A stretch of DNA of 64,000 bases, from positions 12,059-76,058 of the forward strand of contig CAIJZX010000012.1 in NCBI GenBank assembly GCA_903825245.1. The letters run 5' to 3'. Below are positions 1 to 64,000 of this stretch, piece after piece. Every line of letters begins with the position of its first letter. Positions within the stretch are counted from its first letter, which is position 1. Origin of the DNA: Candidatus Kerfeldbacteria bacterium. Lineage in GTDB: Bacteria > Patescibacteriota > Patescibacteriia > SBBC01 > CAIJZX01. The position numbers and the translations under genes are program-made. The notes under the pieces are model-generated. The model saw only the letters and a program-made list of their open reading frames with translations. It searched no databases and was not told the DNA's origin.

Positions 1-257
1 CAATTTCGAGCGGTCCAGCACACTCAAAGTCTGGAAGATCTGGACTTATCGTGTGCCGCATCGGCCAATAACTGGCATAATCCGTCGTCAGGAGTAGCCT
101 GGACTCAGAGTTCGCCGGATAGCGTCGGGCTGAAACCAAATGCAATAACGTAATGACTCCATCCTCGACTCGGCGTACACTTCCCCGGATAATCAACTGA
201 CTCTCAAGGACTTTCTCCATCCACTCAATGTCAATTTGCTCTGGCATTCTGCCTCCG
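1..257 (-). CDS. Hypothetical protein, 5' part only; the gene runs off the window start and is not in the ORF track
   Basis: The minus-strand frame is open from position 389 down past position 1 with no stop. There is an ATG at 257-255 (MPEQIDIEWMEKVLESQLIIRGSV...) preceded by GGAGG 4 nt upstream, and the composition is protein-like. This frame is more credible than the ORF-track 193..441 ORF. Confidence 0.4.
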
Positions 258-399
258 TCACCGACCCGTTCGTGGGTAGTGAACGAACATGGTAGATACG
301 AACTCGCGGTGGGGTAAGGATTTTCACCATCGCCCTCCGGAGCGGAATGCAATCCCCTGCCTGAGAATGTGCTGGCACCCTAGCAAAGGTAAAAAATAA

Positions 400-432
400 T
401 TGCAAGAAAAAACCACCAGTTTTACCTGGTGG
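400..432 (-). terminator. Rho-independent terminator (7-bp stem ccaccag/ctggtgg, 6-nt loop, then TTTTTTCTT on the minus strand)
   Basis: Inverted repeat at 413-419 and 426-432. The rc of 401-412 gives a U-run immediately 3' of the hairpin. It sits at the stop of the 422..727 minus ORF. Confidence 0.55.
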
Positions 433-727
433 AGCGAACAATGACGAAAGGTCGTGGATTTCTGTCTACTTTCTGCCACAGCGAGTCAGTGGTTGGAACC
501 GTATCGAGGCAATGAACATACCCCTGAGACTTCAGTGAGTGCAGAACACGGAGTACGTTGCTTGGACTGGCGCCGATCGTACCAGCGACAGCCAACGCGG
601 AAATTCCGCTCGGCATGAGGTTGACTTGATTCAAGACATCGAATTCTTTGGGTATTCGCCGCGAATCCTGACTGGATTTATATTGTATTCCGACGAACAC
701 ATGGCTAAACATTCTTTTTTTCGCCAT
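422..727 (-). CDS. Small hypothetical protein, possibly an HTH DNA-binding protein
   Basis: 101-aa ORF ending right at the terminator hairpin. The segment ISALAVAGTIGASPSNVLRVLHSLKSQGYV resembles a helix-turn-helix. No family recognised. Confidence 0.35.
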   Translation of the reverse strand: MAKKRMFSHVFVGIQYKSSQDSRRIPKEFDVLNQVNLMPSGISALAVAGTIGASPSNVLRVLHSLKSQGYVHCLDTVPTTDSLWQKVDRNPRPFVIVRSTR

Positions 728-840
728 ACACCCTCCTGGTGAAAAAGAACAAAAAGTAGAATCGAAGCGTATCGAAACAATGGTTTGCTGTCAATCTGGA
801 TTTAGCAATAACGGCACTGGCCTTTGGTCAGTCCTTTCAG

Positions 841-1290
841 TTACACCGAGCCGTACCGCAATCCGCGACGAATATTGTTTTCTTCAAACTCTTTAATGCC
901 GAAGAGTTTTCCAAAGTATTTCCGGCACGTCTTGACGTCAATCGTCCCCTGGCAGGTGTAGACATCAATCGTAATGAACTGCTTCTCGGGAAACGTATGA
1001 ATGGCAATATGGCTCTCGGCGATCATCACAAAACCGGAAAAACCGCCGGCATCTTTCTTGTCGTTGCCATCGAATCGAATAACATAGGGCGTAATAATCT
1101 TCTTCATACCCAAAATCTCCGGCAGATCATTGAGTGCCCGAAATACCGTCTCCATACTGTTCAGCGCTGTTGTGCTTGCACCATACCCATCAAGGGTCCA
1201 ATGACTACCGAACAACGGCTCGCTCGATTTGTACGTTTGTTTGAGCGACAGTGTTTTCTGTCGCGACTGGCGGGAGGCTACTTTGGCCAT
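841..1290 (-). CDS. speH: S-adenosylmethionine decarboxylase proenzyme (pyruvoyl-dependent, SpeH/class 1B type)
   Basis: GFSGFVMIAESHIAIHTFPE matches the SpeH self-cleavage/pyruvoyl motif (E-S cleavage, IHTWPE-like). Length ~130-150 aa, and IDVYTC is conserved. Confidence 0.85.
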   Translation of the reverse strand: MAKVASRQSRQKTLSLKQTYKSSEPLFGSHWTLDGYGASTTALNSMETVFRALNDLPEILGMKKIITPYVIRFDGNDKKDAGGFSGFVMIAESHIAIHTFPEKQFITIDVYTCQGTIDVKTCRKYFGKLFGIKEFEENNIRRGLRYGSV

Positions 1291-1478
1291 CTCGTCGTCC
1301 CCTTTCGTACCGTAGGCTCACGGTTCCGCTGATCGCAGAATCGGATTCGGGGCCTCACATGAACGCATAGCGTGTCACGTGATTAGCACTTACCGAGAAA
1401 GCCGAATCCTAGGTACGAGAAAATTTATTAGAAGATAAGTATACAAGTATGACCACAGAACACAAGACTGTGGATAAA

Positions 1479-1808
1479 CTATTTTCCGATCTTTTGCCGT
1501 CGAACAGCTTTCGACTTTCGAATTTCTTTCTGCTTGATAAGCTGGCGTTCAAGTTTCGGATAGACGAGGTCGATCGCTTCTTCCATGTGTTCAGCCTTCA
1601 AACCGGCTTCGATAGTCTTGCTTGGTAGGTACACCCACACTTCCACCCGGAACTTCTTCCCTTTAGTGACATTGTGGTCGACGTCAAGCTCAACGCCGAT
1701 GCGCGTTACATCCGGATTGAACTTTCCGAGTTTGGTAAATTTCTCAGTTACGTACTGCTTAATCGCCGGCGTGAGTTTAAAATCCTTGCCGCTGATGGTG
1801 ATAGTCAT
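1479..1808 (-). CDS. hpf: Ribosome hibernation promoting factor (short HPF/RaiA family)
   Basis: 109 aa. N-terminus MTITISGKDFKLTPAIKQYVTEKFTKL is typical of the sigma-54 modulation protein/HPF family. Confidence 0.85.
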   Translation of the reverse strand: MTITISGKDFKLTPAIKQYVTEKFTKLGKFNPDVTRIGVELDVDHNVTKGKKFRVEVWVYLPSKTIEAGLKAEHMEEAIDLVYPKLERQLIKQKEIRKSKAVRRQKIGK

Positions 1809-2434
1809 ATTCGTGGGTGTTTAGTTTTTTCAACGATAAAGCTAAGCCAAATATTATGTTGCTCTTTTTTCCTGAATGTTTCATGAATTATTAGTCCCGC
1901 TGAACGAAGCATTTGGGAAAAATCTATTTTTGTATAATAAGCAAAATATCTATCGACACCGCCATATTTTTCTTGACGAATCATCGCTTCGTCAACCGCT
2001 TGTTTTTCCTTAATACTGATGGCCATGACGCCGCCTGGCACGAGTAATCGCTGTAACGAACGTAAAACCTTAGGCAAGCGTCGTTTCGGAACATGCAGAA
2101 GTGTGGCCATCGTCCATATGCCGTCAAAACTACGTGGAGGAAATTTCATCTTATATAAATCCATTTGACGAAATGTCAGCGCGGGTTCGTATTTTTTTGC
2201 TACCCGTAACAATCCACGTGACGCGTCGATGCCTAGGTAATCAAAACCAAACTTCCGCATTTCTGTTGAGTCGCGGCCGGCACCGCAACCGACTTCAAGA
2301 ATGCGCTGTCCCGTCAGGCGACGTCGAAAAGCTTGCAGTTCACGCCGCCAGAAATATGCTGTTCGATTACGCTGGTTATATGCCACCGCAACGCGATCGT
2401 AACTTTGTATCGTGAGTGTTGTGCGTCGATCCAT
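1805..2434 (-). CDS. Class I SAM-dependent methyltransferase
   Basis: LEVGCGAGRD glycine-rich SAM motif I. 4-nt overlap with the hpf start. Confidence 0.75.
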   Translation of the reverse strand: MDRRTTLTIQSYDRVAVAYNQRNRTAYFWRRELQAFRRRLTGQRILEVGCGAGRDSTEMRKFGFDYLGIDASRGLLRVAKKYEPALTFRQMDLYKMKFPPRSFDGIWTMATLLHVPKRRLPKVLRSLQRLLVPGGVMAISIKEKQAVDEAMIRQEKYGGVDRYFAYYTKIDFSQMLRSAGLIIHETFRKKEQHNIWLSFIVEKTKHPRI

Positions 2435-2435
2435 A

Positions 2436-3410
2436 TCAGAACCCTAAATATTGGATTTCTTCATGAAGTTGTATCCCAAGCTCATCGCGCACCTTTTGCT
2501 TAATGAGACTGAGCAATTGCATCACCTGATCAGCCGTCCCTTGCCCGCGGTTAATCATAAAATTGGCGTGAACATCGGAAATTTGAATATCACCGAGTTG
2601 GAAACCTTTCAATCCGACTTCCTCGATCACGCGCCAGGCAGAAATCGTTCCTTTTGCATCTACATATTGTTTCAACGACTCCGGTACTTTCGCCAAATCA
2701 GCAGTCGGGTTCGTAAACATACAGCCAGCGGTTTTCGCTGTTGTCGGTTGGTTCGTGTTTTTTTGCTTCGTTGTTTCAGCCAGCAACGTTCGTTCTTCAG
2801 CCGGATCGACTTTAGGAAAAATAAATTCCGCTTGAACAATACTCCATTCCGGATGGTGCTTAAAAATACTCGTGCGATAGGCAAACGCGCAATCTTCTTT
2901 CGTCAAACGCTTGTTTGTCCCGTCAGGTACACACACATCCACCCATACCACCTGATCACCAAGCCCCCAACCGTGTCCACCGGCATTGCCATACAATGAA
3001 CCACCGACTTTTCCGGGCACGCCAATCAACCACTGCATGCCACCGAAACCGTGCTGGAGCGCCGAAGCAATCAGTTGACCATTCTGCACTCCCGCGCCGA
3101 CGACAACATGATCTCCATTCCACTGAGCTTGATCATTTTCCGGATGAATGATCAGGCCGTTAAAGCCGTTATCGGAAACGAGCAAATTTGCACCACGACC
3201 AATCAAACGGTACGGAAGTTTTTCCTGATTCGCCCAAGCAACAGCTTCTTGCAATTCTGCGATTGTTTTTGCCGCGACAAAATACTTTGCCGGACCGCCA
3301 ATTTTCAGCGTCGTATACGGTGCTAACGGAATATTTTCTTGAATTGTGGGTGGTTTATTGACCATATGTTTTCGCCAATTGTTCAGCGGTATGCCAAATA
3401 TTTCCTGCAC
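2436..3410 (-). CDS. murB: UDP-N-acetylenolpyruvoylglucosamine reductase MurB (start may be the internal Met at 3365)
   Basis: YTTLKIGGPAKYF and RLIGRGANLLVSD are FAD-binding MurB motifs. The 56-nt overlap with murC disappears if the start is at MVNKPP. Confidence 0.9.
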   Translation of the reverse strand: MQEIFGIPLNNWRKHMVNKPPTIQENIPLAPYTTLKIGGPAKYFVAAKTIAELQEAVAWANQEKLPYRLIGRGANLLVSDNGFNGLIIHPENDQAQWNGDHVVVGAGVQNGQLIASALQHGFGGMQWLIGVPGKVGGSLYGNAGGHGWGLGDQVVWVDVCVPDGTNKRLTKEDCAFAYRTSIFKHHPEWSIVQAEFIFPKVDPAEERTLLAETTKQKNTNQPTTAKTAGCMFTNPTADLAKVPESLKQYVDAKGTISAWRVIEEVGLKGFQLGDIQISDVHANFMINRGQGTADQVMQLLSLIKQKVRDELGIQLHEEIQYLGF

Positions 3411-4743
3411 CCATAATAATCACAACATCACCAGGATGAAGCACCTTTTGAAGATCCTGCCGCACATTGTTAACGTTCGCGATATATGTCGCGTTGATAT
3501 TTTTCGATACGATCGCCGCCACGAGTTGCTGGCTGGTTTTTGATTCCGCTTCCGGTACATCGCGACCGGGTACTGAATATGTCTCTACAATATATGCAAC
3601 ATCAGCCGCCGCGAAGCAGGTGGTAAAATCATCGAATAACGACGTTAATCGCGATCGGTGGTGCGGCTGAAAAACAGCAATTATTCTTCGACCGGGATAA
3701 AACGATTTCGCGCCCTCAAGCGTGACGCGTACAGCGGTCGGATGATGGGCGTAATCGCTGACAATCGTAATCGGCGCTGATGGCGTTAAGATTTGGAACC
3801 GGCGCCACACACCGTGAAACGCGGCAATTGTTTTTTGAAACGTTGCAGTATCGGCGCCACTGACTAACGCCGCCGCCATCGCCGCTAGCGTGTTCATAAT
3901 ATTAAACTCACCGGGTAAATGCAGTGTGAATCGTCCGAGCGACTTCCCCTTCCACACACATTCCCAGGATTGCTCGCCTGACGATTGTTGCATATTCGTA
4001 GCACGAAGATCGGCGTTCTCAGAAAATCCAAACGTAACAACACGGCCACACGATTTTGCTAGTTGCATGACTATTTCATCATCTGCATTCGCAACGAGCG
4101 TGCCGTCCGCGGGGAGCAGAGCAATGTACTTAGCAAAACTTTCCACCATTTTTTCGTGCGTCCCGAAATAATCAAGGTGATCATCTTCGATATTCGTCAG
4201 CACCGCAATCGTCGGACGATAGTTGAGAAAATGATCGTGGTACTCATCGGCTTCAGCGATAAAGATGTTACTTTTTCCTAAACGAAGATTGCCCTGGAAT
4301 TCAATTACTCGGCTCCCTACAAACACTGTCGGATCATTTTCAGCTTCGGTAAGCAGTATTCCAGCCAATGCTGATGTCGTACTTTTACCATTCGTACCGG
4401 CGATGCAAATTCGAATCGCCTGTTCACGCATTAATCGTCCTAGTGTTTTCGAAAAGTTTTCAATCGGTATACCAAGATGTTGAGCCGCCAAGAGCTGTGG
4501 ATGGTCTTTGGGTCGATCATCAGTCGTGACAACAAGATCAATATCCGCTGTAATATCTTCCACTTTTTCCTCCGCATGGTACACCGCTCCGCTCTTAACC
4601 ACGCTCTCTATCATCGCTGTCATGTTTGGTTCTGAGCCACTTACTTGAACGCCGCGCGCGAGCAAAAGTTTTGCCACTGCCGAAACACCAACTCCGCCGA
4701 GTCCAATGCAATATACTTTTTTTTCGGTAATTCCAGTGTTCAT
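3355..4743 (-). CDS. murC: UDP-N-acetylmuramate--L-alanine ligase MurC
   Basis: N-terminus VYCIGLGGVGVSAVAKLL and IAGTNGKSTTSA P-loop, the Mur ligase architecture. dcw context. Confidence 0.9.
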   Translation of the reverse strand: MNTGITEKKVYCIGLGGVGVSAVAKLLLARGVQVSGSEPNMTAMIESVVKSGAVYHAEEKVEDITADIDLVVTTDDRPKDHPQLLAAQHLGIPIENFSKTLGRLMREQAIRICIAGTNGKSTTSALAGILLTEAENDPTVFVGSRVIEFQGNLRLGKSNIFIAEADEYHDHFLNYRPTIAVLTNIEDDHLDYFGTHEKMVESFAKYIALLPADGTLVANADDEIVMQLAKSCGRVVTFGFSENADLRATNMQQSSGEQSWECVWKGKSLGRFTLHLPGEFNIMNTLAAMAAALVSGADTATFQKTIAAFHGVWRRFQILTPSAPITIVSDYAHHPTAVRVTLEGAKSFYPGRRIIAVFQPHHRSRLTSLFDDFTTCFAAADVAYIVETYSVPGRDVPEAESKTSQQLVAAIVSKNINATYIANVNNVRQDLQKVLHPGDVVIIMGAGNIWHTAEQLAKTYGQ

Positions 4744-5813
4744 AAACCGAGGAGATGAAAGACGTGATCAACGAGTTGCGGTAATGCTTCCGGATTATAG
4801 AACTGTCGGAGATTATTGCCTAGACGGAGCCGTTCTTCCGGTTTCTGGTATAGCTGTTCAAGCGCTGATTCTATTTCCTGTTCAAGGTGGCCGCTGTTTT
4901 GATGCAGAACGATGGCTGCTGAAGCTTTCGCCACGACTGCCGTATTTTCCTCTTGATGCGAATTTGGCATAGGAATAAACACTGTCGCTTTTCCGAGCGC
5001 CGCTAACTCACTGACCGCGCCCAATCCGGCACGCGAGATAACGACGTCTGCCGCAGCCAAGGCGTGCGGCAATTGCCAGGTTAAAAAAGGAAAACGTTGA
5101 TAGTGTGGATCATGTAATTCGACAAAATCGCGTTCGGGCCCGGTCACGTGCAGTATTGACCATTGGCGAACTAAACGAAACGCCATCGTCCCGACCAAGG
5201 TATTTACTGCCGCCGAACCAGTACCGCCGCCGATGACTAACAACACTGGTGCACTCTCCGAAAGATGAAAGATTTTCCGTCCCTGCGCTGCGCTACCAGC
5301 CAGCACTTCCGGCCGAACAGGATTACCGGTCCAAAAAACTTTATGCGCAGGAAAAGCTGAAGCTGAACTTTTAAAGGCCACGGTAATGACCGACGCCGCG
5401 GGAGCCATCAGTCGATTCGCTAACCCCGGACGCACGTCTTGCTGGTGCACCAATGTTCGGATAGCCTGACGTTTCGCTGCCCAGATAACCGGTACGGAAA
5501 TAAATGAACCAGCGGTAATGACAACCTGAGGCTTCCAACGACGGAGAATTTTTGCCGCTTGGGTATACCCACGAATAATATAGTGAATATCTTTGATATT
5601 CGCTAATGACCAATATCGTCGCAATTTACCGCCGGCAATACTCTCAAAGGGAATGTCCGCCGCTTTCGCTAGCACACGCTCCGGACCATTGGCGGATCCC
5701 AGAAATAAAAATTCGACGTCCGTTCGCTGCCGACGAATTTGTTGGACGATGGCAATCAGCGGCGTGACGGATCCCGCCGTGCCGCCGCCAGTAACAACGA
5801 TACGATAGGTCAT
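4740..5813 (-). CDS. murG: UDP-GlcNAc--undecaprenyl-PP-MurNAc-pentapeptide GlcNAc transferase MurG (true start at ATG 5813; the ORF-track N-terminal 89 aa is read-through into ftsW)
   Basis: MTYRIVVTGGGTAGSVTPLIAIV is the MurG N-terminus. ATG at 5813-5811 overlaps the ftsW stop (ATGA). Confidence 0.9.
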   Translation of the reverse strand: MTYRIVVTGGGTAGSVTPLIAIVQQIRRQRTDVEFLFLGSANGPERVLAKAADIPFESIAGGKLRRYWSLANIKDIHYIIRGYTQAAKILRRWKPQVVITAGSFISVPVIWAAKRQAIRTLVHQQDVRPGLANRLMAPAASVITVAFKSSASAFPAHKVFWTGNPVRPEVLAGSAAQGRKIFHLSESAPVLLVIGGGTGSAAVNTLVGTMAFRLVRQWSILHVTGPERDFVELHDPHYQRFPFLTWQLPHALAAADVVISRAGLGAVSELAALGKATVFIPMPNSHQEENTAVVAKASAAIVLHQNSGHLEQEIESALEQLYQKPEERLRLGNNLRQFYNPEALPQLVDHVFHLLGL

Positions 5814-6946
5814 ATTCTTTTCGTGCTCCGAACGGTTTGCCGAGAAATATTCATAATCACCCCAACCGCGGCCAACGAAATAATCAGCGCTGATCCACCC
5901 TGACTCATGAACGGTAACGGAATACCCGTGAGCGGCATCAAGCCACTCAGCGCGGCGATATTCAAAAACGCCTGGAGTCCCAGCCAAACAGTTATTCCGA
6001 TGGCCAATAATCGCCCAAATTGATCTGGCGCGTTGCGAGCAATACGTAATCCGCGAAAAATCAGGAAGAGCCAAATACAAATGAACAAGACGGCAAAGAG
6101 AAATCCTAATTCTTCAGCGGTCACGGCAAAAATTGAATCGCCGGCTGGCTCCGGAAGATAATTAAATTTCTGACGCGAGTGGCCTAAACCCAATCCAAAC
6201 CAACCACCTGAGCCAATCGCCAGTAAGGCTTGGCTAATATGGTACCCGCTTCCCTGGGGGTCAATACTCGGATTGAGAAAAACCGTCAACCGTTGCGCGC
6301 GATACGGAGAAACTTTTACCGCTAAGAGTAACAACGCCACGCCACCAGTTGCCACCCACGAAAGATATTTTATGGATCCGCCAGCAGTAAAGTACACTGA
6401 CACCGACATCAAAACAATAATGATTGTTGTTCCTAAATCAGGTTGTAAGAGTACCAATCCAGCCACCACTCCCAGAGTCATCAGGAATGGGACTAATCCT
6501 TCGCGCGCGCTTCCCATTAAATGGTTCCGGCGCTCAAACCAGGCGGCCAAGTAAAAGAGAAATGTGAGCTTCGCTAACTCACTGGGCTGAAAGAGCGTCA
6601 CTCCCAGGTTAATCCAGCGATGTGCGCCGAGTAGTGATGAGCCAATGCCGGGAATAAAAACCGCTAACAGCAAAACAATTGTGCCAATCATCATGTGGAC
6701 TGTCCACTTTTTCCAACGCTGGTAATCGATGCTATAGGTGACCGCAAAAAAAACTAAGCCCACCAGTAAACTTATCGCTTGCTTTTTCAAGAAGTAATTA
6801 CTATCGCCAAAGTGTTGAAATCCCAACACCGATCCAGCGCTCGAGAGCATTACCAACCCAAAAACAATCAAGATGGCAATCAAACTGAGGTAGACGTAAT
6901 CCGGTTGATGGTGATGCGATGAGCTCATGGAAGTGCCTTGATGCAT
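5810..6946 (-). CDS. ftsW: SEDS-family peptidoglycan glycosyltransferase FtsW
   Basis: Polytopic FtsW/RodA-type sequence lying between murD and murG. An alternative ATG at 6928 forms an ATGA overlap with the murD stop. Confidence 0.85.
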   Translation of the reverse strand: MHQGTSMSSSHHHQPDYVYLSLIAILIVFGLVMLSSAGSVLGFQHFGDSNYFLKKQAISLLVGLVFFAVTYSIDYQRWKKWTVHMMIGTIVLLLAVFIPGIGSSLLGAHRWINLGVTLFQPSELAKLTFLFYLAAWFERRNHLMGSAREGLVPFLMTLGVVAGLVLLQPDLGTTIIIVLMSVSVYFTAGGSIKYLSWVATGGVALLLLAVKVSPYRAQRLTVFLNPSIDPQGSGYHISQALLAIGSGGWFGLGLGHSRQKFNYLPEPAGDSIFAVTAEELGFLFAVLFICIWLFLIFRGLRIARNAPDQFGRLLAIGITVWLGLQAFLNIAALSGLMPLTGIPLPFMSQGGSALIISLAAVGVIMNISRQTVRSTKRI

Positions 6947-8358
6947 TTGACAAATTGCTCACCGCGATCGAATTCGTGAATGAAGAGTCCGAAACTCGCC
7001 GCGCCCGGTGACAACACAATCGGCTGACCGGGTAGTGTAATAGCAATCGCCGCTGCTACCGCTGACGCCATCGACAAAACTCTGGGGAGTGGTCTCCGAT
7101 ATTGGAACCGCTGTAAAGCAACCATGAGCTTTTCTGTCGCTGTACCAGGCAGAACAACAATTTGAACATTACGACGGACAATATCACGCGCCAATGGCTC
7201 CATGTCGAGCGCTTTATCTGTGCCGCCAACGATGAACACACCATTCGGAAAAACCGCTAACGCCGCCTGCGTGCCGTCCGGCGACGTAGCCGCTGTATCG
7301 TTGATGCATTGATGGCCGCGATATATTTGTACGCATTCTTGCCGATGCGGCACGCCGTTAAACGATCGCACTGCCTGGGTAATCTTCGCTGGCGCTATCT
7401 GCATCGCCCGCGCGCCAGCAACTGCGGCCAATAAATTCATGACATTGTGTTCGCCAGCTAAACTCCATGCCGACAACGGCACTATGTTTTTCCATTTACC
7501 GCTGACGCGCTCACGTACCCAACCGGTGCGAACGGAAATTGCGTGACCTGTTTTCGGAACATGACGACCGAACCAGAGAACATGCGCCGCCGTTTTTTTC
7601 GCCAGACGGCGACAGTACAGATCATCGTAATTCAGAACCGCGACATCGGCAATCGTTTGCCCGCCAAACATTCGATATTTCACTTGTGCGTACTCAGTCA
7701 TTGATCTGTGGCGATTCAAGTGATCAACTTTCAAGTTAGTCATAATACCAACGTGAACCGGATGACCGACCACTGGCAATCGTTCGAGTTGGTATGATGA
7801 AAGTTCTAAAACCGCAATGGTCTGCTTTGTTGTTTTCGGCAAATAGTCCAACATTGCAACCTCACGAACATTGCCACTAATAATCGAGTTTTTATTTGCG
7901 AGCTGAACGATTGATCCCAGCAACAATGTTGTTGTTGTTTTACCGCGCGTACCGGTCACACCAATAATCGTTCCCGGAAATCGCTCAACGAAAAGACTCG
8001 CTTCATTGTCGACCGACATGCCGCTTTTTTCTGCTTGAACCAACGCCGGCATCATCGGCGACACCGCCGGATTGACCACGACTCGCTCCGCCCAACGAAA
8101 ATCGGTTGCTTGGTGTGCGCCGAGGTGGTAGGTGACTGCTAAACCTTTCAGTTGATTGATAGATTCAGCTAACCGGTCACGCCCTAAAACATCGGCCACA
8201 CGGACAATCGCGCCCTGCCGTACTAGCCATTTCACCGTTGCTACTCCCCCGCCATGAACGCCGAGTCCGACAACGAGAACGCGCACACCCTTAAAATCTT
8301 GGTTGTTTTTTTTGGGCGACATTGCTCGAACTATACCACAAAAACGACCGAAACACAA
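6925..8358 (-). CDS. murD: UDP-N-acetylmuramoylalanine--D-glutamate ligase MurD
   Basis: VRVLVVGLGVHGGGVATVKWL Rossmann N-terminus and GVTGTRGKTTTT P-loop. The start is possibly MSPKKNN at 8322. Confidence 0.9.
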   Translation of the reverse strand: MCFGRFCGIVRAMSPKKNNQDFKGVRVLVVGLGVHGGGVATVKWLVRQGAIVRVADVLGRDRLAESINQLKGLAVTYHLGAHQATDFRWAERVVVNPAVSPMMPALVQAEKSGMSVDNEASLFVERFPGTIIGVTGTRGKTTTTLLLGSIVQLANKNSIISGNVREVAMLDYLPKTTKQTIAVLELSSYQLERLPVVGHPVHVGIMTNLKVDHLNRHRSMTEYAQVKYRMFGGQTIADVAVLNYDDLYCRRLAKKTAAHVLWFGRHVPKTGHAISVRTGWVRERVSGKWKNIVPLSAWSLAGEHNVMNLLAAVAGARAMQIAPAKITQAVRSFNGVPHRQECVQIYRGHQCINDTAATSPDGTQAALAVFPNGVFIVGGTDKALDMEPLARDIVRRNVQIVVLPGTATEKLMVALQRFQYRRPLPRVLSMASAVAAAIAITLPGQPIVLSPGAASFGLFIHEFDRGEQFVKCIKALP

Positions 8359-8433
8359 CTTTCATATAAAGAAAAACCGACCCATATCATTCTCACGTTA
8401 TTTCGCAAGAATATATTGATCGGTAGGATTATC

Positions 8434-9129
8434 TCAGATATCCAACACGTATGCCGTACTGCCATGCCGGTCGAATCCGAGGAGGTAGACACCCTGAAGG
8501 TGCTGATCGTACAACGCCTTGAGGTGAAGTGTCGGGTCATCGAGAAGCTCGGCCAGAATACTGAAGAAGATGATCTTCGTCAAGTTCCGTTGCACTGCCG
8601 AACCAACGAGATCTACCTCGGAGGCATACTTCTCGATGGGCGGTATGTACCGTTTCGCCAGTACACCAAACGAGGTGTAGAATTGAACATGCAACGGCGA
8701 GTACAACGTCTCCTGGAGCGTCGCCAGAACAGTCGCCACCTGATCCTCGGGCAGGCGGGTAGCGACATCTCGCTGGAAATAATCCATCAGCGACCAACCA
8801 AGCGTACGAATACTGCCGCCCCTGGGACGCACGTTGCCCAGGAACTCTAAATCGATGACTGGTGATAGCTTGGCAAAGCTACCAATCGAACGCCAGGTCA
8901 CCGCCTGCTTCATCTCTTCGATCATCTTCGCCGGAATTCCTTCCGGACGAACCCTCAGATCGAAGGACTGGTTCGGATCGTAGAGCGGGCGCACAAGTTC
9001 AATAATCCGGTCAGCCTGCTTGGGAAATTCCTTCCGCCAAGCCTGCTGAGCGGCGGCGAAGTTTTCTGGTAGATCATCGGCGAGTGCTTTCCGGCGCGCG
9101 GTAAGCCTTTCTTCCATTTCGGTGGCCAT
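8434..9129 (-). CDS. Hypothetical protein (231 aa) embedded in the dcw cluster
   Basis: Protein-like composition. Strong SD GGAGGAG (rc of 9134-9140) sits 7 nt before the ATG. No family recognised. Confidence 0.5.
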   Translation of the reverse strand: MATEMEERLTARRKALADDLPENFAAAQQAWRKEFPKQADRIIELVRPLYDPNQSFDLRVRPEGIPAKMIEEMKQAVTWRSIGSFAKLSPVIDLEFLGNVRPRGGSIRTLGWSLMDYFQRDVATRLPEDQVATVLATLQETLYSPLHVQFYTSFGVLAKRYIPPIEKYASEVDLVGSAVQRNLTKIIFFSILAELLDDPTLHLKALYDQHLQGVYLLGFDRHGSTAYVLDI

Positions 9130-9133
9130 TTTA

Positions 9134-9140
9134 CTCCTCC
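9134..9140 (-). promoter_or_regulatory. Shine-Dalgarno GGAGGAG for the 231-aa gene
   Basis: rc of ctcctcc, with 4-nt spacing (taaa) to the ATG at 9129. Confidence 0.5.
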
Positions 9141-9253
9141 ATGGTTGTACAGAAACACAAATTGTGAAAGAAAACCTGGCGGGACGTTATCAAATCAACT
9201 TAAAAAAGTCAAGACTCTTCATTTGTAATATCTTGCTCATTGTATGACTTATT

Positions 9254-9751
9254 CTATTGAATCCCGAATCGCTGTTTTAACAAGAAAATAAACTCCGGAT
9301 GAAGTTTTTCGTTTCGTGTCACCATTTCTTGCAGTTGATCCATAGAAAAATATTCGATTTTCTCAACATCTTGCGGGTGGACAGTAAACGCGCCGTCGTA
9401 CTCACCGCGCATGACGCCTAAAAATTCTTCATGTCCGAGATCGTTTCGATACAACTCCGTTCCTTCAAACATCAACGTGACATTGATGCCAATTTCCTCC
9501 TGCGTCTCGCGAATCCCCGCTTGTTCATATGTTTCACCCGAGGCCACGTGACCACTTCCGGCTGTTACCCAATACCCCGGTAAAAAGTTGACGTTCTGAC
9601 TGCGTAGCTGAACAGCCATTTCGCCTTTCGCATTAAAAATAAATACATGAACAATACGAATCCGCTTGCCTTCAGCGTGAGCGACATGTTTCATTGATGT
9701 TCCTACCACCTCGTCTTTTTCGTTGACCACGTCAACAAGTTCGTCGGGCAT
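9254..9751 (-). CDS. Nudix hydrolase
   Basis: Nudix box GHVASGETYEQAGIRETQEEIGI (GX5EX7REUXEEXGU). Confidence 0.8.
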   Translation of the reverse strand: MPDELVDVVNEKDEVVGTSMKHVAHAEGKRIRIVHVFIFNAKGEMAVQLRSQNVNFLPGYWVTAGSGHVASGETYEQAGIRETQEEIGINVTLMFEGTELYRNDLGHEEFLGVMRGEYDGAFTVHPQDVEKIEYFSMDQLQEMVTRNEKLHPEFIFLLKQRFGIQ

Positions 9752-9788
9752 ACTATTGTTAGTGCGACTTTAAACTTCTGATGCGACG

Positions 9789-10829
9789 CTACAACCGATC
9801 CGTAAAAAAGATAATCAACCCGACAATTGCCGCCATCGCGCCTAAAATCCAAAAGCGCATGACGATTTTCGGTTCACTCCAGCCCTTCGCCTCAAGATGA
9901 TGGTGCAACGGCGATGAGATGAAAACTTTTTTCTTGCGGAATTTTTTTGACGCCAGCTGGATCAACACCGAGGCAGATTCAATCACAAATGGAAACGCCA
10001 ACAGTGGTAAAATGACGATGGTATTCGTTAACATTGCTAACACGCCCAACGTTACCCCAAGACTCATCGCCCCGGTATCACCCATCATAAACCGTGCCGG
10101 TGGAATATTAAACCACAGAAACGCCGACAGTGAACCAACAATCACGGCAATCAAACTCACGAGATCATATTTCCCTTGTAAAAACGCAATCACGCCAAAG
10201 GTCGAGAATGTAATCAACATCGTCCCACCGGCTAATCCGTCCAAACCGTCAGTTTCGTTCACCGAGAATGACGTGGCGACGATGACCAGCACAAAGAGCG
10301 GGATGTACCATAAGCCGATATCAAAATTGCCGAAATACGGCACATGCAATGTTGTCCAGCCAAGCTTCACGGTAAACCACAGTGCACCGAGCAGAGCGAT
10401 GCCGGTATAGATGAGCAATCGATGACGAGCACGTAAACCGCCACCGTGTGCGCCACGTTTGCGTACGTTGTAAAAATCATCGACCAAGCCGACGAGTGCT
10501 GCCAACACGAGAATGCCAATCGGTAAATACGTTTCCGACCGTGACCAAAAATTTACTTTGGCGATCAGATGATGCGACCAGATTCGACTTACAATCCAAC
10601 TCGCCACTAAGCACACCAGCGTGGTTCCCCACACGAGGACACCGGCCATGGTTGGCGTGCCGGCTTTTTGAGCATGCAGGGCGCTAAAAATCGGTGTTTC
10701 GCTAGCATCGCGGATTTGCTTTCCCAAATGATGCCGATAAAGAAACGCCGTCAACATCGGCGTGGCCGCGACCGCAACAAGTGCGGAAACAACGAGTAGG
10801 CTAAAGACGATGATAATTTCGGTAAACAT
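9789..10829 (-). CDS. mraY: Phospho-N-acetylmuramoyl-pentapeptide transferase MraY
   Basis: Polytopic protein with the PARFMMGDTGAMSLG motif and an N-terminus typical of MraY. Confidence 0.9.
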   Translation of the reverse strand: MFTEIIIVFSLLVVSALVAVAATPMLTAFLYRHHLGKQIRDASETPIFSALHAQKAGTPTMAGVLVWGTTLVCLVASWIVSRIWSHHLIAKVNFWSRSETYLPIGILVLAALVGLVDDFYNVRKRGAHGGGLRARHRLLIYTGIALLGALWFTVKLGWTTLHVPYFGNFDIGLWYIPLFVLVIVATSFSVNETDGLDGLAGGTMLITFSTFGVIAFLQGKYDLVSLIAVIVGSLSAFLWFNIPPARFMMGDTGAMSLGVTLGVLAMLTNTIVILPLLAFPFVIESASVLIQLASKKFRKKKVFISSPLHHHLEAKGWSEPKIVMRFWILGAMAAIVGLIIFFTDRL

Positions 10830-10831
10830 AG

Positions 10832-11206
10832 TTATGCTGAATACACGCGAAGTACATACACCACTGCCAGGATATCACACAGGATCAATATATTGATCAC
10901 CAGCGCTAACAGCACCCATAACCGTTGCCAGGTGCGGTGATCGACAATTCGACCAATGACCGCGTGCGAAAGAATCGCCATTAAGCCGATGGCCGGTAAC
11001 GACAGCAATTTTATCCACGACCCGGTCAGGTTAATACCGAAGTATATGGTATAGTGGAGTGGCGTAAATGAGCTTGTCCGCGGTATAAATCGAAGAACGA
11101 CGACCCAGCTTGCCACATTGATGACCAAGGCGACGATCGACAGCCAGCGCGCCTTCCGATTCTGCCAGAGAGAACTGATGAGTGCTAATTGTTTCATACG
11201 AACCAA
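10832..11206 (-). CDS. Small hypothetical membrane protein (about 4 TM)
   Basis: Hydrophobic 124-aa ORF abutting the mraY stop. Confidence 0.35.
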   Translation of the reverse strand: MVRMKQLALISSLWQNRKARWLSIVALVINVASWVVVLRFIPRTSSFTPLHYTIYFGINLTGSWIKLLSLPAIGLMAILSHAVIGRIVDHRTWQRLWVLLALVINILILCDILAVVYVLRVYSA

Positions 11207-12963
11207 TGAAAGTTACCCCAGTAAAATTCTGCCTGATCCTGATTATTGCTTCCGCCTTCACTTGGCAGTGTATCGGCGCATGGCAAGATAGTCAAACCAC
11301 CGACGAAGCCGTCCACCTTGTCGCCGGACGAAGTTATTGGCAAACTGGTAATTTTTCCATCAATCCCGAGCATCCGTCATTGTTTAAATTATGGTCGTCA
11401 TTGCCGCTGGCACTGCTCCCACACAGCCAGATTCAAACGTCAACGAATACCTGGAAAACAAGAAATGAGTGGATAATTGCTGCCGAATACCTGTATACCG
11501 GTCCGGCGCAAGCATTCTATAACGGCCGATTTCTTCTATTCCTAGGACGATGGCAAATGATGCTGATTTGGCTAGGACTCATCATCACCATGGCCAGTAC
11601 TTCTTGGCGACGGTGGGGTCCATGGACGTCGGTGGCGGTAACAACACTGATCGCGTATGATCCGAACTTCCTTGGTCACGGACATCTCGTGACTAACGAC
11701 GTGGCTATGGCGTTTGCCTACCTCGGTACATTTCTCGCTCTCGATTGGTTCACCAGCAAGCCCCGATGGTCACGACTGGCCATCTTCTCCACCGTATTCG
11801 CACTGGCTCAGCTCACAAAGTTTTCTGCCGTTATTCTTTGGTTGTTTATTCCCTTGGTGATGGCCATAGCCATTCTCTACCGCCGTCCGATCATGACCTG
11901 GCGCTGGTGGTGGCGGAGCATCCTAGCCTGTATCATCGTAACAAGTATCGCCACCTGGGCAAGTTATGATTTTCAATTCACACGCATCACAAGCGATCCG
12001 ACGATTGCCCATCTTTGGCAGGAGCGCGCCAAGATCGTCAACACCGATGGCCTCCTCTCGGTTCCTGCCTACACCCGATTGTTCGTGCGCTTAAGTAATC
12101 CGTCAAGCATGACCGGACAACTCATGGATACAGTGCAGCATTGGTCAGTACCGACCTACTGGTATTGGCGCGGCTTATTCTCAGACGCGAGCCACAATGC
12201 GTATGGGCATTCCGGATTCTTACTCGGTCACGCTTCAACCCAAGGATGGTGGGACTACTTCCCTGTTGCAATCGCCGTTAAAGCACCGCTCCTTCTTCTG
12301 TTATCGGTGCTGGCCGGAACAATAGTATTGCTCATTGAAAGCATGCGCAATCGACGTCGACCTTGGCGCCAACGATATCCGTTTACTTTTTGGATATTTG
12401 GTTTTCCGCCGCTAGCCTTTCTCGCTTGGAGTATGACTAGCCATATTAATATCGGCGTCCGTCATGTTTTTCCGGTCTATGTTTTTCTTCCGTTCACGAT
12501 CGTCGCCGTCCTGCGCTACCTCCAGCACTATCGACCAAAACTCGTACCGGCGATTGCCCTCAGTGTCTCCATCATCACCGTTATCGTCGCCACGAGCGCC
12601 TGGCCAAATACTATTGGGTACTACAACGCTTTAGCCGGCGGAACCAATGACGGCCATCGCATCGTCCTCGATTCGAATCTTGATTGGAATCAAGATATCT
12701 GGCGTCTGAAGAACTTTCTTCATCAACAACAGTTTTCCGACATTCACATCGCGTTGTTTGGATCGATTCCAACTCCAACACTTTTTCCCAACGCACTTCC
12801 AATTCTCAATGACCAACAGATTCACGATGGTCTTCGACCGACAGGAATCGTCATCATCTCCGCTGGAATTCTTTATGACGTCCATGGGTCACTTACCTGG
12901 TATCGTACCCAGCCAGCACGGTGGCGAATCGGATCATCGATGTACATCTACGACTATCGTTGA
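11182..12963 (+). CDS. GT-C fold glycosyltransferase of the PMT/ArnT (GT39/GT83-like) family; polyprenol-phosphate-sugar dependent
   Basis: 593-aa polytopic protein with a DE motif in the first extracytoplasmic loop (TTDEAVHLVAGRSYW), which is typical of ArnT/PMT transferases. Confidence 0.65.
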   Translation: MLIVSYEPMKVTPVKFCLILIIASAFTWQCIGAWQDSQTTDEAVHLVAGRSYWQTGNFSINPEHPSLFKLWSSLPLALLPHSQIQTSTNTWKTRNEWIIAAEYLYTGPAQAFYNGRFLLFLGRWQMMLIWLGLIITMASTSWRRWGPWTSVAVTTLIAYDPNFLGHGHLVTNDVAMAFAYLGTFLALDWFTSKPRWSRLAIFSTVFALAQLTKFSAVILWLFIPLVMAIAILYRRPIMTWRWWWRSILACIIVTSIATWASYDFQFTRITSDPTIAHLWQERAKIVNTDGLLSVPAYTRLFVRLSNPSSMTGQLMDTVQHWSVPTYWYWRGLFSDASHNAYGHSGFLLGHASTQGWWDYFPVAIAVKAPLLLLLSVLAGTIVLLIESMRNRRRPWRQRYPFTFWIFGFPPLAFLAWSMTSHINIGVRHVFPVYVFLPFTIVAVLRYLQHYRPKLVPAIALSVSIITVIVATSAWPNTIGYYNALAGGTNDGHRIVLDSNLDWNQDIWRLKNFLHQQQFSDIHIALFGSIPTPTLFPNALPILNDQQIHDGLRPTGIVIISAGILYDVHGSLTWYRTQPARWRIGSSMYIYDYR

Positions 12964-12988
12964 CTACCGACGTCGGTTATGCTATAAT
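12960..12988 (+). promoter_or_regulatory. Consensus sigma70-type promoter TTGACT-N17-TATAAT for the pilus operon
   Basis: TTGACT at 12960-12965, a 17-nt spacer, TATAAT at 12983-12988, ~20 nt before the pilB start. Confidence 0.55.
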
Positions 12989-13009
12989 CGCGGCACGTTC
13001 GGGTGATAG

Positions 13010-14773
13010 TTGTTATCCGAAAAACACTCGCTACCATCAGCCAGCCTGATGCCACACCAACAACAAGTTAAAGACATTATCATCGGATCAAAAATTGCTA
13101 GCCCTGAACAGGTTGAAGCGGTTTTACGGCAGGCTGCTGAAAAACACATTAGTCTGATCGATGAATTGATCAGTGAGAATGTTGTCAGCGAACAAATACT
13201 CTACGAAACGCTTGCTTCCAGCTGGAAACTTCCGTTCGTTGATTTAGCAACCCTAAATATCCGCGGAGACGTGTTAGCGCTTGTACCTGAACCCATCGTC
13301 CAGGTTCACAATATCGTGGCTTATGAAGCAACATCGACCGACGTCAAAGTGGCCATGATTGATCCAAACGACGTCGAAATAATTGACTTCATCTCAAAAA
13401 AAACCGGACTACCAATCAGCGTCGCGCTGACAACACCAACGAGTATTAAGGCCGCACTGAAACAATATCATCGTGGACTGAAAGCAGAGTTTGAACACAT
13501 TTCTGCGCCCAAAGCCGATAGTGAAAAGGCTCCCGAAGATTTAAAACAGCTCGCCTCTGACGTACCGGTCATCCGGGTGGTTGATACCCTGCTCGAGTAT
13601 GCCGTCTACGAAGGTGCGTCAGATATCCACATTGAGCCATCGGAAAAAGATACAGTTGTACGGTACCGCGTCGATGGCGTGCTGCGGGAAGTCATGACCT
13701 TGCCAAAAAAAGTTCAATCCGGCGTCGTCGCCCGCATTAAAATCCTCTCCAATTTAAAAATTGATGAACATCGTTTACCGCAAGACGGACGTTTCAAGGT
13801 ACAAACAGAAGAATATGGCGTAGCCTTCCGCGTTAGTATATTACCAGTTTTCGACGGCGAAAAAGTTGTCTTACGACTCCTGAATGAGTCGGCGCAAATC
13901 TTAACGCTGGAACAACTTGGTTTTCAACCTCGCGTCCTCGAACTAGTGAAACGAAATATCGCTAAACCGCACGGACAAATCTTTGTCAGCGGCCCAACTG
14001 GTTCGGGAAAAACCACTACCCTGTACACCATCCTGAATATCCTCAATACACCAAAAGTCAATGTTTCGACAATTGAAGATCCAATTGAGTACCGTATGCC
14101 TGGTATCAACCAAACACAAGTCAATCCAAAAATCGGTATGACCTTTGCGGCCGGACTACGGTCGCTCCTACGGCAAGACCCAAACATCATTATGGTCGGA
14201 GAAATTCGCGATGAGGAAACTGCGGAAATTTCCGCCCACGCGGCCTTAACCGGACACCTTGTTCTTTCGACCATTCACACCAACGACGCGGTCACGGTAC
14301 TCCCGCGATTAACGGAAATGAAAGTACCGACGTTTCTGATCGCCAGCACCACGAACCTAATTGTTGCTCAGCGGCTCGTGCGAAAAATATGTTCACACTG
14401 TATTGAATCCTACACCCTTTCTCGCCAAGCGATAACGGAATTAGAAAAGCAAATCAACGTCAATTATTTGCTGGACACGTTAACCAAAGAAGGCGCAATT
14501 TTACCCGAACAGAAGATGGAAGATCTACTCTTTTACCGCGGTCGTGGATGCAAATCATGCAACCAGGACGGTTACAAGGGTCGACTTGGCATCTACGAAG
14601 CATTGCAACTCTCCGAATCAATAATCAAAGTCATTCTCGAAAATGGTAACGCCGATGTGGTACGAAAAATCGCCATTTCGGAGGGCATGTTAACTCTGAT
14701 TCAGGATGGTTTTCTCAAAGCGAAGTCCGGTGTCACTTCGATCGAAGAAGTGTTGCGGGTGACCAAAGAATAA
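13010..14773 (+). CDS. pilB: Type IV pilus assembly ATPase PilB (GspE family)
   Basis: Walker A GPTGSGKTTT, Asp/His boxes and a tetracysteine C-terminal motif (CSHC...CKSC). The ORF-track start is TTG; an alternative ATG is at 13049. Confidence 0.9.
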   Translation: MLSEKHSLPSASLMPHQQQVKDIIIGSKIASPEQVEAVLRQAAEKHISLIDELISENVVSEQILYETLASSWKLPFVDLATLNIRGDVLALVPEPIVQVHNIVAYEATSTDVKVAMIDPNDVEIIDFISKKTGLPISVALTTPTSIKAALKQYHRGLKAEFEHISAPKADSEKAPEDLKQLASDVPVIRVVDTLLEYAVYEGASDIHIEPSEKDTVVRYRVDGVLREVMTLPKKVQSGVVARIKILSNLKIDEHRLPQDGRFKVQTEEYGVAFRVSILPVFDGEKVVLRLLNESAQILTLEQLGFQPRVLELVKRNIAKPHGQIFVSGPTGSGKTTTLYTILNILNTPKVNVSTIEDPIEYRMPGINQTQVNPKIGMTFAAGLRSLLRQDPNIIMVGEIRDEETAEISAHAALTGHLVLSTIHTNDAVTVLPRLTEMKVPTFLIASTTNLIVAQRLVRKICSHCIESYTLSRQAITELEKQINVNYLLDTLTKEGAILPEQKMEDLLFYRGRGCKSCNQDGYKGRLGIYEALQLSESIIKVILENGNADVVRKIAISEGMLTLIQDGFLKAKSGVTSIEEVLRVTKE

Positions 14774-14774
14774 T

Positions 14775-15992
14775 ATGGCTATCTTTACCTACACGGCAAA
14801 AAACGAAGCCCACAAAGTCATGAAGGGGGTGATCGTAGCCACCAACGAAAAAACGCTGGCGGAAATATTACAACAACAGGGTCTGACACTCACGTCAAGT
14901 GCAATATCCAAAAAGAAAACTGGTTTGTTGTACCACTGGCTGGAGCAAATCCAAAATGTACCTAGTGTGCAGAAGATTTTCTTTACCCAAAATCTCGGGG
15001 TCATGTTGCGCGGCGGATTTTCTATCAGCCGCGCCATGGGAACACTCGCCCTGCAAACTAATCATCAATATTTCAAAAAAGTACTCCTCGGCCTGCAAAG
15101 TGACCTGGAAGGCGGCGTCAGCTTCGCGCAGGCCTTAAAGAAATATCCTCGCGTCTTTCCCGAACTCTTTACCAATATGATCGCCGCCGGTGAAATCAGC
15201 GGTAAACTCGACGACGTCCTCAAGGCGCTGACGATTCAAATGAAGAAGGATCACCAACTAGTGAGCAAAGTCAAAGGCGCAATGACCTACCCCATCGTTG
15301 TCATTATCGCCATGATTGGTGCCGGGGTGGCGATGATTGTCTTTGTCGTCCCGCAACTGTTAGACGTCTTTAACCAAGCAAACGTCCAGTTACCACTACC
15401 CACACGTATTCTCATAGCTACAAGCCACCAATTGACATCGTACGGCCTCTGGTACGGCCTTGGCGTCATCGTCGTAATTGTTGGGATGCGCCTGATCATG
15501 CAAACGAAACGAGGACACATGTTCTTTGATAGCCTTAGCTTAAATGCGCCAATTCTTGGTCCAATCGTCAAGAAGGTCAACCTGGCTCGATTTACCCGAA
15601 ACCTGAGTTCCATGCTCGCCACCGACATTCCAATTATTCAGGCGTTCCAAATCATTGCCAGCACGATGAGTAGCATTCACTATCGGAAATCAATGGATGA
15701 GGCTAGCCAAGCATTGCGGACTGGAGCCACGATTGCTAAAGTACTTGACCACTACCCCAAGTTGTATCCCCCACTCATCCAGCAAATGGTCAGCGTTGGC
15801 GAAGAAAGTGGTACACTAGACGAGGTGGCCGGCGAACTCGCCACCTTTCTCGAAGAAGAGGTTGATCAAACGATGTCAAATATGTCAACAATTATCGAAC
15901 CGGTGCTCCTGCTCGTGCTGGGCGTCGCCGTCGCCTTTATGGCCATAGCCATTCTCCTGCCGATGTATAATCTCTCTAGCGCCATTAATTAA
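14775..15992 (+). CDS. pilC: Type IV pilus platform protein PilC (GspF family)
   Basis: 405 aa with two GspF repeats and 3 TM. It immediately follows pilB. Confidence 0.9.
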   Translation: MAIFTYTAKNEAHKVMKGVIVATNEKTLAEILQQQGLTLTSSAISKKKTGLLYHWLEQIQNVPSVQKIFFTQNLGVMLRGGFSISRAMGTLALQTNHQYFKKVLLGLQSDLEGGVSFAQALKKYPRVFPELFTNMIAAGEISGKLDDVLKALTIQMKKDHQLVSKVKGAMTYPIVVIIAMIGAGVAMIVFVVPQLLDVFNQANVQLPLPTRILIATSHQLTSYGLWYGLGVIVVIVGMRLIMQTKRGHMFFDSLSLNAPILGPIVKKVNLARFTRNLSSMLATDIPIIQAFQIIASTMSSIHYRKSMDEASQALRTGATIAKVLDHYPKLYPPLIQQMVSVGEESGTLDEVAGELATFLEEEVDQTMSNMSTIIEPVLLLVLGVAVAFMAIAILLPMYNLSSAIN

Positions 15993-15994
15993 TT

Positions 15995-17023
15995 ATGTTC
16001 CCTGTCGCCCTCGATATTAGCGATTCCATTATCCGCCTTGTCACCCTCGAGCAACGCGGGCACCGGTGGAAGCTTCACGTCCGCGCAGAAATACCTGTGC
16101 CGGCCGGGTATATCGTTGATGGTGACATCCAACATCCAGCCGACGTTAGCGCCCTGCTCCAATCGCTCATTTCCGCTAGTGGCATTCACACCAAAAATGT
16201 GAGTGTGGCTTTGCCGGAGCGACATACCTTTGTCAAACTCATAAGTCTGCCTGCCGATAGTACAAATCGAATGGAGGAAGCCGTCCAAAATTCGCTCAAT
16301 CAACATATTCCTTACGGTCCAGACGAGGTCTATTGGGACTGGCACCGTCTTGAACAATTGAATTCACTTGGTCAACCACAAGTTTTACTCGGCGCCTCGC
16401 CAAAAACGACAACTGATGAATATCTCCATGCCCTGACTGATGCGGGATTACACGTCATCTCGGCCGAAATCGAATCCGTGGCTATCGCGCGCGCCATGCT
16501 TGGTCCTGAACCACCGGATGATACCCGTATTATCCTTGATTTAGGCCGCAGCCGATCGACCCTTATTCTCGTTGATCACGGCATTGTTCAGTTTAGCAAT
16601 ACGCTACGATATGCCGGCCGCGAGCTGAACCAATACATCGCTGATGAATTACATATTTCGATTGAACAAGCAGAGCGAGCCAAGGTACTTTTTGGCCTTG
16701 ATCCGAAACGTGGCAAAGGATTACTGCGATCGGTTCTCGCTCCCCACATCGATGCCATTGCTGAAGCGGTTGCGGACGTCGAAGCTTTTTTTCAGGACCA
16801 TTTCATCGACCACCGACCAATTTCGACTATCGCCGTGAACGGCAGTGGAGCACTCCTCCGAAATATTGATTACGAGCTCCAACAGCGTCTTTCACAATCC
16901 GTCGTCGTCACTCCATCATGGATGTACACGCAATTGATGAAAACAGACGCTACACTCCCAGCTGACCTCGGTTTCACCTACACCACAGCTTTCGGTCTCG
17001 CTATGCGTGAATCGCACACGTAA
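15995..17023 (+). CDS. pilM: Type IV pilus assembly protein PilM (actin-like)
   Basis: N-terminus ALDISDSIIRLV is PilM/FtsA-like, and the gene sits in operon context. Confidence 0.85.
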   Translation: MFPVALDISDSIIRLVTLEQRGHRWKLHVRAEIPVPAGYIVDGDIQHPADVSALLQSLISASGIHTKNVSVALPERHTFVKLISLPADSTNRMEEAVQNSLNQHIPYGPDEVYWDWHRLEQLNSLGQPQVLLGASPKTTTDEYLHALTDAGLHVISAEIESVAIARAMLGPEPPDDTRIILDLGRSRSTLILVDHGIVQFSNTLRYAGRELNQYIADELHISIEQAERAKVLFGLDPKRGKGLLRSVLAPHIDAIAEAVADVEAFFQDHFIDHRPISTIAVNGSGALLRNIDYELQQRLSQSVVVTPSWMYTQLMKTDATLPADLGFTYTTAFGLAMRESHT

Positions 17024-17027
17024 TCGC

Positions 17028-17570
17028 ATGATTATCCTGAACCTGATACCTCCCGAACAAAAACACGATCTTGAATCTTCGTGGCTCTACCGTCATTGGT
17101 TTTCGGCGAGCGTACTCTTAGCCATCTTCGCTATTCTCAGCACCGCGACATTTTCCACCACCTGGTATGTCTTAGCTCGTCACGCCAAGGAGGTCAACCA
17201 TACACTGACCACGATTCAACAACAGCAAGCAAAAAATTCCAGTACTGACATCACCGCAACGACGACCCAACTCAATCGCACAATCGTTGCCCTGAACACC
17301 ACCTTAGCCACACCGCGCCCATGGTCGATCAATACCACCACCATTATCAGTTTACTCCCGAGCGGCGTCACACTATCACTCTTGAGCATCCAAAATAACG
17401 GCGCCTTCCACCTCGTCGGTATAGCCGATAGCCGCCAAACATTCCTGACGCTTGATCAGGCGCTCAAGGGTAGTACAAAACTTGCGCAGATTACCACGAC
17501 CTCCACCGCATCAAAACGAACCGCCGTTCCGTTTGACTACTCGGGGCAAATACTCCCTCCAACGTCATGA
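17028..17570 (+). CDS. pilN: PilN-like bitopic pilus assembly protein
   Basis: MIILNLIPPEQK, then a TM segment, then coiled-coil/Q-rich periplasmic part. ATG is 4 nt after the pilM stop; the ORF track started at an upstream GTG. Confidence 0.7.
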   Translation: MIILNLIPPEQKHDLESSWLYRHWFSASVLLAIFAILSTATFSTTWYVLARHAKEVNHTLTTIQQQQAKNSSTDITATTTQLNRTIVALNTTLATPRPWSINTTTIISLLPSGVTLSLLSIQNNGAFHLVGIADSRQTFLTLDQALKGSTKLAQITTTSTASKRTAVPFDYSGQILPPTS

Positions 17571-18088
17571 CCCACCGCACGGCTATCCTCATTCGTCTGG
17601 GTATTGTTTGCGGCATCATTGTTGCTTGTGCCGTAGTTGACTTCATCTGGATTATGCCACAGATACAGGTAACTCGCACCGCCATCGACAACGATCGAAC
17701 ATCAACAACAGTTATTACACAACAGCAATCAAATTTGCAAAAGTTAACACAGGATGTCGGCACTATTACCACTAAACAAGCTGAGCTCGCGCCGTATGTT
17801 TGGCTCTTTGCAAAGGAAAATGATTTCTTTGCCTTTCTTTCGGCGCAAGCAAAAACACACCAACTGACGATGGCTGACCCGGCCATAGTAGATGCAACCC
17901 CAACTGGGGCCTTAATCACCCGCCCCGTGACCCTCACCCTCCATGGCTCACTTGCCAATATCTTAGCCGCCGTCAACGATCTGCAATCACACACTCCGCT
18001 CATTGCTATTCAAAATATCGATTTTGGACCTGGGGTAAAAACAAATGATGTAACGGCAACAATTGTCGCCTCCACCCAATGGCAGTAA
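17567..18088 (+). CDS. pilO: PilO-like pilus assembly protein
   Basis: N-terminal TM, coiled-coil, C-terminal domain. Position after pilN. Confidence 0.6.
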   Translation: MTHRTAILIRLGIVCGIIVACAVVDFIWIMPQIQVTRTAIDNDRTSTTVITQQQSNLQKLTQDVGTITTKQAELAPYVWLFAKENDFFAFLSAQAKTHQLTMADPAIVDATPTGALITRPVTLTLHGSLANILAAVNDLQSHTPLIAIQNIDFGPGVKTNDVTATIVASTQWQ

Positions 18089-18095
18089 TACCACA

Positions 18096-18377
18096 ATGAC
18101 CCTCCCCGCCTCATTTTCTGGCAGTACAAAAATCCTCAATCGGTGGCTCAGCGTTGTCGCTCTTGGCATCGGTTTACTTTGGTTCGGTTGGTCCGCCTGG
18201 CAAAGTTGGTCGTTCTGGCAGGACAAGCCGTTGAGCGGCGACCAAGTTACCGCCAAACAACTCCGCGTAAGCGAAGCCCAGCGTCAGACCCTCTTGACGC
18301 ATCTGAAGAGCTATCAAACCCCAGCAACTGTCGGTATCGTTCCTCTAGTCACCTTCCAGGGCGGAACTGGCTCGTAA
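18096..18377 (+). CDS. Small membrane-anchored hypothetical protein following pilO
   Basis: MTLPASFSGSTKILNRWLSVVALGIGLLWFGW with a single TM. Operon position only. Confidence 0.3.
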   Translation: MTLPASFSGSTKILNRWLSVVALGIGLLWFGWSAWQSWSFWQDKPLSGDQVTAKQLRVSEAQRQTLLTHLKSYQTPATVGIVPLVTFQGGTGS

Positions 18378-18401
18378 TTCTGCCGTACACCAGCCAGGAG
18401 T

Positions 18402-18430
18402 TGACATCATCCCGTGGATACGGTATTCTT
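18402..18430 (+). promoter_or_regulatory. Candidate promoter TTGACA-N17-TATTCT upstream of rpmA
   Basis: TTGACA at 18402-18407 and TATTCT at 18425-18430. Confidence 0.3.
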
Positions 18431-18477
18431 CGCAACGCTAGACACTCGTCTCACCATCTGACGTTTCATCCTTTTCT

Positions 18478-18750
18478 ATGGCCCACACTAAATCAGGCGG
18501 CTCTACCAGTCTCGGCCGCGACTCCCAAAGCAAACGACTCGGTGTTAAACTCTTCGCCGGCCAACCCGCCACTGCCGGAGCTATTCTCGTTCGTCAACGC
18601 GGTTCATCGTTCCTGCCTGGCGACAACGTCGGCAAAGGCGGCGACGATACGCTATTCGCAAAAAAGAAAGGCATCATCACCTTTCAAACGACAACGAAGC
18701 TTCGTCACGACGGTCGCCGCGTCAAACGACGATATATCCACGTCCGATAA
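18478..18750 (+). CDS. rpmA: 50S ribosomal protein L27
   Basis: [24 protein letters not shown]...ILVRQRG...[10 protein letters not shown] closely matches the L27 consensus. Confidence 0.9.
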
Positions 18751-18761
18751 TCGACAACCAA

Positions 18762-18792
18762 CACTTCCGCCACCCGGAAGTGGTTTTGTATT
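18762..18792 (+). terminator. Rho-independent terminator after rpmA; may act bidirectionally
   Basis: 8-bp stem cacttccg/cggaagtg with loop ccacc, followed by GTTTTGTATT. Confidence 0.6.
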
Positions 18793-19297
18793 ATGTGTGC
18801 GTCATCGCGCTCACTGCCTCACCCAGCGCCTCGGTAAACGAACGATGGTGACTGAGTAATTCATCAATATCCGGTAAAGAAAATGTATCAACATATTGCC
18901 AATGCTGACGATACTCACGTACTAAGGTAGTAAAATCTCCTCCCGCGGTAATTTCTTGAACCAGTGTTTCGGGTATAGGGCGTGGAGAGCTCCAGCCAAT
19001 TGCTTCGTGCCCCCCGGTACCACGAAGAATAGCTGCACAACTGAGAAAAGCGCCCCCCGGTAACATCACCAAACCCGCGGCCAAGCTCCCGGCCAATTTT
19101 GCATCCGGGTAACGCCGTTGTGCCATCAGCACCCGCTGCCGAGCTTCGGCTAATATAACGTCACGTCCGAGAGGTAAGTCAATATGCGACTTGTCATTGA
19201 CAACCATCCGAACATCACCATTCATGTGATACTCAGCGAACACATCAAGTACCACTTGGCGCTGATTCATATCGTCGGCAACGATCGCGATAATCAT
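18791..19297 (-). CDS. Putative non-canonical purine NTP phosphatase (DUF84/YjjX-like); tentative
   Basis: 168 aa from MIIAIVADD. Loose co-linearity with YjjX-family motifs. The ATG overlaps the pyrG stop (ATGA). Confidence 0.35.
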   Translation of the reverse strand: MIIAIVADDMNQRQVVLDVFAEYHMNGDVRMVVNDKSHIDLPLGRDVILAEARQRVLMAQRRYPDAKLAGSLAAGLVMLPGGAFLSCAAILRGTGGHEAIGWSSPRPIPETLVQEITAGGDFTTLVREYRQHWQYVDTFSLPDIDELLSHHRSFTEALGEAVSAMTHT

Positions 19298-20934
19298 TTT
19301 GTTTTTTTTCGCTGAATACCAGCCCGAAGCAAGCCGACGAACAATGGATGCGGCTGCAACGGATGGGAGAGAAATTCCGGGTGGAATTGTGTACCGACAA
19401 ACCACGGATGGCTTGGTAATTCCAGAATTTCTACCAATTGACGCTTTGGTTCCACGCCGGCAATTACCATTCCGGCTCGTTCAAAGTCCTGTCGATAACG
19501 ATTCTGAAATTCATAGCGATGGCGATGCCGTTCGATCACTTGCCGCCGGTCATACATTGCCGCAGTTTTTGTTGTGGACGTCAATCGGCACGGATACGCC
19601 CCCAGTCGCATCGAACCGCCCAAATGATGTTCCTTCATTAGCCGTTCTTGTTCCGGTAACAGATCAATCACCGGATGCTTCGTTGCGACATCCACTTCCG
19701 TCGTATTCGCATCACGCCATTTCAATACGTGACGGGCAAATTCGACAGCCATGAGTTGCATGCCGTAACACAAACCGAGAATTGGGATAGCCTGTTGACG
19801 AGCATATTGAATGACAGCGATTTTTCCTTCCACACCGCGTGAACCGAAACCGCCAGGAATTATCAGCGCATGAAAAGCTCGCAATTCCTTCAGTGATGCT
19901 ATATTCGTTTCGTATTGTTCGGCGTTGAGCCAGGTAATTTCCACCGGGCGGCGCAGCGACCAAGCTGCATGCTTAACGGCCTCAATCACCGACAGGTAGG
20001 AATCGCTCAAGGTGAATGTTCCTGACGCAAAATACTTTCCGACAATACCGACGCGTAACGGTTCAGCTGTCGACATACTATGTCGAACAAATGTTTTCCA
20101 TTGTTGTAAATCTCGCCGACGAGCCGGCATCTTGAACTTCGTTAAAATCTTTTCTGCCAACCGCTCTTTTTCAAAATTCAGTGGGATATGATAAATATTT
20201 TTTACATCCGGCGCGGAAATAATATCTTCCGGGCGCATATTACAATTGATTGATAATTTTTCTTTTCGTGGTGCATCGAGTGGCACTGCTCCGCGACCAA
20301 GGATGAAATCCGGCTGGATACCCGCGGCATTGAGGGTTCGAACTGCATACTGCGTCGGCTTGGTCTTCATTTCTCCAAGCTGACCGGGTATTGGTAAATA
20401 ACTTAACAGGACGAATTGAACGCGTCCGGGCATGCGTAAATGCATCATACGCGCTGCTTCCAAAAACAGCATATTCTGATATTCGCCAACAGTCCCGCCG
20501 ATTTCAACAATATGAATATCTGAACGGTTGACGCGCGCCGCAGTCGTAATCCGATGAATGACTTCCTCTGGCACGTGTGGAACAACCTCCACGCACTTTC
20601 CGTTGTACCCCAGCGCCCGTTCGCGTTCAATCACTGACAAATAGACCTGACCGGTAGTCATGTAATCATGGCGCGTTAATTCCGTATCTAAGAAACGTTC
20701 GTAATTGCCAATATCCTGATCGGTTTCGAGGCCATCCGCGGTAACAAATACCTCGCCATGCTCGGTAGGATTCATCGTCCCGGCATCAACATTGATATAC
20801 GGATCGATTTTCATCGCCGCCACACGGTAGCCACGGCTCTTCAGTAGTAATCCGATCGAGGAAACGGCAATCCCCTTCCCCAATCCAGACAACACTCCAC
20901 CGACAACAAAAATATAACGCGTCTGTTTAGCCAT
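19294..20934 (-). CDS. pyrG: CTP synthase
   Basis: MAKQTRYIFVVGGVLSGLGKG N-terminus and a C-terminal GATase domain (GLCYGMQ, HPEF). Confidence 0.9.
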   Translation of the reverse strand: MAKQTRYIFVVGGVLSGLGKGIAVSSIGLLLKSRGYRVAAMKIDPYINVDAGTMNPTEHGEVFVTADGLETDQDIGNYERFLDTELTRHDYMTTGQVYLSVIERERALGYNGKCVEVVPHVPEEVIHRITTAARVNRSDIHIVEIGGTVGEYQNMLFLEAARMMHLRMPGRVQFVLLSYLPIPGQLGEMKTKPTQYAVRTLNAAGIQPDFILGRGAVPLDAPRKEKLSINCNMRPEDIISAPDVKNIYHIPLNFEKERLAEKILTKFKMPARRRDLQQWKTFVRHSMSTAEPLRVGIVGKYFASGTFTLSDSYLSVIEAVKHAAWSLRRPVEITWLNAEQYETNIASLKELRAFHALIIPGGFGSRGVEGKIAVIQYARQQAIPILGLCYGMQLMAVEFARHVLKWRDANTTEVDVATKHPVIDLLPEQERLMKEHHLGGSMRLGAYPCRLTSTTKTAAMYDRRQVIERHRHRYEFQNRYRQDFERAGMVIAGVEPKRQLVEILELPSHPWFVGTQFHPEFLSHPLQPHPLFVGLLRAGIQRKKTK

Positions 20935-21367
20935 GGATAACCTCAACAGTTATTGGAATACTCTGACCGGCAATCTTCAGTTGTAACGTGTGCCGACCAA
21001 GTGTCTTCACATGATCCGGTTCACACCTACCATCAATCATTGGTACGTTCAGTTGTTTTTGCAGCGCAGCAATAATTGCTGACGACTTAATAGCTGCGAA
21101 TAATCTCCCTTGTGCATTTGCCTTGCCGATGAGATGAATACTACTTGATTGCACCTGCCCCCGAAGCCGATTCAGGTCTGCCCGCAGCCGCTCCTCTTGA
21201 TGTTGGGCAGTAGCAACGAGACGAGCCTGATCGGCTAACACCTTGGTCGTCGCCAGAACGGCTATCTTCTTCGGCAACAAATAATTCCGCGCATACGCTT
21301 CGCTGACCTCGACGATGTCGTGCACCCGACCAAGTCCTGAAACAGCTTGTTCGAGTCGAACTTTCAT
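20927..21367 (-). CDS. rplI: 50S ribosomal protein L9
   Basis: MKVRLEQAVSGLGRVHDIVEVSEAYARNYLLPKK is the L9 N-domain. Confidence 0.9.
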   Translation of the reverse strand: MKVRLEQAVSGLGRVHDIVEVSEAYARNYLLPKKIAVLATTKVLADQARLVATAQHQEERLRADLNRLRGQVQSSSIHLIGKANAQGRLFAAIKSSAIIAALQKQLNVPMIDGRCEPDHVKTLGRHTLQLKIAGQSIPITVEVIHG

Positions 21368-22605
21368 GACTTTGGACTCAGGAGATCAAGCGCCGCTGTG
21401 CGTTGTGGATCGTCAGAAGTATCGGCTGTAGCCGCTGCTGCTTTGACCACCACGTCCGGGGTAATACCTTTTTCAGAAATTGACCGCCCCTTCGGGGTAT
21501 ACCATTTTGCGATCGTCAATTTCAGACTTGAGCCGTCAGCTAAAGTTTGATAATCCTGCACCGAGCCTTTGCCGAACGTCTGCTCACCGAGAATTGTTCC
21601 CCGACCAGAATCTTGTAGCGCACCAGCAACAATCTCCGAGGCCGATGCACTTCCGCCATTGACGAGCACTACGATTTTTCCCTTCGCGAGATCGGCTCGA
21701 CCATTCGCTGAGTATGAATTCTTTTTTCCATTCCGGTCAATTTCCGAAACCACCACGCCGGATGGCATGAATTCACTGGCGACGTCAATCGCTTGATCGA
21801 GATATCCGCCGGGATTATTTCGAACATCGAGCAGAATACCGTCGAGTGATGCAGCGTTAATGTTTTTTGCTTTCGTTCGTAATTGTGCGCCAGTATCTTG
21901 ATCAAAACTACTAATCGTGAACTCGGCGATTTTCTTACCGTTATAGGTTGTTACTTTTGCTTGAACCGAATCAACGGTGATCGATTCACGAGTAATGGTG
22001 TACGATTTTTGCTGCTGATCAGTTCCTCGCTGGATAGTTAATGTTACTGTGGTTCCTTGCTTCCCTCGAATGGCAGACACCACTGCATCAAGCGTCATAG
22101 CACTCGTATCTTTTCCATCCACAGTCACAATCATGTCGCCCGCCAACAAACCAGCTTTCTCCGCCGGCGATCCCGGCAATGGAGCAATAATCGTGACTTT
22201 ATTGTTTTTATACCCAACTTGCATCCCGACGCCCTCAAACGTTCCACTGATTTCCGATTGGAATTGCTTCGCCGTATCCGCATTCATGTATTCAGAATAT
22301 GGGTCGCCAAGTCCGGCTACCAAACCCGTCATCGCACCCTGAAGTAAGTCATGATCATTGACATTGGCGTTCACGTACTGCGTATGCACCTGGTTCCACA
22401 CTTGTAATAATTGCTGAAAATCCGCGCCTTTTGGCGCCGGGACGAGCTTACTGATCGCTGCACTGAGTGTCGTCGGTTCTTGTGAGTGTTGATCAACAAC
22501 AGTCACCAGAACACCAAGGACAAAACCAACAAGCAAGAGTAGAACGACGAAGAGCGGTCGGGTACTTTTTTTTACCGGTGACTTATGTTCGTTTGATGTC
22601 GGCAT
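21364..22605 (-). CDS. ctpA: Carboxyl-terminal processing protease (S41, CtpA/Prc-like) with PDZ domain
   Basis: PDZ segment (GDMIVTVDGKDT...) and S41 catalytic segment KIVVLVNGGSASASEIVAGALQD. N-terminal TM. Start is the internal ATG at 22605, which avoids overlap with murA. Confidence 0.85.
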   Translation of the reverse strand: MPTSNEHKSPVKKSTRPLFVVLLLLVGFVLGVLVTVVDQHSQEPTTLSAAISKLVPAPKGADFQQLLQVWNQVHTQYVNANVNDHDLLQGAMTGLVAGLGDPYSEYMNADTAKQFQSEISGTFEGVGMQVGYKNNKVTIIAPLPGSPAEKAGLLAGDMIVTVDGKDTSAMTLDAVVSAIRGKQGTTVTLTIQRGTDQQQKSYTITRESITVDSVQAKVTTYNGKKIAEFTISSFDQDTGAQLRTKAKNINAASLDGILLDVRNNPGGYLDQAIDVASEFMPSGVVVSEIDRNGKKNSYSANGRADLAKGKIVVLVNGGSASASEIVAGALQDSGRGTILGEQTFGKGSVQDYQTLADGSSLKLTIAKWYTPKGRSISEKGITPDVVVKAAAATADTSDDPQRTAALDLLSPKS

Positions 22606-23896
22606 GGAGTTGTTGTAAGCGAGTAACCAAGTCTTGATAACCACGATCAAGGTGCTCGACACCGGTCAGCATGGAAGTGCCGTTCGCCGTTAAAGCAGCG
22701 ATGAGATGTGCCATACCGGCGCGAATATCGGGAATAATAATTTCAGCTGGCTGAAGTTTTGTCGGCCCAATAATTTTACAACTGTGAACGTAACCATGGG
22801 CCCACCATCGACACGGTAACTCGCCCCAGCAATCTGTACTGGTCGTAATATTCGCACCCATAGCCACCAATGTTTTCGTGTATCCAAAGCGATCTTCATA
22901 AACAGTTTCGTGTACCGTCGATTGGCCTTGCGCTTGAGTCATGACGGTCACTAACGGTTGCTGCCAATCAGTCATATAACCAGGGTGTGTATCGGTTTCT
23001 ACCACCACGCCCTTCAAGGCTCCACGAGATACAAAACGAATGCCGGTCGGCAGCACCTCAAATTGCCCACCCATACGGCGGATGGTCGTTAAAAACGTAA
23101 TCAGATCGGCCTGGCGCGCCTCTTCGACAAAAATGTCGCCACCGGTAGCCAACGCGAGACATCCGAACGATGCCGCTTCAATCCGATCGGGAATAACGCG
23201 ATAGGTTGTACCGTGTAAACGCTCCACACCATCAATAATGAGCGTTCTATCAGTACCAAATTCAATAATCGCGCCCATCGTCTGTAACATCTGCATCAAA
23301 TCAATAACCTCCGGTTCAATAGCTGCATTGTGGAGAATTGTTCGGCCCTTGGCTAACACCGCTGCTAAGGCAATCGTTTCGGTTGCCCCAACGCTCGGAT
23401 ATGGTAACGTCAGTTCCGCCCCGTTCAAACGTTTTGCTACTGCTCGAAAACTATGATCCGTCGCTTCAACTTGTGCGCCCATGGCTTTAAGCGCTGCTAA
23501 ATGGTAATTGACCGGCCGTGGACCGATTGCATCGCCTCCTACGACCGGCACCTCTGCTTCGCCGGTGCGATTCACCAAAATACCCAACGTCAGTATCGGT
23601 AACCGATTTTTGCGGCTAAGTTGCGGAACTGTGTTGTGCTGGATGGTCGGCGTCTGAACCGTCCACCGATGACCATCTTTCGTAACCTGACCGCCGATCG
23701 AGGTAATAAGTTCTGCAGCAATATCGGTTTCTCCTAGGAGTGGGACGTTATCAATCGTCGACGGCTCATCACTCAACATCGTCGCCAACAGGATTTTTGA
23801 GGCAGCGTTCTTGGCGCCAGATAAAGTGATGGTGCCGTGGAGCGGTCGACCGCCGGAAACGGAAAAGGATTCGGGCATGGTGACGATGTGGCGCAA
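22583..23896 (-). CDS. murA: UDP-N-acetylglucosamine 1-carboxyvinyltransferase MurA
   Basis: LHGTITLSGAKNAASKILLATML N-terminus and the EPT fold motifs. Confidence 0.9.
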   Translation of the reverse strand: MRHIVTMPESFSVSGGRPLHGTITLSGAKNAASKILLATMLSDEPSTIDNVPLLGETDIAAELITSIGGQVTKDGHRWTVQTPTIQHNTVPQLSRKNRLPILTLGILVNRTGEAEVPVVGGDAIGPRPVNYHLAALKAMGAQVEATDHSFRAVAKRLNGAELTLPYPSVGATETIALAAVLAKGRTILHNAAIEPEVIDLMQMLQTMGAIIEFGTDRTLIIDGVERLHGTTYRVIPDRIEAASFGCLALATGGDIFVEEARQADLITFLTTIRRMGGQFEVLPTGIRFVSRGALKGVVVETDTHPGYMTDWQQPLVTVMTQAQGQSTVHETVYEDRFGYTKTLVAMGANITTSTDCWGELPCRWWAHGYVHSCKIIGPTKLQPAEIIIPDIRAGMAHLIAALTANGTSMLTGVEHLDRGYQDLVTRLQQLHADIKRT

Positions 23897-23975
23897 TATA
23901 TGGTAGACTTGCGGCGCTAGTACGACCGCAACGAAGGTATCCTAGCAGTCCACGACCACAGCGTCAACGCAAGCT

Positions 23976-25277
23976 ATGTCTCGAAATTTTCGCCGATTCT
24001 ATTCCGCTTTCGCCATTCTGATTTTTTGTATTAGTGCACCGATCGTTATCATCTGGACGAGTGGTTGGCGGTGGACTGGTTGGCATTCAGGTTTTTCCGC
24101 CACTGGCGCCGTTTATATTACCAGTTCTCCCCGAGCTACCGTCCTTCTCAACGGCCAACCACAAGGCCAAACACCGCAACACATCACGCATTTGCTGCCC
24201 GGCGTCTACACCGTCGAACTACAACGATCTGGTTACAGTGTCTGGCGACACACCATCCGAGTAGCAGGAAAAGTAGCCCAGGTGATCGGTCCGGTACAAC
24301 TCTTCCCCGCAAGTTTCTCAGTCAATGATTTGCCACTTTCCGAAGCACAGACGGTACTGGCTACATCCGACCATCAAAGTATTTTCCGTATTCTGGTACA
24401 CGACACAACCTGGCAGGTGGCAGAAGTGTGGCCAACGAGCGGCGCACTACTTACACTGCAGCATCAACCCACCGCAGTCAGTGGCAGCAACAATCAACAG
24501 AACCTCGCCTTCTGGCAATCTGGTCAAGCAACCATCATCACTAAACAACCGTCCGATCCGTGGATAGTTGATGTCGACGATGTTCCAGTTTGGGACACGT
24601 CATCGAGCAGTGTTTGTTATGGTTTGTCAGCTGGCCATGTCGTACGATTTGACACACTACAGCGAACAACTACTGTTCTTGGCGAAGCAACATCGTTTGT
24701 CCTCGACGGTGATGTGGTGTGGGCTACTATCAGCACCGCCACGACAACCAATGTGACTCGTCAACAAACCTTCGGCCAAGATACGGCCACAACCGTACTG
24801 CAGCGCGATGGATCGTGGCTTTTTTTACCACTCGCCGGCGCTGTCGCCATCCACAACACTGTTGATCAAACTACTATTACCTTGCAGTATGATGCGATCA
24901 CACACCGAGCAACCACCACGACGCTCGGCGCTGCCGACTCGGTGTGGTGGCCGGATACACACCAACCGCCACTATGGATTTCTGGCGCCGATCTTTCGAC
25001 CATTAATCAAAAAGGAGTCCCGCAGTTGATCGACCGGTTTGCCGCACCAACGCTCTTCGCTCAGTGGATTGATCCACAAAATATTTTGCTGACTATCGAC
25101 GACCATACAGTACATATCCAAAGCGTCAGCGATCAACAAGGGCGAAGTACTCTCCTTGAACGTACATTTGACGAACATATTCAGATTCTTGGTATCGACC
25201 TCAATCAACAGCAACTTCTGATCCGACTCATCGGTCAACCCGATCGTGTCGTGGTCGTATCGTGGCGAGTATCATAA
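23976..25277 (+). CDS. PEGA-domain membrane-anchored protein
   Basis: N-terminal TM, then TVLLNGQPQGQTP...LLPGVYTVELQRSGY, which matches the PEGA motif pattern. Confidence 0.5.
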   Translation: MSRNFRRFYSAFAILIFCISAPIVIIWTSGWRWTGWHSGFSATGAVYITSSPRATVLLNGQPQGQTPQHITHLLPGVYTVELQRSGYSVWRHTIRVAGKVAQVIGPVQLFPASFSVNDLPLSEAQTVLATSDHQSIFRILVHDTTWQVAEVWPTSGALLTLQHQPTAVSGSNNQQNLAFWQSGQATIITKQPSDPWIVDVDDVPVWDTSSSSVCYGLSAGHVVRFDTLQRTTTVLGEATSFVLDGDVVWATISTATTTNVTRQQTFGQDTATTVLQRDGSWLFLPLAGAVAIHNTVDQTTITLQYDAITHRATTTTLGAADSVWWPDTHQPPLWISGADLSTINQKGVPQLIDRFAAPTLFAQWIDPQNILLTIDDHTVHIQSVSDQQGRSTLLERTFDEHIQILGIDLNQQQLLIRLIGQPDRVVVVSWRVS

Positions 25278-25447
25278 TGTTCCGATGGTACCAGTAGGAC
25301 AAGCGATATCACTGCCAAGACCATCAACCAGATCCAACCGAAAGACAGACCAAGTGAGACAAAGCCCGGACGCCACTGCTCCAGCGCAGTTATTATCGCC
25401 AAGCCGACAATATTGATCGCTACCGTGTATTCTTGGAAACGAGTCAT
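25235..25447 (-). CDS. Small 2-TM hypothetical protein
   Basis: Hydrophobic 70-aa ORF at the tail of the minus-strand operon. Confidence 0.25.
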   Translation of the reverse strand: MTRFQEYTVAINIVGLAIITALEQWRPGFVSLGLSFGWIWLMVLAVISLVLLVPSEHYDTRHDTTTTRSG

Positions 25448-25926
25448 GGCGTAAGTGTTAGATTGATGTCGCGCAATTGAACCGACGTATCAACCGCTGA
25501 AACGGTTACTTTGAATGCCCGCGTCGCGACCGCGAGCGTCGACCAATCAAGGTCCACCTCCGCCGGCTGGCCGGCCGCAACGGTTTTCATCGTTGCGCTC
25601 AATCCGGCTCGCGAAGGAACGGTGACCGTCAAAAATCCGTCAGAAGCAACAGTTGAGATCGACAGTGTCCCGTGAGAAAATTTTCGCGGCACCACCACCA
25701 GAAACGACGTCGATGCGTTCGTCACCATGACATCCTTTCCCATAGTCGGTATTTTCTGCCATCGAAACATAGCTGACGATTGATGAAGATTGTGCCAACG
25801 AAATAGCACTGGACTCGGCCAGAGGAGATTTGCTCTCGCGACAACAACGGCCACAACCAACCATAGTGCCACCGTGAAACCAAACAGAATGGGTGTGCGG
25901 TACTTCATAGCGGCGTGATTTTCCAA
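25444..25926 (-). CDS. Hypothetical membrane-anchored protein
   Basis: N-terminal TM. 4-nt overlap with the downstream ORF. Confidence 0.4.
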   Translation of the reverse strand: MENHAAMKYRTPILFGFTVALWLVVAVVVARANLLWPSPVLFRWHNLHQSSAMFRWQKIPTMGKDVMVTNASTSFLVVVPRKFSHGTLSISTVASDGFLTVTVPSRAGLSATMKTVAAGQPAEVDLDWSTLAVATRAFKVTVSAVDTSVQLRDINLTLTP

Positions 25927-27542
25927 ACCGAATCTTTATCGAACGCTTGTTGTATCGTCACCGTCAGGCCGTAGCTATTCATCACACTCGCATCCGGCGT
26001 ACCGACCGGTTCATAGACATACACCGGGCGCTGTTGCACCAGCGTGCGTAAGGCTTGCCACTCTGCCACATTCGTCGGCAACTGAAAGAGCGCCAATCGA
26101 TCGCCTTGGATATATTTATCGGCGGCTCCGGCGATAACCACACTCCCCGGCTCAGTAACTCGAAGAATATTCTGCCGTGTTATCTGATGAAGTTGATCTG
26201 CAGAAAAACGTGCTTGTAAGCCGGATACCGGGTGTTGCCAAATCGTCCATCCTTGCGAAAACAACATCACCGCGGCCACAACGACCACCAACCATCGCCG
26301 GGTAAATAATCTCAAGGTAATGATAACGCCGGGCACCAGCATGACATACAACGACAACCAGTATCGTGCGTAAGACGCCAGCGCACCGACATCTCCGGAC
26401 GGCGTGGTCGGATACAGATTCCAGCACCCGTAGTAAACCAGCGGAAAAATCGCAATGAGGCTCATGACCGACAACTTGAACGACTTTGACCAGGTCACGT
26501 ATTTCCTTCGAAAATACCGACTAATCGCAATCAGCCCCATCAAGGACCAAGTAGGAAGTAGGAGAATGAAATACCACCAGGTCGACGACAGCCAGTGCCA
26601 GCTCCAACCGCCTGGCGGCGTGAAGAGTGTTTTTGCCGGCGCCGCCACGGAAGCAACCGCATTGACGCTATCGGTAAAAACGCCGCTTGGTGTGTACCCC
26701 GACGATAGGAAAGAACCGTAGATGGCATGATTGGCTAACAGCCACGGCATCTGAACGAACAATGTTACCACGCCAACCACGATTAACTCTCGCCAGAGCT
26801 TCCGCGCAAGCAGAACAATAATAATTGCTGGCGCCGTCCAAAGCACTTCGACTGGGCGAAAGAACAGTGCTAGCCCAAACGCCGCACCGCTGACGACGGC
26901 GAACCAAAACCTCGGGCGTTCGAGTAAACGTAAGAGTGCCCATCCAGCAATCATCAATCCGGCCACGAACGCGCCGTTGTGCATGTACGGCAAGGTGGCA
27001 AATTCGAACAACGCCGGATGCAAAGCGAGGAGAACAACACCGAGTAATGACCACCACCGTCCCCAGAAGCGCCGAAAGACGTCATACATCGCCAACAATG
27101 CGCCCAACATCAAGAGTGGTATCAGAAAACGTTCCGCGCCGAGACCGAAGAGTTTTGCTATCAAAGCGCCAGCTTGAATGAGCCCCAGAAAGCTCCCTGA
27201 GGCCAAATCTTGGCCTACGACAGCGATACTCCGCGGATGCACAAAAGAGACCATAGCGGCCGTCAACCCTTCACTCAAGCGATACGAACCGGTCTGAGCG
27301 AGATGCTGAATGAATAACCGATTCGCCGCTTCATCCGGCGAGCCGACAGTTTGCGTCTTCGTTACGATCCACCCCGTCAGCACGATCCACCCGATAATCA
27401 GCAGACCCGCTGTCAGGCGAAACGCCAACGACGGCCGCGTTAGATCGTGATACGGCGCGGCATACCACCGCTCCTTGCTATTCGGAGGATTCTGGGTCGT
27501 CGTCTCGGTCATAGTAGACAAGCAGTGACAAACCAAGAACAA
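25905..27542 (-). CDS. Polytopic membrane protein, GT-C-like glycosyltransferase candidate
   Basis: More than 10 TM. GSPDEAANRLFIQHLAQTGSY resembles the DE-loop of PMT/ArnT-type GT-C enzymes. Confidence 0.45.
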   Translation of the reverse strand: MFLVCHCLSTMTETTTQNPPNSKERWYAAPYHDLTRPSLAFRLTAGLLIIGWIVLTGWIVTKTQTVGSPDEAANRLFIQHLAQTGSYRLSEGLTAAMVSFVHPRSIAVVGQDLASGSFLGLIQAGALIAKLFGLGAERFLIPLLMLGALLAMYDVFRRFWGRWWSLLGVVLLALHPALFEFATLPYMHNGAFVAGLMIAGWALLRLLERPRFWFAVVSGAAFGLALFFRPVEVLWTAPAIIIVLLARKLWRELIVVGVVTLFVQMPWLLANHAIYGSFLSSGYTPSGVFTDSVNAVASVAAPAKTLFTPPGGWSWHWLSSTWWYFILLLPTWSLMGLIAISRYFRRKYVTWSKSFKLSVMSLIAIFPLVYYGCWNLYPTTPSGDVGALASYARYWLSLYVMLVPGVIITLRLFTRRWLVVVVAAVMLFSQGWTIWQHPVSGLQARFSADQLHQITRQNILRVTEPGSVVIAGAADKYIQGDRLALFQLPTNVAEWQALRTLVQQRPVYVYEPVGTPDASVMNSYGLTVTIQQAFDKDSVWKITPL

Positions 27543-27951
27543 TCAGTCCGGACAACGGCGCGATGACTCGAACTAACCAACCGACTGACGATGTTTTATA
27601 CCACACCACCGCCACTGTCCCGATTGCCAGTAGACCCATCCAAACAAAGTCTTTCCACGTTGGTTTTGAGAGTAACTTTTTTGATTCCGGCACAATCGCG
27701 GGCCAAACACTTGAAAGAACACCGGTGATGATGGCCGCCCACAAGAAGGAATCGAGGTTGTAGAAAAAAGTAACGAATCCCGGACGAAGGTTTTCAATGA
27801 GATACAAACCAAGATAACTGACGAGTGTTACTTGAAACACAAATGATAAGATATCGCGGGTTTCTTTAGCACTGAGCGGCCAGGGAATAGAAAACGTTAC
27901 GCGACGCATGGTTATTTCATCAAATGGAGTTTCTGAAAGACCTTTTTCCAC
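27478..27951 (-). CDS. Hypothetical 4-TM membrane protein
   Basis: Hydrophobic segments; operon context. Confidence 0.4.
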   Translation of the reverse strand: MEKGLSETPFDEITMRRVTFSIPWPLSAKETRDILSFVFQVTLVSYLGLYLIENLRPGFVTFFYNLDSFLWAAIITGVLSSVWPAIVPESKKLLSKPTWKDFVWMGLLAIGTVAVVWYKTSSVGWLVRVIAPLSGLIVLGLSLLVYYDRDDDPESSE

Positions 27952-29477
27952 GGGAACACACCGCGTACCAGGGTAACACGAATATCGCGAAGTCCGAGTG
28001 TTGCACCGGAAGCTTGCATGCCCGGCGAGTCAATACTGAACGTTAACGTTTTCCCGAGCAATGAAAGATTGTCCAAAGTATATGTTTGGTCGGCCTGTAA
28101 CGTACCACTCGTATTCGGAACGTAATCGGCTAAAATGTAATCGACGGCGCTAACATCAGGTGTCGCAGAGGAAACATCAATTCCACGGGCGCCATCAGGG
28201 ATGAGTTGTGTACCACCGAATGAGAGTAATCCGTCACTAGTCACTATAATGTCGCCTTTCGGGATATCAATCGTTGTTGTTCCGGTTAATTTACTCACCA
28301 CGTGGTTGACTTTTACATCCTGAACAGTGACTTTAGTACCAGCGATTGCGACGTCTTGTTTACCTTGATCATGATTGGCTGCCACTGTTACTGATGTACC
28401 GTTCGATTGCAAAACAACCGGTGTGTACAACGATTGGCCATATGCTAGACCTTCAGCCAGGTACACTCGACCGTTAAATGAAATATCATGCTGTGCACTG
28501 GAAAAATTCGCCAACAATACATCGTCGCTGGCGCTAATATCAATAAAGTAAATACCCGGCGTGACTTTTGGAATATTGATCACGACCGGCTGGGATTTGC
28601 CGTGGATCCCCTCTTTACCAGTTAACCCGTCATCACCGACTGTTATGGACTTGATCCACGTCCGACCATCGGCAGTTGCATCGGCCACTTTTGCCACACG
28701 AATGGTTACCATGTCAGCTCCCATTGCACGATTAAGGTCTATTTTATCGAACGAAAGTTTTAAATCTTCATTGGCCGCATAAACATACAATTGGTGACTG
28801 CCACGAAGTGTATGATTAAAAGTAACCGGCGAGGTGCTTGGCTTATAGTTACTCACTGTTGCAAAGGCCATCCGATCGACGCCGACTAATCCGACACTAC
28901 TCATTGCCGGCGGATTAGCCCGGAAAGCGTCAACCGAGTCATATTGGACGACTGTTCGCTCGGTGGTAATCGTTTTCGTGACCGCCCTTTTTCCTGTTCC
29001 GGTCGTTATCTTCTCTTCGGTGACATGCTTATCGCGCATCCATAACGTCAGATTACCAGTCGTGACATGTCTCCAGGAGAGGGTATCCAAACTCGCGGCT
29101 TTGATAACCTTTTTGATGTTTAATCCTTTTGCACCGGAAGCAGTTAAAGCGATGTAGGACTGGGTTCCCGGATCAAGTTGTACACAAATGCGCACCGCTT
29201 CGATGAGGCGCGGGATTGTGACGTTAAATACGAAATTATCGACTGAAATGCGCCACTTGAGCACTGAATCAGCTGTTTTGAGAAGTTGGTTAGGAGTTTG
29301 TGGATGAACGGCTTGGGTTTTGCTACCAGGCTTGTACATGTAGTTGAGCGTGCGGCTAAAGAAAATATGGTCGTTTATTAAAGAAACGAAAATCCAAATC
29401 GGAATCAAGACGACTACCACTTTTATAATATGTAGCCAGGGGAAAGTTTTTCTATGTCTCAAGATATGCCAATGCAT
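27912..29477 (-). CDS. Hypothetical membrane-anchored surface protein (521 aa)
   Basis: N-terminal TM, then a large T/S/V-rich beta-type extracytoplasmic domain. No family recognised. Confidence 0.45.
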   Translation of the reverse strand: MHWHILRHRKTFPWLHIIKVVVVLIPIWIFVSLINDHIFFSRTLNYMYKPGSKTQAVHPQTPNQLLKTADSVLKWRISVDNFVFNVTIPRLIEAVRICVQLDPGTQSYIALTASGAKGLNIKKVIKAASLDTLSWRHVTTGNLTLWMRDKHVTEEKITTGTGKRAVTKTITTERTVVQYDSVDAFRANPPAMSSVGLVGVDRMAFATVSNYKPSTSPVTFNHTLRGSHQLYVYAANEDLKLSFDKIDLNRAMGADMVTIRVAKVADATADGRTWIKSITVGDDGLTGKEGIHGKSQPVVINIPKVTPGIYFIDISASDDVLLANFSSAQHDISFNGRVYLAEGLAYGQSLYTPVVLQSNGTSVTVAANHDQGKQDVAIAGTKVTVQDVKVNHVVSKLTGTTTIDIPKGDIIVTSDGLLSFGGTQLIPDGARGIDVSSATPDVSAVDYILADYVPNTSGTLQADQTYTLDNLSLLGKTLTFSIDSPGMQASGATLGLRDIRVTLVRGVFPWKKVFQKLHLMK

Positions 29478-29502
29478 AGTTAATTCTTATCAGTACCAGA
29501 AA

Positions 29503-30369
29503 TTATTGCAGTAATTTTGATTCCGTTGCGAGTCCTTGCTGGATCGTGACGACATTCATTTTATGACTAATGAGGAGATTGACGATCGACTTTAGTTCAC
29601 CGGTCGTAATGGAAAGATGTTTTCCTGTCAAATCGAGTTCCGGCGCTGGGGTTACCCGATGGAAAACCAACACCAACCATCGTCCGTTGTTCTGTGCCCA
29701 CACACATAAATCCAGAATTTTTGTTACCGGTATATCGGAAGTGACGATGATTGCCGGCATTTCCATCGGGTTGCCACCTTTGAGCGGCAGACCATTCTCA
29801 AGTTTCCTCCCGGATTCATAACCCGCCCGCTGTACAGCAGCTTCCACCGGTTGGTTATACAAGCCGCCGGGATAAGCAAAGTCCACGACCGGAATACCGA
29901 GATTCTCTAGATCCTTTTTCGATCCTTGGAGTTCAGTATCGACGCGCTCCATCGACATCGATGTTAAATCTTGGTGCGATTGTGTATGTGAGGCGATCTC
30001 GTGTCCCTGGTGATACAGTGTTTGTACTTGGGAAGCATCCATGAAATTTGGATCGTGGCCATCCAGATAATTCGTGATGATGTACTGGGTGCTTTTGAGG
30101 TGTGCGGCATTCAATATCGGTATAGCATTTTGATAGACCTCCTCCGTCCCATCATCGAACGTCAACGATACCATATGGAACGGCTTTGGTTTTTTCGGCT
30201 TTGAAGCCAATGCTGGTTTGACTGTCATCTTTGTTGAAGTCGCAACTGTTTTTTCCAGCCCACTAGAAATGGAATATACGATAAAAACGCCACAAAAAAT
30301 AATTGTGGCTACAGAAAAAAATTTAACCTTCTTATGCGAGATCGAGAACAGCGGTGAGATGTACTTCAT
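29503..30369 (-). CDS. Polysaccharide deacetylase (CE4/NodB domain), membrane anchored
   Basis: HMVSLTFDDG motif 1 and HEIASHTQSH motif 2 of NodB homology domains. Confidence 0.8.
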   Translation of the reverse strand: MKYISPLFSISHKKVKFFSVATIIFCGVFIVYSISSGLEKTVATSTKMTVKPALASKPKKPKPFHMVSLTFDDGTEEVYQNAIPILNAAHLKSTQYIITNYLDGHDPNFMDASQVQTLYHQGHEIASHTQSHQDLTSMSMERVDTELQGSKKDLENLGIPVVDFAYPGGLYNQPVEAAVQRAGYESGRKLENGLPLKGGNPMEMPAIIVTSDIPVTKILDLCVWAQNNGRWLVLVFHRVTPAPELDLTGKHLSITTGELKSIVNLLISHKMNVVTIQQGLATESKLLQ

Positions 30370-30639
30370 GATTAGCCTGCTTCTCTATTTCCAAATAGAC
30401 GACTGAAGATTACCCTGAGCTTAAGATCTACTTTACTTTTTCGAATTTACTCATTACATATCATCTGATTCCTTTTTATTATACCATAAAAATATCTTTT
30501 GTAAAGCTGATGGTTATAGTTGAAGAACGTAAGGATGTACGTCATTCATGTGGAAATATCATGCTAACGTGTGTCATGTCGTTTATTGACAAACCATCTC
30601 CATATTGTTACCGTTAGCATCGTAACTAATCAAATACGT

Positions 30640-31641
30640 ATGTCTACACTTCAAGGAAAACGCGTTCTCGTCACTGGTGCTGACGGTTTTATTGGTAGTC
30701 ATCTTGTTGAACAGTTACTCGCCCAAGGATGCCGTGTACGTGCTCTAGTGTACTATAACTCCTTCAATTCCTGGGGCTGGATCGACTCATTCGGTGTGGC
30801 GCAAAAGCAACTCATCGACGTTATGCCTGGTGATGTTCGGGATCCGAACTGCATGCGTGAAGCAGTGAAAGATATGGATATCGTTTTCCATCTGGCTGCA
30901 CTGATCGCCATTCCCTACAGCTACTCGGCACCCGACAGTTACGTCGATACGAACATCCGTGGAACATTGAATGTTTTACAAGCCTGCCGCCAACATGAAA
31001 CACGACGCGTGCTCGTAACTTCGACATCGGAAGTATATGGAACTGCGCAATACGTACCGATTGACGAAAAACATCCGTTCCAAGGACAGTCGCCATATTC
31101 GGCCACGAAAATCGGCGCCGACCGCATCGCTGAATCATTCTATCGCAGCTTTGAATTACCGGTAACCATTGTCCGTCCGTTCAATACGTACGGACCACGT
31201 CAATCAGCTCGGGCATTCATCCCCTCGCTCATCTCACAATTACTATCCGGTTCGTTGGAAATTAAAATGGGTACTCGCACGACGACGCGAGACCTCGTTT
31301 TCGTCAAAGATACAGCCCGCGCTTTTGTCGCCATCGCCCAGGCTGATGCAACAATCGGGCAGGAATTGAATATCGCCACGCAACAAGAACATTCAATTGG
31401 CGATATCGCCGATACCTTGGTGAGGATGATCGAACCGAAGGCAAAATTGATTGAGGAGAAAATTAGGCTTCGTCCGCAAAAAAGCGAGGTCGACCGATTG
31501 CTAGGCAGCAACGAGAAGATTCGTTCGCTCACGGATTGGCAACCGACACATTCGATCGAACAGGGGTTGGAGGAAACGATTGCCTGGTTCAAATCAGGGA
31601 ACAATCTTGATCGGTACAAACCGGATATCTATAACCTCTAA
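30640..31641 (+). CDS. NAD-dependent sugar-nucleotide epimerase/dehydratase (SDR extended family)
   Basis: VLVTGADGFIGSHL Rossmann motif and SPYSATKIGAD (YxxxK). Start at ATG 30640 (MSTLQGK). Confidence 0.8.
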   Translation: MSTLQGKRVLVTGADGFIGSHLVEQLLAQGCRVRALVYYNSFNSWGWIDSFGVAQKQLIDVMPGDVRDPNCMREAVKDMDIVFHLAALIAIPYSYSAPDSYVDTNIRGTLNVLQACRQHETRRVLVTSTSEVYGTAQYVPIDEKHPFQGQSPYSATKIGADRIAESFYRSFELPVTIVRPFNTYGPRQSARAFIPSLISQLLSGSLEIKMGTRTTTRDLVFVKDTARAFVAIAQADATIGQELNIATQQEHSIGDIADTLVRMIEPKAKLIEEKIRLRPQKSEVDRLLGSNEKIRSLTDWQPTHSIEQGLEETIAWFKSGNNLDRYKPDIYNL

Positions 31642-31645
31642 CACT

Positions 31646-32353
31646 ATGCAGGCTGTCATTCTTGCCGGCGGAAAAGGCACGCGACTGAAACCGTTCACCA
31701 CATTCCTACCGAAGCCGCTCGTTCCGGTCGGCGATGTCCCCATCCTCGAGGTGGTGTTGCGCCAATTGAAACACTACGGCTTCACTGACGCAGTCCTGGC
31801 GGTCAATCATTTGGCCGAGTTAATCATGACCTTTTTCGGCAATGGCGACAAACTCGGTATGCACATCACCTACTCTCGCGAAGAACAACCGCTCGGTACC
31901 GCGGGTCCGGTCGCGCTCGTCGACAAACTGGATGATCATTTTTTGGTCATGAACGGCGATCTATTGACGACCGTTAATTTTAAGCAGCTCTATGACTATC
32001 ATATCGCCCAGAAGAACGATGTGACGATCTGCACAGCCAAGAGAGAAGTGAAAATTGATTTGGGTGTTCTAGAAATCAAGGATAATGCTTTCGTAAATTA
32101 CAATGAAAAACCGACCTTGAGTTACTGGGTCAGTTCCGGCATCTACATTCTCAATCGCGATGTAGTCAAGACTATCCCGCAAGGAAAACCATACGATATG
32201 CCGACCTTGATGATGGAATTGCATCGCCAAGGAAAAAAGATCGGTTGCTATACCGAAGATTTCTACTGGCTTGATATCGGCCGCGTCGACGATTACGAAA
32301 CGGCGGTGAGAATTTTCAACGAAAAAAAGGATCAATTCCTCCCCAATGGATAA
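31646..32353 (+). CDS. Sugar-1-phosphate nucleotidyltransferase, likely mannose-1-P guanylyltransferase feeding gmd
   Basis: MQAVILAGGKGTRLKPFT...PKPLVPV N-terminal NTP-transferase signature. 236 aa. Confidence 0.7.
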   Translation: MQAVILAGGKGTRLKPFTTFLPKPLVPVGDVPILEVVLRQLKHYGFTDAVLAVNHLAELIMTFFGNGDKLGMHITYSREEQPLGTAGPVALVDKLDDHFLVMNGDLLTTVNFKQLYDYHIAQKNDVTICTAKREVKIDLGVLEIKDNAFVNYNEKPTLSYWVSSGIYILNRDVVKTIPQGKPYDMPTLMMELHRQGKKIGCYTEDFYWLDIGRVDDYETAVRIFNEKKDQFLPNG

Positions 32354-33251
32354 GGTCTGCATTCTCGGCATCGACGGCTTCACCGGCAGTCATTTCCTCG
32401 ACTACATACAAACACACCGACTGGCTGAACAGTATGATTTCTTTGGTTTTAGTCGGACGCCCACGCACGTGCACATCCCGATCTCGGCGTTATCCGCCAC
32501 TGATCGAGGCGCGCTATCGGCCACGCTGAAAAAATTACAACCGCAGTATATCGTCAATCTCATCGGTTCGCCGCAACCCGCCACACTGGAAGCGGCAGTC
32601 GCACTCAACGCGACGATTAGCCAGTGGATTTGCGAAATTACGTTAGAGGAACACCTACCACTGAAAAAGTTACTCGCCATCGGTTCGGCAGCGGAATACG
32701 GAGTTCCGGAGTCTCTCCCAATCACCGAGTTACACCCACTCCAACCCGTCTCGATGTACGGCTTAGCTAAAGCGTGGCAAACACAGGTTCTGTCTTATTT
32801 CCATCGTAAACATTCTTTACCGATCAACGTCGCTAGGACGTTCAACATCATCGGTTCGGGCATGCCGAACTATCTCTCCATCGGCTCGTTCGCGGAACAA
32901 ATCCGCACTCTTGGTGATGTCGGGAAACTGCTCGTCGGAAATATCGAATCTAAACGTGATTTTCTTAACATCAACGATGTCATCGATGCGTATTGGAAGA
33001 TACTGATCGACGCCCCAAGCGGCGAAATATACAATGTATGCAATGGATCTTCTCTCTCCATGCGCGAGATACTGCAAACAATGATCAAAGCTTCACATAA
33101 AAACATTACCATCCACCTCGATCAGCAACGAGTCAAACGACACGATGTCCCGGATATTTACGGCGATAACCAAAAATTGCAACAAGCCACAAACTGGAAA
33201 CCGAGCGGTACCCTGACGGCGGAATTAACCGAGATTGTCCAGGCTTCGTGA
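32346..33251 (+). CDS. GDP-4-keto-6-deoxy-D-mannose reductase-like SDR (Rmd/Tld family paralogue)
   Basis: ILGIDGFTGSHF, MYGLAKAWQ (YxxxK), NIIGSG, VGNIESKRDF and IYNVCNG are co-linear with Rmd motifs. Confidence 0.55.
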   Translation: MDKVCILGIDGFTGSHFLDYIQTHRLAEQYDFFGFSRTPTHVHIPISALSATDRGALSATLKKLQPQYIVNLIGSPQPATLEAAVALNATISQWICEITLEEHLPLKKLLAIGSAAEYGVPESLPITELHPLQPVSMYGLAKAWQTQVLSYFHRKHSLPINVARTFNIIGSGMPNYLSIGSFAEQIRTLGDVGKLLVGNIESKRDFLNINDVIDAYWKILIDAPSGEIYNVCNGSSLSMREILQTMIKASHKNITIHLDQQRVKRHDVPDIYGDNQKLQQATNWKPSGTLTAELTEIVQAS

Positions 33252-33340
33252 ACTTCTGACAGCAGTCTTCGGTAGACTGGCAGTTTTGACGTATTCTTGA
33301 AATTTCGATATACTGAACCAGTTATTCGGTAGTAACTTTT

Positions 33341-34372
33341 ATGAAAAAAGCACTGATTACCGGCATCACCGGCCAGGATGGCTCCTACCTCGCGGATTTC
33401 CTACTAACAAAAGATTATGAAATTCACGGTATCGTCCGCCGCGCAAGCTCATTTAATCGTGAGCGTATTGAACATATCCTGAATACCCCTGAACTCCAAT
33501 CTCGGGTGCATCTGCATTACGGAGATTTGAGCGATAGTAGTTCAATTAATCAAATTGTCAAAACTGTCAAACCCGATGAAATCTATCATCTCGGAGCGCA
33601 AAGCCATGTGCGGATTAGTTTTGACATTCCTGAATACACCGGTGATGTGACTGCACTCGGAACACTACGCTTACTTGACGCCATTCGAGATTCGGGCATA
33701 AACACGAAATTCTATCAAGCATCCTCGAGTGAAATGTTCGGCCAGGTAGCCGAAATCCCACAAACCGAACGTACACCATTTCACCCCCGCAGTCCGTACG
33801 GTGTTGCCAAGGTTTATGGGTATTGGATCACCGTTAATTACCGGGAAAGCTACGATATGTTCGCTACAAATGGCATCCTCTTTAATCACGAATCGCCCCG
33901 ACGCGGTGAAAATTTCGTCACACGGAAGATCACCCACACATTAGCGAACATCAAATTTGGATATGAAAAAAAGCTCTCGCTCGGGAATTTAAACGCCCAA
34001 CGCGATTGGGGGTACGCGCCGGACTACGTCGAAGCGATGTGGCTGATGCTCCAGGCGGCAAAACCAACTGACTATGTCGTCGCCACCGGTGAAACGCACT
34101 CGGTCAAAGAATTCGTCGATACCGCGGCCGCGGCCGCCGGTTTCGAATTGTCGTGGGAAGGCACGGGAGTCGACGAAAAGGGCATCGATCGAAAAACCGG
34201 CCAAACAATCGTGGACATCGATCCCAGGTTTTTCCGTCCGGCCGAAGTCGATCTGCTCATCGGAAATCCGGCGAAAGCCCAGCAAGAACTCGGCTGGAAA
34301 CCAAAAGTGAGCTTTTCGAAACTCGTTGAATTGATGGTCATCGCCGATCTCGAGCAAGCAAGCAAACGGTAA
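33341..34372 (+). CDS. gmd: GDP-mannose 4,6-dehydratase
   Basis: [22 protein letters not shown]...HLHYGDLSD...HLGAQSHV is a canonical Gmd sequence. Confidence 0.9.
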
Positions 34373-34377
34373 CCCAC

Positions 34378-35289
34378 ATGCGAGTATTCATTACGGGAAT
34401 TGACGGTTTCGTCGGCCGATATCTAGCCCATGAACTCTCGCGATACGGTAGTGAGGTTTTTGGCACGACGATGGGAACAGCTTCCGACCATGTGATGCAT
34501 ATGGAAGTGACCGATATGGCCAGTGTTCGAACGGCCATTCAAGACGTACGACCGGACCAGGTGTTTCATCTAGCCGGCTTTACCTCGGTCAAACAAAGTT
34601 GGAGCCACCCCGAAGATGCGTTGCGTGTCAATCGCAATGGTACAAAAAACGTCTATACCGCCCTCACGGAACTGCAACATATGCCGAAAGTTTTACTGAC
34701 AAGCACCGCCGAGGTGTACGGCATCCCGGCCTCGATTCCGATCACCGAAACGCACCCGACCGCGCCAAACAATCCGTATGCAGTGTCAAAATTAGCCCAA
34801 GAATCTATATCAAACGATTACCCTGGCATCACCACGGTCATTACACGGAGCTTTCCGCACATCGGTCCGGGACAGAGTCCGTCGTTTGTCACCTCGGATT
34901 TTGCCCAGCAAATCGTTCGTGTAGAACGCGGTCAAGCGACGTCGATTCATGTCGGCAATCTCGATGCCCGACGCGATTTTACCGATGTGCGGGACGTCGT
35001 TCGGGCATATCGTTTGCTGCTCGACCAAGCTCATGCACATGACATTGTGAATGTTTGTTCAGGGAATACATACAGCATCAAGGAGCTACTCGATACGTTG
35101 GTACGAAATTCAACTTCCAAGGCTATTGTCATCGAACATGACCCAGAACGACTGAGGCCGTCTGATATACCGGTATTATCCGGTTCCTCACAACATTTGC
35201 ACGAACTAACCGGTTGGCACCCATCAATTGATATTCTTGCCACCACACTACCAGAAATTCTGGATTATTGGAGAAAGATTACCTGGTAA
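34378..35289 (+). CDS. rmd: GDP-4-dehydro-6-deoxy-D-mannose reductase (Rmd, GDP-D-rhamnose synthase)
   Basis: RVFITGIDGFVGRYL, PYAVSKLA, HIGPGQ, VGNLDARRDFTDVRDVVRAYRLLL and VNVCSG match the Rmd signature blocks. The gene directly follows gmd. Confidence 0.75.
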   Translation: MRVFITGIDGFVGRYLAHELSRYGSEVFGTTMGTASDHVMHMEVTDMASVRTAIQDVRPDQVFHLAGFTSVKQSWSHPEDALRVNRNGTKNVYTALTELQHMPKVLLTSTAEVYGIPASIPITETHPTAPNNPYAVSKLAQESISNDYPGITTVITRSFPHIGPGQSPSFVTSDFAQQIVRVERGQATSIHVGNLDARRDFTDVRDVVRAYRLLLDQAHAHDIVNVCSGNTYSIKELLDTLVRNSTSKAIVIEHDPERLRPSDIPVLSGSSQHLHELTGWHPSIDILATTLPEILDYWRKITW

Positions 35290-35428
35290 CGACATGCAGT
35301 TCAATCAACAATGGAAATATGTTTTGCATGCCGTTTGTAACGGCTAGTCAGGATAGTTGATTTAAGAAAGAGATCAAGACTCTAAACTAGAAAGATTGAC
35401 GCTGCCTTGAGGGTAATTACCATGTTAT

Positions 35429-35456
35429 TTGATTTCCTCTTACACAAGCGTATACT
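35429..35456 (+). promoter_or_regulatory. Candidate promoter TTGATT-N16-TATACT
   Basis: It lies in an AT-rich intergenic region 32 nt upstream of the 35488 methyltransferase gene. Confidence 0.35.
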
Positions 35457-35487
35457 GTATTTTAGCTGAGTATTAATTTCAATTCAC

Positions 35488-36342
35488 ATGAAAAATCCAT
35501 TGAAAAAAGCCATGTCGGGTTCCTTTTTCTTTCGACATCCGTCAAGTTTAATGTTTATTCGAACACTATACTATTGGCCTATAGACACTTTCGAACAACT
35601 TTTCGGACTCCGCGATCCTTTAACACCTCCCCGTGGTAAAGTTTTTATCGGCGGAGGAAATTACCGGAAGTTGGGAGAGGTTTTTTTACAATATTTCATT
35701 GAATTAGGCCATTTACAAAAAAATGCAGCCGTACTCGACGTAGGTTGTGGAATTGGAAGAATGGCAGCACCATTGACTAAGTATCTTTCCACCGAGGGGC
35801 GATATGAAGGATTTGACATCGTCCAAGAAGGAACAGATTGGTCAAAAAAGAACATTACTGTTCGCTTTCCTAATTTCCAATTCCAGTTTGCTGATATTTG
35901 GAATAAAATTTATAATCCGCGGGGGAAATTCCAAGCATCAAGCTATAAGTTTCCCTACCCTGACAACACGTTTGATTTTTGCTTTTTGACATCCGTGTTT
36001 ACACACATGCTGTCATCTGATGTACACCAATACCTTAAAGAAATTTCTAGAACATTAAAGCCAGGTGGGAAGATATTTGCCACGTATTTCTTACTAAATG
36101 AAGAATCGAGTACCTTGGCATCACAGAGCAAGAGTACTTTAAGATTTCCTTATGGACGAGAGGGGTGTTACTTGGAAAATGAAGTTGCACCTGAAACAGC
36201 AGTTGCTTATACAGAGAAATCCGTAAGGGAGCAATTTATTTCGCTGGGACTTACTATCACCGAACCGATTCACTTTGGTAATTGGTGCGGACGACCAGCG
36301 TTTCTTTCATATCAAGATATAGTTGTAGCTGAAAAAAAATAG
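35488..36342 (+). CDS. Class I SAM-dependent methyltransferase
   Basis: LDVGCGIGRMAAPL motif I. The gene is visibly AT-rich relative to its neighbours. Confidence 0.75.
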   Translation: MKNPLKKAMSGSFFFRHPSSLMFIRTLYYWPIDTFEQLFGLRDPLTPPRGKVFIGGGNYRKLGEVFLQYFIELGHLQKNAAVLDVGCGIGRMAAPLTKYLSTEGRYEGFDIVQEGTDWSKKNITVRFPNFQFQFADIWNKIYNPRGKFQASSYKFPYPDNTFDFCFLTSVFTHMLSSDVHQYLKEISRTLKPGGKIFATYFLLNEESSTLASQSKSTLRFPYGREGCYLENEVAPETAVAYTEKSVREQFISLGLTITEPIHFGNWCGRPAFLSYQDIVVAEKK

Positions 36343-36513
36343 AAATTCATTCATACCCTTTAGCTCGCTAAATCACTGGGCGTTTTTAAACCTCGTCATT
36401 TTTGCAAAAGGGTAAGTTTAAACTCGAATCGTTGTTCCGGCGAAGAAAACGTGGTTTTCTGTGCAATTGCAGGAAACTACATTATTAGGGAATGACCCGA
36501 AAGTGATATCTGT

Positions 36514-36542
36514 TTGACTTCTTATAAGAAAATGAGTATAAT
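36514..36542 (+). promoter_or_regulatory. Consensus promoter TTGACT-N17-TATAAT
   Basis: Perfect -35 and -10 hexamers with a 17-nt spacer, ~50 nt before the 36596 gene at the head of a plus-strand glycan operon. Confidence 0.5.
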
Positions 36543-36595
36543 GTTTGTGTTAGAACATAGCAAAGATTTTTTTGATTGAGGAAATTCTGCCCTGA

Positions 36596-37423
36596 TTGAA
36601 GCAACCAATACCTCCAACGGAAATGCCACAACGAACGGTAACTTTTGAAACGAAATGCTGGGACAAAGACTGGCGTTTTTTGTTAACTACGAACTATCTC
36701 GAAAAAAATATTGCCCATCAACAATTCCCATTCACTCGGCGCGTCATATTCATCAATAATGTCCGCGACACACAGGCGGTAACAACCGCGGCGGACCGAA
36801 TAAAAAGTCAAGGCGTTATTGACGACTACTACGTAGTCGAACAATATGCGGACGAAGCGTTGCGTTTTTTTCAAATTCCAAAGGAATCATTCGGTCGGGG
36901 GTATTATTATTCGATCGCTGAATTAGTTAGCCTCTATCTTTGCTCGACCGAGTATATCCTGCATTTTGCCGGCGATACCTACATGCCACAGCCATCGGAC
37001 TGGGTTACACCAGCTCTCGACATTTTAGAACGACGACCTGACATCGTGATAGCAAATCCGACCTGGAATAATAACTATCTCGGAGCGGAGCAGGAATCGA
37101 CCAGCCAGGATAATGATTTTTTTTACGGTTATGGTTTTTCCGATCAATGCTACCTCGTGCGAACGAGAGATTTTCGACAACCGATATATATGGAGAAAAA
37201 TAACGCTTCCGAACGATATCCCGAATACGGCGGTGAATTATTTGAGAAACGTGTCGATGCTTGGATGCGGAATCATCAACATCTTCGGGCAACATATCGA
37301 CACAACTCATACATCCATCAGAACTTTCCGCACCTTTGGTGGCAAAAGAAATTGGCCTTGCGAAAATGGGGCGTTTTGAATGAAGCACAAAGCGCAGTAA
37401 CCGCAACTCACCGTATCGTCTGA
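36596..37423 (+). CDS. Hypothetical protein (275 aa), possibly a nucleotide-sugar transferase-like enzyme
   Basis: Soluble with no TM. First gene after the strong promoter. No recognisable motif. Confidence 0.45.
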   Translation: MKQPIPPTEMPQRTVTFETKCWDKDWRFLLTTNYLEKNIAHQQFPFTRRVIFINNVRDTQAVTTAADRIKSQGVIDDYYVVEQYADEALRFFQIPKESFGRGYYYSIAELVSLYLCSTEYILHFAGDTYMPQPSDWVTPALDILERRPDIVIANPTWNNNYLGAEQESTSQDNDFFYGYGFSDQCYLVRTRDFRQPIYMEKNNASERYPEYGGELFEKRVDAWMRNHQHLRATYRHNSYIHQNFPHLWWQKKLALRKWGVLNEAQSAVTATHRIV

Positions 37424-37434
37424 TACTATCGACT

Positions 37435-38877
37435 ATGCCTTCCCGATTGAATAAAATGCAGATTATCACCAGGAATTTCGCCAGTTTGTCGTTTTCGCAA
37501 TTCATATCCCTCGGACTTGGCGTCTTCATTTCCATTTTTACTATTCGGTATCTGGGGGTTACGAATTATGGCCGCTACTCGTTGGTTATCACAATCGTAG
37601 GACTTTTTGGCTTCGTCGTCGATCTTGGATTATCACAACTCGTGATTCGTGAGGTGAGCAAAAAACGGGAAGATGCCGACAAATACTTTGGAAATTTTTT
37701 GATCGTTCAAACAGCGATCGGCATTGGTATGTATCTACTACTCGTGATCTTCGTCAATGTCCTCCACTATCCGCAGGTTATTCGGTTGGGAGCGTATATC
37801 GTGGGCGGCAGTATGCTCCTCAACGCTTTGGCCCGACCGTTCTATGCGATTCTCACGGCCTTGGAAGAAATGCAAATTGTGGCTTTGGCAAATACCATCG
37901 GCATTCTGCTCAACTTTGTTGGACTATTAGCTGTAATTCATTTTAAAGCGAACTTGAATGCTTTCTTTACCCTCATCCTCGCGTCAAGTCTCGTTTCCAC
38001 ACTTTTTTTCATTCTTTTTTCACGTCGTTTCTTTCGAATTACGGTCCAATTTGATCGAATTTTGATTAAACACCTCCTTCTTCTTACCATACCGTTCGCA
38101 CTACTGATGACATTTAATATCATTTACGGCAAGGTTGACGTATTTCTCATTTCTCGTATTTTGCATAGTGACTCTGCGGTTGGCCTCTATTCATCGGCGT
38201 ATAAATTTATCGACGCCTTGATCATTTTAATGTCGACGATATCCGGCGTCCTGTTCCCGGTCATCGTCAAGAATTTCGCCGATGCGGGCGCGACGAACTT
38301 CATAGCTTCACGGGCAATAAAGTATACCTCGGCGGTTGGGCTTCCAATTGCTTTTGGCGTTTCGCTACTTGGAACGAAGATCATAACAACTGTCCTTGGC
38401 CAAAATTTTCATGACTCGGGTAACATCTTAAAAATCCTCATTTGGATAATCGCGCTTGTCAGCGCATATTCGATTCTCGGATGCGTATTAACTGCGGCCA
38501 ACAAAGTTTCCATGATGGTTCGCTTTAATGCTCTTGGCATCGTCGTCAATGTTGCGGCCAATCTTTTTTTTATCCCACGACTCGGAATAAAAGGTGCGGC
38601 CATAAGCAATATCATTTCCGAAGTCATGATGTTAGCGCTCTACGCGTACTATTCTCGGAACTATTTACAGTACCGCCAATTACGATATGATTTCTTAAAG
38701 ATTGCCGGAGGTTGTGGACTGATGTTTGTGGCTTGGAAATTTCTGCCGTCAATGAATCTGCTTCTCATGATCATTATCCTTGCCCTCGTTTATGGTGCCA
38801 CACTCTTATTGACAAAATTTATCCATAAGAACGAGTATCATTTTATTAAGCAAATTTGGGCCGCTCAACCTAAATAA
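37435..38877 (+). CDS. wzx: Wzx-type oligosaccharide flippase (MOP/polysaccharide biosynthesis protein family)
   Basis: 480 aa, about 12-14 TM, RfbX-like organisation. Start probably at MQIITRN (37456). Confidence 0.75.
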   Translation: MPSRLNKMQIITRNFASLSFSQFISLGLGVFISIFTIRYLGVTNYGRYSLVITIVGLFGFVVDLGLSQLVIREVSKKREDADKYFGNFLIVQTAIGIGMYLLLVIFVNVLHYPQVIRLGAYIVGGSMLLNALARPFYAILTALEEMQIVALANTIGILLNFVGLLAVIHFKANLNAFFTLILASSLVSTLFFILFSRRFFRITVQFDRILIKHLLLLTIPFALLMTFNIIYGKVDVFLISRILHSDSAVGLYSSAYKFIDALIILMSTISGVLFPVIVKNFADAGATNFIASRAIKYTSAVGLPIAFGVSLLGTKIITTVLGQNFHDSGNILKILIWIIALVSAYSILGCVLTAANKVSMMVRFNALGIVVNVAANLFFIPRLGIKGAAISNIISEVMMLALYAYYSRNYLQYRQLRYDFLKIAGGCGLMFVAWKFLPSMNLLLMIIILALVYGATLLLTKFIHKNEYHFIKQIWAAQPK

Positions 38878-38897
38878 GAAAATTTAACCTAACGTGT

Positions 38898-39692
38898 ATG
38901 ACCGAACGACCATGCCATTGTGGTGAATCAAAATACCAGCGGCTCTTTACTGCCAAAGGATTCTGCATTGGACGCTGTCTTGCCTGTCAGCAGGTGCGGA
39001 CAGTAACCATCGGCACATCTCCCCTCTCAACTGATGAACACTACGATGAACGTTACGCCCAGGGATATGAAGCAAACATCGCCACCTACGACCCACATTA
39101 CATTCGCGTCGTATCGTTGCTTGAGCGTTACCGTCAAGCCCCTGGAGAGCTACTGGATGTTGGTTGCGGAACTGGCGGCTTAATACGAGCGGCACAAAAA
39201 TCTGGTTGGCACGCCACCGGAGTTGATATATCAGAAGCGAACTGCGCCCAGGCGCGAAAGTACGGTTTGACAGCAGATCCTGTTACCATTTTTCAGGTAT
39301 CTCATCAGAACGGATCGCTGGATGTTATCACTGCGAACCATGTATTAGAACACGTTGACCAACCGGTCGAGTTTGTTCGAAAGGCATTCCAATTATTGAA
39401 AAACGGTGGTTTGTTAGTCATTGGAGTTCCTAATTTTGGAAGTTTCATGTCACGTATCTATCGCGACCGTTGGGTTTCTCTTCATCCTGAAGATCATATT
39501 TGGCAATTTTCTCCTCGGACGTTACAATTCCTGTTAACACAAGCCGGATTTGCCCCACAAGCGATTTTTTTCGACAGTCATAGCCGAAAAACTGTTGGTG
39601 TACCGATTCGCTATGCCTATCAACTTCTTGATGTCGTCGCTACCGTATTCCGCGCTGGTGAGGCCATGTTATTGATTGCTAAAAAACCATGA
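38898..39692 (+). CDS. Class I SAM-dependent methyltransferase with an N-terminal Cys4 zinc-ribbon
   Basis: CHCGES...CIGRCLAC, then LDVGCGTGGL motif I. Confidence 0.75.
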   Translation: MTERPCHCGESKYQRLFTAKGFCIGRCLACQQVRTVTIGTSPLSTDEHYDERYAQGYEANIATYDPHYIRVVSLLERYRQAPGELLDVGCGTGGLIRAAQKSGWHATGVDISEANCAQARKYGLTADPVTIFQVSHQNGSLDVITANHVLEHVDQPVEFVRKAFQLLKNGGLLVIGVPNFGSFMSRIYRDRWVSLHPEDHIWQFSPRTLQFLLTQAGFAPQAIFFDSHSRKTVGVPIRYAYQLLDVVATVFRAGEAMLLIAKKP

Positions 39693-40432
39693 ATAGATTA
39701 TCTGTCATCATCGTTGCCAAGAACGAAGAGCAGTGGCTTAATGATTGCTTACAAAGCATTTCCTGGGCCGACGAGATCATCGTCGTCGACGATGGTTCTA
39801 CTGACCATACAAAAAATATAGCATTGCGGTATACAAACAATATTTTCGAGTATGCCAACAATTATTCTGATTTCGGTTCACAGAAGCAATTTGCCCTCTC
39901 CAAGGCTACCGGCGAGTGGGTGTTGAGCCTCGATGCTGATGAACGAGTCACGTCCGAACTTGCACAAGAAATCAAAAAGCTTATCCAGATGCCTAACGAT
40001 GTTTCAGTTTATACAATCCCCTATCACAACTATTTCCTGGGTCACCCATTGAAAATGCGTTGCGAACAGTATTCACAACCAAGGCTGTTTCGCCGGACCG
40101 GTTCCGTTTTTAAAAACAAAATTCACGAAGTTATCGAAGTACCCGGAGTAACAGGCGCCGCATTTGGCTTTATCGATCACTACTCCTACAAAAGCATTGC
40201 CAGCATTGTTACAAAGTTTAATAAATATACCGACATTGAAGCACATAACCTCTATCAGCAAGGGTACCGAACGAATGCCTTGAAAATCTTTCTTGCGCCT
40301 TTCGAAACCTTTTTTCGCCGCCAAATTATCCTTGGTGGTTGGCGCGATAGTACCTACGGACTGATACTCAATATTCTTTTTGCTTATTATTATTTACTGA
40401 TACAAATGAAGGTCTGGGAACTCGCGAGGTAA
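39689..40432 (+). CDS. Family 2 glycosyltransferase
   Basis: LSVIIVAKNEEQWL...IIVVDDGSTD GT2 N-terminal signature and DAD (DXD). Confidence 0.85.
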   Translation: MNRLSVIIVAKNEEQWLNDCLQSISWADEIIVVDDGSTDHTKNIALRYTNNIFEYANNYSDFGSQKQFALSKATGEWVLSLDADERVTSELAQEIKKLIQMPNDVSVYTIPYHNYFLGHPLKMRCEQYSQPRLFRRTGSVFKNKIHEVIEVPGVTGAAFGFIDHYSYKSIASIVTKFNKYTDIEAHNLYQQGYRTNALKIFLAPFETFFRRQIILGGWRDSTYGLILNILFAYYYLLIQMKVWELAR

Positions 40433-40478
40433 ACTCTCCACAACAACTACCTAAATATCATTATCTTATTTCGCCTAT

Positions 40479-41177
40479 ATGCATTTCTTTACAAGAGCTA
40501 AGGCCGCATTAATTGCTGAATATTGGGCCTGGTATAAGAAGCGTCATCATTATTATGGACAATTTAATCCACCCATGGATTTTTTAATCGCCAAGTACTT
40601 TCCCAAGAATTATATTGGTACTTGTATCGAAGTCGGGGCGGCGGATGGTCTCAGCTGTAGCAATACGCTGCATTTTGAACAAAAAGGTTGGAATTGTTTA
40701 TGTATTGAAGCCAATCCCGTCCATGAAGCATCTCTGAAAAAGAATCGAAAACATGTTCGGATGTGCGCCGTTGGCGAACATCATCAGCAAACCGCCAACT
40801 TTAACGTTGCTGACATGACCACTGGAGTGTACGAGGCGATTAGTTCGCTAGAGGTCGATCAACGACTCGTTCAGTCGCACAAAGACATTCTTCAAGGCAT
40901 ACACCAAATCACCGTTGAGGTGGATACACTAGACGAATGTGCGGAGGTGTTTACAGCGTCACTGCCCACACCGACCAAAAAAATAGATTTTGTCACAATT
41001 GATACCGAAGGTACCGAGCTTTCGGTATTAAAAGGATTTAATCTGCGCGCTTGGGAAGTTTCATTACTCGTGGTTGAGAATAACTTCAAAGAAACCGCTA
41101 GTAAAGACTATCTCGAAAGTTTTGGTTACAAATTACAAGAGCGATATCAGGTGAATGATTTTTATGTTCGAAAATAA
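40479..41177 (+). CDS. FkbM-family methyltransferase
   Basis: CIEVGAADGLSCSNT...CIEANP matches the FkbM-domain motif block. AT-rich gene. Confidence 0.65.
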   Translation: MHFFTRAKAALIAEYWAWYKKRHHYYGQFNPPMDFLIAKYFPKNYIGTCIEVGAADGLSCSNTLHFEQKGWNCLCIEANPVHEASLKKNRKHVRMCAVGEHHQQTANFNVADMTTGVYEAISSLEVDQRLVQSHKDILQGIHQITVEVDTLDECAEVFTASLPTPTKKIDFVTIDTEGTELSVLKGFNLRAWEVSLLVVENNFKETASKDYLESFGYKLQERYQVNDFYVRK

Positions 41178-41198
41178 TTCCGTCGGCAAGAACGGCAC

Positions 41199-42086
41199 AT
41201 GAATACCGAACCGTCGGTTGACATTATTGTCTTGAATTGGAACGGCGCACAAGATACGCTCGAATGTTTGGCGTCGCTAAAAAACATCTCCTACACAAAC
41301 TACCACATCTACTTGGTCGATAATGATTCCAGATTGGAAGATCGCGAAGCATTACGCTCAATTCCGGCTTCTGTTCATTATCTTCAGGTAGAAAAAAACC
41401 TAGGCTTTGTTGGTGGTAACAATTTTGCACTTCGTCAAATTCTCGCTTCTTCAAAGCCGCCAACGTACGTCCTTCTCTTGAATAATGATACATCGGTACA
41501 TCCGGATTTTTTAAAGGCCATGGTTTCACTTGCGGAATCCAAACCAACAATCGGCATCGTTGGTCCAAAAGTAATGGACAACGCCCGACGAAAAACATTT
41601 CAAGTCATAGGCCTCTACATGAACCCTCGGAATGGCCGGATGACCAACCCGGCTGAAAACACCGAGGATCTCGGCCAGTTTAATACAGTCCAATCACCAG
41701 ATTGGGTGACTGGCGCCGCCCTCTTGATTAAAACCGAGGTCATAAAAAAAATTGGATTACTCGACGAAGTGTTTTTCGCTTATTGGGAAGATACAGATTG
41801 GTGTCAACGAACGCGTGAAGCTGGTTACACCATCTCCTATTGCCCGCAATCAGTTATTTGGCATAAACATTCGGCCTCATCTAAGCACCAGCGTAAAATG
41901 CCAATCTACCTATCAACACGGAATAAATATATATTTTTTCGCAAACATCCCGATATTGCACCCGCAATGAGTCGCTTACTGTATGATGATATTCGAGCAA
42001 TGAGCGCCATACGCTTAGCCCCTACCATTATTCGGGGTATATGGTCAGGATTGCGGACAAAAATCGCTACCACCTATATCACGTGA
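41199..42086 (+). CDS. Family 2 glycosyltransferase (rhamnosyltransferase-like)
   Basis: VDIIVLNWNGAQDTLECL...YLVDNDS and NLGFVGGNN. Confidence 0.85.
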   Translation: MNTEPSVDIIVLNWNGAQDTLECLASLKNISYTNYHIYLVDNDSRLEDREALRSIPASVHYLQVEKNLGFVGGNNFALRQILASSKPPTYVLLLNNDTSVHPDFLKAMVSLAESKPTIGIVGPKVMDNARRKTFQVIGLYMNPRNGRMTNPAENTEDLGQFNTVQSPDWVTGAALLIKTEVIKKIGLLDEVFFAYWEDTDWCQRTREAGYTISYCPQSVIWHKHSASSKHQRKMPIYLSTRNKYIFFRKHPDIAPAMSRLLYDDIRAMSAIRLAPTIIRGIWSGLRTKIATTYIT

Positions 42087-43258
42087 CCATCGCCGTCTAC
42101 CACAACCTGCAATCTGGCGGGGCTAAGAAGGCCATATTTGAGGTTGTCGCGGCGCTCCAACGTCGCGGTCATCGGATTGACGTATATCAACCGGATACGG
42201 CAAATTCGAACTTCTACGACCTAACTAGCGTAGCCACGACGGTGACCGTACTACCGACGCGACCACATCACTGGATGCGAATTTTCGGGGCTTTGTTGGA
42301 AGAACGACGAACGGCGAAACTGGCCGCTGCCATGATCGAAGCCAAGAAGTATGACGGCGTTATCGTCACCAATAGTTCCCTCGTCCAACATCCCTATATC
42401 ATGCGGTACTTGAAACAACCATTCGTATTGATCACCCAAGAATATTTGCGGATGTATTATGAACGTCGCGAACGACGGGCGATCGACCGTCAATCCCCTC
42501 ATCCGTCAACCAGGATGAAGGCGCTCGTCGATGGTCTATACGCAAAGTTTATCGCTTCAATAGATAGGACCAATCTCAAGCGCGGCCACAAAAAAATCAT
42601 CGTCAATTCGAAGTTTGCTGGACAATGTTTCGAACGAGCCTACCATGTGCCGAACGAGGTGTATTACTGCGGCGTAGCTGATGAATTCAAACCGAATACC
42701 GTTGTCCAACGAACGAATACTGTCGTCAGCATCGGGGCTTTGGATCCATTCAAGGGCCACGATTTCATCATCCGCAGTCTGGCGCACGTGCCACCAGCAA
42801 TCCGGCCGACACTCATTGTCGTAGCGGACCGAACACGCCAACCTGAATACGCCGAGTTTTTGGAAAAACTCGCTCATGAAAAGGGTGTTCCCATTGAACT
42901 TCAACGAAACGTGAGCCAAGCAGCGATTGTATCCTTGCTTCAACAAGCGAAAGTTACTCTTTGCGGAAATATTTTGGAACCGTTCGGTTTGGTTCCAATC
43001 GAATCGATGGCCTGCGGCACTCCAGTAATCGCCGTCCGCGAAGGCGGTTTGCAGGAAACGGTCGTTGATGGAGTAACCGGCATATTGACCGATCGCGACC
43101 AAGAACACTTTGGTGCGGCGATCACCAAACTACTGACCGACGATGCTGAACGCGAACGACTCGGCAAGAACGGACCGACGTACGTCGCAAAGAAATTTTC
43201 TTGGGCGTCCTACGCAAAAAAACTCGAGCAAGATTTTAATGAGTTGCGTCATGCCTAA
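42041..43258 (+). CDS. Family 4 glycosyltransferase (GT-B)
   Basis: EPFGLVPIESMACGTPVIAVREGGLQETV is the C-terminal GT4 signature (E-X7-E). Confidence 0.8.
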   Translation: MVRIADKNRYHLYHVTIAVYHNLQSGGAKKAIFEVVAALQRRGHRIDVYQPDTANSNFYDLTSVATTVTVLPTRPHHWMRIFGALLEERRTAKLAAAMIEAKKYDGVIVTNSSLVQHPYIMRYLKQPFVLITQEYLRMYYERRERRAIDRQSPHPSTRMKALVDGLYAKFIASIDRTNLKRGHKKIIVNSKFAGQCFERAYHVPNEVYYCGVADEFKPNTVVQRTNTVVSIGALDPFKGHDFIIRSLAHVPPAIRPTLIVVADRTRQPEYAEFLEKLAHEKGVPIELQRNVSQAAIVSLLQQAKVTLCGNILEPFGLVPIESMACGTPVIAVREGGLQETVVDGVTGILTDRDQEHFGAAITKLLTDDAERERLGKNGPTYVAKKFSWASYAKKLEQDFNELRHA

Positions 43259-44198
43259 TCGCACGACTGTCATCGTCGTCAATTGGAACGGACGGAAGCA
43301 TCTGCAAGAATGTTACGATGCGCTTCTGGCGCAAACGATTAAGGATTTTTCGATCATCGTTGTTGACAACGGATCAACGGACGATTCGGTCGCGTATACG
43401 AAACATCACCTGCCGCAGGCAAATGTCATTGAGCTGAGAGAAAATACCGGTTTCGCCAAAGCCAATAATATCGGCATCCAAAAAGCCCTGGAAAATTCAT
43501 TGTGCGACTATATCGTGCTACTCAACAATGACACGGCAATCGAGCCAAACTGGATGAACTCGCTCATCATGACGGCCGATCAGCATCCTGAATACAGCAG
43601 CATCGCCTGTTTGATGGTGTACTATAACGACCCGCAATGCGTTGATTCCGCTGGCCACCACCTGCTACCAACCGGACGAGTCACGAATTGGGGCGCCGGA
43701 ATGGATCGCAAGGATTTTTCGATCCCTGGCATCGTCTTTGGCGCGTGTGCCGGCGCTGGATTATACCGCCGTTCGTTTTTTGAACAGATCGGTTTTTTCG
43801 ATGAATCGCTCTTCGCCTATTATGAGGATGTCGATTTGAATTGGCGGGCCGTGTTACAAGGACTGAAATGCTATTACCAGCCCCAAGCCGTAGTGCGACA
43901 TAAAGGCGCGGGTACATCTCAACGCAACCGACGATTTCAAATCCTATCCTTCCGGAATCGTCTGATCGTCAACACAAAAAATCTGCCGACCGACTTCATT
44001 TTTGCTCATTTCTTCCGTTGGCTTGGATTTGAGTCGTATATGATCGGTATTCTGCTAATCAATGGCAAAATTGCCGCGCTCCTGGCATGGCTGAAACAAT
44101 TTCCACTACGACGGCGCGAACGGCGAACGAATATGAAACGGCGTACAATTACGCTACCAGAACTGCTATCGTACGAGGCGGTTCAGCCAAAAACCTAG
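43251..44198 (+). CDS. Family 2 glycosyltransferase
   Basis: TTVIVVNWNGRKHLQEC...IIVVDNGSTDDS; NTGFAKANN. Start at ATG 43251 (MPNRTT). Confidence 0.85.
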   Translation: MPNRTTVIVVNWNGRKHLQECYDALLAQTIKDFSIIVVDNGSTDDSVAYTKHHLPQANVIELRENTGFAKANNIGIQKALENSLCDYIVLLNNDTAIEPNWMNSLIMTADQHPEYSSIACLMVYYNDPQCVDSAGHHLLPTGRVTNWGAGMDRKDFSIPGIVFGACAGAGLYRRSFFEQIGFFDESLFAYYEDVDLNWRAVLQGLKCYYQPQAVVRHKGAGTSQRNRRFQILSFRNRLIVNTKNLPTDFIFAHFFRWLGFESYMIGILLINGKIAALLAWLKQFPLRRRERRTNMKRRTITLPELLSYEAVQPKT

Positions 44199-45007
44199 TT
44201 CTCGTCTGATAACCTAAATCCAAACTTGGCTTCAAATGCCGATTGGCTCAACCAGGGTAATTTTCGGTAAGTAACCTGACGTCGCGACCACCAAATGAAT
44301 CGTCTCGGCAATACCGTCGCCACGAGCATCGACATCGTTCCGAGAATATCTCGGTATTTCGTGTTGCGCAGATGTTCCCAGGCGCCGGAAAAATTCCAAC
44401 GGCTTCTTAGGGACGAGAGATTACCTCGATCGCCGCGAATACGATGGATTGATAAACCGTCCGGTATGCACCCGATCAATCCCTTGTGACGCAGTGTTTG
44501 CGCTTGGAAATATTCGTCCGGCAACGACCGTTGCGGTTCGTAACGAAAACCCTGATTACGGAAGAGCAACGAGGTATGATCAGGATATCCGTTGATGGAA
44601 TAATTATCGGTCAACATCAAGAGTTTCTCTTGTTCGTGAAAATACCAGGCGCGTGTTCCACAAGCGATATGGTCATGATGGGTCTCTAAAAAATCCACTT
44701 GTTGGCGAATCTTGTCCGGCAGCCACAGATCATCATGATCCTGGATAGCGATATAGTCGGCTTCAACCCGATCGAGCAGGAAATTCAGACCAGCATACGG
44801 CCCCAGGTTGTCCGGTGATTTCAACAATCGAATTTTCGGGTCGGTTATCGACTGGATAGCGTTCACTGTACCGTCTGTCGAGGCGTTATCGAGCACGACG
44901 ATTTCCAGGTTCGAATACGTTTGGGCTGCACAATTGCGCAGCGTCTGAACGATGTATCGTTCGGAATTGTAGGCGACAATGAGAATGGCTACCCGAGGCG
45001 TGGCCAT
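44195..45007 (-). CDS. Family 2 glycosyltransferase (ORF-track N-terminal 179 aa is antisense read-through)
   Basis: MATPRVAILIVAYNSERYIVQTLRNC...VVLDNASTDGT. The ATG at 45007-45005 sits 5 nt after the upstream GT4 stop. The ORF-track extension is an R/S/C-rich antisense of the GT4 gene. Confidence 0.8.
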   Translation of the reverse strand: MATPRVAILIVAYNSERYIVQTLRNCAAQTYSNLEIVVLDNASTDGTVNAIQSITDPKIRLLKSPDNLGPYAGLNFLLDRVEADYIAIQDHDDLWLPDKIRQQVDFLETHHDHIACGTRAWYFHEQEKLLMLTDNYSINGYPDHTSLLFRNQGFRYEPQRSLPDEYFQAQTLRHKGLIGCIPDGLSIHRIRGDRGNLSSLRSRWNFSGAWEHLRNTKYRDILGTMSMLVATVLPRRFIWWSRRQVTYRKLPWLSQSAFEAKFGFRLSDEN

Positions 45008-45011
45008 GAAT

Positions 45012-46139
45012 CTAGATGAATTGATGATAGAATCGCTGAATCTCGACGACACTTTGGGCGAGCGAGAAATGCTGCTCGGCTCGCATTCGTGCCGCCGCCC
45101 CGAATTGAGCACGTTGATCGGCGTCTTGCAGTAACCTGCGTATCGCCCCCCCGAAGACTTTTGGATTCGCCGTATCAACGAGCAAACCTGTTCCCGGCGT
45201 GATGACTTCGCCGTTTTCCGGAGTATCGGTGACGATGATGGCGCGGGCCGTGGCCATCGCCTCGAGCAAGGCAATCGACATGCCTTCGAACATCGACGGC
45301 AAGACAAAAATATCGAGCACCGGCAACATTTGGTACAGGTCCGGCCAGTAACCGACGAACCGCACGCGATCAGCGATGCCGAGGTGTTCCGCTTGCACCT
45401 CAAGCGCCGGCTGGAAAACGCCGCGACCGACGATGATGCTATACGCGTGCGAATTATTTTCAAACGCAATCGGTAAAGCGGCCACCAACCGATCGACGCA
45501 CTTCTCTTGGCGAAGATTGGAAACCGTGCCGACGATGACCGCATCCGGGGGCAATTTCAATTCAGTCAGTACGTGCTGACGACTGGCACTATCGGCGCTG
45601 GGTCGGAATTTCGTCGCATCGACACTGTTGACGATGATCGTGAATTTCTTTTTCGGCAAATGCACATCATCAACAAAATATCGTTGGACTTCTTCTGAAC
45701 AAGCGATATATCCGTCGACCAGCCAATCCGTCCAGCGCATCGCCCGCACGAGCCAGGCATACCGTTGATCGCGATACCGCGCTACCAAGTAGCAGGTAAC
45801 CGCCGGAATGCCGCAAAGTTTCCCCCAGACTCGACCGATCATATCGGCGTGGGCTAAACATGTACTAAGGATTGCCGGACGATACTGGCGTGTTAATTTC
45901 CAAAAACGGTACAAAGCCGCCACGCTCAACAACGAACCAGCATTCAGGACTTCGGTTTTCAGGCCGGCCCGATCAAAATCCTTTCGAATCGGTCCATCGC
46001 CACGGAGCGATATGACGACGTGTTGAAAGTCTGTGGCGCCAGGCATCAGGCGTTCGATCAAGCGTTCGGCGCCGCCGATGCCAAACGCCGTCAGCAAGTG
46101 AAAAATGACCGTCCGTTGCTGTTGTGATTGTTCTGGCAT
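45012..46139 (-). CDS. Family 4 glycosyltransferase
   Basis: FGIGGAERL near the N-terminus and LPSMFEGMSIALLEAMATARAIIVTD near the C-terminus. Confidence 0.85.
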   Translation of the reverse strand: MPEQSQQQRTVIFHLLTAFGIGGAERLIERLMPGATDFQHVVISLRGDGPIRKDFDRAGLKTEVLNAGSLLSVAALYRFWKLTRQYRPAILSTCLAHADMIGRVWGKLCGIPAVTCYLVARYRDQRYAWLVRAMRWTDWLVDGYIACSEEVQRYFVDDVHLPKKKFTIIVNSVDATKFRPSADSASRQHVLTELKLPPDAVIVGTVSNLRQEKCVDRLVAALPIAFENNSHAYSIIVGRGVFQPALEVQAEHLGIADRVRFVGYWPDLYQMLPVLDIFVLPSMFEGMSIALLEAMATARAIIVTDTPENGEVITPGTGLLVDTANPKVFGGAIRRLLQDADQRAQFGAAARMRAEQHFSLAQSVVEIQRFYHQFI

Positions 46140-46157
46140 GGGGATTAATTGTCTGAA

Positions 46158-47687
46158 TTACTGCGGAAGAGCTCGAACAAAAAGGATGTTATCGTCGCGA
46201 ATGATTGTTTGGAAATACTGCGGATCGGTAAAATCATTGACTCGCGTATTGGGTATGGCGCTATTGTTCCAAAATGCCATTTGCGAAGGATGCTGCCGCA
46301 GTTGATATAAAGAAATCAAGACGTATACCGGCTGACCGGTCCCCCAGTTTAACGCCGCGGTATTTGCCGATTTTGCATTAGTTGCTGTAAATACAGCCGC
46401 ACCTTCCTGGGCAATAGTATAGTCATGACCGACGATTGAATACCGGGTTTGCAAATAGTTAGCATTGGTCGTAATGATGATGCTCTTTTCAGGAACACGA
46501 ATTGTACTCATTGTATCTAACGTCGCGGCATTGGCCGTATACATATCGTTCGGCATCACATCGGTATGGACAAGATTTAACACCAGGAAACAAAGCAGAA
46601 AGCCCATCTGCAGCACCATTCGCTTGCGAAAGAAATGATACACCACGGTAAAGCCGTTGGCCACGATGAATATGGCGTACAAACTGAACCAGGTATAAAA
46701 CCGCCAAGGAACGAGGTTATATATATTCAGATTGGGAAAAACATAGAGAAAGCAGTAATAGAATGCTGTGATCAATAACAGCATGCCCCACATGACTTTC
46801 AGTGCAACCGGGTCGCGGCGGAACATCTTCACCACGACGGCGACCGCCCCGATGATCAGCAAAACGAAGAAGGACGCATTGAAATCGGTAAAGAGTTGGC
46901 TAAACGGAATGGCCGTGCCCTGAAAGGCGGTGTCGACATTACTGCTGCCGTGCAAAAAATAGAGCACCTGTTGCCGAATAGCTACACTGCCGAAAAGTAC
47001 CACCAAACCAAGAATTACTAACCCGGCGAACATTAACAACCGCGTCCGCCAACGGAACGGGATGATGAATAACACGTATCCAGCAATGGCCGCCGCCGTG
47101 AAAATCAAGAAGTTCAATCCGCTTTGGTGCAGGTAGAAATAAAAGTAGTTGATCAACAACATTGGTGCAATCCACCACGCCTTTTTACTGCGGAATAATC
47201 GCAGGTAACAATACACGAGTGCTAGCCCGAAAGTATACGACATGGTCTCTGGCAAGTAATTCACAGAACGAGGCAATAGCTGCGTATTCAAGGCGTACAG
47301 CAATAACGGCATCAACCGCAGCAAGGTCTGACGCCATAGCATAGCGCTGATCCCGAAAATCAACGCCAAATTGAGCGTCGTCAACATGGCGCCGGAATAC
47401 AGATACACATTGAACAAACTCGCGCCGGTAATTTTTGCTACAATCGCGTTCCAAATGGGAAACACCCAGAGCGACGTCGGCGTCAGGAGATGGCCATACA
47501 TCAACCACTCGCGCGATTGGCGGGCCCAATCAAAGATATCGAATTCCAGCAGCGCCGGATGGGTAATGGGTTGATACCAACGGTACAGACACGTCAGGGC
47601 GATGATGAGGACTACCACGCCGCAGGCAGCTGCCGTCTGCCAGCGTTGAGCGTTACTTTGATTTTTTGTTGTAGAAGACTGACGCAT
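46158..47687 (-). CDS. Polytopic membrane protein (509 aa): GT-C-like transferase or O-antigen polymerase/ligase-like
   Basis: About 13 TM with a C-terminal ~100-aa soluble domain. No clear motif. Confidence 0.45.
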   Translation of the reverse strand: MRQSSTTKNQSNAQRWQTAAACGVVVLIIALTCLYRWYQPITHPALLEFDIFDWARQSREWLMYGHLLTPTSLWVFPIWNAIVAKITGASLFNVYLYSGAMLTTLNLALIFGISAMLWRQTLLRLMPLLLYALNTQLLPRSVNYLPETMSYTFGLALVYCYLRLFRSKKAWWIAPMLLINYFYFYLHQSGLNFLIFTAAAIAGYVLFIIPFRWRTRLLMFAGLVILGLVVLFGSVAIRQQVLYFLHGSSNVDTAFQGTAIPFSQLFTDFNASFFVLLIIGAVAVVVKMFRRDPVALKVMWGMLLLITAFYYCFLYVFPNLNIYNLVPWRFYTWFSLYAIFIVANGFTVVYHFFRKRMVLQMGFLLCFLVLNLVHTDVMPNDMYTANAATLDTMSTIRVPEKSIIITTNANYLQTRYSIVGHDYTIAQEGAAVFTATNAKSANTAALNWGTGQPVYVLISLYQLRQHPSQMAFWNNSAIPNTRVNDFTDPQYFQTIIRDDNILFVRALPQ

Positions 47688-47696
47688 AATAGGTTG

Positions 47697-48812
47697 TTAT
47701 GTGGCCAGCGTTTGTTGCAGTAGGCCGACAAAATTCTCTGCGCTTCGTTGCCATGAAAATGGCGCCATATCAATCGGCGTTGATGAAGTATCCGACAGTA
47801 AGCGGCAAACACTATCGATCAATTGTTGTTTGTCATGGGGTGGAATAACGATCATTTGTGAAGCTGGTATGTGAAGCTGCTCGACTATTTCCTTCGTTCC
47901 GCCGACATCCGTGGCGGCAACTTTACTGCCGCAGGCAATCGCTTCTAAGACCGACGTTGGTAGGCCTTCAGAAAACGACGGATTGATAAATACCTGAGCC
48001 TGTTGATACTGCAACCGCAACTCGGAAACGGTAAGTTTCTGCAAGAACTCTATATTCGTGTTTCTATCCGCCAAGATTTTCAATTGTTGTTCATAATTTC
48101 CCGTGCCGATGATGGTCAATTGCGATTGCGGAAATTTCTTTTGAATGTCAGAGAATGATTGAATAAGTTCTTGTACACCTTTGGCGGCAATGAGTCGTCC
48201 GACAAACAACAAACGCTGTGTTGTTGATTGATGTTGGGAATTATCAGAAAAAAAAGTTGAAGTATCGACACCGTTGTAAACGAGATCAAACGTCTTGCCG
48301 CCAAGCTTGCGCGTAAACTCCCCGGCCGCTCGGGAACTGGCAATAATTCTGTCGGCTGAACTGATAACTAAACGACCGAGTATTTGATCATAGATGCGAC
48401 TAATCAGACGCGTCCACCACGAAGAGAGTTCAACGAATCGCGTACCATGTTCCGTATGCACCAACGGCAAGCCCTGAGTTTTTGCGAACCACCATCCAAA
48501 GAAACTCGTCAGAAAAAAACGGGTTTGGGTGTTGATTAGATCGACATGTTCTCGATGCATGTAGGCGGCCAGTTGAAAATACTGCCGGCCAGGTTTCGGT
48601 ATGGGAAATGTCCCACCGAGAATATTCCAGCACGGCCAACGGAACACAGTCACCCCCCGTAACGTTTCCTGAACCGGAGAGCGTTCTGAATTCGAGGTCA
48701 CCACCGTCACCTGATGTCCCATATGCACGAGACGCGAAGCCAGCTCTTCGGCATAGAGCTCGTAGCCGCCGCGATGGGGTGAGTAGTAAGCGGCAAAAAC
48801 CAACAGGTGCAT
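47697..48812 (-). CDS. Family 4 glycosyltransferase
   Basis: YSPHRGGYELY N-terminus and FINPSFSEGLPTSVLEAIACGSKVAATDVGG at the C-terminus. Confidence 0.85.
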   Translation of the reverse strand: MHLLVFAAYYSPHRGGYELYAEELASRLVHMGHQVTVVTSNSERSPVQETLRGVTVFRWPCWNILGGTFPIPKPGRQYFQLAAYMHREHVDLINTQTRFFLTSFFGWWFAKTQGLPLVHTEHGTRFVELSSWWTRLISRIYDQILGRLVISSADRIIASSRAAGEFTRKLGGKTFDLVYNGVDTSTFFSDNSQHQSTTQRLLFVGRLIAAKGVQELIQSFSDIQKKFPQSQLTIIGTGNYEQQLKILADRNTNIEFLQKLTVSELRLQYQQAQVFINPSFSEGLPTSVLEAIACGSKVAATDVGGTKEIVEQLHIPASQMIVIPPHDKQQLIDSVCRLLSDTSSTPIDMAPFSWQRSAENFVGLLQQTLAT

Positions 48813-48826
48813 GTGACGTTTGCCGA

Positions 48827-49144
48827 TTATTTCAGTGCAATCTTGCGGACTAGATCCTCGAGGCGTTTATCCGTCCGCCGGACGATGACATAATTGCGGA
48901 ATGTCGCTCCGAATAGGATAAGAATACCAACCACCGTTAACAAATCAAATGCTCGCGCAAAATGCAGTTTTTCGAATACGACGTTGATCGATTGCGGAAA
49001 GAAAACGACGAAAGCCATACCTAACCAAATAATCTGCCAGAACGAGAATTCCCAAAAAGAAAATTCACCGCGACGAAAATGCAAGAAAGAGAAGTAGGTC
49101 ATCCATAGCACGAATACGAGAGCGAAAATCTGGATAGCGTTCAT
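48827..49144 (-). CDS. Small 3-TM membrane protein, DUF2304-like partner of a polyprenol-phosphate GT2
   Basis: 105 aa. Translationally coupled (4-nt overlap) downstream of the GT2 at 49141-49818, which is the typical arrangement for DUF2304. Confidence 0.45.
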   Translation of the reverse strand: MNAIQIFALVFVLWMTYFSFLHFRRGEFSFWEFSFWQIIWLGMAFVVFFPQSINVVFEKLHFARAFDLLTVVGILILFGATFRNYVIVRRTDKRLEDLVRKIALK

Positions 49145-49818
49145 AGAAATCTCCAGGCGAGTAAATTAATCATGATGCGAATTCCGTCGATGATGGTCGT
49201 TCCTTTGTATTTATCATGGTAAATCGTGGTAATCGGCACCTGGACGTACGGGATCTTATGTTTTCCGGCGTTGACGATCATTTCTGTTTCCACAGAATAT
49301 CGCGGCGAGGTCCACATAATTTGTTCCGAAGCCGACAACCGTAAAGCACGATAACCGGATTGCGTGTCTTCGACCTGAATGCGATAGAGTACCTGCATGG
49401 CCGCGGTGAGAATGAAATTACCGAAACGTGCAACAAACGGCATCCGGCCATGGAATTTTCTCACCCCGAAAACAATATCCGCCCGGTTCTCCAGGATTGG
49501 TTGTAAAAGTACCGGTATTTCGTTAGGATCGTGTTGTCCGTCAGCATCGATAAACACCGCCACCTCATAATTATGGCTGATGGACCAAAGTACGCCGGTC
49601 TTCATTGCGGCGCCTTTCCCAAGATTTATGATATGACGCAGGATTGTGACCGACGAATTGCTGACTAATTGATCACTAAGAGCTGATTTCGATCCATCGT
49701 CGACGATAACAATATGATCGACTAATGAAGATACTTCGCGAACGACCTGTTGCAATCGCTCATTTTCATTAAATGCTGGCATGATGGCGATAGTCTTCAT
49801 AAAGCACCTTTCGCCCAT
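49141..49818 (-). CDS. GT2 polyprenol-phosphate glycosyltransferase (DPM1/ArnC/GtrB-like)
   Basis: IAIMPAFNENERL...IVIVDDGSKS...NLGKGAAMKTG matches the Dpm1-like signature. Confidence 0.8.
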   Translation of the reverse strand: MGERCFMKTIAIMPAFNENERLQQVVREVSSLVDHIVIVDDGSKSALSDQLVSNSSVTILRHIINLGKGAAMKTGVLWSISHNYEVAVFIDADGQHDPNEIPVLLQPILENRADIVFGVRKFHGRMPFVARFGNFILTAAMQVLYRIQVEDTQSGYRALRLSASEQIMWTSPRYSVETEMIVNAGKHKIPYVQVPITTIYHDKYKGTTIIDGIRIMINLLAWRFL

Positions 49819-50240
49819 TCATACGTTCCCTGTAATCCTTCGTTCAATTCCACTTCCGGTTTCCACTTCAACTGTTTTTTTGCTTCTTTCCACGACAATA
49901 CACTCTTCATCACCTCACCGGCCAACGCCAGTCGATGCTTGATCGCCGCTTTTATACCAGACACCTTAATCATCGCGCTCGCTAAACCATTAACGGATGT
50001 TTGTTTGGCGGTACCAATATTTATTTCACCGGTTACTTTATCATTTTTCATTGCCAGTAAATTAGCCCGTACAACGTCCGCTACGAAAACGAAATCCCGC
50101 GTCTGGCGTCCATGACCGTTTATCATCAAAGACTCGCCACAGAGCAATTTCTGGGCAAATATGGCCACTACACCGGCTTCCCCTTTCGGATCTTGCCGCG
50201 GAACAAGAATTCGTGCCATAGGATTATTGCATACCTCCAA
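49797..50240 (-). pseudogene. N-terminally truncated NAD-dependent epimerase (C-terminal substrate-binding half only)
   Basis: A 147-aa ORF that aligns only with the C-terminal ~140 aa of GalE/UXS-type epimerases (RDFVFVADV...KWKPEV...GL). No Rossmann domain, and there is no room upstream because the UXS-like gene ends at 50224. Confidence 0.45.
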
Positions 50241-51252
50241 ACATCTGCGAATTCACCGTCCGCGAGCCGCGCATATACTCAATCATCCGTTTTAATCCCT
50301 CGTCAAGCGGGACGACCGGAAACCACCCCAGCATTTCCCGCGCTTGGCGAACGCTCGGCGTGGCCTGTTTCGCATCATACGGCAACGGTAATTCCATCCG
50401 GATATCCGGTCGCGCACCAGTTAAGGCAATCACTTGCTCGGCAATATGCCCCACGGTTTGTTCTTCTGGATGACCAATATTCATCGGTCCAATTTCTTTC
50501 GAAGCCATCATCCTCGTTAATCCTTCCAGGGCATCGGTCACATAGCAGTATGTCGACACATCCTCTTTGCTTCCATGAATAGTAATTGGTTGATTCTGAA
50601 TCGCTGCTGAGATAAATTCCGGAATCATTCGGCCGTCATCAAGTCGCATACGTGGACCGTAGGTGTTAAAGAGACGAACAATTTTCGCATCAATACCGAA
50701 CCGTGTACGGTAAGCTACGGTTAACGCTTCCGCAAAGCGTTTCCCTTCCTGGTAGGGACTACGCACACCAATCGGATTAACATACCCGAAGTAATTTTCC
50801 GGAAACGGTGTTTTTTCTACCGGCTCACCGTAAATTGAACCACTCGACACCAACAACAATTTCGCGCTAAACTGTTTTGCCATATCAAGTGCATTTCGCG
50901 TACCATTTGCGTTCGCCAATAACGTCTCGACCGTTAGCCTGGTGTAGTCTTTTGGCGATGATGGCGAAGCGAGGTGATAAATTTCCTGAATACCCTGGAA
51001 TGGTACCTGAAAGGCGCGTAATTCTTTCAGCGTTGATAAATCAATCGTTTCTGAAAAATCATGACGAACGAATTCAAAATTCGGATTCGACAGCAAGTGG
51101 TGAATATTTTCCTCGCTGCCAGTGCTGAAATTATCAATACAAATTACTTTGTGACGTTGGACAAGTAAATCGCATAAATGTGAGCCTAAAAACCCAGCCC
51201 CACCCGTAACCACAATATTCTTTTTGTCGAACGCAGCGGATCTTTTAGCCAT
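50224..51252 (-). CDS. UDP-glucuronate decarboxylase-like SDR (UXS/ArnA-C family)
   Basis: NIVVTGGAGFLGSHLCD...ICIDNFSTG...LASPSSP...GKRFAEAL. The likely start is the ATG at 51252 (MAKRSAAF); the ORF-track start at 51285 is GTG. Confidence 0.75.
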   Translation of the reverse strand: MAKRSAAFDKKNIVVTGGAGFLGSHLCDLLVQRHKVICIDNFSTGSEENIHHLLSNPNFEFVRHDFSETIDLSTLKELRAFQVPFQGIQEIYHLASPSSPKDYTRLTVETLLANANGTRNALDMAKQFSAKLLLVSSGSIYGEPVEKTPFPENYFGYVNPIGVRSPYQEGKRFAEALTVAYRTRFGIDAKIVRLFNTYGPRMRLDDGRMIPEFISAAIQNQPITIHGSKEDVSTYCYVTDALEGLTRMMASKEIGPMNIGHPEEQTVGHIAEQVIALTGARPDIRMELPLPYDAKQATPSVRQAREMLGWFPVVPLDEGLKRMIEYMRGSRTVNSQMFGGMQ

Positions 51253-51284
51253 ATATGAATCTTTTTCATTCCCCGGCTTCGCCA

Positions 51285-51326
51285 CCCCTCCCGACTTCGG
51301 GAGGGGTTGTCCGGTTTCAGCCGGAC
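51285..51326. repeat. GC-rich tandem hairpins in the intergenic region (10-bp perfect stem cccctcccga/tcgggagggg, then 6-bp stem gtccgg/ccggac)
   Basis: Seen directly in the sequence. No U-tract on either strand, so this is not a canonical intrinsic terminator. Confidence 0.4.
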
Positions 51327-51341
51327 GGGGTGGGAAAGTGG

Positions 51342-52046
51342 TTAGAATTTATAATACCCTCGAAAGCGATTGTTAAAAATTTTTAAGAGGTCGAGTAAGG
51401 TTGTCAGGTACGCCGATGTTCGCACGGTACTTCGTTCATCGTTCGCCCATTGCACCGGCACCTCAATAATCGAACGTCCGGCCAGGCGAGCCAGGTACAA
51501 AATTTCAAAATCGTACCCCCATCTGTTTAGTCGTTGCTGTTCAAATAATGGAATCGTACGACGAGAGAACAACTTGAACCCACACTGCGTATCGGCAATA
51601 CCGGGCGCAATGAGAAGTTGAATGAGCCAATTCCCCGCTCGGCCGAGAAATTCCTTCCACCTTGCCTGGTGATGCGTTACTTCCGCGCCGGCAACGCGCC
51701 GAGAACCAAGAACAATATCAGCATCATGACGTCGTGCCCAGAGTTTTTCCATGTCACCGATCGGCGTGGAGAGATCGGCATCGCACAAGTACCGCCACTC
51801 GCCTTCGGCTGCCACCATCCCGGTGCGAACCGCCGCGCCTTTACCCATATTTTTTGGAAATTGAATGAGCCGGATCGGCATCGACGCCTGTCGAACAACG
51901 TCAGCGGTCGTATCGATTGATCCATCATCAACCACAATCACCTCGGTTACCCGACTGTCATCACGAAGATAGTCGGCAATAACTGACAATGTCTTCGGTA
52001 ACCGCTTGGCCTCGTTAAAGGCCGGAATGACAATCGATAAATCCAT
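51342..52046 (-). CDS. GT2 polyprenol-phosphate glycosyltransferase (DPM1/GtrB-like), second copy
   Basis: LSIVIPAFNEAKRL...VIVVDDGSIDTT...NMGKGAAVRTG. Confidence 0.8.
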   Translation of the reverse strand: MDLSIVIPAFNEAKRLPKTLSVIADYLRDDSRVTEVIVVDDGSIDTTADVVRQASMPIRLIQFPKNMGKGAAVRTGMVAAEGEWRYLCDADLSTPIGDMEKLWARRHDADIVLGSRRVAGAEVTHHQARWKEFLGRAGNWLIQLLIAPGIADTQCGFKLFSRRTIPLFEQQRLNRWGYDFEILYLARLAGRSIIEVPVQWANDERSTVRTSAYLTTLLDLLKIFNNRFRGYYKF

Positions 52047-52116
52047 AAGATAACAGAAATACTATACTAAAAAACTGCGGTTCTTGCAAGTCGGCTTTTC
52101 TGTCATTACTGGCATA

Positions 52117-52548
52117 TTATCCGGGTAATCCCTGTGGTGGTCGACGAAAAGCCCAAAATCGAATACCAGCAAAATTCCAAAAAAGCACAATGACCACCGC
52201 CGCCGCCTTCGCGAGAAGTAATTGCAGGCCAAATCGATGCACAAACATCCACAATAAAGCATCGCTGAGAACCAGACCGATAATATTAACGATAAAAAAC
52301 TTCACTGTCTCGGCGCGCCAATTCTTATTATCACTGCTAAACGTCCACCGTCTATTCATCAAGTAACTATTCGTCACCGCAATACTAAATGATAATGTAT
52401 TCGCTAAAATTTCTGGTATATGTAACAGATAATGAAATGCCGATAGCAAAGCAATATCAATACCCGTATTCAACATGCCCACAATACCAAACTTTATAAA
52501 TTGACGAACTATCGGTCGACGAAGTAGTACGGCTATTTTTTGTGCCAT
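52117..52548 (-). CDS. GtrA-family small membrane protein (lipid-linked sugar translocase-like)
   Basis: RQFIKFGIVGMLNTGIDIALLSAF...NRRWTF is the GtrA signature. Start at ATG 52548 (MAQKIAV). Confidence 0.7.
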   Translation of the reverse strand: MAQKIAVLLRRPIVRQFIKFGIVGMLNTGIDIALLSAFHYLLHIPEILANTLSFSIAVTNSYLMNRRWTFSSDNKNWRAETVKFFIVNIIGLVLSDALLWMFVHRFGLQLLLAKAAAVVIVLFWNFAGIRFWAFRRPPQGLPG

Positions 52549-52549
52549 A

Positions 52550-54979
52550 TCAGTTGAGAAGAATTCCGAGTGATTGCATTGTTGTACCAGATACTGTGAG
52601 GCGCTGAAGCAAGGTTCCGGTTGGTGACCACGACCGAATATTTGTAGCACCGTGCTGGAGACTAGTCAGTAACTCCACTTTCCCATCACCGGTCAAATCA
52701 ATGACTTGGAGATCAATAGCGGAGGACGTTGAAAAACCTGATACCTTCAAGGACCGAATTTCGTGACCCGTCCCTGACAATACCAAGATCTTGTGCGTAC
52801 TCGCGCTAATATTCGGCGTGGCCAGTATTTCCGCCGTTCCATCGCCATCAATATCACCGACTGCGATATTCCAACCTTGCGTAAATGTAGCACCACGCGG
52901 CTGGAAACTTGCAAGACGTTGGCGCTGGGTCGAATAGATAGCGATTGACGGACCGGTTACTTCGGACACAATGAGTTCGGCCTGACCATCACCATTCACA
53001 TCACCAACGGCGACATGAACACCACCATGATAATGAGCAAAGGGAAGATTCGTGCCCAATTTTCTTCCGTCCGCCGTATACCAAGCAATGGAGGCGCCCG
53101 ATGAAGCCATCGCCGCCACAATCAACGATGTGCCATCCGTTTGCGGCACCGTTACCGCGTTTATACCACCTGCATACGACAATCCAAAAGGCAGAAACTT
53201 TTTTACTATCCGTCCGCTCGTATCGGCTAAGGATAACCATGAGCCAGCATTCGCTTGACTGAGGAGCACGTAGTTTCGTTGACCAGCTACTAAGACGCCA
53301 CCCATAATATTAGTAATCACAGTCGTCGACGAAAGATTGAGTGTTTTCGTCATAACCAATTTTGGCGATACCAACTGTATTGTTGAGCCGCTGCTATGCA
53401 AGATCGTCGGCGGTTGATAACGATATGCCGTTGTACTAGCGATCGAAACTCGACCCAACACATCGATAGCCGACACTGATAGGGTGTAGTTGCCCGGCGA
53501 TGTAATTGTCGGAACGTATGAACTCCCGGTCTGATTGACCGTCGTTACCACTGTTGTATCTTTGCTCCACGTAATTGCATAGGATATAACTCCCGCATCA
53601 CCCTGCCAGGTGAACTGTGGATGCGTGTATGGTTGATTCCAATTATTTTGCAAGGCAACAGTTGATAGCGTCGAGGAAAAAGTGTGTATCGCGCTGACTG
53701 GCGAAGGTGCAGTCGATTGACAAGCTACGTGCATTGCTAGCGCGGCATCGACCTCACCATAGCCAAATCGTGGGTCCGGACCGACTACGCCTAAATCATC
53801 TGCAGTCGAAGTTAGCACCGCCTTGATAGAGTTTCCGGCAATACCACACGATTCGAGTAGCGCTGCAACGGCGCTGACATGCGCCGCCGCTTGCGAGGTG
53901 CCGACATAAAACATAGCAGAAAAACTGGTTAACGTTTTATCCGTCCAGGTTTGTGCCAAGATGCCGTCTGGTTGGCCATCATGATTCTGATCAACATCCA
54001 TATTACCGCCCGGCGCCACCAAGTCTAACCGACTACCATAATTAGAATACGGCGCCAACGTTTCATCATATTGCACCGCGCCGACACTAATCACTTCCGG
54101 ATAGCTCGCCGGATACGTCACCGTTCCGACACCACTATTGCCGGCGGCACCAATGACAACGACGCCGTGAGCCACGGCATTTTGAATCGCCTGGTGAAAA
54201 ATCGTATCATCATTGTCCCCGCCGAGACTGAGGTTGATAATATTTGCGCCATGAGCAACAGCATAATCAACCGCCGCCGTTAGGGAAACGGTCGTACCAT
54301 CACCGTTCGTGTCTAAAACTTTCAACGGCATAATCGTTACATTACTGGCAATACCTGCGGCGGCGATACCATTGTTCAAACCGGCCGCGATAATATTGGC
54401 GATGTGCGTTCCGTGACCATTGTCATCGGCTGGTCGTGGCGTTGAATTGATAAAATTCCAACCATGAACATCATCAATGTACCCGTCGTGGTCATTATCA
54501 ATGCCGTCACCAGGAATTTCTGCTGTGTTTTTCCAGATCGACGATGAACTCAAATCAGGAACTGACTGTGCGCTCCCCGTTTCGGTCATCGCCACACCCG
54601 TATCAAGTACTGCCACCACAATTTTTGGATCACCGCCGTAGAGCGGTGGCGTTTGATCAATGTCCCACGCCGTCGGTACATGCATGGTTTGCAAATCCCA
54701 CTGAAGCGAATATTGCGGATCATTCGGCACAAACAGCGAATGATAGTGAATATTTAACTGCACCGATTTCCGTTCAGCCGCCGATAAATCTCCAGCCGCC
54801 GCAAGTGAAGAAAGTATGCGAATTCCTTCGGCGCTCGAATTGTTTTGACCAAATTGGTGGAACGATGGCGTTTTTGCGGCCGGATCAGATCGATAGATAT
54901 ATTGCGAAGAAGCAAAAACAACTTGGCTCATGCCTAACCCAGCAATAACTGCGGCTACCAACGACCATCGCCGGCTCAT
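52550..54979 (-). CDS. Secreted S8 subtilisin-like serine peptidase with C-terminal FG-GAP/integrin-alpha-type repeats
   Basis: Signal peptide. Catalytic triad blocks VAVLDTGV (D), HGTHIANIIAAG (H) and GTSQAAAHVSAVAALL (S). C-terminal repeats GDVNGDGQAELIV, GDIDGDGTAEILA and IDLTGDGKVELL. Confidence 0.85.
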   Translation of the reverse strand: MSRRWSLVAAVIAGLGMSQVVFASSQYIYRSDPAAKTPSFHQFGQNNSSAEGIRILSSLAAAGDLSAAERKSVQLNIHYHSLFVPNDPQYSLQWDLQTMHVPTAWDIDQTPPLYGGDPKIVVAVLDTGVAMTETGSAQSVPDLSSSSIWKNTAEIPGDGIDNDHDGYIDDVHGWNFINSTPRPADDNGHGTHIANIIAAGLNNGIAAAGIASNVTIMPLKVLDTNGDGTTVSLTAAVDYAVAHGANIINLSLGGDNDDTIFHQAIQNAVAHGVVVIGAAGNSGVGTVTYPASYPEVISVGAVQYDETLAPYSNYGSRLDLVAPGGNMDVDQNHDGQPDGILAQTWTDKTLTSFSAMFYVGTSQAAAHVSAVAALLESCGIAGNSIKAVLTSTADDLGVVGPDPRFGYGEVDAALAMHVACQSTAPSPVSAIHTFSSTLSTVALQNNWNQPYTHPQFTWQGDAGVISYAITWSKDTTVVTTVNQTGSSYVPTITSPGNYTLSVSAIDVLGRVSIASTTAYRYQPPTILHSSGSTIQLVSPKLVMTKTLNLSSTTVITNIMGGVLVAGQRNYVLLSQANAGSWLSLADTSGRIVKKFLPFGLSYAGGINAVTVPQTDGTSLIVAAMASSGASIAWYTADGRKLGTNLPFAHYHGGVHVAVGDVNGDGQAELIVSEVTGPSIAIYSTQRQRLASFQPRGATFTQGWNIAVGDIDGDGTAEILATPNISASTHKILVLSGTGHEIRSLKVSGFSTSSAIDLQVIDLTGDGKVELLTSLQHGATNIRSWSPTGTLLQRLTVSGTTMQSLGILLN

Positions 54980-56127
54980 AAACCGGACGTGCCCAGCTTC
55001 GCGGTCAATTCTTTAGTCGTTCCCTGACGAAGGATGCCTATTTTCAATGCATCACCAGGTTGGTACTTCGACACAAGTGAAAAAATATCCGCCGTCACTG
55101 CTTGCCCGTCAAGCTCAGTAATGATATCGCCCGATTGCACTCCGGCCTTATCTGCTGGACCTTTGGCGACAACGGCCGTTTGCCCTGTTTCCGCGCCAAC
55201 CAGTAAGCCCGTCGCGTTCGGATCACTCATACTCGTCGCGGCCGAAAGGTTCAAGGCGCTAATGCCAAGCGTCGGCCGGTGAATCGCTCCCGTTTGCACG
55301 ACTTGTTTGACTGCATCGGCAATCGATGTAATTGGCCACACTCGGCTCTCAGAACCTACAATACCAACTAGTTTTCCGTCGACATCGACCACGGCTGAAC
55401 CAACTGGCACAGTGACGGTTGCATCCAAACTCCAGGTCGTACTATAGTGATCACTCGACTGCCATCGCGGCGATTGCGCACTGACCAGTTGCCGAGAGAA
55501 AGCGGTTGTTGTGGTTACGATCCAAACCCGCTGACCAGCCTTCAATTCAGATGAGACTAACGATACCGGATTTGCCGAGATATCTGAGGTTTTTAAAAAA
55601 ACAAATGGCGTAGCCGGATCAACCACTGTTGCAGTTACCGCCTGTGGCTGACCAACAAGTGGAACGACGACAACACTTTTCACATCCGTCGGCCAAGCGC
55701 CGCTCAGCGACACCAACCAACCAGCACTATTCAGTGGCCAAGCAAAACCGCTAATATCACTGGACGCATAAATTCCTTTCGCTCCCAGGTTCTGTGCAAG
55801 ACCATACCCAGCATTTACAAAGGCTTGTACGCCGGTGGGAATTGCCACTGGGATGTCTTTTGTTTGCTGGATAACCGTCGTTGTGGTCATGGTGGAAAAC
55901 GGTGCAAATCTCGCTAGCCACGAATCCGGATATCGATGTACCGCCCAACCGAGGCCAGTGACAATCACCACGCTCATCGCTAACGATAGCACAACAACAA
56001 TGAGCGCCATTTTTCCCCACGGCGTTCGGGCTGGTTGCTGCATCTGCCCTTCTTCAGCCCACACTTTCGCCATCGCGTCTTGAGTGGTTCGTGCTTTTGG
56101 AGATGTTGGTGAGGTTCGTGGTTGCAT
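54976..56127 (-). CDS. Membrane-anchored trypsin-like serine protease with PDZ domain (HtrA/DegP-like)
   Basis: TM anchor, S1 fold region (DVDGKLVGIVGSE) and a C-terminal PDZ (GVQSGDIITELDGQAV...GDALKIGILRQGT). Start at ATG 56127 (MQPRT). Confidence 0.75.
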   Translation of the reverse strand: MQPRTSPTSPKARTTQDAMAKVWAEEGQMQQPARTPWGKMALIVVVLSLAMSVVIVTGLGWAVHRYPDSWLARFAPFSTMTTTTVIQQTKDIPVAIPTGVQAFVNAGYGLAQNLGAKGIYASSDISGFAWPLNSAGWLVSLSGAWPTDVKSVVVVPLVGQPQAVTATVVDPATPFVFLKTSDISANPVSLVSSELKAGQRVWIVTTTTAFSRQLVSAQSPRWQSSDHYSTTWSLDATVTVPVGSAVVDVDGKLVGIVGSESRVWPITSIADAVKQVVQTGAIHRPTLGISALNLSAATSMSDPNATGLLVGAETGQTAVVAKGPADKAGVQSGDIITELDGQAVTADIFSLVSKYQPGDALKIGILRQGTTKELTAKLGTSGL

Positions 56128-56135
56128 AATTATAG

Positions 56136-56936
56136 TTATATCCAACGTGCAGTAAGAAGTAAAATGGCAGTGATAACAATGCCAACTACCAAGTACCGCC
56201 GCGAACGTCCCGGCTCCCAATACCCTTTCCACAAATGACGACTCGCTTGAATAAGCAGCGCCATGATTGTCGTGGCGATTGCACTACCAACCAAAATTGA
56301 CGTCGGCAACCACCAGGTAACGATATATAGTTCCGCACCAAACCAGGCCATCACCAATAATCCAATTCTAAAAACACGAAAAGCAATCCCCGACTCTAAC
56401 CATACTAATAACGCGGCTAAGGCGGATATCATCGATGCCGCGAGTACCATCCACACCAACTGTAAATTAAGATAAATTGAAGCACTGATTAAGCTGTACC
56501 AAAACAACCACAGCAACACCGCCGTTACCATAGCCATTGTCCGGCCGCGTAAATCATCATGAATCCGTAACCGTTGTAAACCAACGAGCCATAGCAGAAC
56601 GACACTCAGAGCGGCAATGGCGTGTTGCGGCCACGGACCAGGAACAAAGACGATACCGCCAAGTGTAGCGATAATGATGAGTGAACTGGCTAGGGCGGCT
56701 ACATTCGTCGACCATCCGCGTCGCCATTGAAGAAACGATACGATAAATAACAGTACCGCGATACCCGCGGCAATATACAAACCAACGATGTGATCGCGGA
56801 TAGCCAATTCCAAGGCGGTAAACCAAATCACAACCTCGACGATCATCGTCCAGGGAATCACCACCGTATTTTTTTCCAGCGGTGTTTGCTCAATATCCAT
56901 AGGCGGAAGCATAGCAAAAAAACCGACGTTCGGCAA
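56136..56936 (-). CDS. Hypothetical polytopic membrane protein (7-8 TM)
   Basis: Hydrophobic profile. It heads the minus-strand protease/glycan operon. Confidence 0.45.
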   Translation of the reverse strand: MPNVGFFAMLPPMDIEQTPLEKNTVVIPWTMIVEVVIWFTALELAIRDHIVGLYIAAGIAVLLFIVSFLQWRRGWSTNVAALASSLIIIATLGGIVFVPGPWPQHAIAALSVVLLWLVGLQRLRIHDDLRGRTMAMVTAVLLWLFWYSLISASIYLNLQLVWMVLAASMISALAALLVWLESGIAFRVFRIGLLVMAWFGAELYIVTWWLPTSILVGSAIATTIMALLIQASRHLWKGYWEPGRSRRYLVVGIVITAILLLTARWI

Positions 56937-57218
56937 TCGGGTTCACCCAAAGATCGAAGGGCCAGCGGAGCCAACGGATACATGAGCTCACTGAGCAATG
57001 AACACCTGGTGAGGATGTTGTAATCATTACTCGGGAGTTCCCATAATGGTTTTGGTACCCGGGACGCTGATTCTTCGATCTCTGAGTAAATTGTTATGGT
57101 ACAAGAAACTACCTGTGCCCGCAAAATGCGTCAGGCATGTGAGAAAAAATGTACTACTGCAAGTGTAACCTCTTACCTGGGACGCGTCAAGCTGATTTGT
57201 ACACAGGAAACGCTTTTT

Positions 57219-58097
57219 TCACGACGCTATATATAGCCTTCCGTTTCGTTCAACAACCAATCCTTCGACCACAAGCAGATCCATGAGTCGCACAACGCGT
57301 TTTTTATCCACTACCTTCATTCGTTGTAAAGATGCAATTAATGCCATTCGCGGTACTGAACCTTGCTCTATGACATGTTTGATAATCTGACCACGTAAGT
57401 ATCGGTCACTATCCTGAAATTTTACTGAAGATACTTTCTTCATCCGGTTTTGATCGAGAATGGCCGGATACGCTCGGCAATAATTTTTCATCGGACACGT
57501 TTTACATTTCGGACTTCTGCTCGTGCATACGGCCGAACCAAAATCCATTAGTGCCGCATTCCAATCAGAACTTTTTCCACGTGGCAAAATATGTTCTACA
57601 ACTTCATCAAGTTCAGATTGTTCCGTTGCACGTATACCAAAAAATATCCGCGACATGACACGACGAACGTTCGTATCGATAACAGCTGTATCAACGTTAT
57701 AGGAGAAACTGGCCACTGCGCGGGCGGTGTATGGACCGAAACCGGGCAACGACTCTAATTCAGCAATATCGCGCGGCCACTTACCACCAAATCGTTCCAT
57801 CACCGCCCGCGCCGAATCACGCAATCGCTTCGCTCGCGAATTATAACCAAGTCCTGACCAAAGTTTCAATACATCATGGAGTGGCGCTTCCGCCAAAGAT
57901 TTCGTCGTCGGCCACGCCTGTCGCCAGGCGAGATATTTCGGCTTGACGCGATCCACTTGCGTTTGCTGGAGCATAACTTCAGACACGGCAATCAAATACG
58001 GATCGTGTGTTCGTCGCCAAGGCAAATCACGACGGTTATTTCCAAACCACCGTAACAGCGTTGAGCACACACGTCGCGTTGTCGGCTTCGTTTTCAC
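57219..58097 (-). CDS. mutY: A/G-specific adenine DNA glycosylase MutY-like (HhH-GPD plus 4Fe-4S), with a short atypical C-terminal domain
   Basis: LPWRRTHDPYLIAVSEVMLQQTQV, LPGFGPYTARAV (HhH) and C-X6-C-X2-C-X5-C (CTSRSPKCKTCPMKNYC). Only ~85 aa lie after the cluster, where MutY normally has ~130 aa of Nudix-like domain. Confidence 0.7.
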   Translation of the reverse strand: MKTKPTTRRVCSTLLRWFGNNRRDLPWRRTHDPYLIAVSEVMLQQTQVDRVKPKYLAWRQAWPTTKSLAEAPLHDVLKLWSGLGYNSRAKRLRDSARAVMERFGGKWPRDIAELESLPGFGPYTARAVASFSYNVDTAVIDTNVRRVMSRIFFGIRATEQSELDEVVEHILPRGKSSDWNAALMDFGSAVCTSRSPKCKTCPMKNYCRAYPAILDQNRMKKVSSVKFQDSDRYLRGQIIKHVIEQGSVPRMALIASLQRMKVVDKKRVVRLMDLLVVEGLVVERNGRLYIAS

Positions 58098-58103
58098 GCG
58101 TCG

Positions 58104-59309
58104 TTACTTCCCGAGAATCGCATTGAGGATCTTCATCCGCGTCACAAAGATCGCCGGTATTAAACCGGATATCAGCGCCACTAACATAATCGCTTCCGCG
58201 CGTAAAATGTAGTCGGTTGGATTGATGACGAGCACCGCATCACAAATCGGTAAGACGAACGGATGAATTTGGAAGTATGGTACGATAATGCCGAAGAATA
58301 ACGCAGTTCCAACCAAGACACCGGCAAATGAATAGACCGCCGATTGTAAGACGTAGGCCATGCGGATAATCCACGGCTTTATTCCTATTGCACGGAGAAT
58401 ACCGATTTGTCGCTTCTTATTCGTGATGTCGATATAAATGACGATAAAAATGGTAATGGCCGCGATTAAAATTCCGACGAAGGAAATAATGACATTGATG
58501 CTTAAGAAGCTCTTCGTAACAGATTTAATTAGTCCAGCCGCATCATGCCAGGTATCAAACGTACCTTGCACACCATTAGCTTTCAAGGCGGCAATCGTCG
58601 CGTCTTCACGCCCGGTTTTATTGATCCGCACCAATATGGACGTAGCCTTATCGGTCAAGGTCGGCGCCAATTCTTTCAACGCCGCTTCGGACACAAAGAT
58701 ACGCGAATCGGCATTGACGAACTTTGTATTAAAAATACCACGAATAGTAAAGGTCTTCGTGCCGGTCGGCATAATCAGTTCCAACGTTTCACCAACGTGC
58801 GCACCTTTGAATGATGTGGAGTTCAGCTCCACGTCCGGTCCGCCGGCAACCTGAATGCCAATCATCACACCGTCGGTATCATTTGCGCTCAGGTACTTTC
58901 CCTCAATCATGTGTGTCGAAATATCCGACACCGTTTTTTCATCATTCGGATTGATCGCGAGTATTGGCCGACTGAGGTGAAGCGTCTTGTAGTGCAATGT
59001 CGCAGATACTTGTGTTTGAGCACTCGCACCAACAACGTTTGTCGTTCGTCGGATTGTTGCCACCACATTACTAGCGTTGCCAATATAATCCTGATTCGTT
59101 AGCGGATTTACAATAACGTGGCCGGTCAACGCATTAATGATTTGATTATTACTGCCGTCGACAATACCGTTGAACAACGACGTGATGAACACTAAATTAA
59201 TGAAGGCAATCGCCATCAGAAAAATCGTTAAACTCAATGTCCACTTGTTACTGCGCGTGATGAAGCGCCAGATAAGGAAGAACGGGATTTTCAGTTCATT
59301 CCGCTTCAT
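58104..59309 (-). CDS. ABC transporter permease, FtsX/MacB/LolC family
   Basis: 401 aa: N-terminal TM, large extracytoplasmic domain, then 3 C-terminal TM, which is the FtsX-like arrangement. Confidence 0.8.
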   Translation of the reverse strand: MKRNELKIPFFLIWRFITRSNKWTLSLTIFLMAIAFINLVFITSLFNGIVDGSNNQIINALTGHVIVNPLTNQDYIGNASNVVATIRRTTNVVGASAQTQVSATLHYKTLHLSRPILAINPNDEKTVSDISTHMIEGKYLSANDTDGVMIGIQVAGGPDVELNSTSFKGAHVGETLELIMPTGTKTFTIRGIFNTKFVNADSRIFVSEAALKELAPTLTDKATSILVRINKTGREDATIAALKANGVQGTFDTWHDAAGLIKSVTKSFLSINVIISFVGILIAAITIFIVIYIDITNKKRQIGILRAIGIKPWIIRMAYVLQSAVYSFAGVLVGTALFFGIIVPYFQIHPFVLPICDAVLVINPTDYILRAEAIMLVALISGLIPAIFVTRMKILNAILGK

Positions 59310-60001
59310 ACATTCCTCCGTTCATCACGCACAACTTTTCCGTCGGCCATCTCTACCAATCGATTGGCATGGATCGTCTCATCTTGTTCATGTGTCACCA
59401 TCACAATCGTGTGCCCGGCATCACGATTGAGGTGACGAAAAATACCGAGCACCTCCTTCGCCGCCACCGAATCAAGGTTCGCCGTCGGTTCATCAGCAAA
59501 CAAAATCATTGGATCATTGATCAATGCGCGAGCGATCGCGATTTTCTGTTGTTGGCCACCAGAAAGCTGACTTGGTAAATGCGTCGCATGATCTTCAAGG
59601 CCGAATTGCTTCAACATAGCCAAGGCTTTTTCCTTCGCTGCCTTAAACGACCCGAGCATCATCGCCGGCAACATGATATTTTCCAAAGCCGACAATTCTG
59701 CGATCAATGCATACTCTTGAAAAATATATCCGAGTTTCTGTAGTCGTAATTCGGTTCGCTCATACTTCTTCAACTTCGTTACATCGTGACCATTGATGAT
59801 AATTTCACCACTATCCGGTCGATCGAGAACAGCCAGGTTATGCATCAACGTCGACTTCCCTGCCCCGTTGCGTCCGGTAATCACGACGAAATCACCACGA
59901 TTGATATCAATGGTAACGTGCTCCAACGCATGTACAGAAACCTCGCCCAGATGGTAGGTTTTCGTCAGATCCTTAGCGATAATGAGCGACGATATGTCCA
60001 T
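59306..60001 (-). CDS. ABC transporter ATP-binding protein (MacB/LolD-like)
   Basis: Walker A GRNGAGKST, signature LSGGQQQKIAIARAL and Walker B ILFADEPT. Start at ATG 60001 (MDISS). Confidence 0.85.
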   Translation of the reverse strand: MDISSLIIAKDLTKTYHLGEVSVHALEHVTIDINRGDFVVITGRNGAGKSTLMHNLAVLDRPDSGEIIINGHDVTKLKKYERTELRLQKLGYIFQEYALIAELSALENIMLPAMMLGSFKAAKEKALAMLKQFGLEDHATHLPSQLSGGQQQKIAIARALINDPMILFADEPTANLDSVAAKEVLGIFRHLNRDAGHTIVMVTHEQDETIHANRLVEMADGKVVRDERRNV

Positions 60002-60098
60002 ATTTTCTTCGCCCTGAAGTGTAGCCGTCTTAGACATAATAATCAAGACATGACAAACCAAAAACCCACCTTGCGGTGGGCTCGTGGTTTAAAATCCT

Positions 60099-60271
60099 TA
60101 GTAGCGTCGTGGGCGATCATTACCGAACGCTTTGCGTTGCGGTTTGTGCTCGCGGCAGTACACTGGACGTTGCGGGGTCCCGTCTGGGTTCATGGCCGGT
60201 TGAAACGGAAGCTCGGTGATGGCCGTGCCACAAGTGGCGCAGGTCAAATTCAACGAGGTTACGTCGATCAT
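60099..60271 (-). CDS. Tiny hypothetical Cys-motif protein (57 aa)
   Basis: MIDVTSLNLTCATCGTAITELPF...YCREH (C-x2-C ... C-x2-H). The ATG overlaps the stop of the upstream tiny ORF (ATGA). Confidence 0.3.
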
Positions 60272-60471
60272 CGGTCGGGGACCGCCTTGGTTGTAATCCA
60301 TGGTGGGCTTTTCGTGATGTGAATGAAGTGTGGGTCGACTTCGAAAGCCCGTTGTACTGCGTCTTGATCCGGCTCGGCCGGATAATCTGCGTTCGTAGCT
60401 TCTTTGTCCCAACGCGGGCAAGGATAGCAGAAGACGTGATTTTTGTCAACCCCCATACCAATTTGGGGCAA
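60268..60471 (-). CDS. Tiny hypothetical CxxC protein (62-67 aa)
   Basis: MPQIGMGVDKNHVFCYPCPRWDKE... with an acidic, protein-like composition. It lies upstream of and is coupled to the 57-aa ORF. Confidence 0.3.
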   Translation of the reverse strand: MPQIGMGVDKNHVFCYPCPRWDKEATNADYPAEPDQDAVQRAFEVDPHFIHITKSPPWITTKAVPDR

Positions 60472-60615
60472 TCATATGGCTTTCGAAGCCATTTTTGAAC
60501 CTCTAAAGCATTTTATAAAAAACCCTTTTCGGTCAATTGGTGTGGAGGTCAATAGCTGAGGGTTTTTGGGGAAAGAAAAACCGCCATGTTGCCATAGCGA
60601 ATACTTATTTTATGA

Positions 60616-60975
60616 CTACTTCTGCGGCGGTGGAACCTTCTTCCAGTCGCCACCAGCGTTGTGCACCCAGCCGGTACCGTCAAGTTCGACGATACGATTG
60701 CTGGCAAGCACCACCTTGATGTGCTTGACCCCTACCACCAACGGCAGGTGGCCGCTCTTGACCCAGCCATTCAAGGTCAGATCGTATAGATCACCGTTAT
60801 CGAACAGAACGGCCGTCCCCCCACCCATGACCGGCAACCGTTCGAGATCCGGCTGTCCGTCATACACTTGGTCGGCGCGAGCAGAAGTCGGGCTGACTTG
60901 TGTTGGCATCTTCGTCATCAGACCAATCATCAACAATCCGCCGACGATCAGCACAAGAATGAACATCCTCTTCAT
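60616..60975 (-). CDS. Small secreted hypothetical protein
   Basis: MKRMFILVLIVGGLLMIGLMT signal/anchor sequence, then a ~95-aa domain. The opposite-strand ORF 60566..61036 is S/P-rich and judged spurious. Confidence 0.45.
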   Translation of the reverse strand: MKRMFILVLIVGGLLMIGLMTKMPTQVSPTSARADQVYDGQPDLERLPVMGGGTAVLFDNGDLYDLTLNGWVKSGHLPLVVGVKHIKVVLASNRIVELDGTGWVHNAGGDWKKVPPPQK

Positions 60976-61185
60976 TTTGATCTCCCAGGTTCGAGAAAGC
61001 AACCACCACGCACATCAAAATACTGGTAGAACTTAGGATATTTTGGATATTTTGTCAATGACCGCTTAATTTTTGTCGTTCTGGAAAACTTCGTGTACAC
61101 TATAGCCATGTTCATCGGCTGTATAGATGACGGGTTTATAACAAAAACACCGGAGGCGTATACCGCAGGGCGGAAAATTATGTAC

Positions 61186-61578
61186 CTATTTTTTTACAAT
61201 ATCCATCCACAATCCTGCCACCAAGGCCACGATTGAGGAAGCAAAAATAACATAGTAATTCCACTTTTCTCGCGATGACTGCAAGGTAGCGAACAAATAA
61301 TCCAACCCGGCGCGATCGGTATCGGACAGTTCTTTCAACTGCGGAATTTTTTCGGCGAGTTTCAATTCCTTGATAACTCGCGACCGACGCTTTGCAATGT
61401 CATAGCGGTGCAAGAAATAAATGACGAAACCAACTGTACCAACATACCAAATCACCCGCAGTACGACCGGATTGGCACTGGTGAAAAAGATAATTGCCCG
61501 ATAGAGAATCGTAGCGACAATCCCCGTCCAAAAGAAAAAGGCACGCGTTGCTGATCGATGCAGTGTTGGAAGCTCCAT
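61186..61578 (-). CDS. Hypothetical 3-TM membrane protein co-transcribed 6 nt downstream of the heliorhodopsin
   Basis: Three hydrophobic helices plus a charged amphipathic segment (KRRSRVIKELKLAEKIPQLKELSDTDRAGLDYL). No family recognised. Confidence 0.5.
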   Translation of the reverse strand: MELPTLHRSATRAFFFWTGIVATILYRAIIFFTSANPVVLRVIWYVGTVGFVIYFLHRYDIAKRRSRVIKELKLAEKIPQLKELSDTDRAGLDYLFATLQSSREKWNYYVIFASSIVALVAGLWMDIVKK

Positions 61579-61584
61579 AGCCGA

Positions 61585-62352
61585 TTAGACTGGACGTAAC
61601 GTGCCGGCAAATACTTGCCAAGCGAGCAACGACTTCGCTACCAAACTTAACACTAAATATGTTTTTTCACCGTACAGGTAATCCGTCCATTTCCCGATTT
61701 TCTTGTATTGTAGAATCATATTGATCTCGAAACAATTGAAGAACAAGAAAATGGAAAGATAAATCCAATAGACAAACGTCGGTGCTTTGTCAGTCGGGCC
61801 GAATAAGTATATACCGATTACAATCCACGGAATTATTCCGGCGATCGAACCAAAAATAAACGCCGTCCAATCTGTTTTCGACGTAGTCTGATTATGAACC
61901 TCCATCATCCAACCGAACAGAATCATCATGGCGTTAACACCGAAGAGGCAAATGATGGTCGCGATATCGTAGATGCCGACGAGCATGGCGATAATGACAA
62001 TCATCAACGACGAGGAGAAACTGTATTCAATCCATCGCGCCAGGTTCATTCCCTTTTGTAAATTGCCAACGTACCACTCATAGATACCAGGCATCGACAC
62101 CAAGAAGTGCGCCACCGATGACAAAAACAAAAAACCAGCAACGAGTGGACCGATACGTAATTCAGCCAATGTCGACAATACCGGCGTGAGCTTTTGTGTG
62201 GCCGTATCAAAATGCAGAAAGGCCGCCGTTACTGGTAAGGCAAACTTGGAACTGAGCGCCAACATGGCCACGCCCTGAACGGCGTGCAATATTGCCATAG
62301 AAATATTCCAGGTACGCAGATTTTTAAATTTTGCTTCGAGTGTATTTGGCAT
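61585..62352 (-). CDS. Heliorhodopsin (7-TM retinal protein, inverted topology)
   Basis: By-eye alignment with heliorhodopsin 48C12: ARWIEYSFSSSLMIVIIA against RWVEYSLSSSVMIVLIA (counterion Glu); FGVNAMMILFGW against FGVNASMILFGW; IAGIIPWIVIGIYLFGP; GEKTYLVLSLVAKSLLAWQVFAGTL against GERAYIVLSLVAKSALAWQIFSGTL (Schiff-base Lys). Both conserved His are present (AILHAVQ, VAHFLVS). Start at ATG 62352 (MPNTLEAKF). Confidence 0.85.
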   Translation of the reverse strand: MPNTLEAKFKNLRTWNISMAILHAVQGVAMLALSSKFALPVTAAFLHFDTATQKLTPVLSTLAELRIGPLVAGFLFLSSVAHFLVSMPGIYEWYVGNLQKGMNLARWIEYSFSSSLMIVIIAMLVGIYDIATIICLFGVNAMMILFGWMMEVHNQTTSKTDWTAFIFGSIAGIIPWIVIGIYLFGPTDKAPTFVYWIYLSIFLFFNCFEINMILQYKKIGKWTDYLYGEKTYLVLSLVAKSLLAWQVFAGTLRPV

Positions 62353-62387
62353 ACATGTATGTTTGTAAATATGTTCTCGTGATTTGT

Positions 62388-62396
62388 AGTATATCA
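62388..62396 (-). promoter_or_regulatory. Candidate extended -10 promoter (TGATATACT) upstream of the heliorhodopsin
   Basis: rc of agtatatca at 62388-62396, lying 36-44 nt before the heliorhodopsin ATG. No good -35. Confidence 0.3.
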
Positions 62397-62404
62397 CATT
62401 CCGA

Positions 62405-62941
62405 TTAGCGCCGATACTTCGCGTAGACGAGTAAGTCCAACCACTTCTGTCCTTTCCGCACCGCGTGAATTTCGTTCGCTGTTCTATAAAATCCGGATTT
62501 TTCTAAGACGCGACCCGAAGCGGGGTTATTCAGTAATGTCCGTCCAATCACTCGTACCACCGGCCACCAAGAAAAAACAAATGGAACGAATTTCCGTACA
62601 ACTTTCGTCATTCTTCCTTGACCCCAATATGCTGGCGTCAGCCAGTAACCGATCTCCGCTTCATCGCCGTGACGACTCGCGCTGACCGCACCGATGACTT
62701 CCTGACCACACGTAATCACATAGTGCCGTTCATTCACCGGTCGTTGGCGGTACCGCCGTCGACACAACTGAATCCAGGTGACTGCATCGCGTCGCCGATA
62801 CGGATACGGCATGGAGGCGGTCATGACAGCAATATCCGGAACATTTGCCGCTCGACGGAGCGATTCAACATCCGTCGTTTGATATTCGCGAATAGTCATT
62901 CCGGAAACACTGAACACCGTTGGCACTAAAGAATATTTCAT
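62405..62941 (-). CDS. GNAT family N-acetyltransferase (RimJ/RimL-like)
   Basis: VIGAVSASRHGDEAEIGYWLTPAYWGQGRMTKVV and NPASGRVLEKSGF are GNAT motifs A and B. Confidence 0.75.
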   Translation of the reverse strand: MKYSLVPTVFSVSGMTIREYQTTDVESLRRAANVPDIAVMTASMPYPYRRRDAVTWIQLCRRRYRQRPVNERHYVITCGQEVIGAVSASRHGDEAEIGYWLTPAYWGQGRMTKVVRKFVPFVFSWWPVVRVIGRTLLNNPASGRVLEKSGFYRTANEIHAVRKGQKWLDLLVYAKYRR

Positions 62942-63190
62942 TTAGTGGAGGTGAATACCGTGCCACCGCCGTCCATCAATATACACCACGCGGTACCATA
63001 ACTGACCAATAAAATATCCGGCGACCAAACCGATTCCGATACACACCCAGAACCAGACATTAATAATGTTTAACAGGTCATTCAATACAGCAAAGTAAAT
63101 TTGCATACAAACACTAACAAGTGCCCAGAGTATCATCGAGCTCAAGATATACACTGGCTTTTTCCAATCAGGCTGAGGTATTGGGGTCAT
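62942..63190 (-). CDS. Small 2-TM hypothetical protein
   Basis: 82 aa with two hydrophobic helices, sandwiched between the hypothetical and GNAT genes with 0-3 nt gaps. Confidence 0.35.
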   Translation of the reverse strand: MTPIPQPDWKKPVYILSSMILWALVSVCMQIYFAVLNDLLNIINVWFWVCIGIGLVAGYFIGQLWYRVVYIDGRRWHGIHLH

Positions 63191-63193
63191 AAG

Positions 63194-63985
63194 TTATTGT
63201 GTAACATTAATAAGTGGCCTGGCCGGTGCTGTCACGGTCGCGTTTCCGGTAGTAGCCGATGGAAGGATTGTGGTATCGGTCCCGGTAAGCAACGATTCAA
63301 TCAATGGCACGACGACACCTTTTTGATACAAGGTAACACTAATCGGCACATCCTTCACCGCAAACCACAGTGCAGGCACGAGATAATCTGTACCGTCATT
63401 CGAAAGTTGATATGAGCTGATCATGTATACCGGGGTTGGCGCAGAGAGTGGAACGCCGTTCGTTGTTCCGTCGACCGAAGCTGGTTGATAGAGTCCGCCG
63501 CGCTTCGCTACTGCCAACACCGCCGCCGGATCAGTCACGAGCGAATATTGCGATGCCGTAAACTGCAGATCCGTGATATTGGAAGCGCCGGAAACTGATT
63601 GTGTGGCGCTATCTATCGTGATGGTTAGGCCATAGGGAAATCCGCTTTGGTCGACAACTGGCGTTCCCTGCACTATCCATGGATACACCACTGAAATCAC
63701 TGGTGAGTACACGATCGTATCCGTCGCTTGAGCCATCGGCATCGTGAAGTAATTGTCATCCTCTACGATCGGCGTTCCAAAATGTTCTTTGGATATTCCG
63801 TGGGCATCGAGGAATGTTTGGGCAATCGTCAGAGCTTCGGTGGAAGACAGTGTTGAACCGCTATTCACTGACGATGGCATCATTTTTTCATTCGTCACAA
63901 ATGATTGACGATACAGTGACGTCGTACCGCGCTGTGTGTCGATGGATATGGTATACCCATCGCTTCCCTGCTCAGTCAGAGTCAT
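63194..63985 (-). CDS. Hypothetical T/S-rich protein, probably 5'-incomplete (the frame stays open to the window end)
   Basis: No signal peptide at the listed Met. The frame is open through 64000. The protein is beta-rich and likely secreted. Confidence 0.4.
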   Translation of the reverse strand: MTLTEQGSDGYTISIDTQRGTTSLYRQSFVTNEKMMPSSVNSGSTLSSTEALTIAQTFLDAHGISKEHFGTPIVEDDNYFTMPMAQATDTIVYSPVISVVYPWIVQGTPVVDQSGFPYGLTITIDSATQSVSGASNITDLQFTASQYSLVTDPAAVLAVAKRGGLYQPASVDGTTNGVPLSAPTPVYMISSYQLSNDGTDYLVPALWFAVKDVPISVTLYQKGVVVPLIESLLTGTDTTILPSATTGNATVTAPARPLINVTQ

Positions 63986-64000
63986 AGAATCTAAACGGAG

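Follow-up and report, generated by a model that had tools for sequence, protein, structure and literature searches.

The locus analyzed here raises the question of why a gene for GDP-mannose 4,6-dehydratase (gmd) lies between two Rmd-related reductases of the extended SDR type, designated SDR-A (upstream) and SDR-B (downstream), and whether both act on the product of Gmd. According to the original prediction they would, giving D-rhamnose and possibly 6-deoxy-D-talose, with GDP-mannose supplied by a likely ManC-like nucleotidyltransferase encoded upstream. The sequence analysis was carried out on the whole 64-kb stretch of DNA (hereafter, the window).

Genomic Organization of the Locus

The four ORFs originally described, namely, the nucleotidyltransferase, SDR-A, gmd, and SDR-B, are all present on the + strand at the positions given for them, and the family and structure matches of their products score well above chance level. 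However, the left boundary originally placed at position 31646 cuts off a functionally linked gene of LegB type (30640–31641). The features of the region are as follows:

29503–30369, − strand: polysaccharide deacetylase, NodB type (PF01522, 95 bits)
30640–31641, + strand: LegB-type NAD-dependent 4,6-dehydratase, 333 aa (TIGR04180); module 1, step 2
31646–32353, + strand: short sugar-1-phosphate nucleotidyltransferase, 235 aa (PF00483, 132 bits); module 1, step 1
32346–33251, + strand: SDR-A, divergent Rmd-derived extended SDR, 301 aa (PF01370/PF16363); module 1, step 3
33286–33314, + strand: promoter-like site TTGACG-17-TATACT (10/12 consensus matches; a consensus match only)
33341–34372, + strand: gmd, GDP-mannose 4,6-dehydratase, 343 aa (TIGR01472); module 2, step 1
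34378–35289, + strand: SDR-B, predicted Rmd-type GDP-4-keto-6-deoxy-D-mannose reductase, 303 aa; module 2, step 2

The stop of the dehydratase gene and the start of the nucleotidyltransferase gene are separated by 4 nt, and the nucleotidyltransferase and SDR-A genes overlap by 8 nt; the three form a tightly coupled set, with translational coupling of SDR-A to the nucleotidyltransferase. SDR-A is followed by an 89-nt gap holding the promoter-like site, after which comes gmd, and SDR-B begins 5 nt after gmd. The mechanically called ORF of the dehydratase opens at GTG 30571; homologues favor the ATG at 30640. The deacetylase gene is transcribed divergently from module 1 and forms part of the genomic context only. 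We lean toward reading the locus as two adjacent, separate GDP-activated 6-deoxy sugar pathways that probably feed one glycan assembly island, the substrates being putative throughout.

The gmd and SDR-B Pair

The product of gmd scored 548 bits against TIGR01472 (cutoff 415), covering profile positions 1–341 of 342, and 500 bits against PF16363. The catalytic Ser/Thr-x-Glu and Y-xxx-K motifs are present in its translation (ASSSEMFG and SPYGVAK), and its description as a canonical gmd is borne out. SDR-B found its best matches among the solved Rmd enzymes (217 bits to 2pk3 and 166 bits to 6x3b) and carries the motifs TSTAEVYG and NPYAVSK with the catalytic Thr, Tyr, and Lys. Genes of SDR-B type adjoin gmd in 16 other loci, and the gmd-linked reductases of other genomes are of this type. 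By its best matches and its coupling to gmd, SDR-B is a good Rmd candidate, as had been proposed. The two genes are predicted from their sequences to form an ordinary GDP-D-rhamnose pair, in which Gmd would provide GDP-4-keto-6-deoxy-D-mannose and SDR-B would reduce it to GDP-D-rhamnose, the C4 configuration that separates rhamnose from talose not being readable from sequence. The pair resembles the Gmd–Rmd systems of the Pseudomonas aeruginosa common polysaccharide antigen and the A. thermoaerophilus S-layer glycan (structures 1rpn, 6x3b, and 2pk3), with no notable difference, and on its own is ordinary.

SDR-A and Its Conserved Gene Neighborhood

The best solved relatives of SDR-A are the Rmd of A. 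thermoaerophilus (2pk3, 123 bits) and then that of P. aeruginosa (6x3b, 83 bits). It shares 29% identity with SDR-B and, as originally noted, is the one of the pair that has diverged further. Its AlphaFold model (pLDDT 95) has as top fold matches the Rmd structures 2pk3 (E 1.8e-30, TM 0.87) and 6x3b, followed by GDP-mannose dehydratases. A grouping with GDP-fucose synthase or with a UDP-sugar epimerase such as GalE, which would have contradicted the original prediction, was not found; by both sequence and predicted fold, SDR-A groups with Rmd/Gmd. The protein contains a Gly-rich NAD(P) motif (GIDGFTG), and its catalytic residues Ser114, Tyr138, and Lys142 are invariant in 30 homologues. In its motif GSAAEYG, Ala replaces the Glu/Asp of Rmd and Gmd (GSSEEYG/TSE), so that SDR-A lacks the acidic residue common to these enzymes two positions past the catalytic Ser/Thr. 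This Ala is a hallmark of the entire clade of reductases that are linked to a dehydratase and a nucleotidyltransferase.

This triad of dehydratase, nucleotidyltransferase, and SDR-A, arranged as in the window, recurs across more than 20 unrelated genomes and metagenomes and is hardly ever accompanied by gmd; it is present in Bacillota, Planctomycetota, Verrucomicrobiota, Cyanobacteria, Chloroflexota, Proteobacteria, Omnitrophota, and others. Triads with no gmd nearby were counted in over 20 other loci and include those of L004, L005, L007 (Acetivibrio clariflavus), L008, L011, L021, L022, L026, L027, L040, L054, L062, L121, L124, L128, L132, L160, and L166, among others, and the 8-nt overlap is often repeated in the triads of other loci. 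A census of neighbors within 3 kb compared 25 genes bearing the GSAAEYG signature with 84 other Rmd-like genes. A LegB-like dehydratase or a nucleotidyltransferase of the window type was found beside 22 of the 25 signature genes and beside one of the 84 others (Fisher p about 8e-19); among loci fetched by SDR-A homology only, the count from the locus tables was 15 of 18. No conserved partnership of SDR-A-type genes with gmd was seen within 3 kb, gmd being present near 1/25 signature genes as against 18/84 other Rmd-like genes. Hence, SDR-A is most likely not the partner of gmd but belongs to a three-gene set with its own transferase and dehydratase. Since this set is conserved elsewhere without gmd, the proposal of a shared, Gmd-derived substrate for the two reductases is not supported.

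The LegB-Type Dehydratase and the Nucleotidyltransferase

In the profile search, the dehydratase scored 479 bits against TIGR04180, barely over the cutoff of 475. It is 68–69% identical to P0168 (68% over 330 aa) and P0225, the LegB proteins of complete canonical LegB-LegC-LegH-LegI-LegG-PtmE-LegF clusters, and shows only 24% identity to the Gmd of the window. The LegB enzymes of Campylobacter jejuni and Tannerella forsythia, mutually 62% identical, are specific for GDP-GlcNAc and do not convert UDP-, CDP-, dTDP-, or IDP-GlcNAc (PMC5378307). The enzyme encoded at 30640–31641 is predicted to be a GDP-GlcNAc 4,6-dehydratase. A tblastn search with LegC, LegH, LegG, LegI, and LegF (E ≤ 1e-3) found none of the five in the 64-kb window.

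The gene at 31646–32353 is the single sugar-1-phosphate nucleotidyltransferase gene of the window, and the presence of a short enzyme of this kind upstream of SDR-A is in agreement with the original description. Its assignment as ManC-like is not supported. The top NCBIfam match is the ManB-type (mannose-1-phosphate guanylyltransferase) model NF052502, with which it scores 150 bits where the cutoff is 440. Because the PtmE-type transferase of one legionaminic acid cluster reaches an equal score with this model (148.5 bits), the resemblance does not discriminate. Compared with two PtmE-type proteins, the nucleotidyltransferase showed 38% identity (159 bits) to the transferase domain of the one in the Leg cluster L090 and 32% to that of L091; identity to the short transferases adjoining LegB and LegC in L096, L129, and L142 was 40–43%. 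Identity to the gmd/rmd-linked transferases of L033 and L049 was 32–35%, and the margin is small (159 bits for the PtmE type vs. about 140 bits for the gmd-linked enzymes). In the transferase tree, the triad and Leg-cluster enzymes fall together, apart from the gmd-linked ones, with 31/100 bootstraps for the split. Close homologues of the window enzyme adjoin LegB-type dehydratases, not gmd. The N-terminal CBS region of the L090 and L091 proteins is missing from it. A PtmE-like guanylyltransferase acting on GlcN-1-phosphate or GlcNAc-1-phosphate is the predicted function.

It is also conceivable that the three enzymes of the triad form a complete pathway of their own for another hexose, in which, for example, glucose-1-phosphate or mannose-1-phosphate would be converted via an NDP-hexose and a 4-keto-6-deoxyhexose to D-quinovose, D-fucose, or D-rhamnose, the sugar specificity of the dehydratase having diverged from that of LegB. 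The borderline TIGR04180 score and a nucleotidyltransferase sequence that does not by itself assign a sugar are compatible with this. In a BLOSUM-distance neighbor-joining tree, the Leg-context dehydratases form one compact clade with the triad enzymes outside, and the latter are more diverse (63.7% mean identity vs. 78.9% within the Leg-context group); given this clade, some shift in specificity between the two contexts could have occurred. However, the split was recovered in 0/100 bootstrapped trees, and the alignment holds no conserved residue differences, with two weak separating positions against 103 invariant in both groups. The window dehydratase is also nearer to the Leg-context enzymes (67.8% mean identity) than to the other triad enzymes (63%), and in L096, L129, and L142, the same starter pair of dehydratase and nucleotidyltransferase is followed by a LegC-type aminotransferase. 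A different hexose substrate is, on this evidence, unlikely.

Possible Involvement of SDR-A With the Gmd Product

The reading of the original prediction, with SDR-B forming GDP-D-rhamnose and SDR-A acting as a Tld-like enzyme to form GDP-6-deoxy-D-talose from the same GDP-4-keto-6-deoxy-D-mannose, would account for the Rmd enzymes as the best solved relatives of SDR-A, for its position 89 nt upstream of gmd, for the joint occurrence of the triad with gmd and rmd in L103/L105 as well, and for the mannose-1-phosphate guanylyltransferase model as the top match of the nucleotidyltransferase. The likeness to the Gmd and Tld/GTS of Aggregatibacter actinomycetemcomitans serotype a, which provide GDP-6-deoxy-D-talose, lies in the second Rmd-like reductase near gmd; the conserved partners of SDR-A differ, being the LegB-type dehydratase and its own transferase. 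This reading leaves no role for the dehydratase at 30640–31641, and the census of neighbors, the SDR-B type of the gmd-linked reductases elsewhere, and the NF052502 scores also argue against it; we regard it as decidedly improbable. A relaxed SDR-A that would reduce the products of both LegB and Gmd, for an island making at least three 6-deoxy sugars, is very improbable. Its descent from the Rmd lineage and, here as in L103, its physical adjacency to the two dehydratases are offset by the LegB-type enzyme being its only conserved dehydratase partner elsewhere and by a dedicated Rmd already following gmd.

Against two separate modules, it may be held that the closest characterized relatives of SDR-A use a GDP-mannose-derived ketone. 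Moreover, as in the window, the triad is combined with gmd and rmd in L103/L105, which could reflect a functional link rather than co-use of the sugars in one glycan.

Proposed Pathway and Comparison With Known Systems

In the two-module arrangement that we prefer, the PtmE-like transferase of module 1 (30640–33251) would convert a sugar-1-phosphate and GTP to GDP-GlcN or GDP-GlcNAc, and the dehydratase, by its close orthology to biochemically characterized LegB, would act on GDP-GlcNAc. SDR-A, as the putative 4-ketoreductase for the dehydratase product, would then reduce C4 with NAD(P)H. An equatorial new hydroxyl, the Rmd-like outcome, would give GDP-D-QuiNAc and an axial one GDP-D-FucNAc, the stereochemistry being part of the prediction. 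Module 2 (33341–35289) would comprise the Gmd and Rmd steps described above.

By sequence, the dehydratase and the nucleotidyltransferase are similar to the first enzymes of the GDP-legionaminic acid pathway of C. jejuni and T. forsythia (PtmE, the GlcN-1-phosphate guanylyltransferase, and LegB). The window differs from this pathway in the absence of LegC, LegH, LegG, LegI, and LegF and of the CBS region, and an Rmd-derived reductase takes the place of the aminotransferase; the 4-keto intermediate is therefore predicted to be reduced, not aminated. The same logic, 4,6-dehydration of an NDP-GlcNAc followed by C4 reduction to a 6-deoxy-HexNAc donor, is found in UDP-D-QuiNAc/UDP-D-FucNAc-type pathways such as those of P. 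aeruginosa (WbpM with WbpV/WbpK) and S. aureus (CapD with CapN). Bacillus cereus Pdeg and Preq likewise are a UDP-GlcNAc 4,6-dehydratase and a 4-reductase (PMC4514872). Module 1 differs from these systems in its predicted GDP carrier, soluble LegB-type dehydratase, reductase of the Rmd/Gmd lineage, and own nucleotidyltransferase.

To our knowledge, D-QuiNAc and D-FucNAc donors are known only in UDP-linked form, and the only role known for GDP-GlcNAc is to open the route to legionaminic acid. The searched literature contained no GDP-QuiNAc or GDP-FucNAc donor, which cuts both ways for module 1. The chances appear evenly balanced that the transferase, LegB-type dehydratase, and GSAAEYG reductase constitute a widespread pathway to a new GDP-activated 6-deoxy-N-acetylhexosamine (GDP-D-QuiNAc or GDP-D-FucNAc). 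If so, the PtmE/LegB pair would serve generally as a GDP-GlcNAc "starter" for three or more downstream branches: one leading by amination to legionaminic acid, one combining amination with unusual N-acylation, and one consisting of reduction alone. This last branch would enlarge the known set of bacterial nucleotide sugars by a new member. It would also explain many annotations as "LegB" or "GDP-4-dehydro-6-deoxy-D-mannose reductase" outside legionaminic acid or rhamnose clusters, which at present would mislead pathway prediction, and would make available for glyco-engineering a compact cassette of three genes that is insulated from the pool of UDP-GlcNAc.

The Downstream Glycan Assembly Island

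Downstream of SDR-B, Pfam matches identified a block of glycan assembly genes (35488–44198, + strand):

35488–36342, + strand: methyltransferase (Pfam)
36596–37423, + strand: ORF of the island without an assigned family
37435–38877, + strand: Wzx-type flippase (Pfam)
38898–39692, + strand: methyltransferase (Pfam)
39689–40432, 41199–42086, 42041–43258, and 43143–44198, + strand: GT2 and GT4 glycosyltransferases (Pfam)
40479–41177, + strand: methyltransferase, FkbM type (TIGR01444)

Three of the four methyltransferases originally counted in the island are thus located there; the fourth (1805–2434) lies 30 kb away, beside murB. The predicted glycan of the window would shift from one with D-rhamnose and 6-deoxy-D-talose to one with D-rhamnose and a 6-deoxy-HexNAc. 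The earlier suggestion of a methylated deoxysugar glycan is consistent with the methyltransferases, glycosyltransferases, and flippase of the island, which together would assemble a glycan bearing the sugars of both modules, probably O-methylated.

Organization of the Deoxysugar Genes

The four ORFs named in the original prediction, i.e., a short nucleotidyltransferase, gmd and two Rmd/Tld-type reductases, were all found on the plus strand at the coordinates given there, along with a LegB-type dehydratase gene that lies directly upstream and had been overlooked.

30640-31641, plus strand: LegB-type 4,6-dehydratase, the ATG start at 30640 being backed by homologues
31646-32353, plus strand: nucleotidyltransferase of 235 aa (NTP_transferase)
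32346-33251, plus strand: SDR-A, the upstream reductase, nearest to Rmd
33286-33314: promoter-like site (sequence match) in the gap between SDR-A and gmd
33341-34372, plus strand: gmd
34378-35289, plus strand: SDR-B, the downstream Rmd-type reductase

The dehydratase stop and the transferase start are 4 nt apart, the transferase and SDR-A genes overlap by 8 nt, and gmd is separated from SDR-B by 5 nt. The gap between SDR-A and gmd, in which the promoter-like site is located, measures 89 nt. This spacing suggests an arrangement in two units, namely, dehydratase-transferase-SDR-A (the triad, or module 1) and gmd-SDR-B (module 2).

The family assignments of Gmd and SDR-B, which agree with the original prediction, are well supported. 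The gmd product scored 548 bits against TIGR01472, the curated equivalog model for Gmd (cutoff 415), and both solved Rmd structures, 2pk3 (217 bits) and 6x3b (166 bits), found their best match in SDR-B. The pair corresponds to the standard GDP-D-rhamnose pathway, in which Gmd would act on GDP-mannose to yield GDP-4-keto-6-deoxy-mannose and SDR-B would convert the latter to GDP-D-rhamnose, the C4 outcome being predicted. No source of GDP-mannose was found within the 64-kb window.

Sequence and Predicted Fold of SDR-A

The upstream reductase had also been placed in the Rmd family, and SDR-A was indeed nearest to Rmd both by sequence and by predicted fold. Its scores against 2pk3 (123 bits) and 6x3b (83 bits) were much weaker than those of SDR-B, to which it is 29% identical. 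The Gly-rich NAD(P) motif is present and the catalytic residues Ser114/Tyr138/Lys142 are invariant. Proteins of the SDR-A type have in common the motif GSAAEYG, with an Ala two positions past the catalytic Ser, whereas Rmd, Gmd and all gmd-linked reductases carry Glu or Asp at this position. The solved folds nearest to the AlphaFold model of SDR-A (pLDDT 95.1) were Rmd (2pk3, 6x3b), the putative epimerase 4lw8 and many GDP-mannose dehydratases, with UDP- and dTDP-sugar enzymes ranking below them; this ranking of the modeled fold would fit a GDP-sugar substrate. A GDP-fucose-synthase-like epimerase/reductase was rejected, as SDR-A is most closely related to Rmd and Gmd and lacks a Cys at the position that follows the catalytic Ser region. 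The simplest role for SDR-A is 4-ketoreduction of the dehydratase product, with no sign of epimerase chemistry.

Conservation of the Triad in Other Genomes

A protein search with SDR-A retrieved ∼70 homologues of 40–65% identity from many phyla, and a plasmid search returned only relatives of <30% identity. The homologue contigs L004, L005/L006, L007 (Acetivibrio clariflavus) and L008 carry this triad with its gene order unchanged, comprising a dehydratase of 330–335 aa, a transferase of 235 aa and a reductase of ∼300 aa; the 8-nt overlap was kept in several of these, and none had gmd within 6 kb of the triad. In A. clariflavus (L007, 4279-9806), the triad directly adjoins a Pel-type exopolysaccharide locus, next to its pelG- and pelF-like genes.

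Gene context was compared across 80 loci from a representative-genome scan and 80 from a metagenome scan baited with the dehydratase, the five window proteins being run by tblastn against all of them. Reductases nearer to SDR-A were found to adjoin homologues of the window dehydratase (44–72%) and transferase (41–73%), whereas those nearer to SDR-B adjoin gmd (16 loci). After removal of duplicates, the GSAAEYG signature was present in 25 of 109 Rmd-like genes. A LegB-like dehydratase or window-type transferase occurred within 3 kb of 22/25 signature genes as against 1/84 others (Fisher p ∼8e-19), in a census biased by the fetching of half of the loci with the dehydratase as bait; for gmd, the corresponding figures were 1/25 and 18/84. 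When only loci retrieved through SDR-A homology were considered, 15 of 18 had a triad partner by our count from the locus tables. The original prediction had both reductases acting on one ketone to give the epimers D-rhamnose and 6-deoxy-D-talose, and this pairing of the signature genes with the LegB-like dehydratase or transferase rather than gmd speaks against it. Two independent modules are the best-supported reading, and SDR-A very likely partners the LegB-type enzyme. The argument rests on the census of gene context and on the comparison of residues, the trees being indicative only; exact monophyly of the SDR-A clade was recovered in 8 of 100 bootstraps.

The two modules also occur together in another lineage (L103/L105, 5983-12603), where the triad is followed by a GT2 enzyme, a methyltransferase and GtrA and then by gmd-rmd. 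Hence, their co-location recurs but is the exception. The gene mix of this cluster mirrors that of the window island.

Identity of the Dehydratase and the Transferase

The dehydratase scored 479 bits against the LegB model TIGR04180 (cutoff 475) and, at 24% identity to the window Gmd, is not Gmd-like. Its family is tightly conserved, with thousands of matches, the best 120 showing 67–87% identity. Two homologues with 68–69% identity to the window enzyme, P0168 (Spirosomataceae) and P0225 (Spirochaetota), lie in canonical legionaminic acid (Leg) clusters consisting of LegB, a LegC aminotransferase (479 bits against TIGR04181, cutoff 420), a PglD/NeuD-type acetyltransferase, a NeuB-type synthase, a NeuC-type hydrolysing 2-epimerase, a CBS-plus-transferase protein of the PtmE type and a cytidylyltransferase. 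Similarly, the 80 metagenomic loci with a dehydratase 64–70% identical to that of the window were mostly Leg-type clusters, about ten being triads.

Residue comparison of 52 Leg-context with 24 triad-context dehydratases showed 103 positions that are ≥95% invariant in each set and only two discriminating positions, both weak, at one of which the window enzyme has the "Leg" residue. Its mean identity was 67.8% to the Leg-context enzymes as against 63% to the other triad enzymes. A first NJ tree placed all Leg-context dehydratases in one clade; this split is given no weight in either direction because it appeared in 0/100 bootstraps with another distance. The LegB enzymes of C. jejuni and T. forsythia, which are 62% identical to each other, used only GDP-GlcNAc (PMC5378307). 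Judged by orthology, the window dehydratase most likely keeps LegB activity. A 6-deoxy-heptose pathway (HddC/DmhA/DmhB) was rejected, as the dehydratase gave only 91 bits against 7us5 and is not Gmd/DmhA-like, and the score for HddC was 107 bits (cutoff 300).

Within the 64-kb window, the 235-aa transferase is the sole sugar-1-phosphate nucleotidyltransferase and, apart from the LegB-type dehydratase, Leg genes are absent. The earlier designation as ManC-like proved non-discriminating because the NCBIfam ranking of the transferase (ManB-type, archaeal GlmU, MurU and HddC models, all far under their cutoffs) is nearly identical to that of a PtmE-type protein from a Leg cluster. The transferase showed 38% identity (159 bits) to the transferase domain of the PtmE-type protein in L090 and 40–43% to short transferases directly beside LegB and a LegC-type aminotransferase (L096, L129, L142), as against 32–35% (∼140 bits) to gmd/rmd-linked transferases (L033, L049). 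An NJ tree grouped the transferases of triads and Leg clusters together, apart from those of gmd-linked and other cassettes, with a modest 31/100 bootstraps. PtmE is GTP-specific with GlcN-1-P (PMC5378307).

Proposed Pathway and Comparison With Known Systems

In module 1, the transferase may combine GlcN-1-P or GlcNAc-1-P with GTP to form GDP-GlcN(Ac). N-acetylation may be carried out by GlmU, as described for C. jejuni. The LegB-type enzyme would in all probability convert GDP-GlcNAc to GDP-4-keto-6-deoxy-GlcNAc, and NAD(P)H-dependent reduction at C4 by SDR-A may yield GDP-D-QuiNAc or GDP-D-FucNAc, both C4 outcomes being considered. Glycan assembly, and probably O-methylation, would be the task of the downstream island. 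The full statement of two modules, with a GDP-6-deoxy-HexNAc as the product of module 1, is considered reasonably likely.

Module 1 follows the same logic as the UDP-D-QuiNAc/UDP-D-FucNAc type of pathway, i.e., 4,6-dehydration and then C4 reduction, represented in B. cereus by the UDP-GlcNAc 4,6-dehydratase Pdeg and the 4-reductase Preq (PMC4514872). However, it differs in having a LegB-type dehydratase, an Rmd-derived reductase, its own transferase and a predicted GDP carrier. With the GDP-linked legionaminic acid pathway it has the first two steps in common, but the later genes are all absent. GDP-QuiNAc and GDP-FucNAc went unmentioned in the literature searched, nothing relevant was retrieved on GDP-quinovose, GDP-D-fucose or a GDP-glucose dehydratase, and an excerpt of a 2022 review of sugar dehydratases names GDP-GlcNAc solely in relation to legionaminic acid. 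The novelty lies in the triad and not in gmd/rmd.

Other cassettes were observed among the comparison loci. L096 (5296-12702; also L129 and L142) has, after the short transferase and LegB, genes for a LegC-type aminotransferase, a GNAT, a classical SDR, an AMP-binding ligase and a PglD-like acyltransferase, a gene content pointing to a GDP-4-amino-4,6-dideoxy-HexNAc that bears an unusual N-acyl group as a possible product. L101 (6001-9677) contains the dehydratase, the transferase, another SDR and an aminotransferase. These two gene sets suggest that the transferase-LegB pair is a general starter, reused ahead of several downstream branches. A third recurring cassette has two tandem Rmd-like reductases, the second with an SSSDVYG-type motif in most loci, and a distant dehydratase (∼29% to that of the window) and transferase (∼28%) nearby (L039, L041, L048, L061, L064, L067, L071, L074, L077, L079, L082, L083, L085).

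Glycan Island and Flanking Genes

The methylated deoxysugar glycan of the original prediction is consistent with the island downstream of module 2, which holds three methyltransferases, at least five GT2/GT4 enzymes and a Wzx flippase. Module 1 and a NodB-type deacetylase gene are transcribed divergently. The following genes flanking the island look like a lipid-carrier sugar modification system:

25905-27542, minus strand: PMT_2/ArnT-like membrane protein
49141-49818, minus strand: PpgS/AglJ-like polyprenyl-phosphate glycosyl synthase
50224-51285, minus strand: UXS/ArnA-like SDR, intact
51342-52046, minus strand: PpgS/AglJ-like polyprenyl-phosphate glycosyl synthase
52117-52650, minus strand: GtrA

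A 147-aa ORF (49797-50240, minus strand) immediately downstream of the intact SDR corresponds to no more than the C-terminal half of an extended SDR, without the Rossmann domain, and is 29% identical to residues 186–333 of the LegB-type dehydratase; it appears to be a truncated remnant. Three island ORFs had no Pfam/NCBIfam match: 27912-29477 (minus strand, 521 aa), 36596-37423 (plus strand, 275 aa) and 46158-47687 (minus strand, 509 aa), the last of which has glycosyltransferases around it, a location at which one could expect a polymerase. The region 1805-20946 carries type IV pilus/T2SS ATPase and platform genes, CTP synthase and a cell-wall/division cluster of murB, murC, murG, ftsW, murD and a mraY-like gene, which indicates that the host makes peptidoglycan.

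Follow-up and report, generated by a model that had tools for sequence, protein, structure and literature searches.

The only characterised relatives of DUF2304 proteins are GacJ and Rv3632. GacJ binds the GT2 protein GacI and strongly stimulates it, and PpgS is stimulated by Rv3632. The product of GacI/GacJ is consumed by the GT-C protein GacL, and GacK, the proposed flippase for GlcNAc-P-Und, is a Wzx-family protein. Here, we analysed a 64,000-nt stretch of DNA from an uncultured, ultra-small CPR (Patescibacteria) bacterium, referred to as the window. On balance, we lean towards the reading that it carries two different polyprenol-phosphate sugar synthase modules within one conserved cell-surface glycosylation locus. 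There, two GT2 proteins, GT2-A and GT2-B, most likely attach sugars to a lipid carrier in the membrane, and each is paired with a separate small membrane protein.

Gene anatomy of two GT2 modules

All genes of the locus are on the minus strand, and GT2-A, DUF2304, GT2-B and GtrA are positioned as in the initial annotation. The GT2-A ORF spans 49141-49818; because the 219-aa product starting from the ATG at 49800 (MKTIAIM) is 100% identical to P0020 and homologues begin there, this ATG is probably the true start, placing the gene at 49141-49800. GT2-A matches Glycos_transf_2 in Pfam (PF00535, E 4.6e-22) as well as PpgS over its full length (96.6 bits) and AglJ (93.5 bits) in NCBIfam, both under the equivalog cut-offs. 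It contains a DAD motif, and its alignment with P. furiosus DPMS (5mlz, E 1.3e-12) covers chain residues 23-250, ending where that of the GtrA protein begins. GT2-A, a soluble GT-A enzyme, is assigned to the PpgS/GacI/AglJ type of GT2 and is a probable polyprenol-phosphate sugar synthase.

The ATG of the DUF2304 gene (48827-49144, minus strand) overlaps the GT2-A stop codon in the sequence CTATGAAC (ATGA), in line with the suggested translational coupling to the GT2 gene at 49141-49818. The 105-aa product has three predicted TM helices and matches PF10066 (E 5.8e-19; 68.8 bits, cut-off 25.5). By analogy to GacI/GacJ and PpgS/Rv3632, this GacJ/Rv3632-type partner subunit would dock GT2-A on the membrane and raise its affinity for the lipid phosphate, and on the cytoplasmic side of the membrane the two proteins would form a polyprenol-monophosphate sugar. 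The possibility that the DUF2304 protein is a flippase analogue was rejected, since its characterised relatives are GT2-binding, GT2-stimulating subunits.

GT2-B (51342-52046, minus strand; 234 aa) is a soluble, monotopic-type GT2 (PF00535, E 1.8e-26) with DAD motifs and a probable polyprenol-phosphate hexose or pentose transferase. Its best matches in the PDB are DPMS 5mlz (E 2.4e-13), ArnC (E 6.6e-12) and GtrB sll0501, and its top NCBIfam matches are PpgS, PgfS and ArnC, all under the equivalog cut-offs. JGI and NCBI label its homologues 'dolichyl-phosphate beta-glucosyltransferase'. The GtrA-family small membrane protein (52117-52548, minus strand, ATG at 52548; 143 aa) has three to four hydrophobic segments, matches PF04138 (GtrA_DPMS_TM, E 9.9e-29; 100.4 bits, cut-off 26.1) and aligns to the TM domain of 5mlz (E 0.009). 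Together, GT2-B (chain residues 23-222) and the GtrA protein (255-359) tile P. furiosus DPMS. The initial annotation had a small membrane protein close behind each GT2 gene; this is correct for DUF2304, but GtrA precedes GT2-B in the order of transcription, separated from it by a 70-nt gap with a promoter-like site. We suggest that GT2-B works with this upstream protein as its membrane partner and/or flippase.

For both GT2s, the closest solved relatives are the polyprenol-phosphate transferases DPMS 5mlz, ArnC and GtrB. Among curated families, the top matches are PpgS, AglJ, Dol-P-hexose transferase, PgfS and ArnC, and "ALG5-like" enzymes are also among the best matches. Because all NCBIfam matches are far below the equivalog cut-offs, the sugar and the lipid acceptor of either enzyme are only inferred. 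At 219 and 234 aa, and with neither a TM helix nor a QxxRW motif, the two GT2s are not processive synthases. Moreover, GT2-A and GT2-B are only 28% identical and fall into different subfamilies (PpgS/AglJ-like and the group annotated as dolichyl-phosphate beta-glucosyltransferase, respectively), and their partners are unrelated. Therefore, we conclude that these are two different modules and not, as had been proposed, a duplicated system.

Conserved neighbourhood and probable sugar supply

The block S8 protease-GtrA-GT2-B-UXS-(epimerase/UGDH)-GT2-A-DUF2304-GT4-...-large polytopic protein is found in nine loci, spread over seven CPR genomes. The order S8-GtrA-GT2-B is present in L006-L009 and L024, and L018 has GtrA-GT2-B without an S8 match. 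Among 80 genome loci carrying a relative of GT2-A, DUF2304 adjoins it in 41. A polytopic protein on the same strand within 3 kb (at least 350 aa and at least 7 TM, not Wzx) is found in 33 of these 41 loci and in 6 of the 39 without DUF2304. Given the adjacency in 41/80 loci and the whole block in nine, the GT2-A/DUF2304 arrangement is not due to chance.

Between the two modules are candidate genes for sugar supply. UDP-glucuronate decarboxylase (UDP-xylose synthase, UXS; 50224-51285, minus strand, likely starting at the ATG at 51252) matches human UXS1 (2b69, E 4.8e-82) and immediately follows GT2-B in the window and in eight other loci (L006-L009, L018, L024, L003 and L088). The neighbouring GalE-like 4-epimerase gene (49797-50240, minus strand) shares an ATGA overlap with GT2-A, to which it remains coupled, and encodes only the C-terminal half of the enzyme: it matches Pfam Epimerase at positions 176-240 only and, at 58% identity, covers residues 169-305 of the epimerase in L008, which is 309 aa long. 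The full-length relative matches T. maritima GalE (4zrm, E 5.7e-90), and the truncated 140-aa gene is also called on three other metagenome contigs. UXS is joined to GT2-B and, in relatives, a 4-epimerase, with or without UGDH, is joined to GT2-A; therefore, the donors are probably UDP-xylose and a 4-epimerised UDP-sugar. Against this reading, the epimerase beside GT2-A is truncated in this genome, and the 64-kb window contains no UGDH gene.

The 51286-51341 interval (minus strand) between GT2-B and UXS holds a structured double hairpin (MFE -44.1 kcal/mol, z -5.07), which occurs once in the window and has no match in Rfam. It lacks a T-run and was rejected as a canonical terminator.

The locus is part of a glycan cluster with convergent arms (30571-44198 and the minus-strand arm). 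A GT4 gene (47697-48812, minus strand; Glycos_transf_1 and Glyco_transf_4, a generic GT4 by NCBIfam and PDB) begins 14 nt past the DUF2304 stop codon. The corresponding distance is -4 to +4 nt in seven related loci (L003/L006, L005/L007, L008, L018, L088 and L089); for L009 and L024, the nearest GT4 downstream of DUF2304 is 1-2 kb away. A further GT4 gene, downstream of the GT-C gene at 46158-47687 (45012-46139, minus strand; Glycos_transf_1; NCBIfam stp2-like, 183.8 bits, under the cut-off), precedes the last gene of this arm, a GT2 (44195-45010, minus strand; 271 aa from an internal ATG; PF00535, E 4.4e-30) with weak TuaG/EpsE-like matches. A GT2 of 266-271 aa directly follows the GT-C-type protein in L003/L006 and L024 and is one or two genes away in L089 and L008. 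The plus-strand gene at 37435-38877 encodes a Wzx/MOP-family protein (Polysacc_synt, E 4.3e-24; weak Wzx_EPS and O-glycosylation flippase matches) and is an alternative flippase candidate. Finally, the gene directly upstream of GtrA (52550-54979, minus strand) encodes an S8 subtilase with FG-GAP repeats (Peptidase_S8, E 3.8e-51; FG-GAP_3); its role as a glycosylation acceptor is speculative.

GT-C candidates

The gene at 46158-47687 (minus strand) encodes an unclassified polytopic glycosyltransferase (509 aa), which is our candidate for the transferase of this locus that acts outside the membrane. It has no match in Pfam or NCBIfam; as modelled by AF2 (pLDDT 85.7, pTM 0.85), it has a GT-C fold. 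The best Foldseek match in the PDB is STT3 (6s7o, E 5.5e-9, TMq 0.63), followed in order by PglB, DPY19, ALG12, AftA, ALG9, EmbB, AftD and Pmt4, with a probability of 1.0 for STT3, PglB, DPY19, ALG12, AftA and others; WaaL, RodA and Wzy are not among the matches listed. The family is tiny: a word-index search gave 19 homologues, a set of 1.84 billion (1.84e9) proteins includes 32 representatives, and the few homologues with a named source are from Patescibacteria/Parcubacteria (CPR). A distant member, P0268, carries PMT_2 (35.6 bits). In the family, F49, D50, F52 and W54 are invariant and D53 is conserved at 90% or more, forming an acidic FDxFDW motif directly after TM1 that, with the GT-C fold, fits the expected extracytoplasmic loop; Y144-L-P-E147 and P327-WRFYTWF are also conserved. 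Moreover, the family is encoded one to four genes downstream of GT2-A/DUF2304/GT4 in all six independent loci examined.

Two other GT-C candidates had been proposed to serve the GT2 modules. The 545-aa protein encoded at 25905-27542 (minus strand) is of the PMT_2 type (35.2 bits, cut-off 26.1), with PDEA after TM1 and many hydrophobic segments; 3 kb separate its gene from the plus-strand arm of the cluster, and it is a possible partner of module B. The 593-aa protein encoded at 11182-12963 (plus strand) has TDEA after TM1 and, with a PMT_2 score of 17.5 bits under the cut-off, is only a probable GT-C. Its gene heads a pilB-pilC-pilM operon, 47 nt upstream of pilB, and L091 has the same gene order. 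Both genes are more than 20 kb away from the GT2 modules, and no homologue of either is within 10 kb of GT2-A in related loci; thus, only the 509-aa protein is linked to a GT2 module by gene position. Type IV pilins of the window had been suggested as targets, but no canonical prepilin gene was found in the window, although pilus assembly genes are present.

Alternative route and known systems

We propose that GtrA, the Wzx protein of the cluster or both flip the lipid-linked sugars, and that the 509-aa protein is the first candidate to use them outside the membrane. It would transfer a sugar to a molecule at the cell surface, with the product of the flanking GT2/GT4/Wzx cluster, a glycan or glycoprotein, as the acceptor. 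Because the GT2s are not processive, DUF2304 and GtrA both exceed their Pfam cut-offs and the locus-linked transferase has a modelled GT-C fold with an acidic motif, the suggested logic of polyprenol-phosphate sugar synthase, small membrane partner and GT-C holds, and the conserved synteny strengthens it. Some observations argue against this reading: the best fold matches of the 509-aa protein are oligosaccharyltransferases and not ArnT or PMT, and GtrA is packed closer to the S8 protease gene (1 nt past its stop codon) than to GT2-B.

A live alternative is that GT2-A/DUF2304 starts a lipid-monophosphate-linked oligosaccharide, as AglJ does. In DPANN archaea, GT2-A/DUF2304 orthologues are encoded just downstream of AglB, and the GT4 gene between DUF2304 and the GT-C gene in related loci would be needless in a pure three-component module. 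The glycan cluster also fits this alternative, with Wzx and seven cytoplasmic glycosyltransferases but neither a priming phosphoglycosyl transferase nor Wzy; the sole PF00953 gene in the window is MraY.

Glycosylation from lipid-linked sugars is a well-known working principle, and the GtrA protein corresponds to the membrane domain of an archaeal type-III DPM synthase. What is new in comparison with these systems is a CPR lineage with such genes and the family of the 509-aa transferase, neither of which has been described before.

Gene order, sugar supply and surroundings

In the order of transcription, the locus begins with the gene for an S8 subtilase with FG-GAP repeats (54979-52550), followed by a GtrA-family gene (ATG at 52548, end at 52117; PF04138, E 9.9e-29), the GT2 gene GT2-B (52046-51342; PF00535, E 1.8e-26), an SDR gene for UDP-glucuronate decarboxylase (UXS; 51285-50224), an epimerase fragment of 147 codons (50240-49797), a second GT2 gene, GT2-A (49818/49800-49141; PF00535, E 4.6e-22), a DUF2304 gene (49144-48827; PF10066, E 5.8e-19), a GT4 gene (48812-47697) and the gene for a polytopic protein of 509 aa without any Pfam match (47687-46158), after which come a second GT4 gene and then a GT2 gene. 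All genes are on the minus strand, and the coordinates and gene identifications of the initial annotation were correct; by contrast, the GtrA gene, described there as coming after GT2-B, precedes it in transcription order.

The stop codon of GT2-A and the start codon of the DUF2304 gene overlap as ATGA, and so do the stop codon of the epimerase fragment and the conserved GT2-A start at 49800. The GtrA gene starts 1 nt past the S8 stop codon and ends 70 nt before GT2-B. The GtrA, GT2-B, GT2-A and DUF2304 genes and the GT-C gene, i.e. that for the 509-aa protein, all lie inside 6.4 kb.

The gene order is kept in nine loci from seven CPR genomes (L003/L006, L005/L007, L008, L009, L018, L024 and L088); L089 contains the downstream half only. 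The shared order is S8-GtrA-GT2-B-UXS-(GalE-like epimerase, UGDH)-GT2-A-DUF2304-GT4-(AsnB, methyltransferase, GT4)-polytopic protein of ~500-760 aa. Across the syntenic CPR loci, GT2-A identity is 43-66% where measured, the GT4 gene follows the DUF2304 gene in every CPR locus, and the family of the 509-aa protein is encoded one to four genes downstream of GT2-A/DUF2304/GT4 in all six independent loci examined. GtrA and GT2-B are neighbours in six related loci, with a gap of 40-813 nt and no translational coupling. In total, a GT2, a small flippase-like protein and a GT-C are linked, and this linkage is conserved.

Using a GT2-A profile, we scanned one genome per species and obtained 80 loci. 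A DUF2304 gene is present -36 to +62 nt downstream of the GT2-A relative in 41 of these loci, and a polytopic protein (counted if it had at least 350 aa and at least seven TM helices and was not Wzx) is encoded on the same strand within 3 kb in 33 of the 41 loci with DUF2304 versus 6 of the 39 without. The GT2 has a median length of 292 aa in the loci without DUF2304 (about 290-400 aa for GT2-A relatives without this partner) versus 222 aa in those with it. The longer GT2 in the DUF2304-less loci presumably carries its own membrane part.

The SDR gene behind GT2-B codes for a bona fide UDP-glucuronate decarboxylase (human UXS1, E 4.8e-82) and abuts or overlaps GT2-B in relatives. Before GT2-A, relatives have a gene for a GalE-like 4-epimerase (T. 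maritima GalE, E 5.7e-90), and genes for UGDH and AsnB often lie close by. In the window, only the C-terminal 137 residues of the epimerase (49797-50240, minus strand; residues 169-305 of 309) are left, in an open ORF that is ATGA-coupled to GT2-A, and this truncated gene is likewise called on three other metagenome contigs. UXS depends on UDP-GlcA, yet a UGDH gene was not detected anywhere in the 64-kb window. It is reasonable to infer that module B (GT2-B and GtrA) would handle xylose, and that the sugar of module A (GT2-A and the DUF2304 protein) would be 4-epimerised in relatives but could differ in the window.

The surrounding glycan cluster (30571-52650) consists of two convergent arms, and the glycosylation genes form the upstream end of the one on the minus strand. 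The cluster codes for four further GT2s and three GT4s, as well as for a Wzx flippase, methyltransferases and sugar-nucleotide enzymes; no Wzy-like protein or priming phosphoglycosyl transferase was found in it. The only PF00953 protein in the window (9789-10829) was considered as the priming enzyme of the cluster and ruled out, because it is MraY (205 bits versus a cut-off of 192) and is encoded inside the dcw gene run. A division and cell-wall gene run comprises MraY, MurD, FtsW, MurG, MurC and MurB (2436-10829, minus strand), and MurA is encoded at 22583-23896 (minus strand). Thus, the organism makes peptidoglycan.

The region 52550-56936 (minus strand) encodes a 266-aa protein of unassigned type, an HtrA-like PDZ protease and the S8/FG-GAP subtilase in a conserved operon running into GtrA. 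L006 and L007 have the whole run, and L008, L009 and L024 share its S8-GtrA part. The HtrA-like and S8 proteases may be substrates or processors of a glycosylated surface component. Elsewhere in the window, we observed a heliorhodopsin gene (61585-62397, minus strand; PF18761, E 2.3e-101).

The intergenic stretch between GT2-B and UXS (51286-51341, minus strand) forms a double hairpin of very high stability (-44.1 kcal/mol, z -5.07), which occurs once in the window, has neither a T-run nor an Rfam match, and could act in mRNA processing or stability or as an attenuator. An Rfam search of 44000-56500 gave no match, and promoter and terminator scans gave signals that were not clearly over the shuffled expectation.

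The two GT2 enzymes and their small membrane partners

GT2-A (219 aa) and GT2-B (234 aa) contain no hydrophobic segment above the TM threshold. The motif DAD is present at residue 85 of GT2-A and at residues 89 and 108 of GT2-B, and QxxRW, the signature of processive synthases, was sought in both proteins and is absent. Both thus consist of a single GT-A domain with a DXD motif and without QxxRW or a multi-TM channel, as in the polyprenol-phosphate class of GT2. The initial annotation had named processive synthases as the classification that would overturn its reading of the two genes; with no QxxRW, no TM helices and lengths of only 219 and 234 aa, this classification is ruled out.

Among solved structures, the best match for both enzymes is the DPMS of P. 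furiosus (5mlz; E 1.3e-12 for GT2-A and 2.4e-13 for GT2-B), and the next PDB matches for both are ArnC and then the GtrB homologue sll0501. GT2-A aligns to residues 23-250 of the 5mlz chain, i.e. up to where the alignment of GtrA begins, and GT2-B aligns to residues 23-222. The PDB alignments extend over the juxtamembrane or membrane-interface helices of these polyprenol-P enzymes, which are the closest characterised relatives of both GT2s. The highest-scoring NCBIfam families are PpgS (polyprenyl-phospho-GalNAc synthase), AglJ, haloarchaeal dolichyl-phosphate hexose transferase, PgfS and ArnC, all far under their equivalog cut-offs: GT2-A scores 96.6 bits on PpgS (cut-off 370) and 93.5 bits on AglJ, and GT2-B scores 62.3 bits versus a cut-off of 370. 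No specific equivalog (PpgS, AglJ, ArnC or others) was above cut-off for either GT2, and these scores therefore support the class but do not assign an orthologue or a sugar. The name 'dolichyl-phosphate beta-glucosyltransferase' recurs among the database homologues of GT2-B.

GT2-A and GT2-B are 28% identical and have different partners, which rules out that one module was duplicated, as had been proposed initially. From these comparisons, we conclude that GT2-A and GT2-B are predicted members of the polyprenol-phosphate class of GT2 and represent two different subfamilies.

The DUF2304 protein (105 aa; three predicted TM helices) scores 68.8 bits on PF10066 versus a gathering score of 25.5, and its gene is directly downstream of, and co-directional with, a GacI/PpgS-like GT2 gene, which is the context of DUF2304 activators. 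GacJ, which has 113 aa and three TM helices, co-purifies with the GT2 GacI and raises its Vmax from 54 pmol to 18.5 nmol/min/mg, and the GlcNAc-P-Und is then consumed by the GT-C enzyme GacL (Rush et al., bioRxiv 10.1101/180810). Similarly, the mycobacterial DUF2304 protein Rv3632 stimulates PpgS; a complex of a GT2 with its subunit and the stimulation have been shown for GacI/GacJ and PpgS/Rv3632 only (bioRxiv 10.1101/180810). Because GacJ and Rv3632 bind or stimulate their GT2s, the DUF2304 protein in the window would by analogy be an activating membrane subunit and not a flippase.

The GtrA protein (143 aa; three segments in a crude hydropathy scan) scores 100.4 bits on PF04138 versus a gathering score of 26.1. 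Over its whole length, it aligns weakly to the C-terminal TM domain of P. furiosus DPMS (chain residues 255-359, E 0.009). Since GT2-B (residues 23-222) and GtrA align to one enzyme, together they tile a type-III DPM synthase. The TM domain of DPMS is GtrA-like and may flip the product Dol-P-Man, and the flippase role of Rv3789 has been challenged (2026, PMC12992685). GtcA is the proposed flippase in three-component teichoic-acid systems (PMC7389260, PMC8035078). A flippase role has also been proposed for GtrA, and the GtrA protein of the window may translocate a polyprenol-P-sugar.

The 509-aa protein and the other GT-C candidates

Only 19 relatives of the 509-aa protein are present in an index of 5.8 billion sequences, and the few of these with a named source are from Patescibacteria/Parcubacteria; the profile of the family (A1 profile) retrieved only 32 representatives when 1.84 billion clusters were searched. 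In an alignment of 19 sequences, F49, D50, F52 and W54 directly after TM1 are invariant and D53 is conserved in at least 90%; Y144-L-P-E147 and P327-WRFYTWF are also invariant in the family. From the positive N-terminus and the position of TM1 at about 12-42, we infer that the loop after TM1 is extracytoplasmic; with this topology, the conserved acidic residues would be located in the first extracytoplasmic loop.

An AlphaFold2 model calculated on the family alignment (pLDDT 85.7, pTM 0.85) has ~11 TM helices and a C-terminal alpha/beta domain. In a Foldseek search of the PDB with this model, the best match was STT3 (E 5.5e-9, TMq 0.63), followed by PglB, DPY19, ALG12, AftA and ALG9, while EmbB, AftD and Pmt4 were weaker; the probability was 1.0 for STT3, PglB, DPY19, ALG12, AftA, ALG9, EmbB and AftD, and TMq for STT3 and PglB was 0.57-0.63. 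All significant matches (E <=0.001) are GT-C enzymes, and no WaaL, RodA/FtsW or Wzy-type fold is among the matches listed. Thus, the model has a GT-C fold.

At the level of sequence, no Pfam, NCBIfam or PDB match placed the 509-aa protein in a described GT-C family (PMT_2, STT3, ArnT, YfhO or others). The database protein P0268, a distant member of the family (E 3.6e-37 to the profile), scores 35.6 bits on PMT_2, which is above cut-off; the family is therefore tied to the GT-C clan by sequence, transitively. Neither PF02516 (STT3) in the protein nor a WWDYG-type motif in the family alignment was found, and by sequence this rules out that the 509-aa protein is an OST (STT3/PglB/AglB), the likeness being in fold only.

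In other CPR genomes, different polytopic proteins of 508-758 aa are encoded past GT2-A/DUF2304, at the position of the 509-aa GT-C (L009:14148-16424, L018:17448-18974, L024:13220-14767 and L027:6751-8286). They matched neither Pfam nor the A1 profile, those in L018, L024 and L027 have acidic motifs near the N-terminus (PDEY, VDAAVY and DDHE), and they are possibly further unclassified GT-C families.

Of the other GT-C candidates in the window, the 545-aa protein (25905-27542) scores 35.2 bits on PMT_2 versus a cut-off of 26.1 and has PDEA, a DE motif, after TM1. The 593-aa protein (11182-12963) contains a TDEA motif and scores 17.5 bits on PMT_2, which is under the cut-off; its single-sequence AlphaFold2 model (pLDDT 42) is unusable. 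Searches of the PDB with the sequences of the three candidates and with the A1 profile gave nothing meaningful, and hhalign comparisons of the A1 profile with the other two candidates were uninformative (probability 13% and 0.1%).

The gene for the 593-aa protein is 47 nt upstream of pilB-pilC-pilM-pilN-like genes (11182-17570, plus strand) and divergent from MraY. The same GT-C-pil gene order is present in a relative (L091:6001-11766), in which the GT-C is 44% identical. This arrangement suggests that the 593-aa protein is a pilus-linked glycosyltransferase, like TfpW in Pseudomonas. A scan of the whole window for the canonical prepilin motif gave no match.

Proposed mechanism, alternatives and known systems

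As the most probable mechanism, we favour a three-component logic with two modules. GT2-A with the DUF2304 protein, and GT2-B with GtrA, would each make a polyprenol-monophosphate sugar at the inner face of the membrane, and GtrA and/or Wzx would flip the lipid-linked sugars. Outside the membrane, GT-C enzymes would use these lipid sugars, with the 509-aa protein as the linked candidate for module A and the PMT_2 proteins as the candidates for module B, and the acceptor would be a glycan or glycoprotein built by the surrounding cluster. That the 509-aa GT-C uses the polyprenol-P-monosaccharide from the linked GT2 is suggested by synteny only. The three-component logic put forward in the initial annotation thus stands as a linked and conserved gene set, but without the duplication and the placement of GtrA after GT2-B, and with the DUF2304 protein as a predicted activating subunit.

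It is highly improbable that the GT2s are ordinary cytoplasmic chain-building glycosyltransferases of a polysaccharide cluster and that the small membrane genes are coincidental neighbours. While every NCBIfam match is under its equivalog cut-off and the locus contains many other GT2 and GT4 genes, a coincidence does not fit with the adjacency of DUF2304 in 41 of 80 loci from CPR and DPANN, the loss of this adjacency exactly where the GT2 gains a C-terminal extension (median 292 versus 222 aa), the ATGA overlap between GT2-A and DUF2304, the best structural relatives all being polyprenol-P enzymes with alignments that take in the membrane-interface helices, and the biochemical precedent of GacI/GacJ and PpgS/Rv3632. 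A possible, if doubtful, alternative for module B is that GtrA is not primarily a flippase but the detached membrane domain of GT2-B in a split type-III DPM synthase, in which it anchors and activates the catalytic subunit as DUF2304 does GT2-A, with flipping done by Wzx or intrinsic to the complex. The coverage of residues 23-222 and 255-359 of the same P. furiosus DPMS by GT2-B and GtrA, respectively, argues for this arrangement, as do the Pfam definition of PF04138 as 'GtrA/DPMS transmembrane domain', the lack of a TM helix in GT2-B itself, the adjacency of the two genes in six related loci, and the treatment of the DPMS TM domain as GtrA-like together with the reported challenge to the flippase role of Rv3789 (PMC12992685). 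However, the two genes are 40-813 nt apart and uncoupled, GtrA is packed against the S8 gene instead, and the direct alignment of GtrA to DPMS is weak (E 0.009); moreover, the DPMS TM domain perhaps flips Dol-P-Man (PMC12992685), and the anchor and flippase roles are compatible. We also considered that the 509-aa protein is a polymerase or ligase (Wzy/WaaL role) for the repeat unit exported by Wzx, unrelated to the product of GT2-A/DUF2304. In favour of this reading, no Wzy can be recognised in a cluster that does encode Wzx, 30571-52650 codes for no polytopic protein besides Wzx and the 509-aa protein, and P0289, one weak relative, has a sub-threshold EpsG match. On the other hand, its fold matches at E <=0.001 are all GT-C enzymes of the STT3/DPY19/ALG/AftA type, with Emb, AftD and PMT weaker, no WaaL, RodA/FtsW or Wzy-type protein is among the matches listed, an acidic motif follows straight after TM1, a C-terminal alpha/beta domain is present, and the gene is a few genes past GT2-A/DUF2304 in six of six independent loci examined. 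Altogether, a Wzy/WaaL-type identity is very unlikely.

DPANN archaea bear on a further alternative. In 19 loci of Woesearchaeota and Nanoarchaeia (within L010-L042; e.g. L019:6483-9986 and L012:6879-9971), an AglB/STT3 gene is directly upstream of GT2-A/DUF2304 orthologues, the gap being under 1 kb in each case and mostly under 130 nt; the encoded AglB/STT3 has about 900-1180 aa, with a C-terminal FKBP domain in L019. Thus, DPANN archaea have a conserved AglB-GT2-DUF2304 operon. In an archaeal-type route, GT2-A with the DUF2304 protein would start an oligosaccharide by placing its first sugar on polyprenol monophosphate, the GT4 and other GT2/GT4 enzymes would extend it in the cytoplasm, Wzx would flip it, and the 509-aa STT3-fold GT-C would transfer it en bloc to protein or wall, while GT2-B, GtrA and UXS would add a late outside sugar, as AglD/AglS do. 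GT2-A scores nearly as high on AglJ (93.5 bits) as on PpgS (96.6 bits), its nearest relatives among genome loci beyond the closest CPR loci are those of DPANN archaea (40-48% identity), and STT3 and PglB lead the fold matches for the 509-aa protein (TMq 0.57-0.63), although the Foldseek rank among GT-C structures at a TM of about 0.5-0.6 is an unreliable guide to donor type. Also consistent with this route, a GT4 gene follows DUF2304 in every CPR locus, the syntenic clusters lack a PF02397 or PF00953 priming enzyme and Wzy but all have many cytoplasmic GTs, and a gene for a Wzx-type flippase occurs in the window as well as wherever the convergent arm of a related locus was recovered. However, the 509-aa protein has no STT3 Pfam match or WWDYG-type motif and is ~200 aa shorter than PglB, and distant members of its family link to PMT_2, a family typified by enzymes using polyprenol-P-monosaccharides. 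Moreover, both studied DUF2304-partnered GT2s, GacI and PpgS, make monosaccharide donors for a GT-C, and priming enzymes are often outside glycan clusters, e.g. GacO, a wecA relative (bioRxiv 10.1101/180810). We consider this route unlikely for the locus. The wider proposition that CPR, like DPANN, run an archaeal-style route, in which a monophosphate-primed oligosaccharide is extended by GT4/GT2 enzymes, flipped by Wzx and transferred en bloc by a compact, sequence-orphan STT3-like GT-C to a surface protein, for which the S8/FG-GAP protease is one candidate acceptor, is decidedly unlikely. If true, it would be the first pathway in Bacteria for monophosphate-linked oligosaccharyl transfer, and the GT2/DUF2304 module common to CPR and DPANN AglB operons would point to inter-domain exchange; the 40-48% identity between archaeal and CPR GT2s is compatible with inter-domain transfer.

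CPR/Patescibacteria are uncultured, ultra-small and probably epibiotic, and their surface chemistry is almost unknown. Under the favoured three-component mechanism, the locus would be a concrete, conserved gene set for the decoration of the envelope or of surface proteins outside the membrane in CPR, comprising two modules for lipid-sugar synthesis, a GT-C from an unclassified family with named members from CPR and an FDxFDW motif that can be mutated, and a linked S8 protease; this gene set is suited to heterologous expression. The new elements are the conserved presence in CPR, the orphan GT-C family, the fixed association with S8/FG-GAP and UXS, and the DPANN AglB-GT2-DUF2304 operon, and a literature search for GT-C or OST in CPR found nothing relevant. 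The GacI/GacJ-type principle of a GT2 plus a DUF2304 activator is extended to CPR and to DPANN AglB operons. As this working principle is established, the gain is in breadth and in an enzyme family, with no change in mechanism unless the AglJ-like route is true.

Among known systems, ArnC/ArnE-F/ArnT and RgtE/RgtA-D, which modify lipid A or core with UDP-GlcA-derived sugars, also have a polyprenol-P GT2 beside UXS or an ArnA-like decarboxylase, UGDH and a 4-epimerase, and a GT-C acting outside the membrane. In our locus, by contrast, the SDR is UXS proper (UXS1, E 4.8e-82) and not ArnA, and there is no aminotransferase or formyltransferase; to our knowledge, this lineage has no outer membrane or lipid A. 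The Haloferax volcanii AglJ/AglB system and the DPANN AglB-GT2-DUF2304 operon are similar in the AglJ score of GT2-A (93.5 bits), the position of the DPANN orthologues after AglB and a GT-C fold nearest to STT3/PglB; they differ in that the CPR GT-C has no STT3 sequence signature or WWDYG, and we know of no evidence for a monophosphate-linked oligosaccharide in bacteria. Module B most resembles GtrA/GtrB/GtrV, CsbB/GtcA/YfhO and the archaeal type-III DPM synthase. In GtrA/GtrB/GtrV (O-antigen glucosylation by Shigella phage) and CsbB/GtcA/YfhO (teichoic acid glycosylation in Bacillus/Listeria), a GtrA-family protein is likewise encoded beside a polyprenol-P-class GT2, with a GT-C in the genome. 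However, GtrB- and CsbB-type enzymes have C-terminal TM helices of their own while GT2-B has none, and here no GT-C gene adjoins GtrA/GT2-B, UXS is part of the module, and GtrA is operonic with the S8 protease. The type-III DPMS of P. furiosus (5mlz) is the best solved relative of both GT2s, and its catalytic and GtrA-like TM domains are covered by GT2-B and GtrA; here, by contrast, each domain has a gene of its own, with the order of the two reversed, sequence identity is low, a bacterial polyprenol would be the lipid, and the donor is probably not GDP-mannose.

Module A most resembles GacI/GacJ/GacK/GacL, which act on the GlcNAc side chain of the group A carbohydrate in Streptococcus pyogenes, and PpgS/Rv3632/Rv3779 of Mycobacterium tuberculosis. 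In comparison with these, the locus has a GT4 gene between DUF2304 and the GT-C, the GT-C is from an unclassified, Pfam-less family with named members in CPR, the host is a CPR bacterium, and the sugar-nucleotide genes nearby are those for UXS, a GalE-like enzyme and UGDH, not HexNAc genes. Of the curated families, PpgS gives GT2-A its highest score, yet with 96.6 bits versus 370, GT2-A is not an orthologue. Nevertheless, these systems share with the locus a short, TM-less GT2 followed by a DUF2304 gene for a protein of ~105-113 aa with three TM helices, a GT-C gene a few genes downstream, and a Wzx-family protein encoded in the locus.

Follow-up and report, generated by a model that had tools for sequence, protein, structure and literature searches.

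The 64,000-nucleotide stretch of DNA analysed here (the window) carries a heliorhodopsin gene whose present neighbours appear to have been there before it. We propose that this gene, labelled HeR-A, was inserted in one narrow subclade into a locus that already comprised a GNAT acetyltransferase gene, an extended -10 promoter and the gene for a small membrane protein, p130, and that p130 has a job independent of the heliorhodopsin (HeR), which would itself act as a photosensor. We put the probability of this reading at roughly two in three (about 0.68). The evidence comes from profile searches, from comparison of the locus with its relatives, and from a promoter-like element that precedes HeR-A where HeR-A is present and p130 where it is not.

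The heliorhodopsin

Sequence comparison identifies the product of the open reading frame at 61585-62352 (minus strand, 255 aa, ATG at 62352, aligned with the HeR start of the close relative L089) as a true heliorhodopsin, as an earlier note on this DNA had recognised. The genome is that of a Patescibacteria (CPR) bacterium, to judge from the organisms named for the nearest HeR loci and for homologues of the neighbouring p82 and p130. The protein matches Pfam PF18761 over profile positions 1-242 of 242 (E 1.9e-101, 338.9 bits, cut-off 26.7) and the NCBIfam equivalog 'heliorhodopsin HeR' (NF038020) at 353.3 bits (cut-off 100), far above both curated thresholds. Alignments to the solved structures (TaHeR 6is6/7clj, 48C12 6su3) are full-length and nearly gap-free, with E values from 4e-81 to 7e-66, the best being TaHeR 6is6 (E 4e-81; 54% identity over 248 aligned residues). 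The conserved residues that the note had listed, and S236 besides, all fall in register with TaHeR: S236 and the Schiff-base Lys K240 of SLVAKSLLAW align with SLVAKSALAW in TM7 (SxxxK motif), and the counterion Glu E109 (WIEYSF, TM3) and both signature His, H23 and H82, align with their equivalents. The QYKKIGKW cytoplasmic loop is also kept; what differs from TaHeR and 48C12 is the host, a Patescibacteria bacterium.

By homology the protein would be a retinal-binding, non-pumping photosensor. Seven TM helices in the inverted topology are predicted, and we infer a cytoplasmic N-terminus; an N-terminus-in model places about 10 K/R on the cytoplasmic side and about 3 outside, by a rough hydropathy analysis that does not separate TM3 from TM4. 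Among JGI metagenomes and GTDB species representatives, the nearest HeRs reach only 65-71% identity. No Pfam match to retinal or carotenoid families (BCD/Blh, SQS_PSY, Amino_oxidase, lycopene cyclase) was found within the 64 kb covered of a 140-kb contig, among 40 window ORFs of at least 200 aa and the local genes, in agreement with the note.

Organisation of the gene array

Five minus-strand genes lie in the order p263, p82, GNAT, HeR and p130, with spacers of 3, 0, 52 and 6 nt by ORF position, forming the tight array that had been described. The first of these, p263 (listed ORF 63194-63985), stays open to base 64000 and its L089 orthologue is longer (417 aa, 51% identity, with an N-terminal hydrophobic signal-anchor), so the window holds a truncated gene, its 3' part only, whose full product is extracytoplasmic and signal-anchored. 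The first gene of the earlier description is thus incomplete, and because the window end cuts p263 the array may continue upstream. A Pfam scan placed p263 in no family. The second gene, p82 (62942-63190), encodes 82 aa with two TM segments by hydropathy. The third (62405-62941) is a GNAT N-acetyltransferase of the Acetyltransf_3 type, as had been proposed (PF13302, E 5e-22, 79.5 bits, cut-off 25.4); its scores against the RimL and RimJ equivalogs, 24.6 and 13.9 bits, are so far under the cut-offs of 184 and 190 that no specific enzyme can be assigned. The last gene, p130 (61186-61578), encodes a 3-TM protein of a conserved family.

The array probably ends at a weak terminator-like hairpin with a T run (61147-61159, minus strand, a consensus match only), 27 nt past the p130 stop codon, where homology with L089 also stops. 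The next gene lies 183 nt beyond p130, and Rfam gave no match in 60000-64000. Further downstream, MacB-type ABC genes (58104-60061) with matches to FtsX/MacB_PCD appear to be transcribed separately. They differ from OmrDE, described as heterodimeric half-transporters with fused TMD and NBD (PMC11109279).

An extended -10 element at the proposed site of insertion

The flanking genes are syntenic in relatives: the whole five-gene order is found again in L089, and GNAT-HeR-p130 in L174/L175. In sister loci (L087, L176, L178) the GNAT orthologue directly precedes the p130 orthologue (p129), which follows it by 27-48 nt with no HeR between.

The extended -10 element that the note had placed just 5' of HeR is TGATATACT (62396-62388, minus strand, 35 nt 5' of the ATG), the sole TGNTATACT in a motif search of the 64-kb window. 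The relaxed motif occurs only 26 times in the 128 kb of window sequence counted over both strands. L089 retains the element as TGCTATGCT and L175 as TGCTATCCT, amid spacers that have otherwise diverged, and in the window and both relatives it lies 24-35 nt 5' of the HeR-A ATG. In five loci where no HeR directly precedes p129 (L001, L087, L176, L177, L178), the p129 ATG follows the end of TGnTATACT or TGATACACT by 6-16 nt. A scan for consensus sigma-70 two-hexamer sites found them no commoner than in shuffled sequence and missed the extended -10, because it has no -35. Conservation in this position suggests that the element serves as a promoter.

Since sister loci read GNAT, TGnTATACT, p130, and the window subclade has HeR between, HeR looks inserted. 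The ancestral locus would have consisted of the GNAT gene, the extended -10 promoter and p130, with HeR-A landing 3' of the promoter position, ahead of the p130 start codon. This would make HeR and p130 bicistronic, transcribed from the conserved TGnTATnCT element, with read-through from p263-p82-GNAT also possible, and translationally coupled over the 3-6 nt spacer. From what is established for heliorhodopsins, this one would act through light-dependent protein-protein contacts at the cytoplasmic face. Its retinal would be taken up from outside, since no retinal pathway is visible in the window.

A small two-TM family recurs upstream of heliorhodopsins

The 2-TM assignment of the 82-aa protein in the earlier note stands, but the note underrated its importance. 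Window p82 is a shortened, divergent member of a family (p82-like) of about 100 aa that is Patescibacteria-specific and carries the C-terminal motif GxxWW(R)xVYVE.RRW; it is without the conserved H/E/C/H loop of that family. The family has no Pfam match and comprises 54 clusters among 5.8 billion sequences; all organism names given are Patescibacteria or Parcubacteria. ORFs of this family lie 83-1196 nt 5' of HeRs, on the same strand, in five divergent Patescibacteria lineages (window/L089, L108, L012/L111, L031 and L087), beside HeRs 52-83% identical to that of the window. What stands between the two genes varies: Bro-N, DUF4342, a GNAT from a different Pfam family, or nothing. Between L012 and L111, which share 92.5% DNA identity across HeR, the intervening GNAT is present in one and absent from the other while the p82-like gene is kept. 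It is the sole flanking gene family of the array to recur beside divergent HeRs, and because the family is so small, chance co-location in loci selected for HeR is unlikely.

This recurrence makes p82 a better accessory candidate than p130. In some Patescibacteria the p82-like protein could serve HeR as an accessory subunit, a membrane hairpin that contacts it somewhat as the TM hairpin of a transducer does a sensory rhodopsin. We hold this view tentatively, as possible but on balance doubtful. A p82-like ORF is absent from most Patescibacteria HeR loci examined, L177 has a p82-like gene without HeR, the genomic contexts cover about nine of the 54 clusters, no HeR fusion is seen, and the window member itself is shortened and divergent and lacks the loop. 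An accessory role for p82 is compatible with insertion of HeR-A. A fuller version, in which a dedicated p82-like accessory and an HeR wired into the p130 unit make up a light-responsive HeR/p82/p130 membrane module, seems to us unlikely.

Gain or loss of HeR-A

The arrangement of promoter, HeR-A and p130 could instead be ancestral, with HeR-A precisely deleted in the relatives that are without it. A clean deletion would give the pattern observed, in which the same type of promoter precedes HeR-A where that gene is present and p130 elsewhere, and HeR genes are frequently gained and lost (PMC8612252). The distribution of the genes nevertheless argues for gain. HeR-A is limited to genomes whose p130 is at least 87% identical, so that loss would require several independent precise events against one gain in a subclade with p130 at 87-100% identity. 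Relatives with p130 at 78-84% identity have either no HeR or a different one at another site, HeR-B, which is 52-54% identical to HeR-A and 79-81% identical among its own members; the frequent presence of HeR-B elsewhere in lineages without HeR-A also speaks against deletion. By parsimony over about nine sampled contexts, loss is improbable, and insertion of HeR-A is preferred.

p130 is conserved independently of HeR

The position of p130, 6 nt 3' of HeR, is confirmed, and the spacing is 3-6 nt in the three sampled lineages (window, L089, L174/L175). The charged amphipathic loop ascribed to the protein is charged as described, being basic, but the region between TM2 and TM3 is predicted to form a helical sub-domain on the cytoplasmic side.

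The view that p130 is a dedicated membrane-embedded partner or transducer, the pair having evolved together, has several observations in its favour. Besides the maintained stop-start spacing and the basic cytoplasmic helical domain, HeR and p130 are both strongly constrained membrane proteins (83-90% identity versus 51-57% for the upstream genes). A second, different type of HeR lies 1.4-3.5 kb from the p130 orthologue in L087, L001 and L178, and some HeR is found at most 3.5 kb from p130 in six of eight clade contexts, more often than expected by chance for a genome of about 1 Mb. The wider distribution does not fit such a pairing. Five p130 orthologues of 78-84% identity (L087, L001, L178, L176, L177) have no adjoining HeR; two of them, at 81-82% identity, have none within 8 kb (L176, L177), and neither do more distant homologues (71%, 54%, 54% and 46%) have one nearby. 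Searched with a p130 family HMM, 160 other HeR loci drawn from JGI metagenomes and GTDB species representatives gave no match at E<=1, and the genes 3' of other HeRs are heterogeneous. Where no HeR precedes it, p130 retains its own putative promoter, and Pfam detects no signalling domain in it, giving only sub-threshold noise (e.g. DUF6722, 8xMP). A dedicated partnership is thus very unlikely. The pattern suggests that p130 is a small membrane protein conserved for a function of its own that does not require HeR; the adjacency of the two genes is lineage-specific and may be incidental.

The p130 profile found no match at E<=10 among PDB sequences. One rubrerythrin-p130 fusion occurs, in Fibrobacterota; among loci of p130 homologues, L003 has a faint VIT1 neighbour and L006 and L092 have metal-homeostasis neighbours. 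There is a hint, and only that, of relationship to VIT1-type metal transporters.

The GNAT gene is paired with p130 and not with HeR, judging from the loci compared. Functional coupling of GNAT to HeR, for example light-modulated acetylation, might be read from their adjacency in the window, L089 and L175 and from the GNAT (Acetyltransf_1, with no detectable BLASTP similarity to that of the window, E 0.79) between the p82-like gene and HeR in L012, but it is highly improbable given that the window-type GNAT stays beside p130 where no HeR intervenes (L087, L176, L178), that the L012 GNAT is missing from the near-identical L111 locus, and that GNATs make up 2 of 135 distinct immediate upstream-neighbour ORFs at other HeR loci. 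Enrichment of GNATs beside HeRs was rejected on that same count. A stand-alone zinc-ribbon gene was likewise rejected as a link to HeR; its homologues occur in four archaeal HeR loci, but at 0.2-8 kb and at a rate near that of chance.

Discussion

HeRs have already been reported in Saccharimonadia, ABY1, Microgenomatia, Dojkabacteria and other CPR classes, where a role in sensing oxidative or light stress was proposed from neighbouring genes, among them glutaredoxin, GSHPx, glyoxalase, catalase and histidine kinases (PMC9166423, PMC8612252). Similarly, MsrA, glyoxalase, PspC and DNA-repair genes lie around HeR and p130 in the relatives studied here. Term searches of the same two papers gave no match for 'acetyltransferase'.

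In other lineages, light-dependent contacts of HeR have been demonstrated with glutamine synthetase, photolyase and an ABC exporter (PMC9529153, PMC9769723, PMC11109279). Cho et al. 2024 distinguish ten HeR operon groups: GS, NAD+ synthetase (NadE), photolyase, MerR, TerC, ABC transporter, SDR, alpha/beta hydrolase, DUF2177 and DUF2238 (PMC11109279). The window locus resembles these in that HeR would share a transcript with an adjacent gene that it may regulate, and since small membrane DUFs account for two of the ten groups, an HeR accompanied by a small membrane protein has precedent. None of the five array genes belongs to the ten families; a Pfam scan finds GNAT and HeR only.

A further comparison is with SRII-HtrII. 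As there, a rhodopsin gene is accompanied by genes for small proteins, p82 (2-TM) and p130 (3-TM), either of which could associate with the rhodopsin within the membrane. Unlike HtrII, p130, p82 and their families have neither a HAMP or methyl-accepting domain (by Pfam) nor a fusion; the membrane orientation of HeR is opposite, and p130 is tied to HeR in one subclade only. Consistent co-occurrence with a rhodopsin, as in a transducer pair, is not found for p130, with 0 of 160 other HeR loci matching and many p130 loci without HeR; for p82-like genes co-occurrence is recurrent in five lineages and absent from most HeR loci.

Every HeR partner demonstrated so far is lineage-specific, and the window locus adds no general one. 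It offers a worked example of HeR genes dropped behind existing promoters, which calls for caution in reading operon adjacency as partnership. In sister genomes, two different HeR lineages replace each other within about 4 kb. The window HeR is an addition to the Patescibacteria HeRs already documented, and the p82-like family is a modest new lead: a small, Patescibacteria-specific 2-TM family that recurs 5' of divergent HeRs and is a candidate for direct binding. Were it a genuine accessory, heliorhodopsins would have their first partner family embedded in the membrane.

A heliorhodopsin in a five-gene array

To judge from its sequence, the gene at 61585-62352 encodes a Patescibacteria heliorhodopsin (HeR), a kind of protein that is already known. 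The 255-aa product matches the whole of the Pfam Heliorhodopsin profile (E 1.9e-101) and scores 353 bits against the NCBIfam 'heliorhodopsin HeR' equivalog (cut-off 100), bearing out the identification made in the earlier note. The closest solved structure is TaHeR (6is6; E 4e-81), with 54% identity across 248 aligned residues. The Schiff-base lysine, counterion glutamate and signature histidines that had been described as conserved align with TaHeR as K240, E109, H23 and H82; these and S236 match functional residues of TaHeR. If the N-terminus is assumed to lie inside, a crude hydropathy parse places about 10 basic residues on cytoplasmic segments and 3 on the others. HeRs in CPR bacteria are already documented: a genome screen found 115 rhodopsins in 86 genomes, of which 17 were predicted proton pumps and the remainder inferred HeRs (PMC9166423).

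All five ORFs of the proposed minus-strand array are present: p263 (63194-63985), p82 (62942-63190), a GNAT gene (62405-62941), HeR and p130 (61186-61578). Gaps of 3, 0, 52 and 6 nt separate them, and the next gene lies a further 183 nt away. p263 is cut by the window end, since its frame is still open at base 64000 and its orthologue in the related locus L089 is a 417-aa protein with an N-terminal anchor. The GNAT is an Acetyltransf_3 protein without an equivalog assignment (Pfam, NCBIfam). A Pfam scan of the 40 ORFs of at least 200 aa across the window identified cell-wall (Mur), type IV pilus and glycosyltransferase genes and no retinal or carotenoid families, in agreement with the reported absence of retinal-synthesis genes.

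Neighbourhood studies have linked HeRs to glutaredoxin, peroxidase and glyoxalase genes and histidine kinases (PMC8612252), Cho et al. described ten recurrent operon groups that include the membrane families DUF2177 and DUF2238 (PMC11109279), and partnership has been demonstrated for glutamine synthetase, photolyase and an ABC exporter (PMC9529153, PMC9769723, PMC11109279). By Pfam, none of these families is matched by the genes of the array. A stand-alone zinc-ribbon ORF (CxxC-x24-CxxH; 60098-60421, minus strand) lies 0.8 kb downstream of p130 and scores slightly under the cut-offs of zf_Tbcl_2 and TIGR04272. Homologues are present in four HeR loci of archaea (L129, L144, L036, L137), a frequency close to chance. 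Thermoplasmatales 'Znf-HeRs' carry a CxxC-x17-CxxC ribbon as an N-terminal fusion (Bulzu et al., PMC8612252).

Conservation of p130

In the 90% database the p130 family forms 50 clusters, and the 50% library contains 147 representatives of it; 19 sequences (identity down to 46%) share 27 invariant columns. The AF2 model of p130 is confident (mean pLDDT 84) and has three TM helices and a helical cytoplasmic insert; Pfam and PDB hold no relative, and no informative fold relative was found. The nearest HeR loci and the source-named homologues of p130 and p82 come from Patescibacteria MAGs.

The earlier note proposed p130 as a partner or transducer of HeR. Twelve genomic contexts of the family were read in addition to the window. 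A HeR ends 3 nt ahead of p130 in L089 (p130 87% identical) and L174/L175 (90%) alone, and in L089 all five genes of the array are retained, the proteins being 51, 51, 57, 83 and 87% identical in array order. In L087 (p130 84%), L001 (81%) and L178 (78%) a different HeR is found 1.4-3.5 kb downstream of p130, adjoining a p100-DUF1648-asparaginase block. L176 (81%) and L177 (82%) have the same backbone and no HeR within 8 kb, and HeR is also absent from the 6-8 kb flanks of L090 (71%), L003 (54%), L092 (54%) and L006 (46%). The reverse comparison covered 160 HeR loci, 80 each from GTDB species representatives and JGI metagenomes, with HeRs mostly 50-71% identical to that of the window. Their downstream genes are heterogeneous, and none of the 160 contains a p130 homologue (tblastn; family HMM at E<=1). 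Taken in both directions, the comparison therefore indicates that neither the presence nor the conservation of p130 depends on HeR. Synteny of the pair holds in L089 and L174/L175 and fails in the 160 other HeR loci, leaving a conserved partnership largely unsupported.

Other contexts hint at a metal or redox role for the family. In P0125, a 265-aa Fibrobacterota MAG protein, residues 143-262 form a p130-like domain, joined to a rubrerythrin/ferritin-like domain at the N-terminus, and distant homologues neighbour CsoR, Cu-ATPase and Zip (L006), a faint VIT1 match, CbiM and Zip (L003), or ArsR and a cation ATPase (L092). In L090 (8428-11121) an ABC1-kinase gene comes after the p130 homologue, and then a 492-aa Amino_oxidase/NAD_binding_8 gene, whose product could be phytoene-desaturase-like; if so, it bears on carotenoid synthesis in some relatives.

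The extended -10 element and the origin of the arrangement

The extended -10 that had been noticed upstream of HeR is TGATATACT at 62396-62388, and is the one occurrence of TGNTATACT in the window. It is kept before HeR in L089 and L175, as TGCTATGCT and TGCTATCCT, in spacers that have otherwise diverged. The same element ends 6-16 nt upstream of the p130 start codon in five further loci, as TGATATACT in L001, TGGTATACT in L087 and L177, TGCTATACT in L176 and TGATACACT in L178. With 26 occurrences of the relaxed pattern in 128 kb, the chance that one falls in a defined 30-nt slot is about 0.6% per locus. In L001, L087 and L177 just 6-7 nt separate the hexamer from the ATG of p129, the p130 orthologue (e.g. 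L177:5460-5476), which would imply that p130 mRNA has little or no leader in genomes without a HeR ahead of p130.

A GNAT gene of the window type lies directly upstream of p130, at 27-48 nt and with no HeR between, in L087, L176 and L178. On the simplest reading, p130 would have an extended -10 promoter of its own, and the HeR of the window type (HeR-A; window, L089, L174/L175) would have been inserted later, after the promoter position and ahead of p130, in the ancestor of the subclade whose p130 is at least 87% identical. Precise loss of HeR-A in the other relatives would give the same pattern, and is rated lower as the less parsimonious course.

HeR-A can be set beside a second type, HeR-B (L087:9747-10472, L001:9569-10375, L178:4492-5217). 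HeR-A proteins are 83-90% and HeR-B proteins 79-81% identical to one another, whereas the two types share only 52-54%; other Patescibacteria HeRs, at 65-71%, are closer to HeR-A than HeR-B is. The two are therefore separate lineages. They do not co-occur in any locus compared and their slots differ, both within ~4 kb of p130 in sister genomes, a pattern that suggests replacement or a hotspot. Two independent HeR placements this close to p130 exceed the expectation for random insertion, and the region may be an insertion hotspot or stress island; its recurrent genes are MsrA, PspC, glyoxalase, MscL, Tag and a Y-family polymerase. In four contexts (L176:8387-8944, L177:5879-6418, L178:1335-1901, L174:3157-3699) p130 is followed within 0-2 kb by MsrA, and PMSR (3/135) and SelR (2/135) occur as immediate upstream neighbours of HeRs. 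These neighbours fit the published oxidative-stress association.

GNAT and p82-like neighbours

The nearest upstream ORFs of the other HeR loci (135 distinct sequences, Pfam scan) include two GNATs, in L089 and L012. The L012 protein is of the Acetyltransf_1 type, with no BLASTP similarity to the window GNAT. L012 and L111 share 92.5% DNA identity over HeR and the gene downstream of it; between the p82-like gene and HeR, L012 (7470-7931) has the GNAT and L111 (966-1233) lacks it. The p82-like genes of the two loci are only 68% identical. A functional link between GNAT and HeR is unsupported.

Searches of all ORFs of the fetched loci with p82 (jackhmmer) and with an HMM of its 54-cluster family found homologues in few places. 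In L089 the p82-like gene precedes GNAT and HeR-A. Elsewhere it lies 83 nt before a HeR 81% identical to that of the window (L108:521-757), 497 and 254 nt before HeRs 61-65% identical (L012:7174-7491, L111:690-995), ahead of a Bro-N gene and a HeR 57% identical (L031:6493-6786), and ahead of a DUF4342 gene and HeR-B (L087:8980-9303, and L088); L177 (6505-6753) has the gene and no HeR. The Bro-N gene of L031 (6905-7789) carries a domain typical of mobile elements and phages.

Where a HeR is present, the p82-like gene is always upstream and on the same strand, the remaining neighbours varying by lineage. The family, of about 100 aa with two TM helices, has a conserved N-terminal PxNPTKxKHxxYL and a C-terminal GRxWWRxVYVERRW motif; the window p82 is a shortened, divergent member of the family. 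Its 54 clusters show no Pfam family and no fusions, and the organisms named are all Patescibacteria or Parcubacteria. The p82-like gene thus recurs just upstream of divergent HeRs in five lineages, though most Patescibacteria HeR loci are without it and the context survey covered all but roughly 45 of the 54 clusters, which makes the putative link a lead rather than a result. Overall, the observation of a heliorhodopsin array is confirmed, the promoter suggestion is supported and extended, and the p82-like family may offer a modest new lead.
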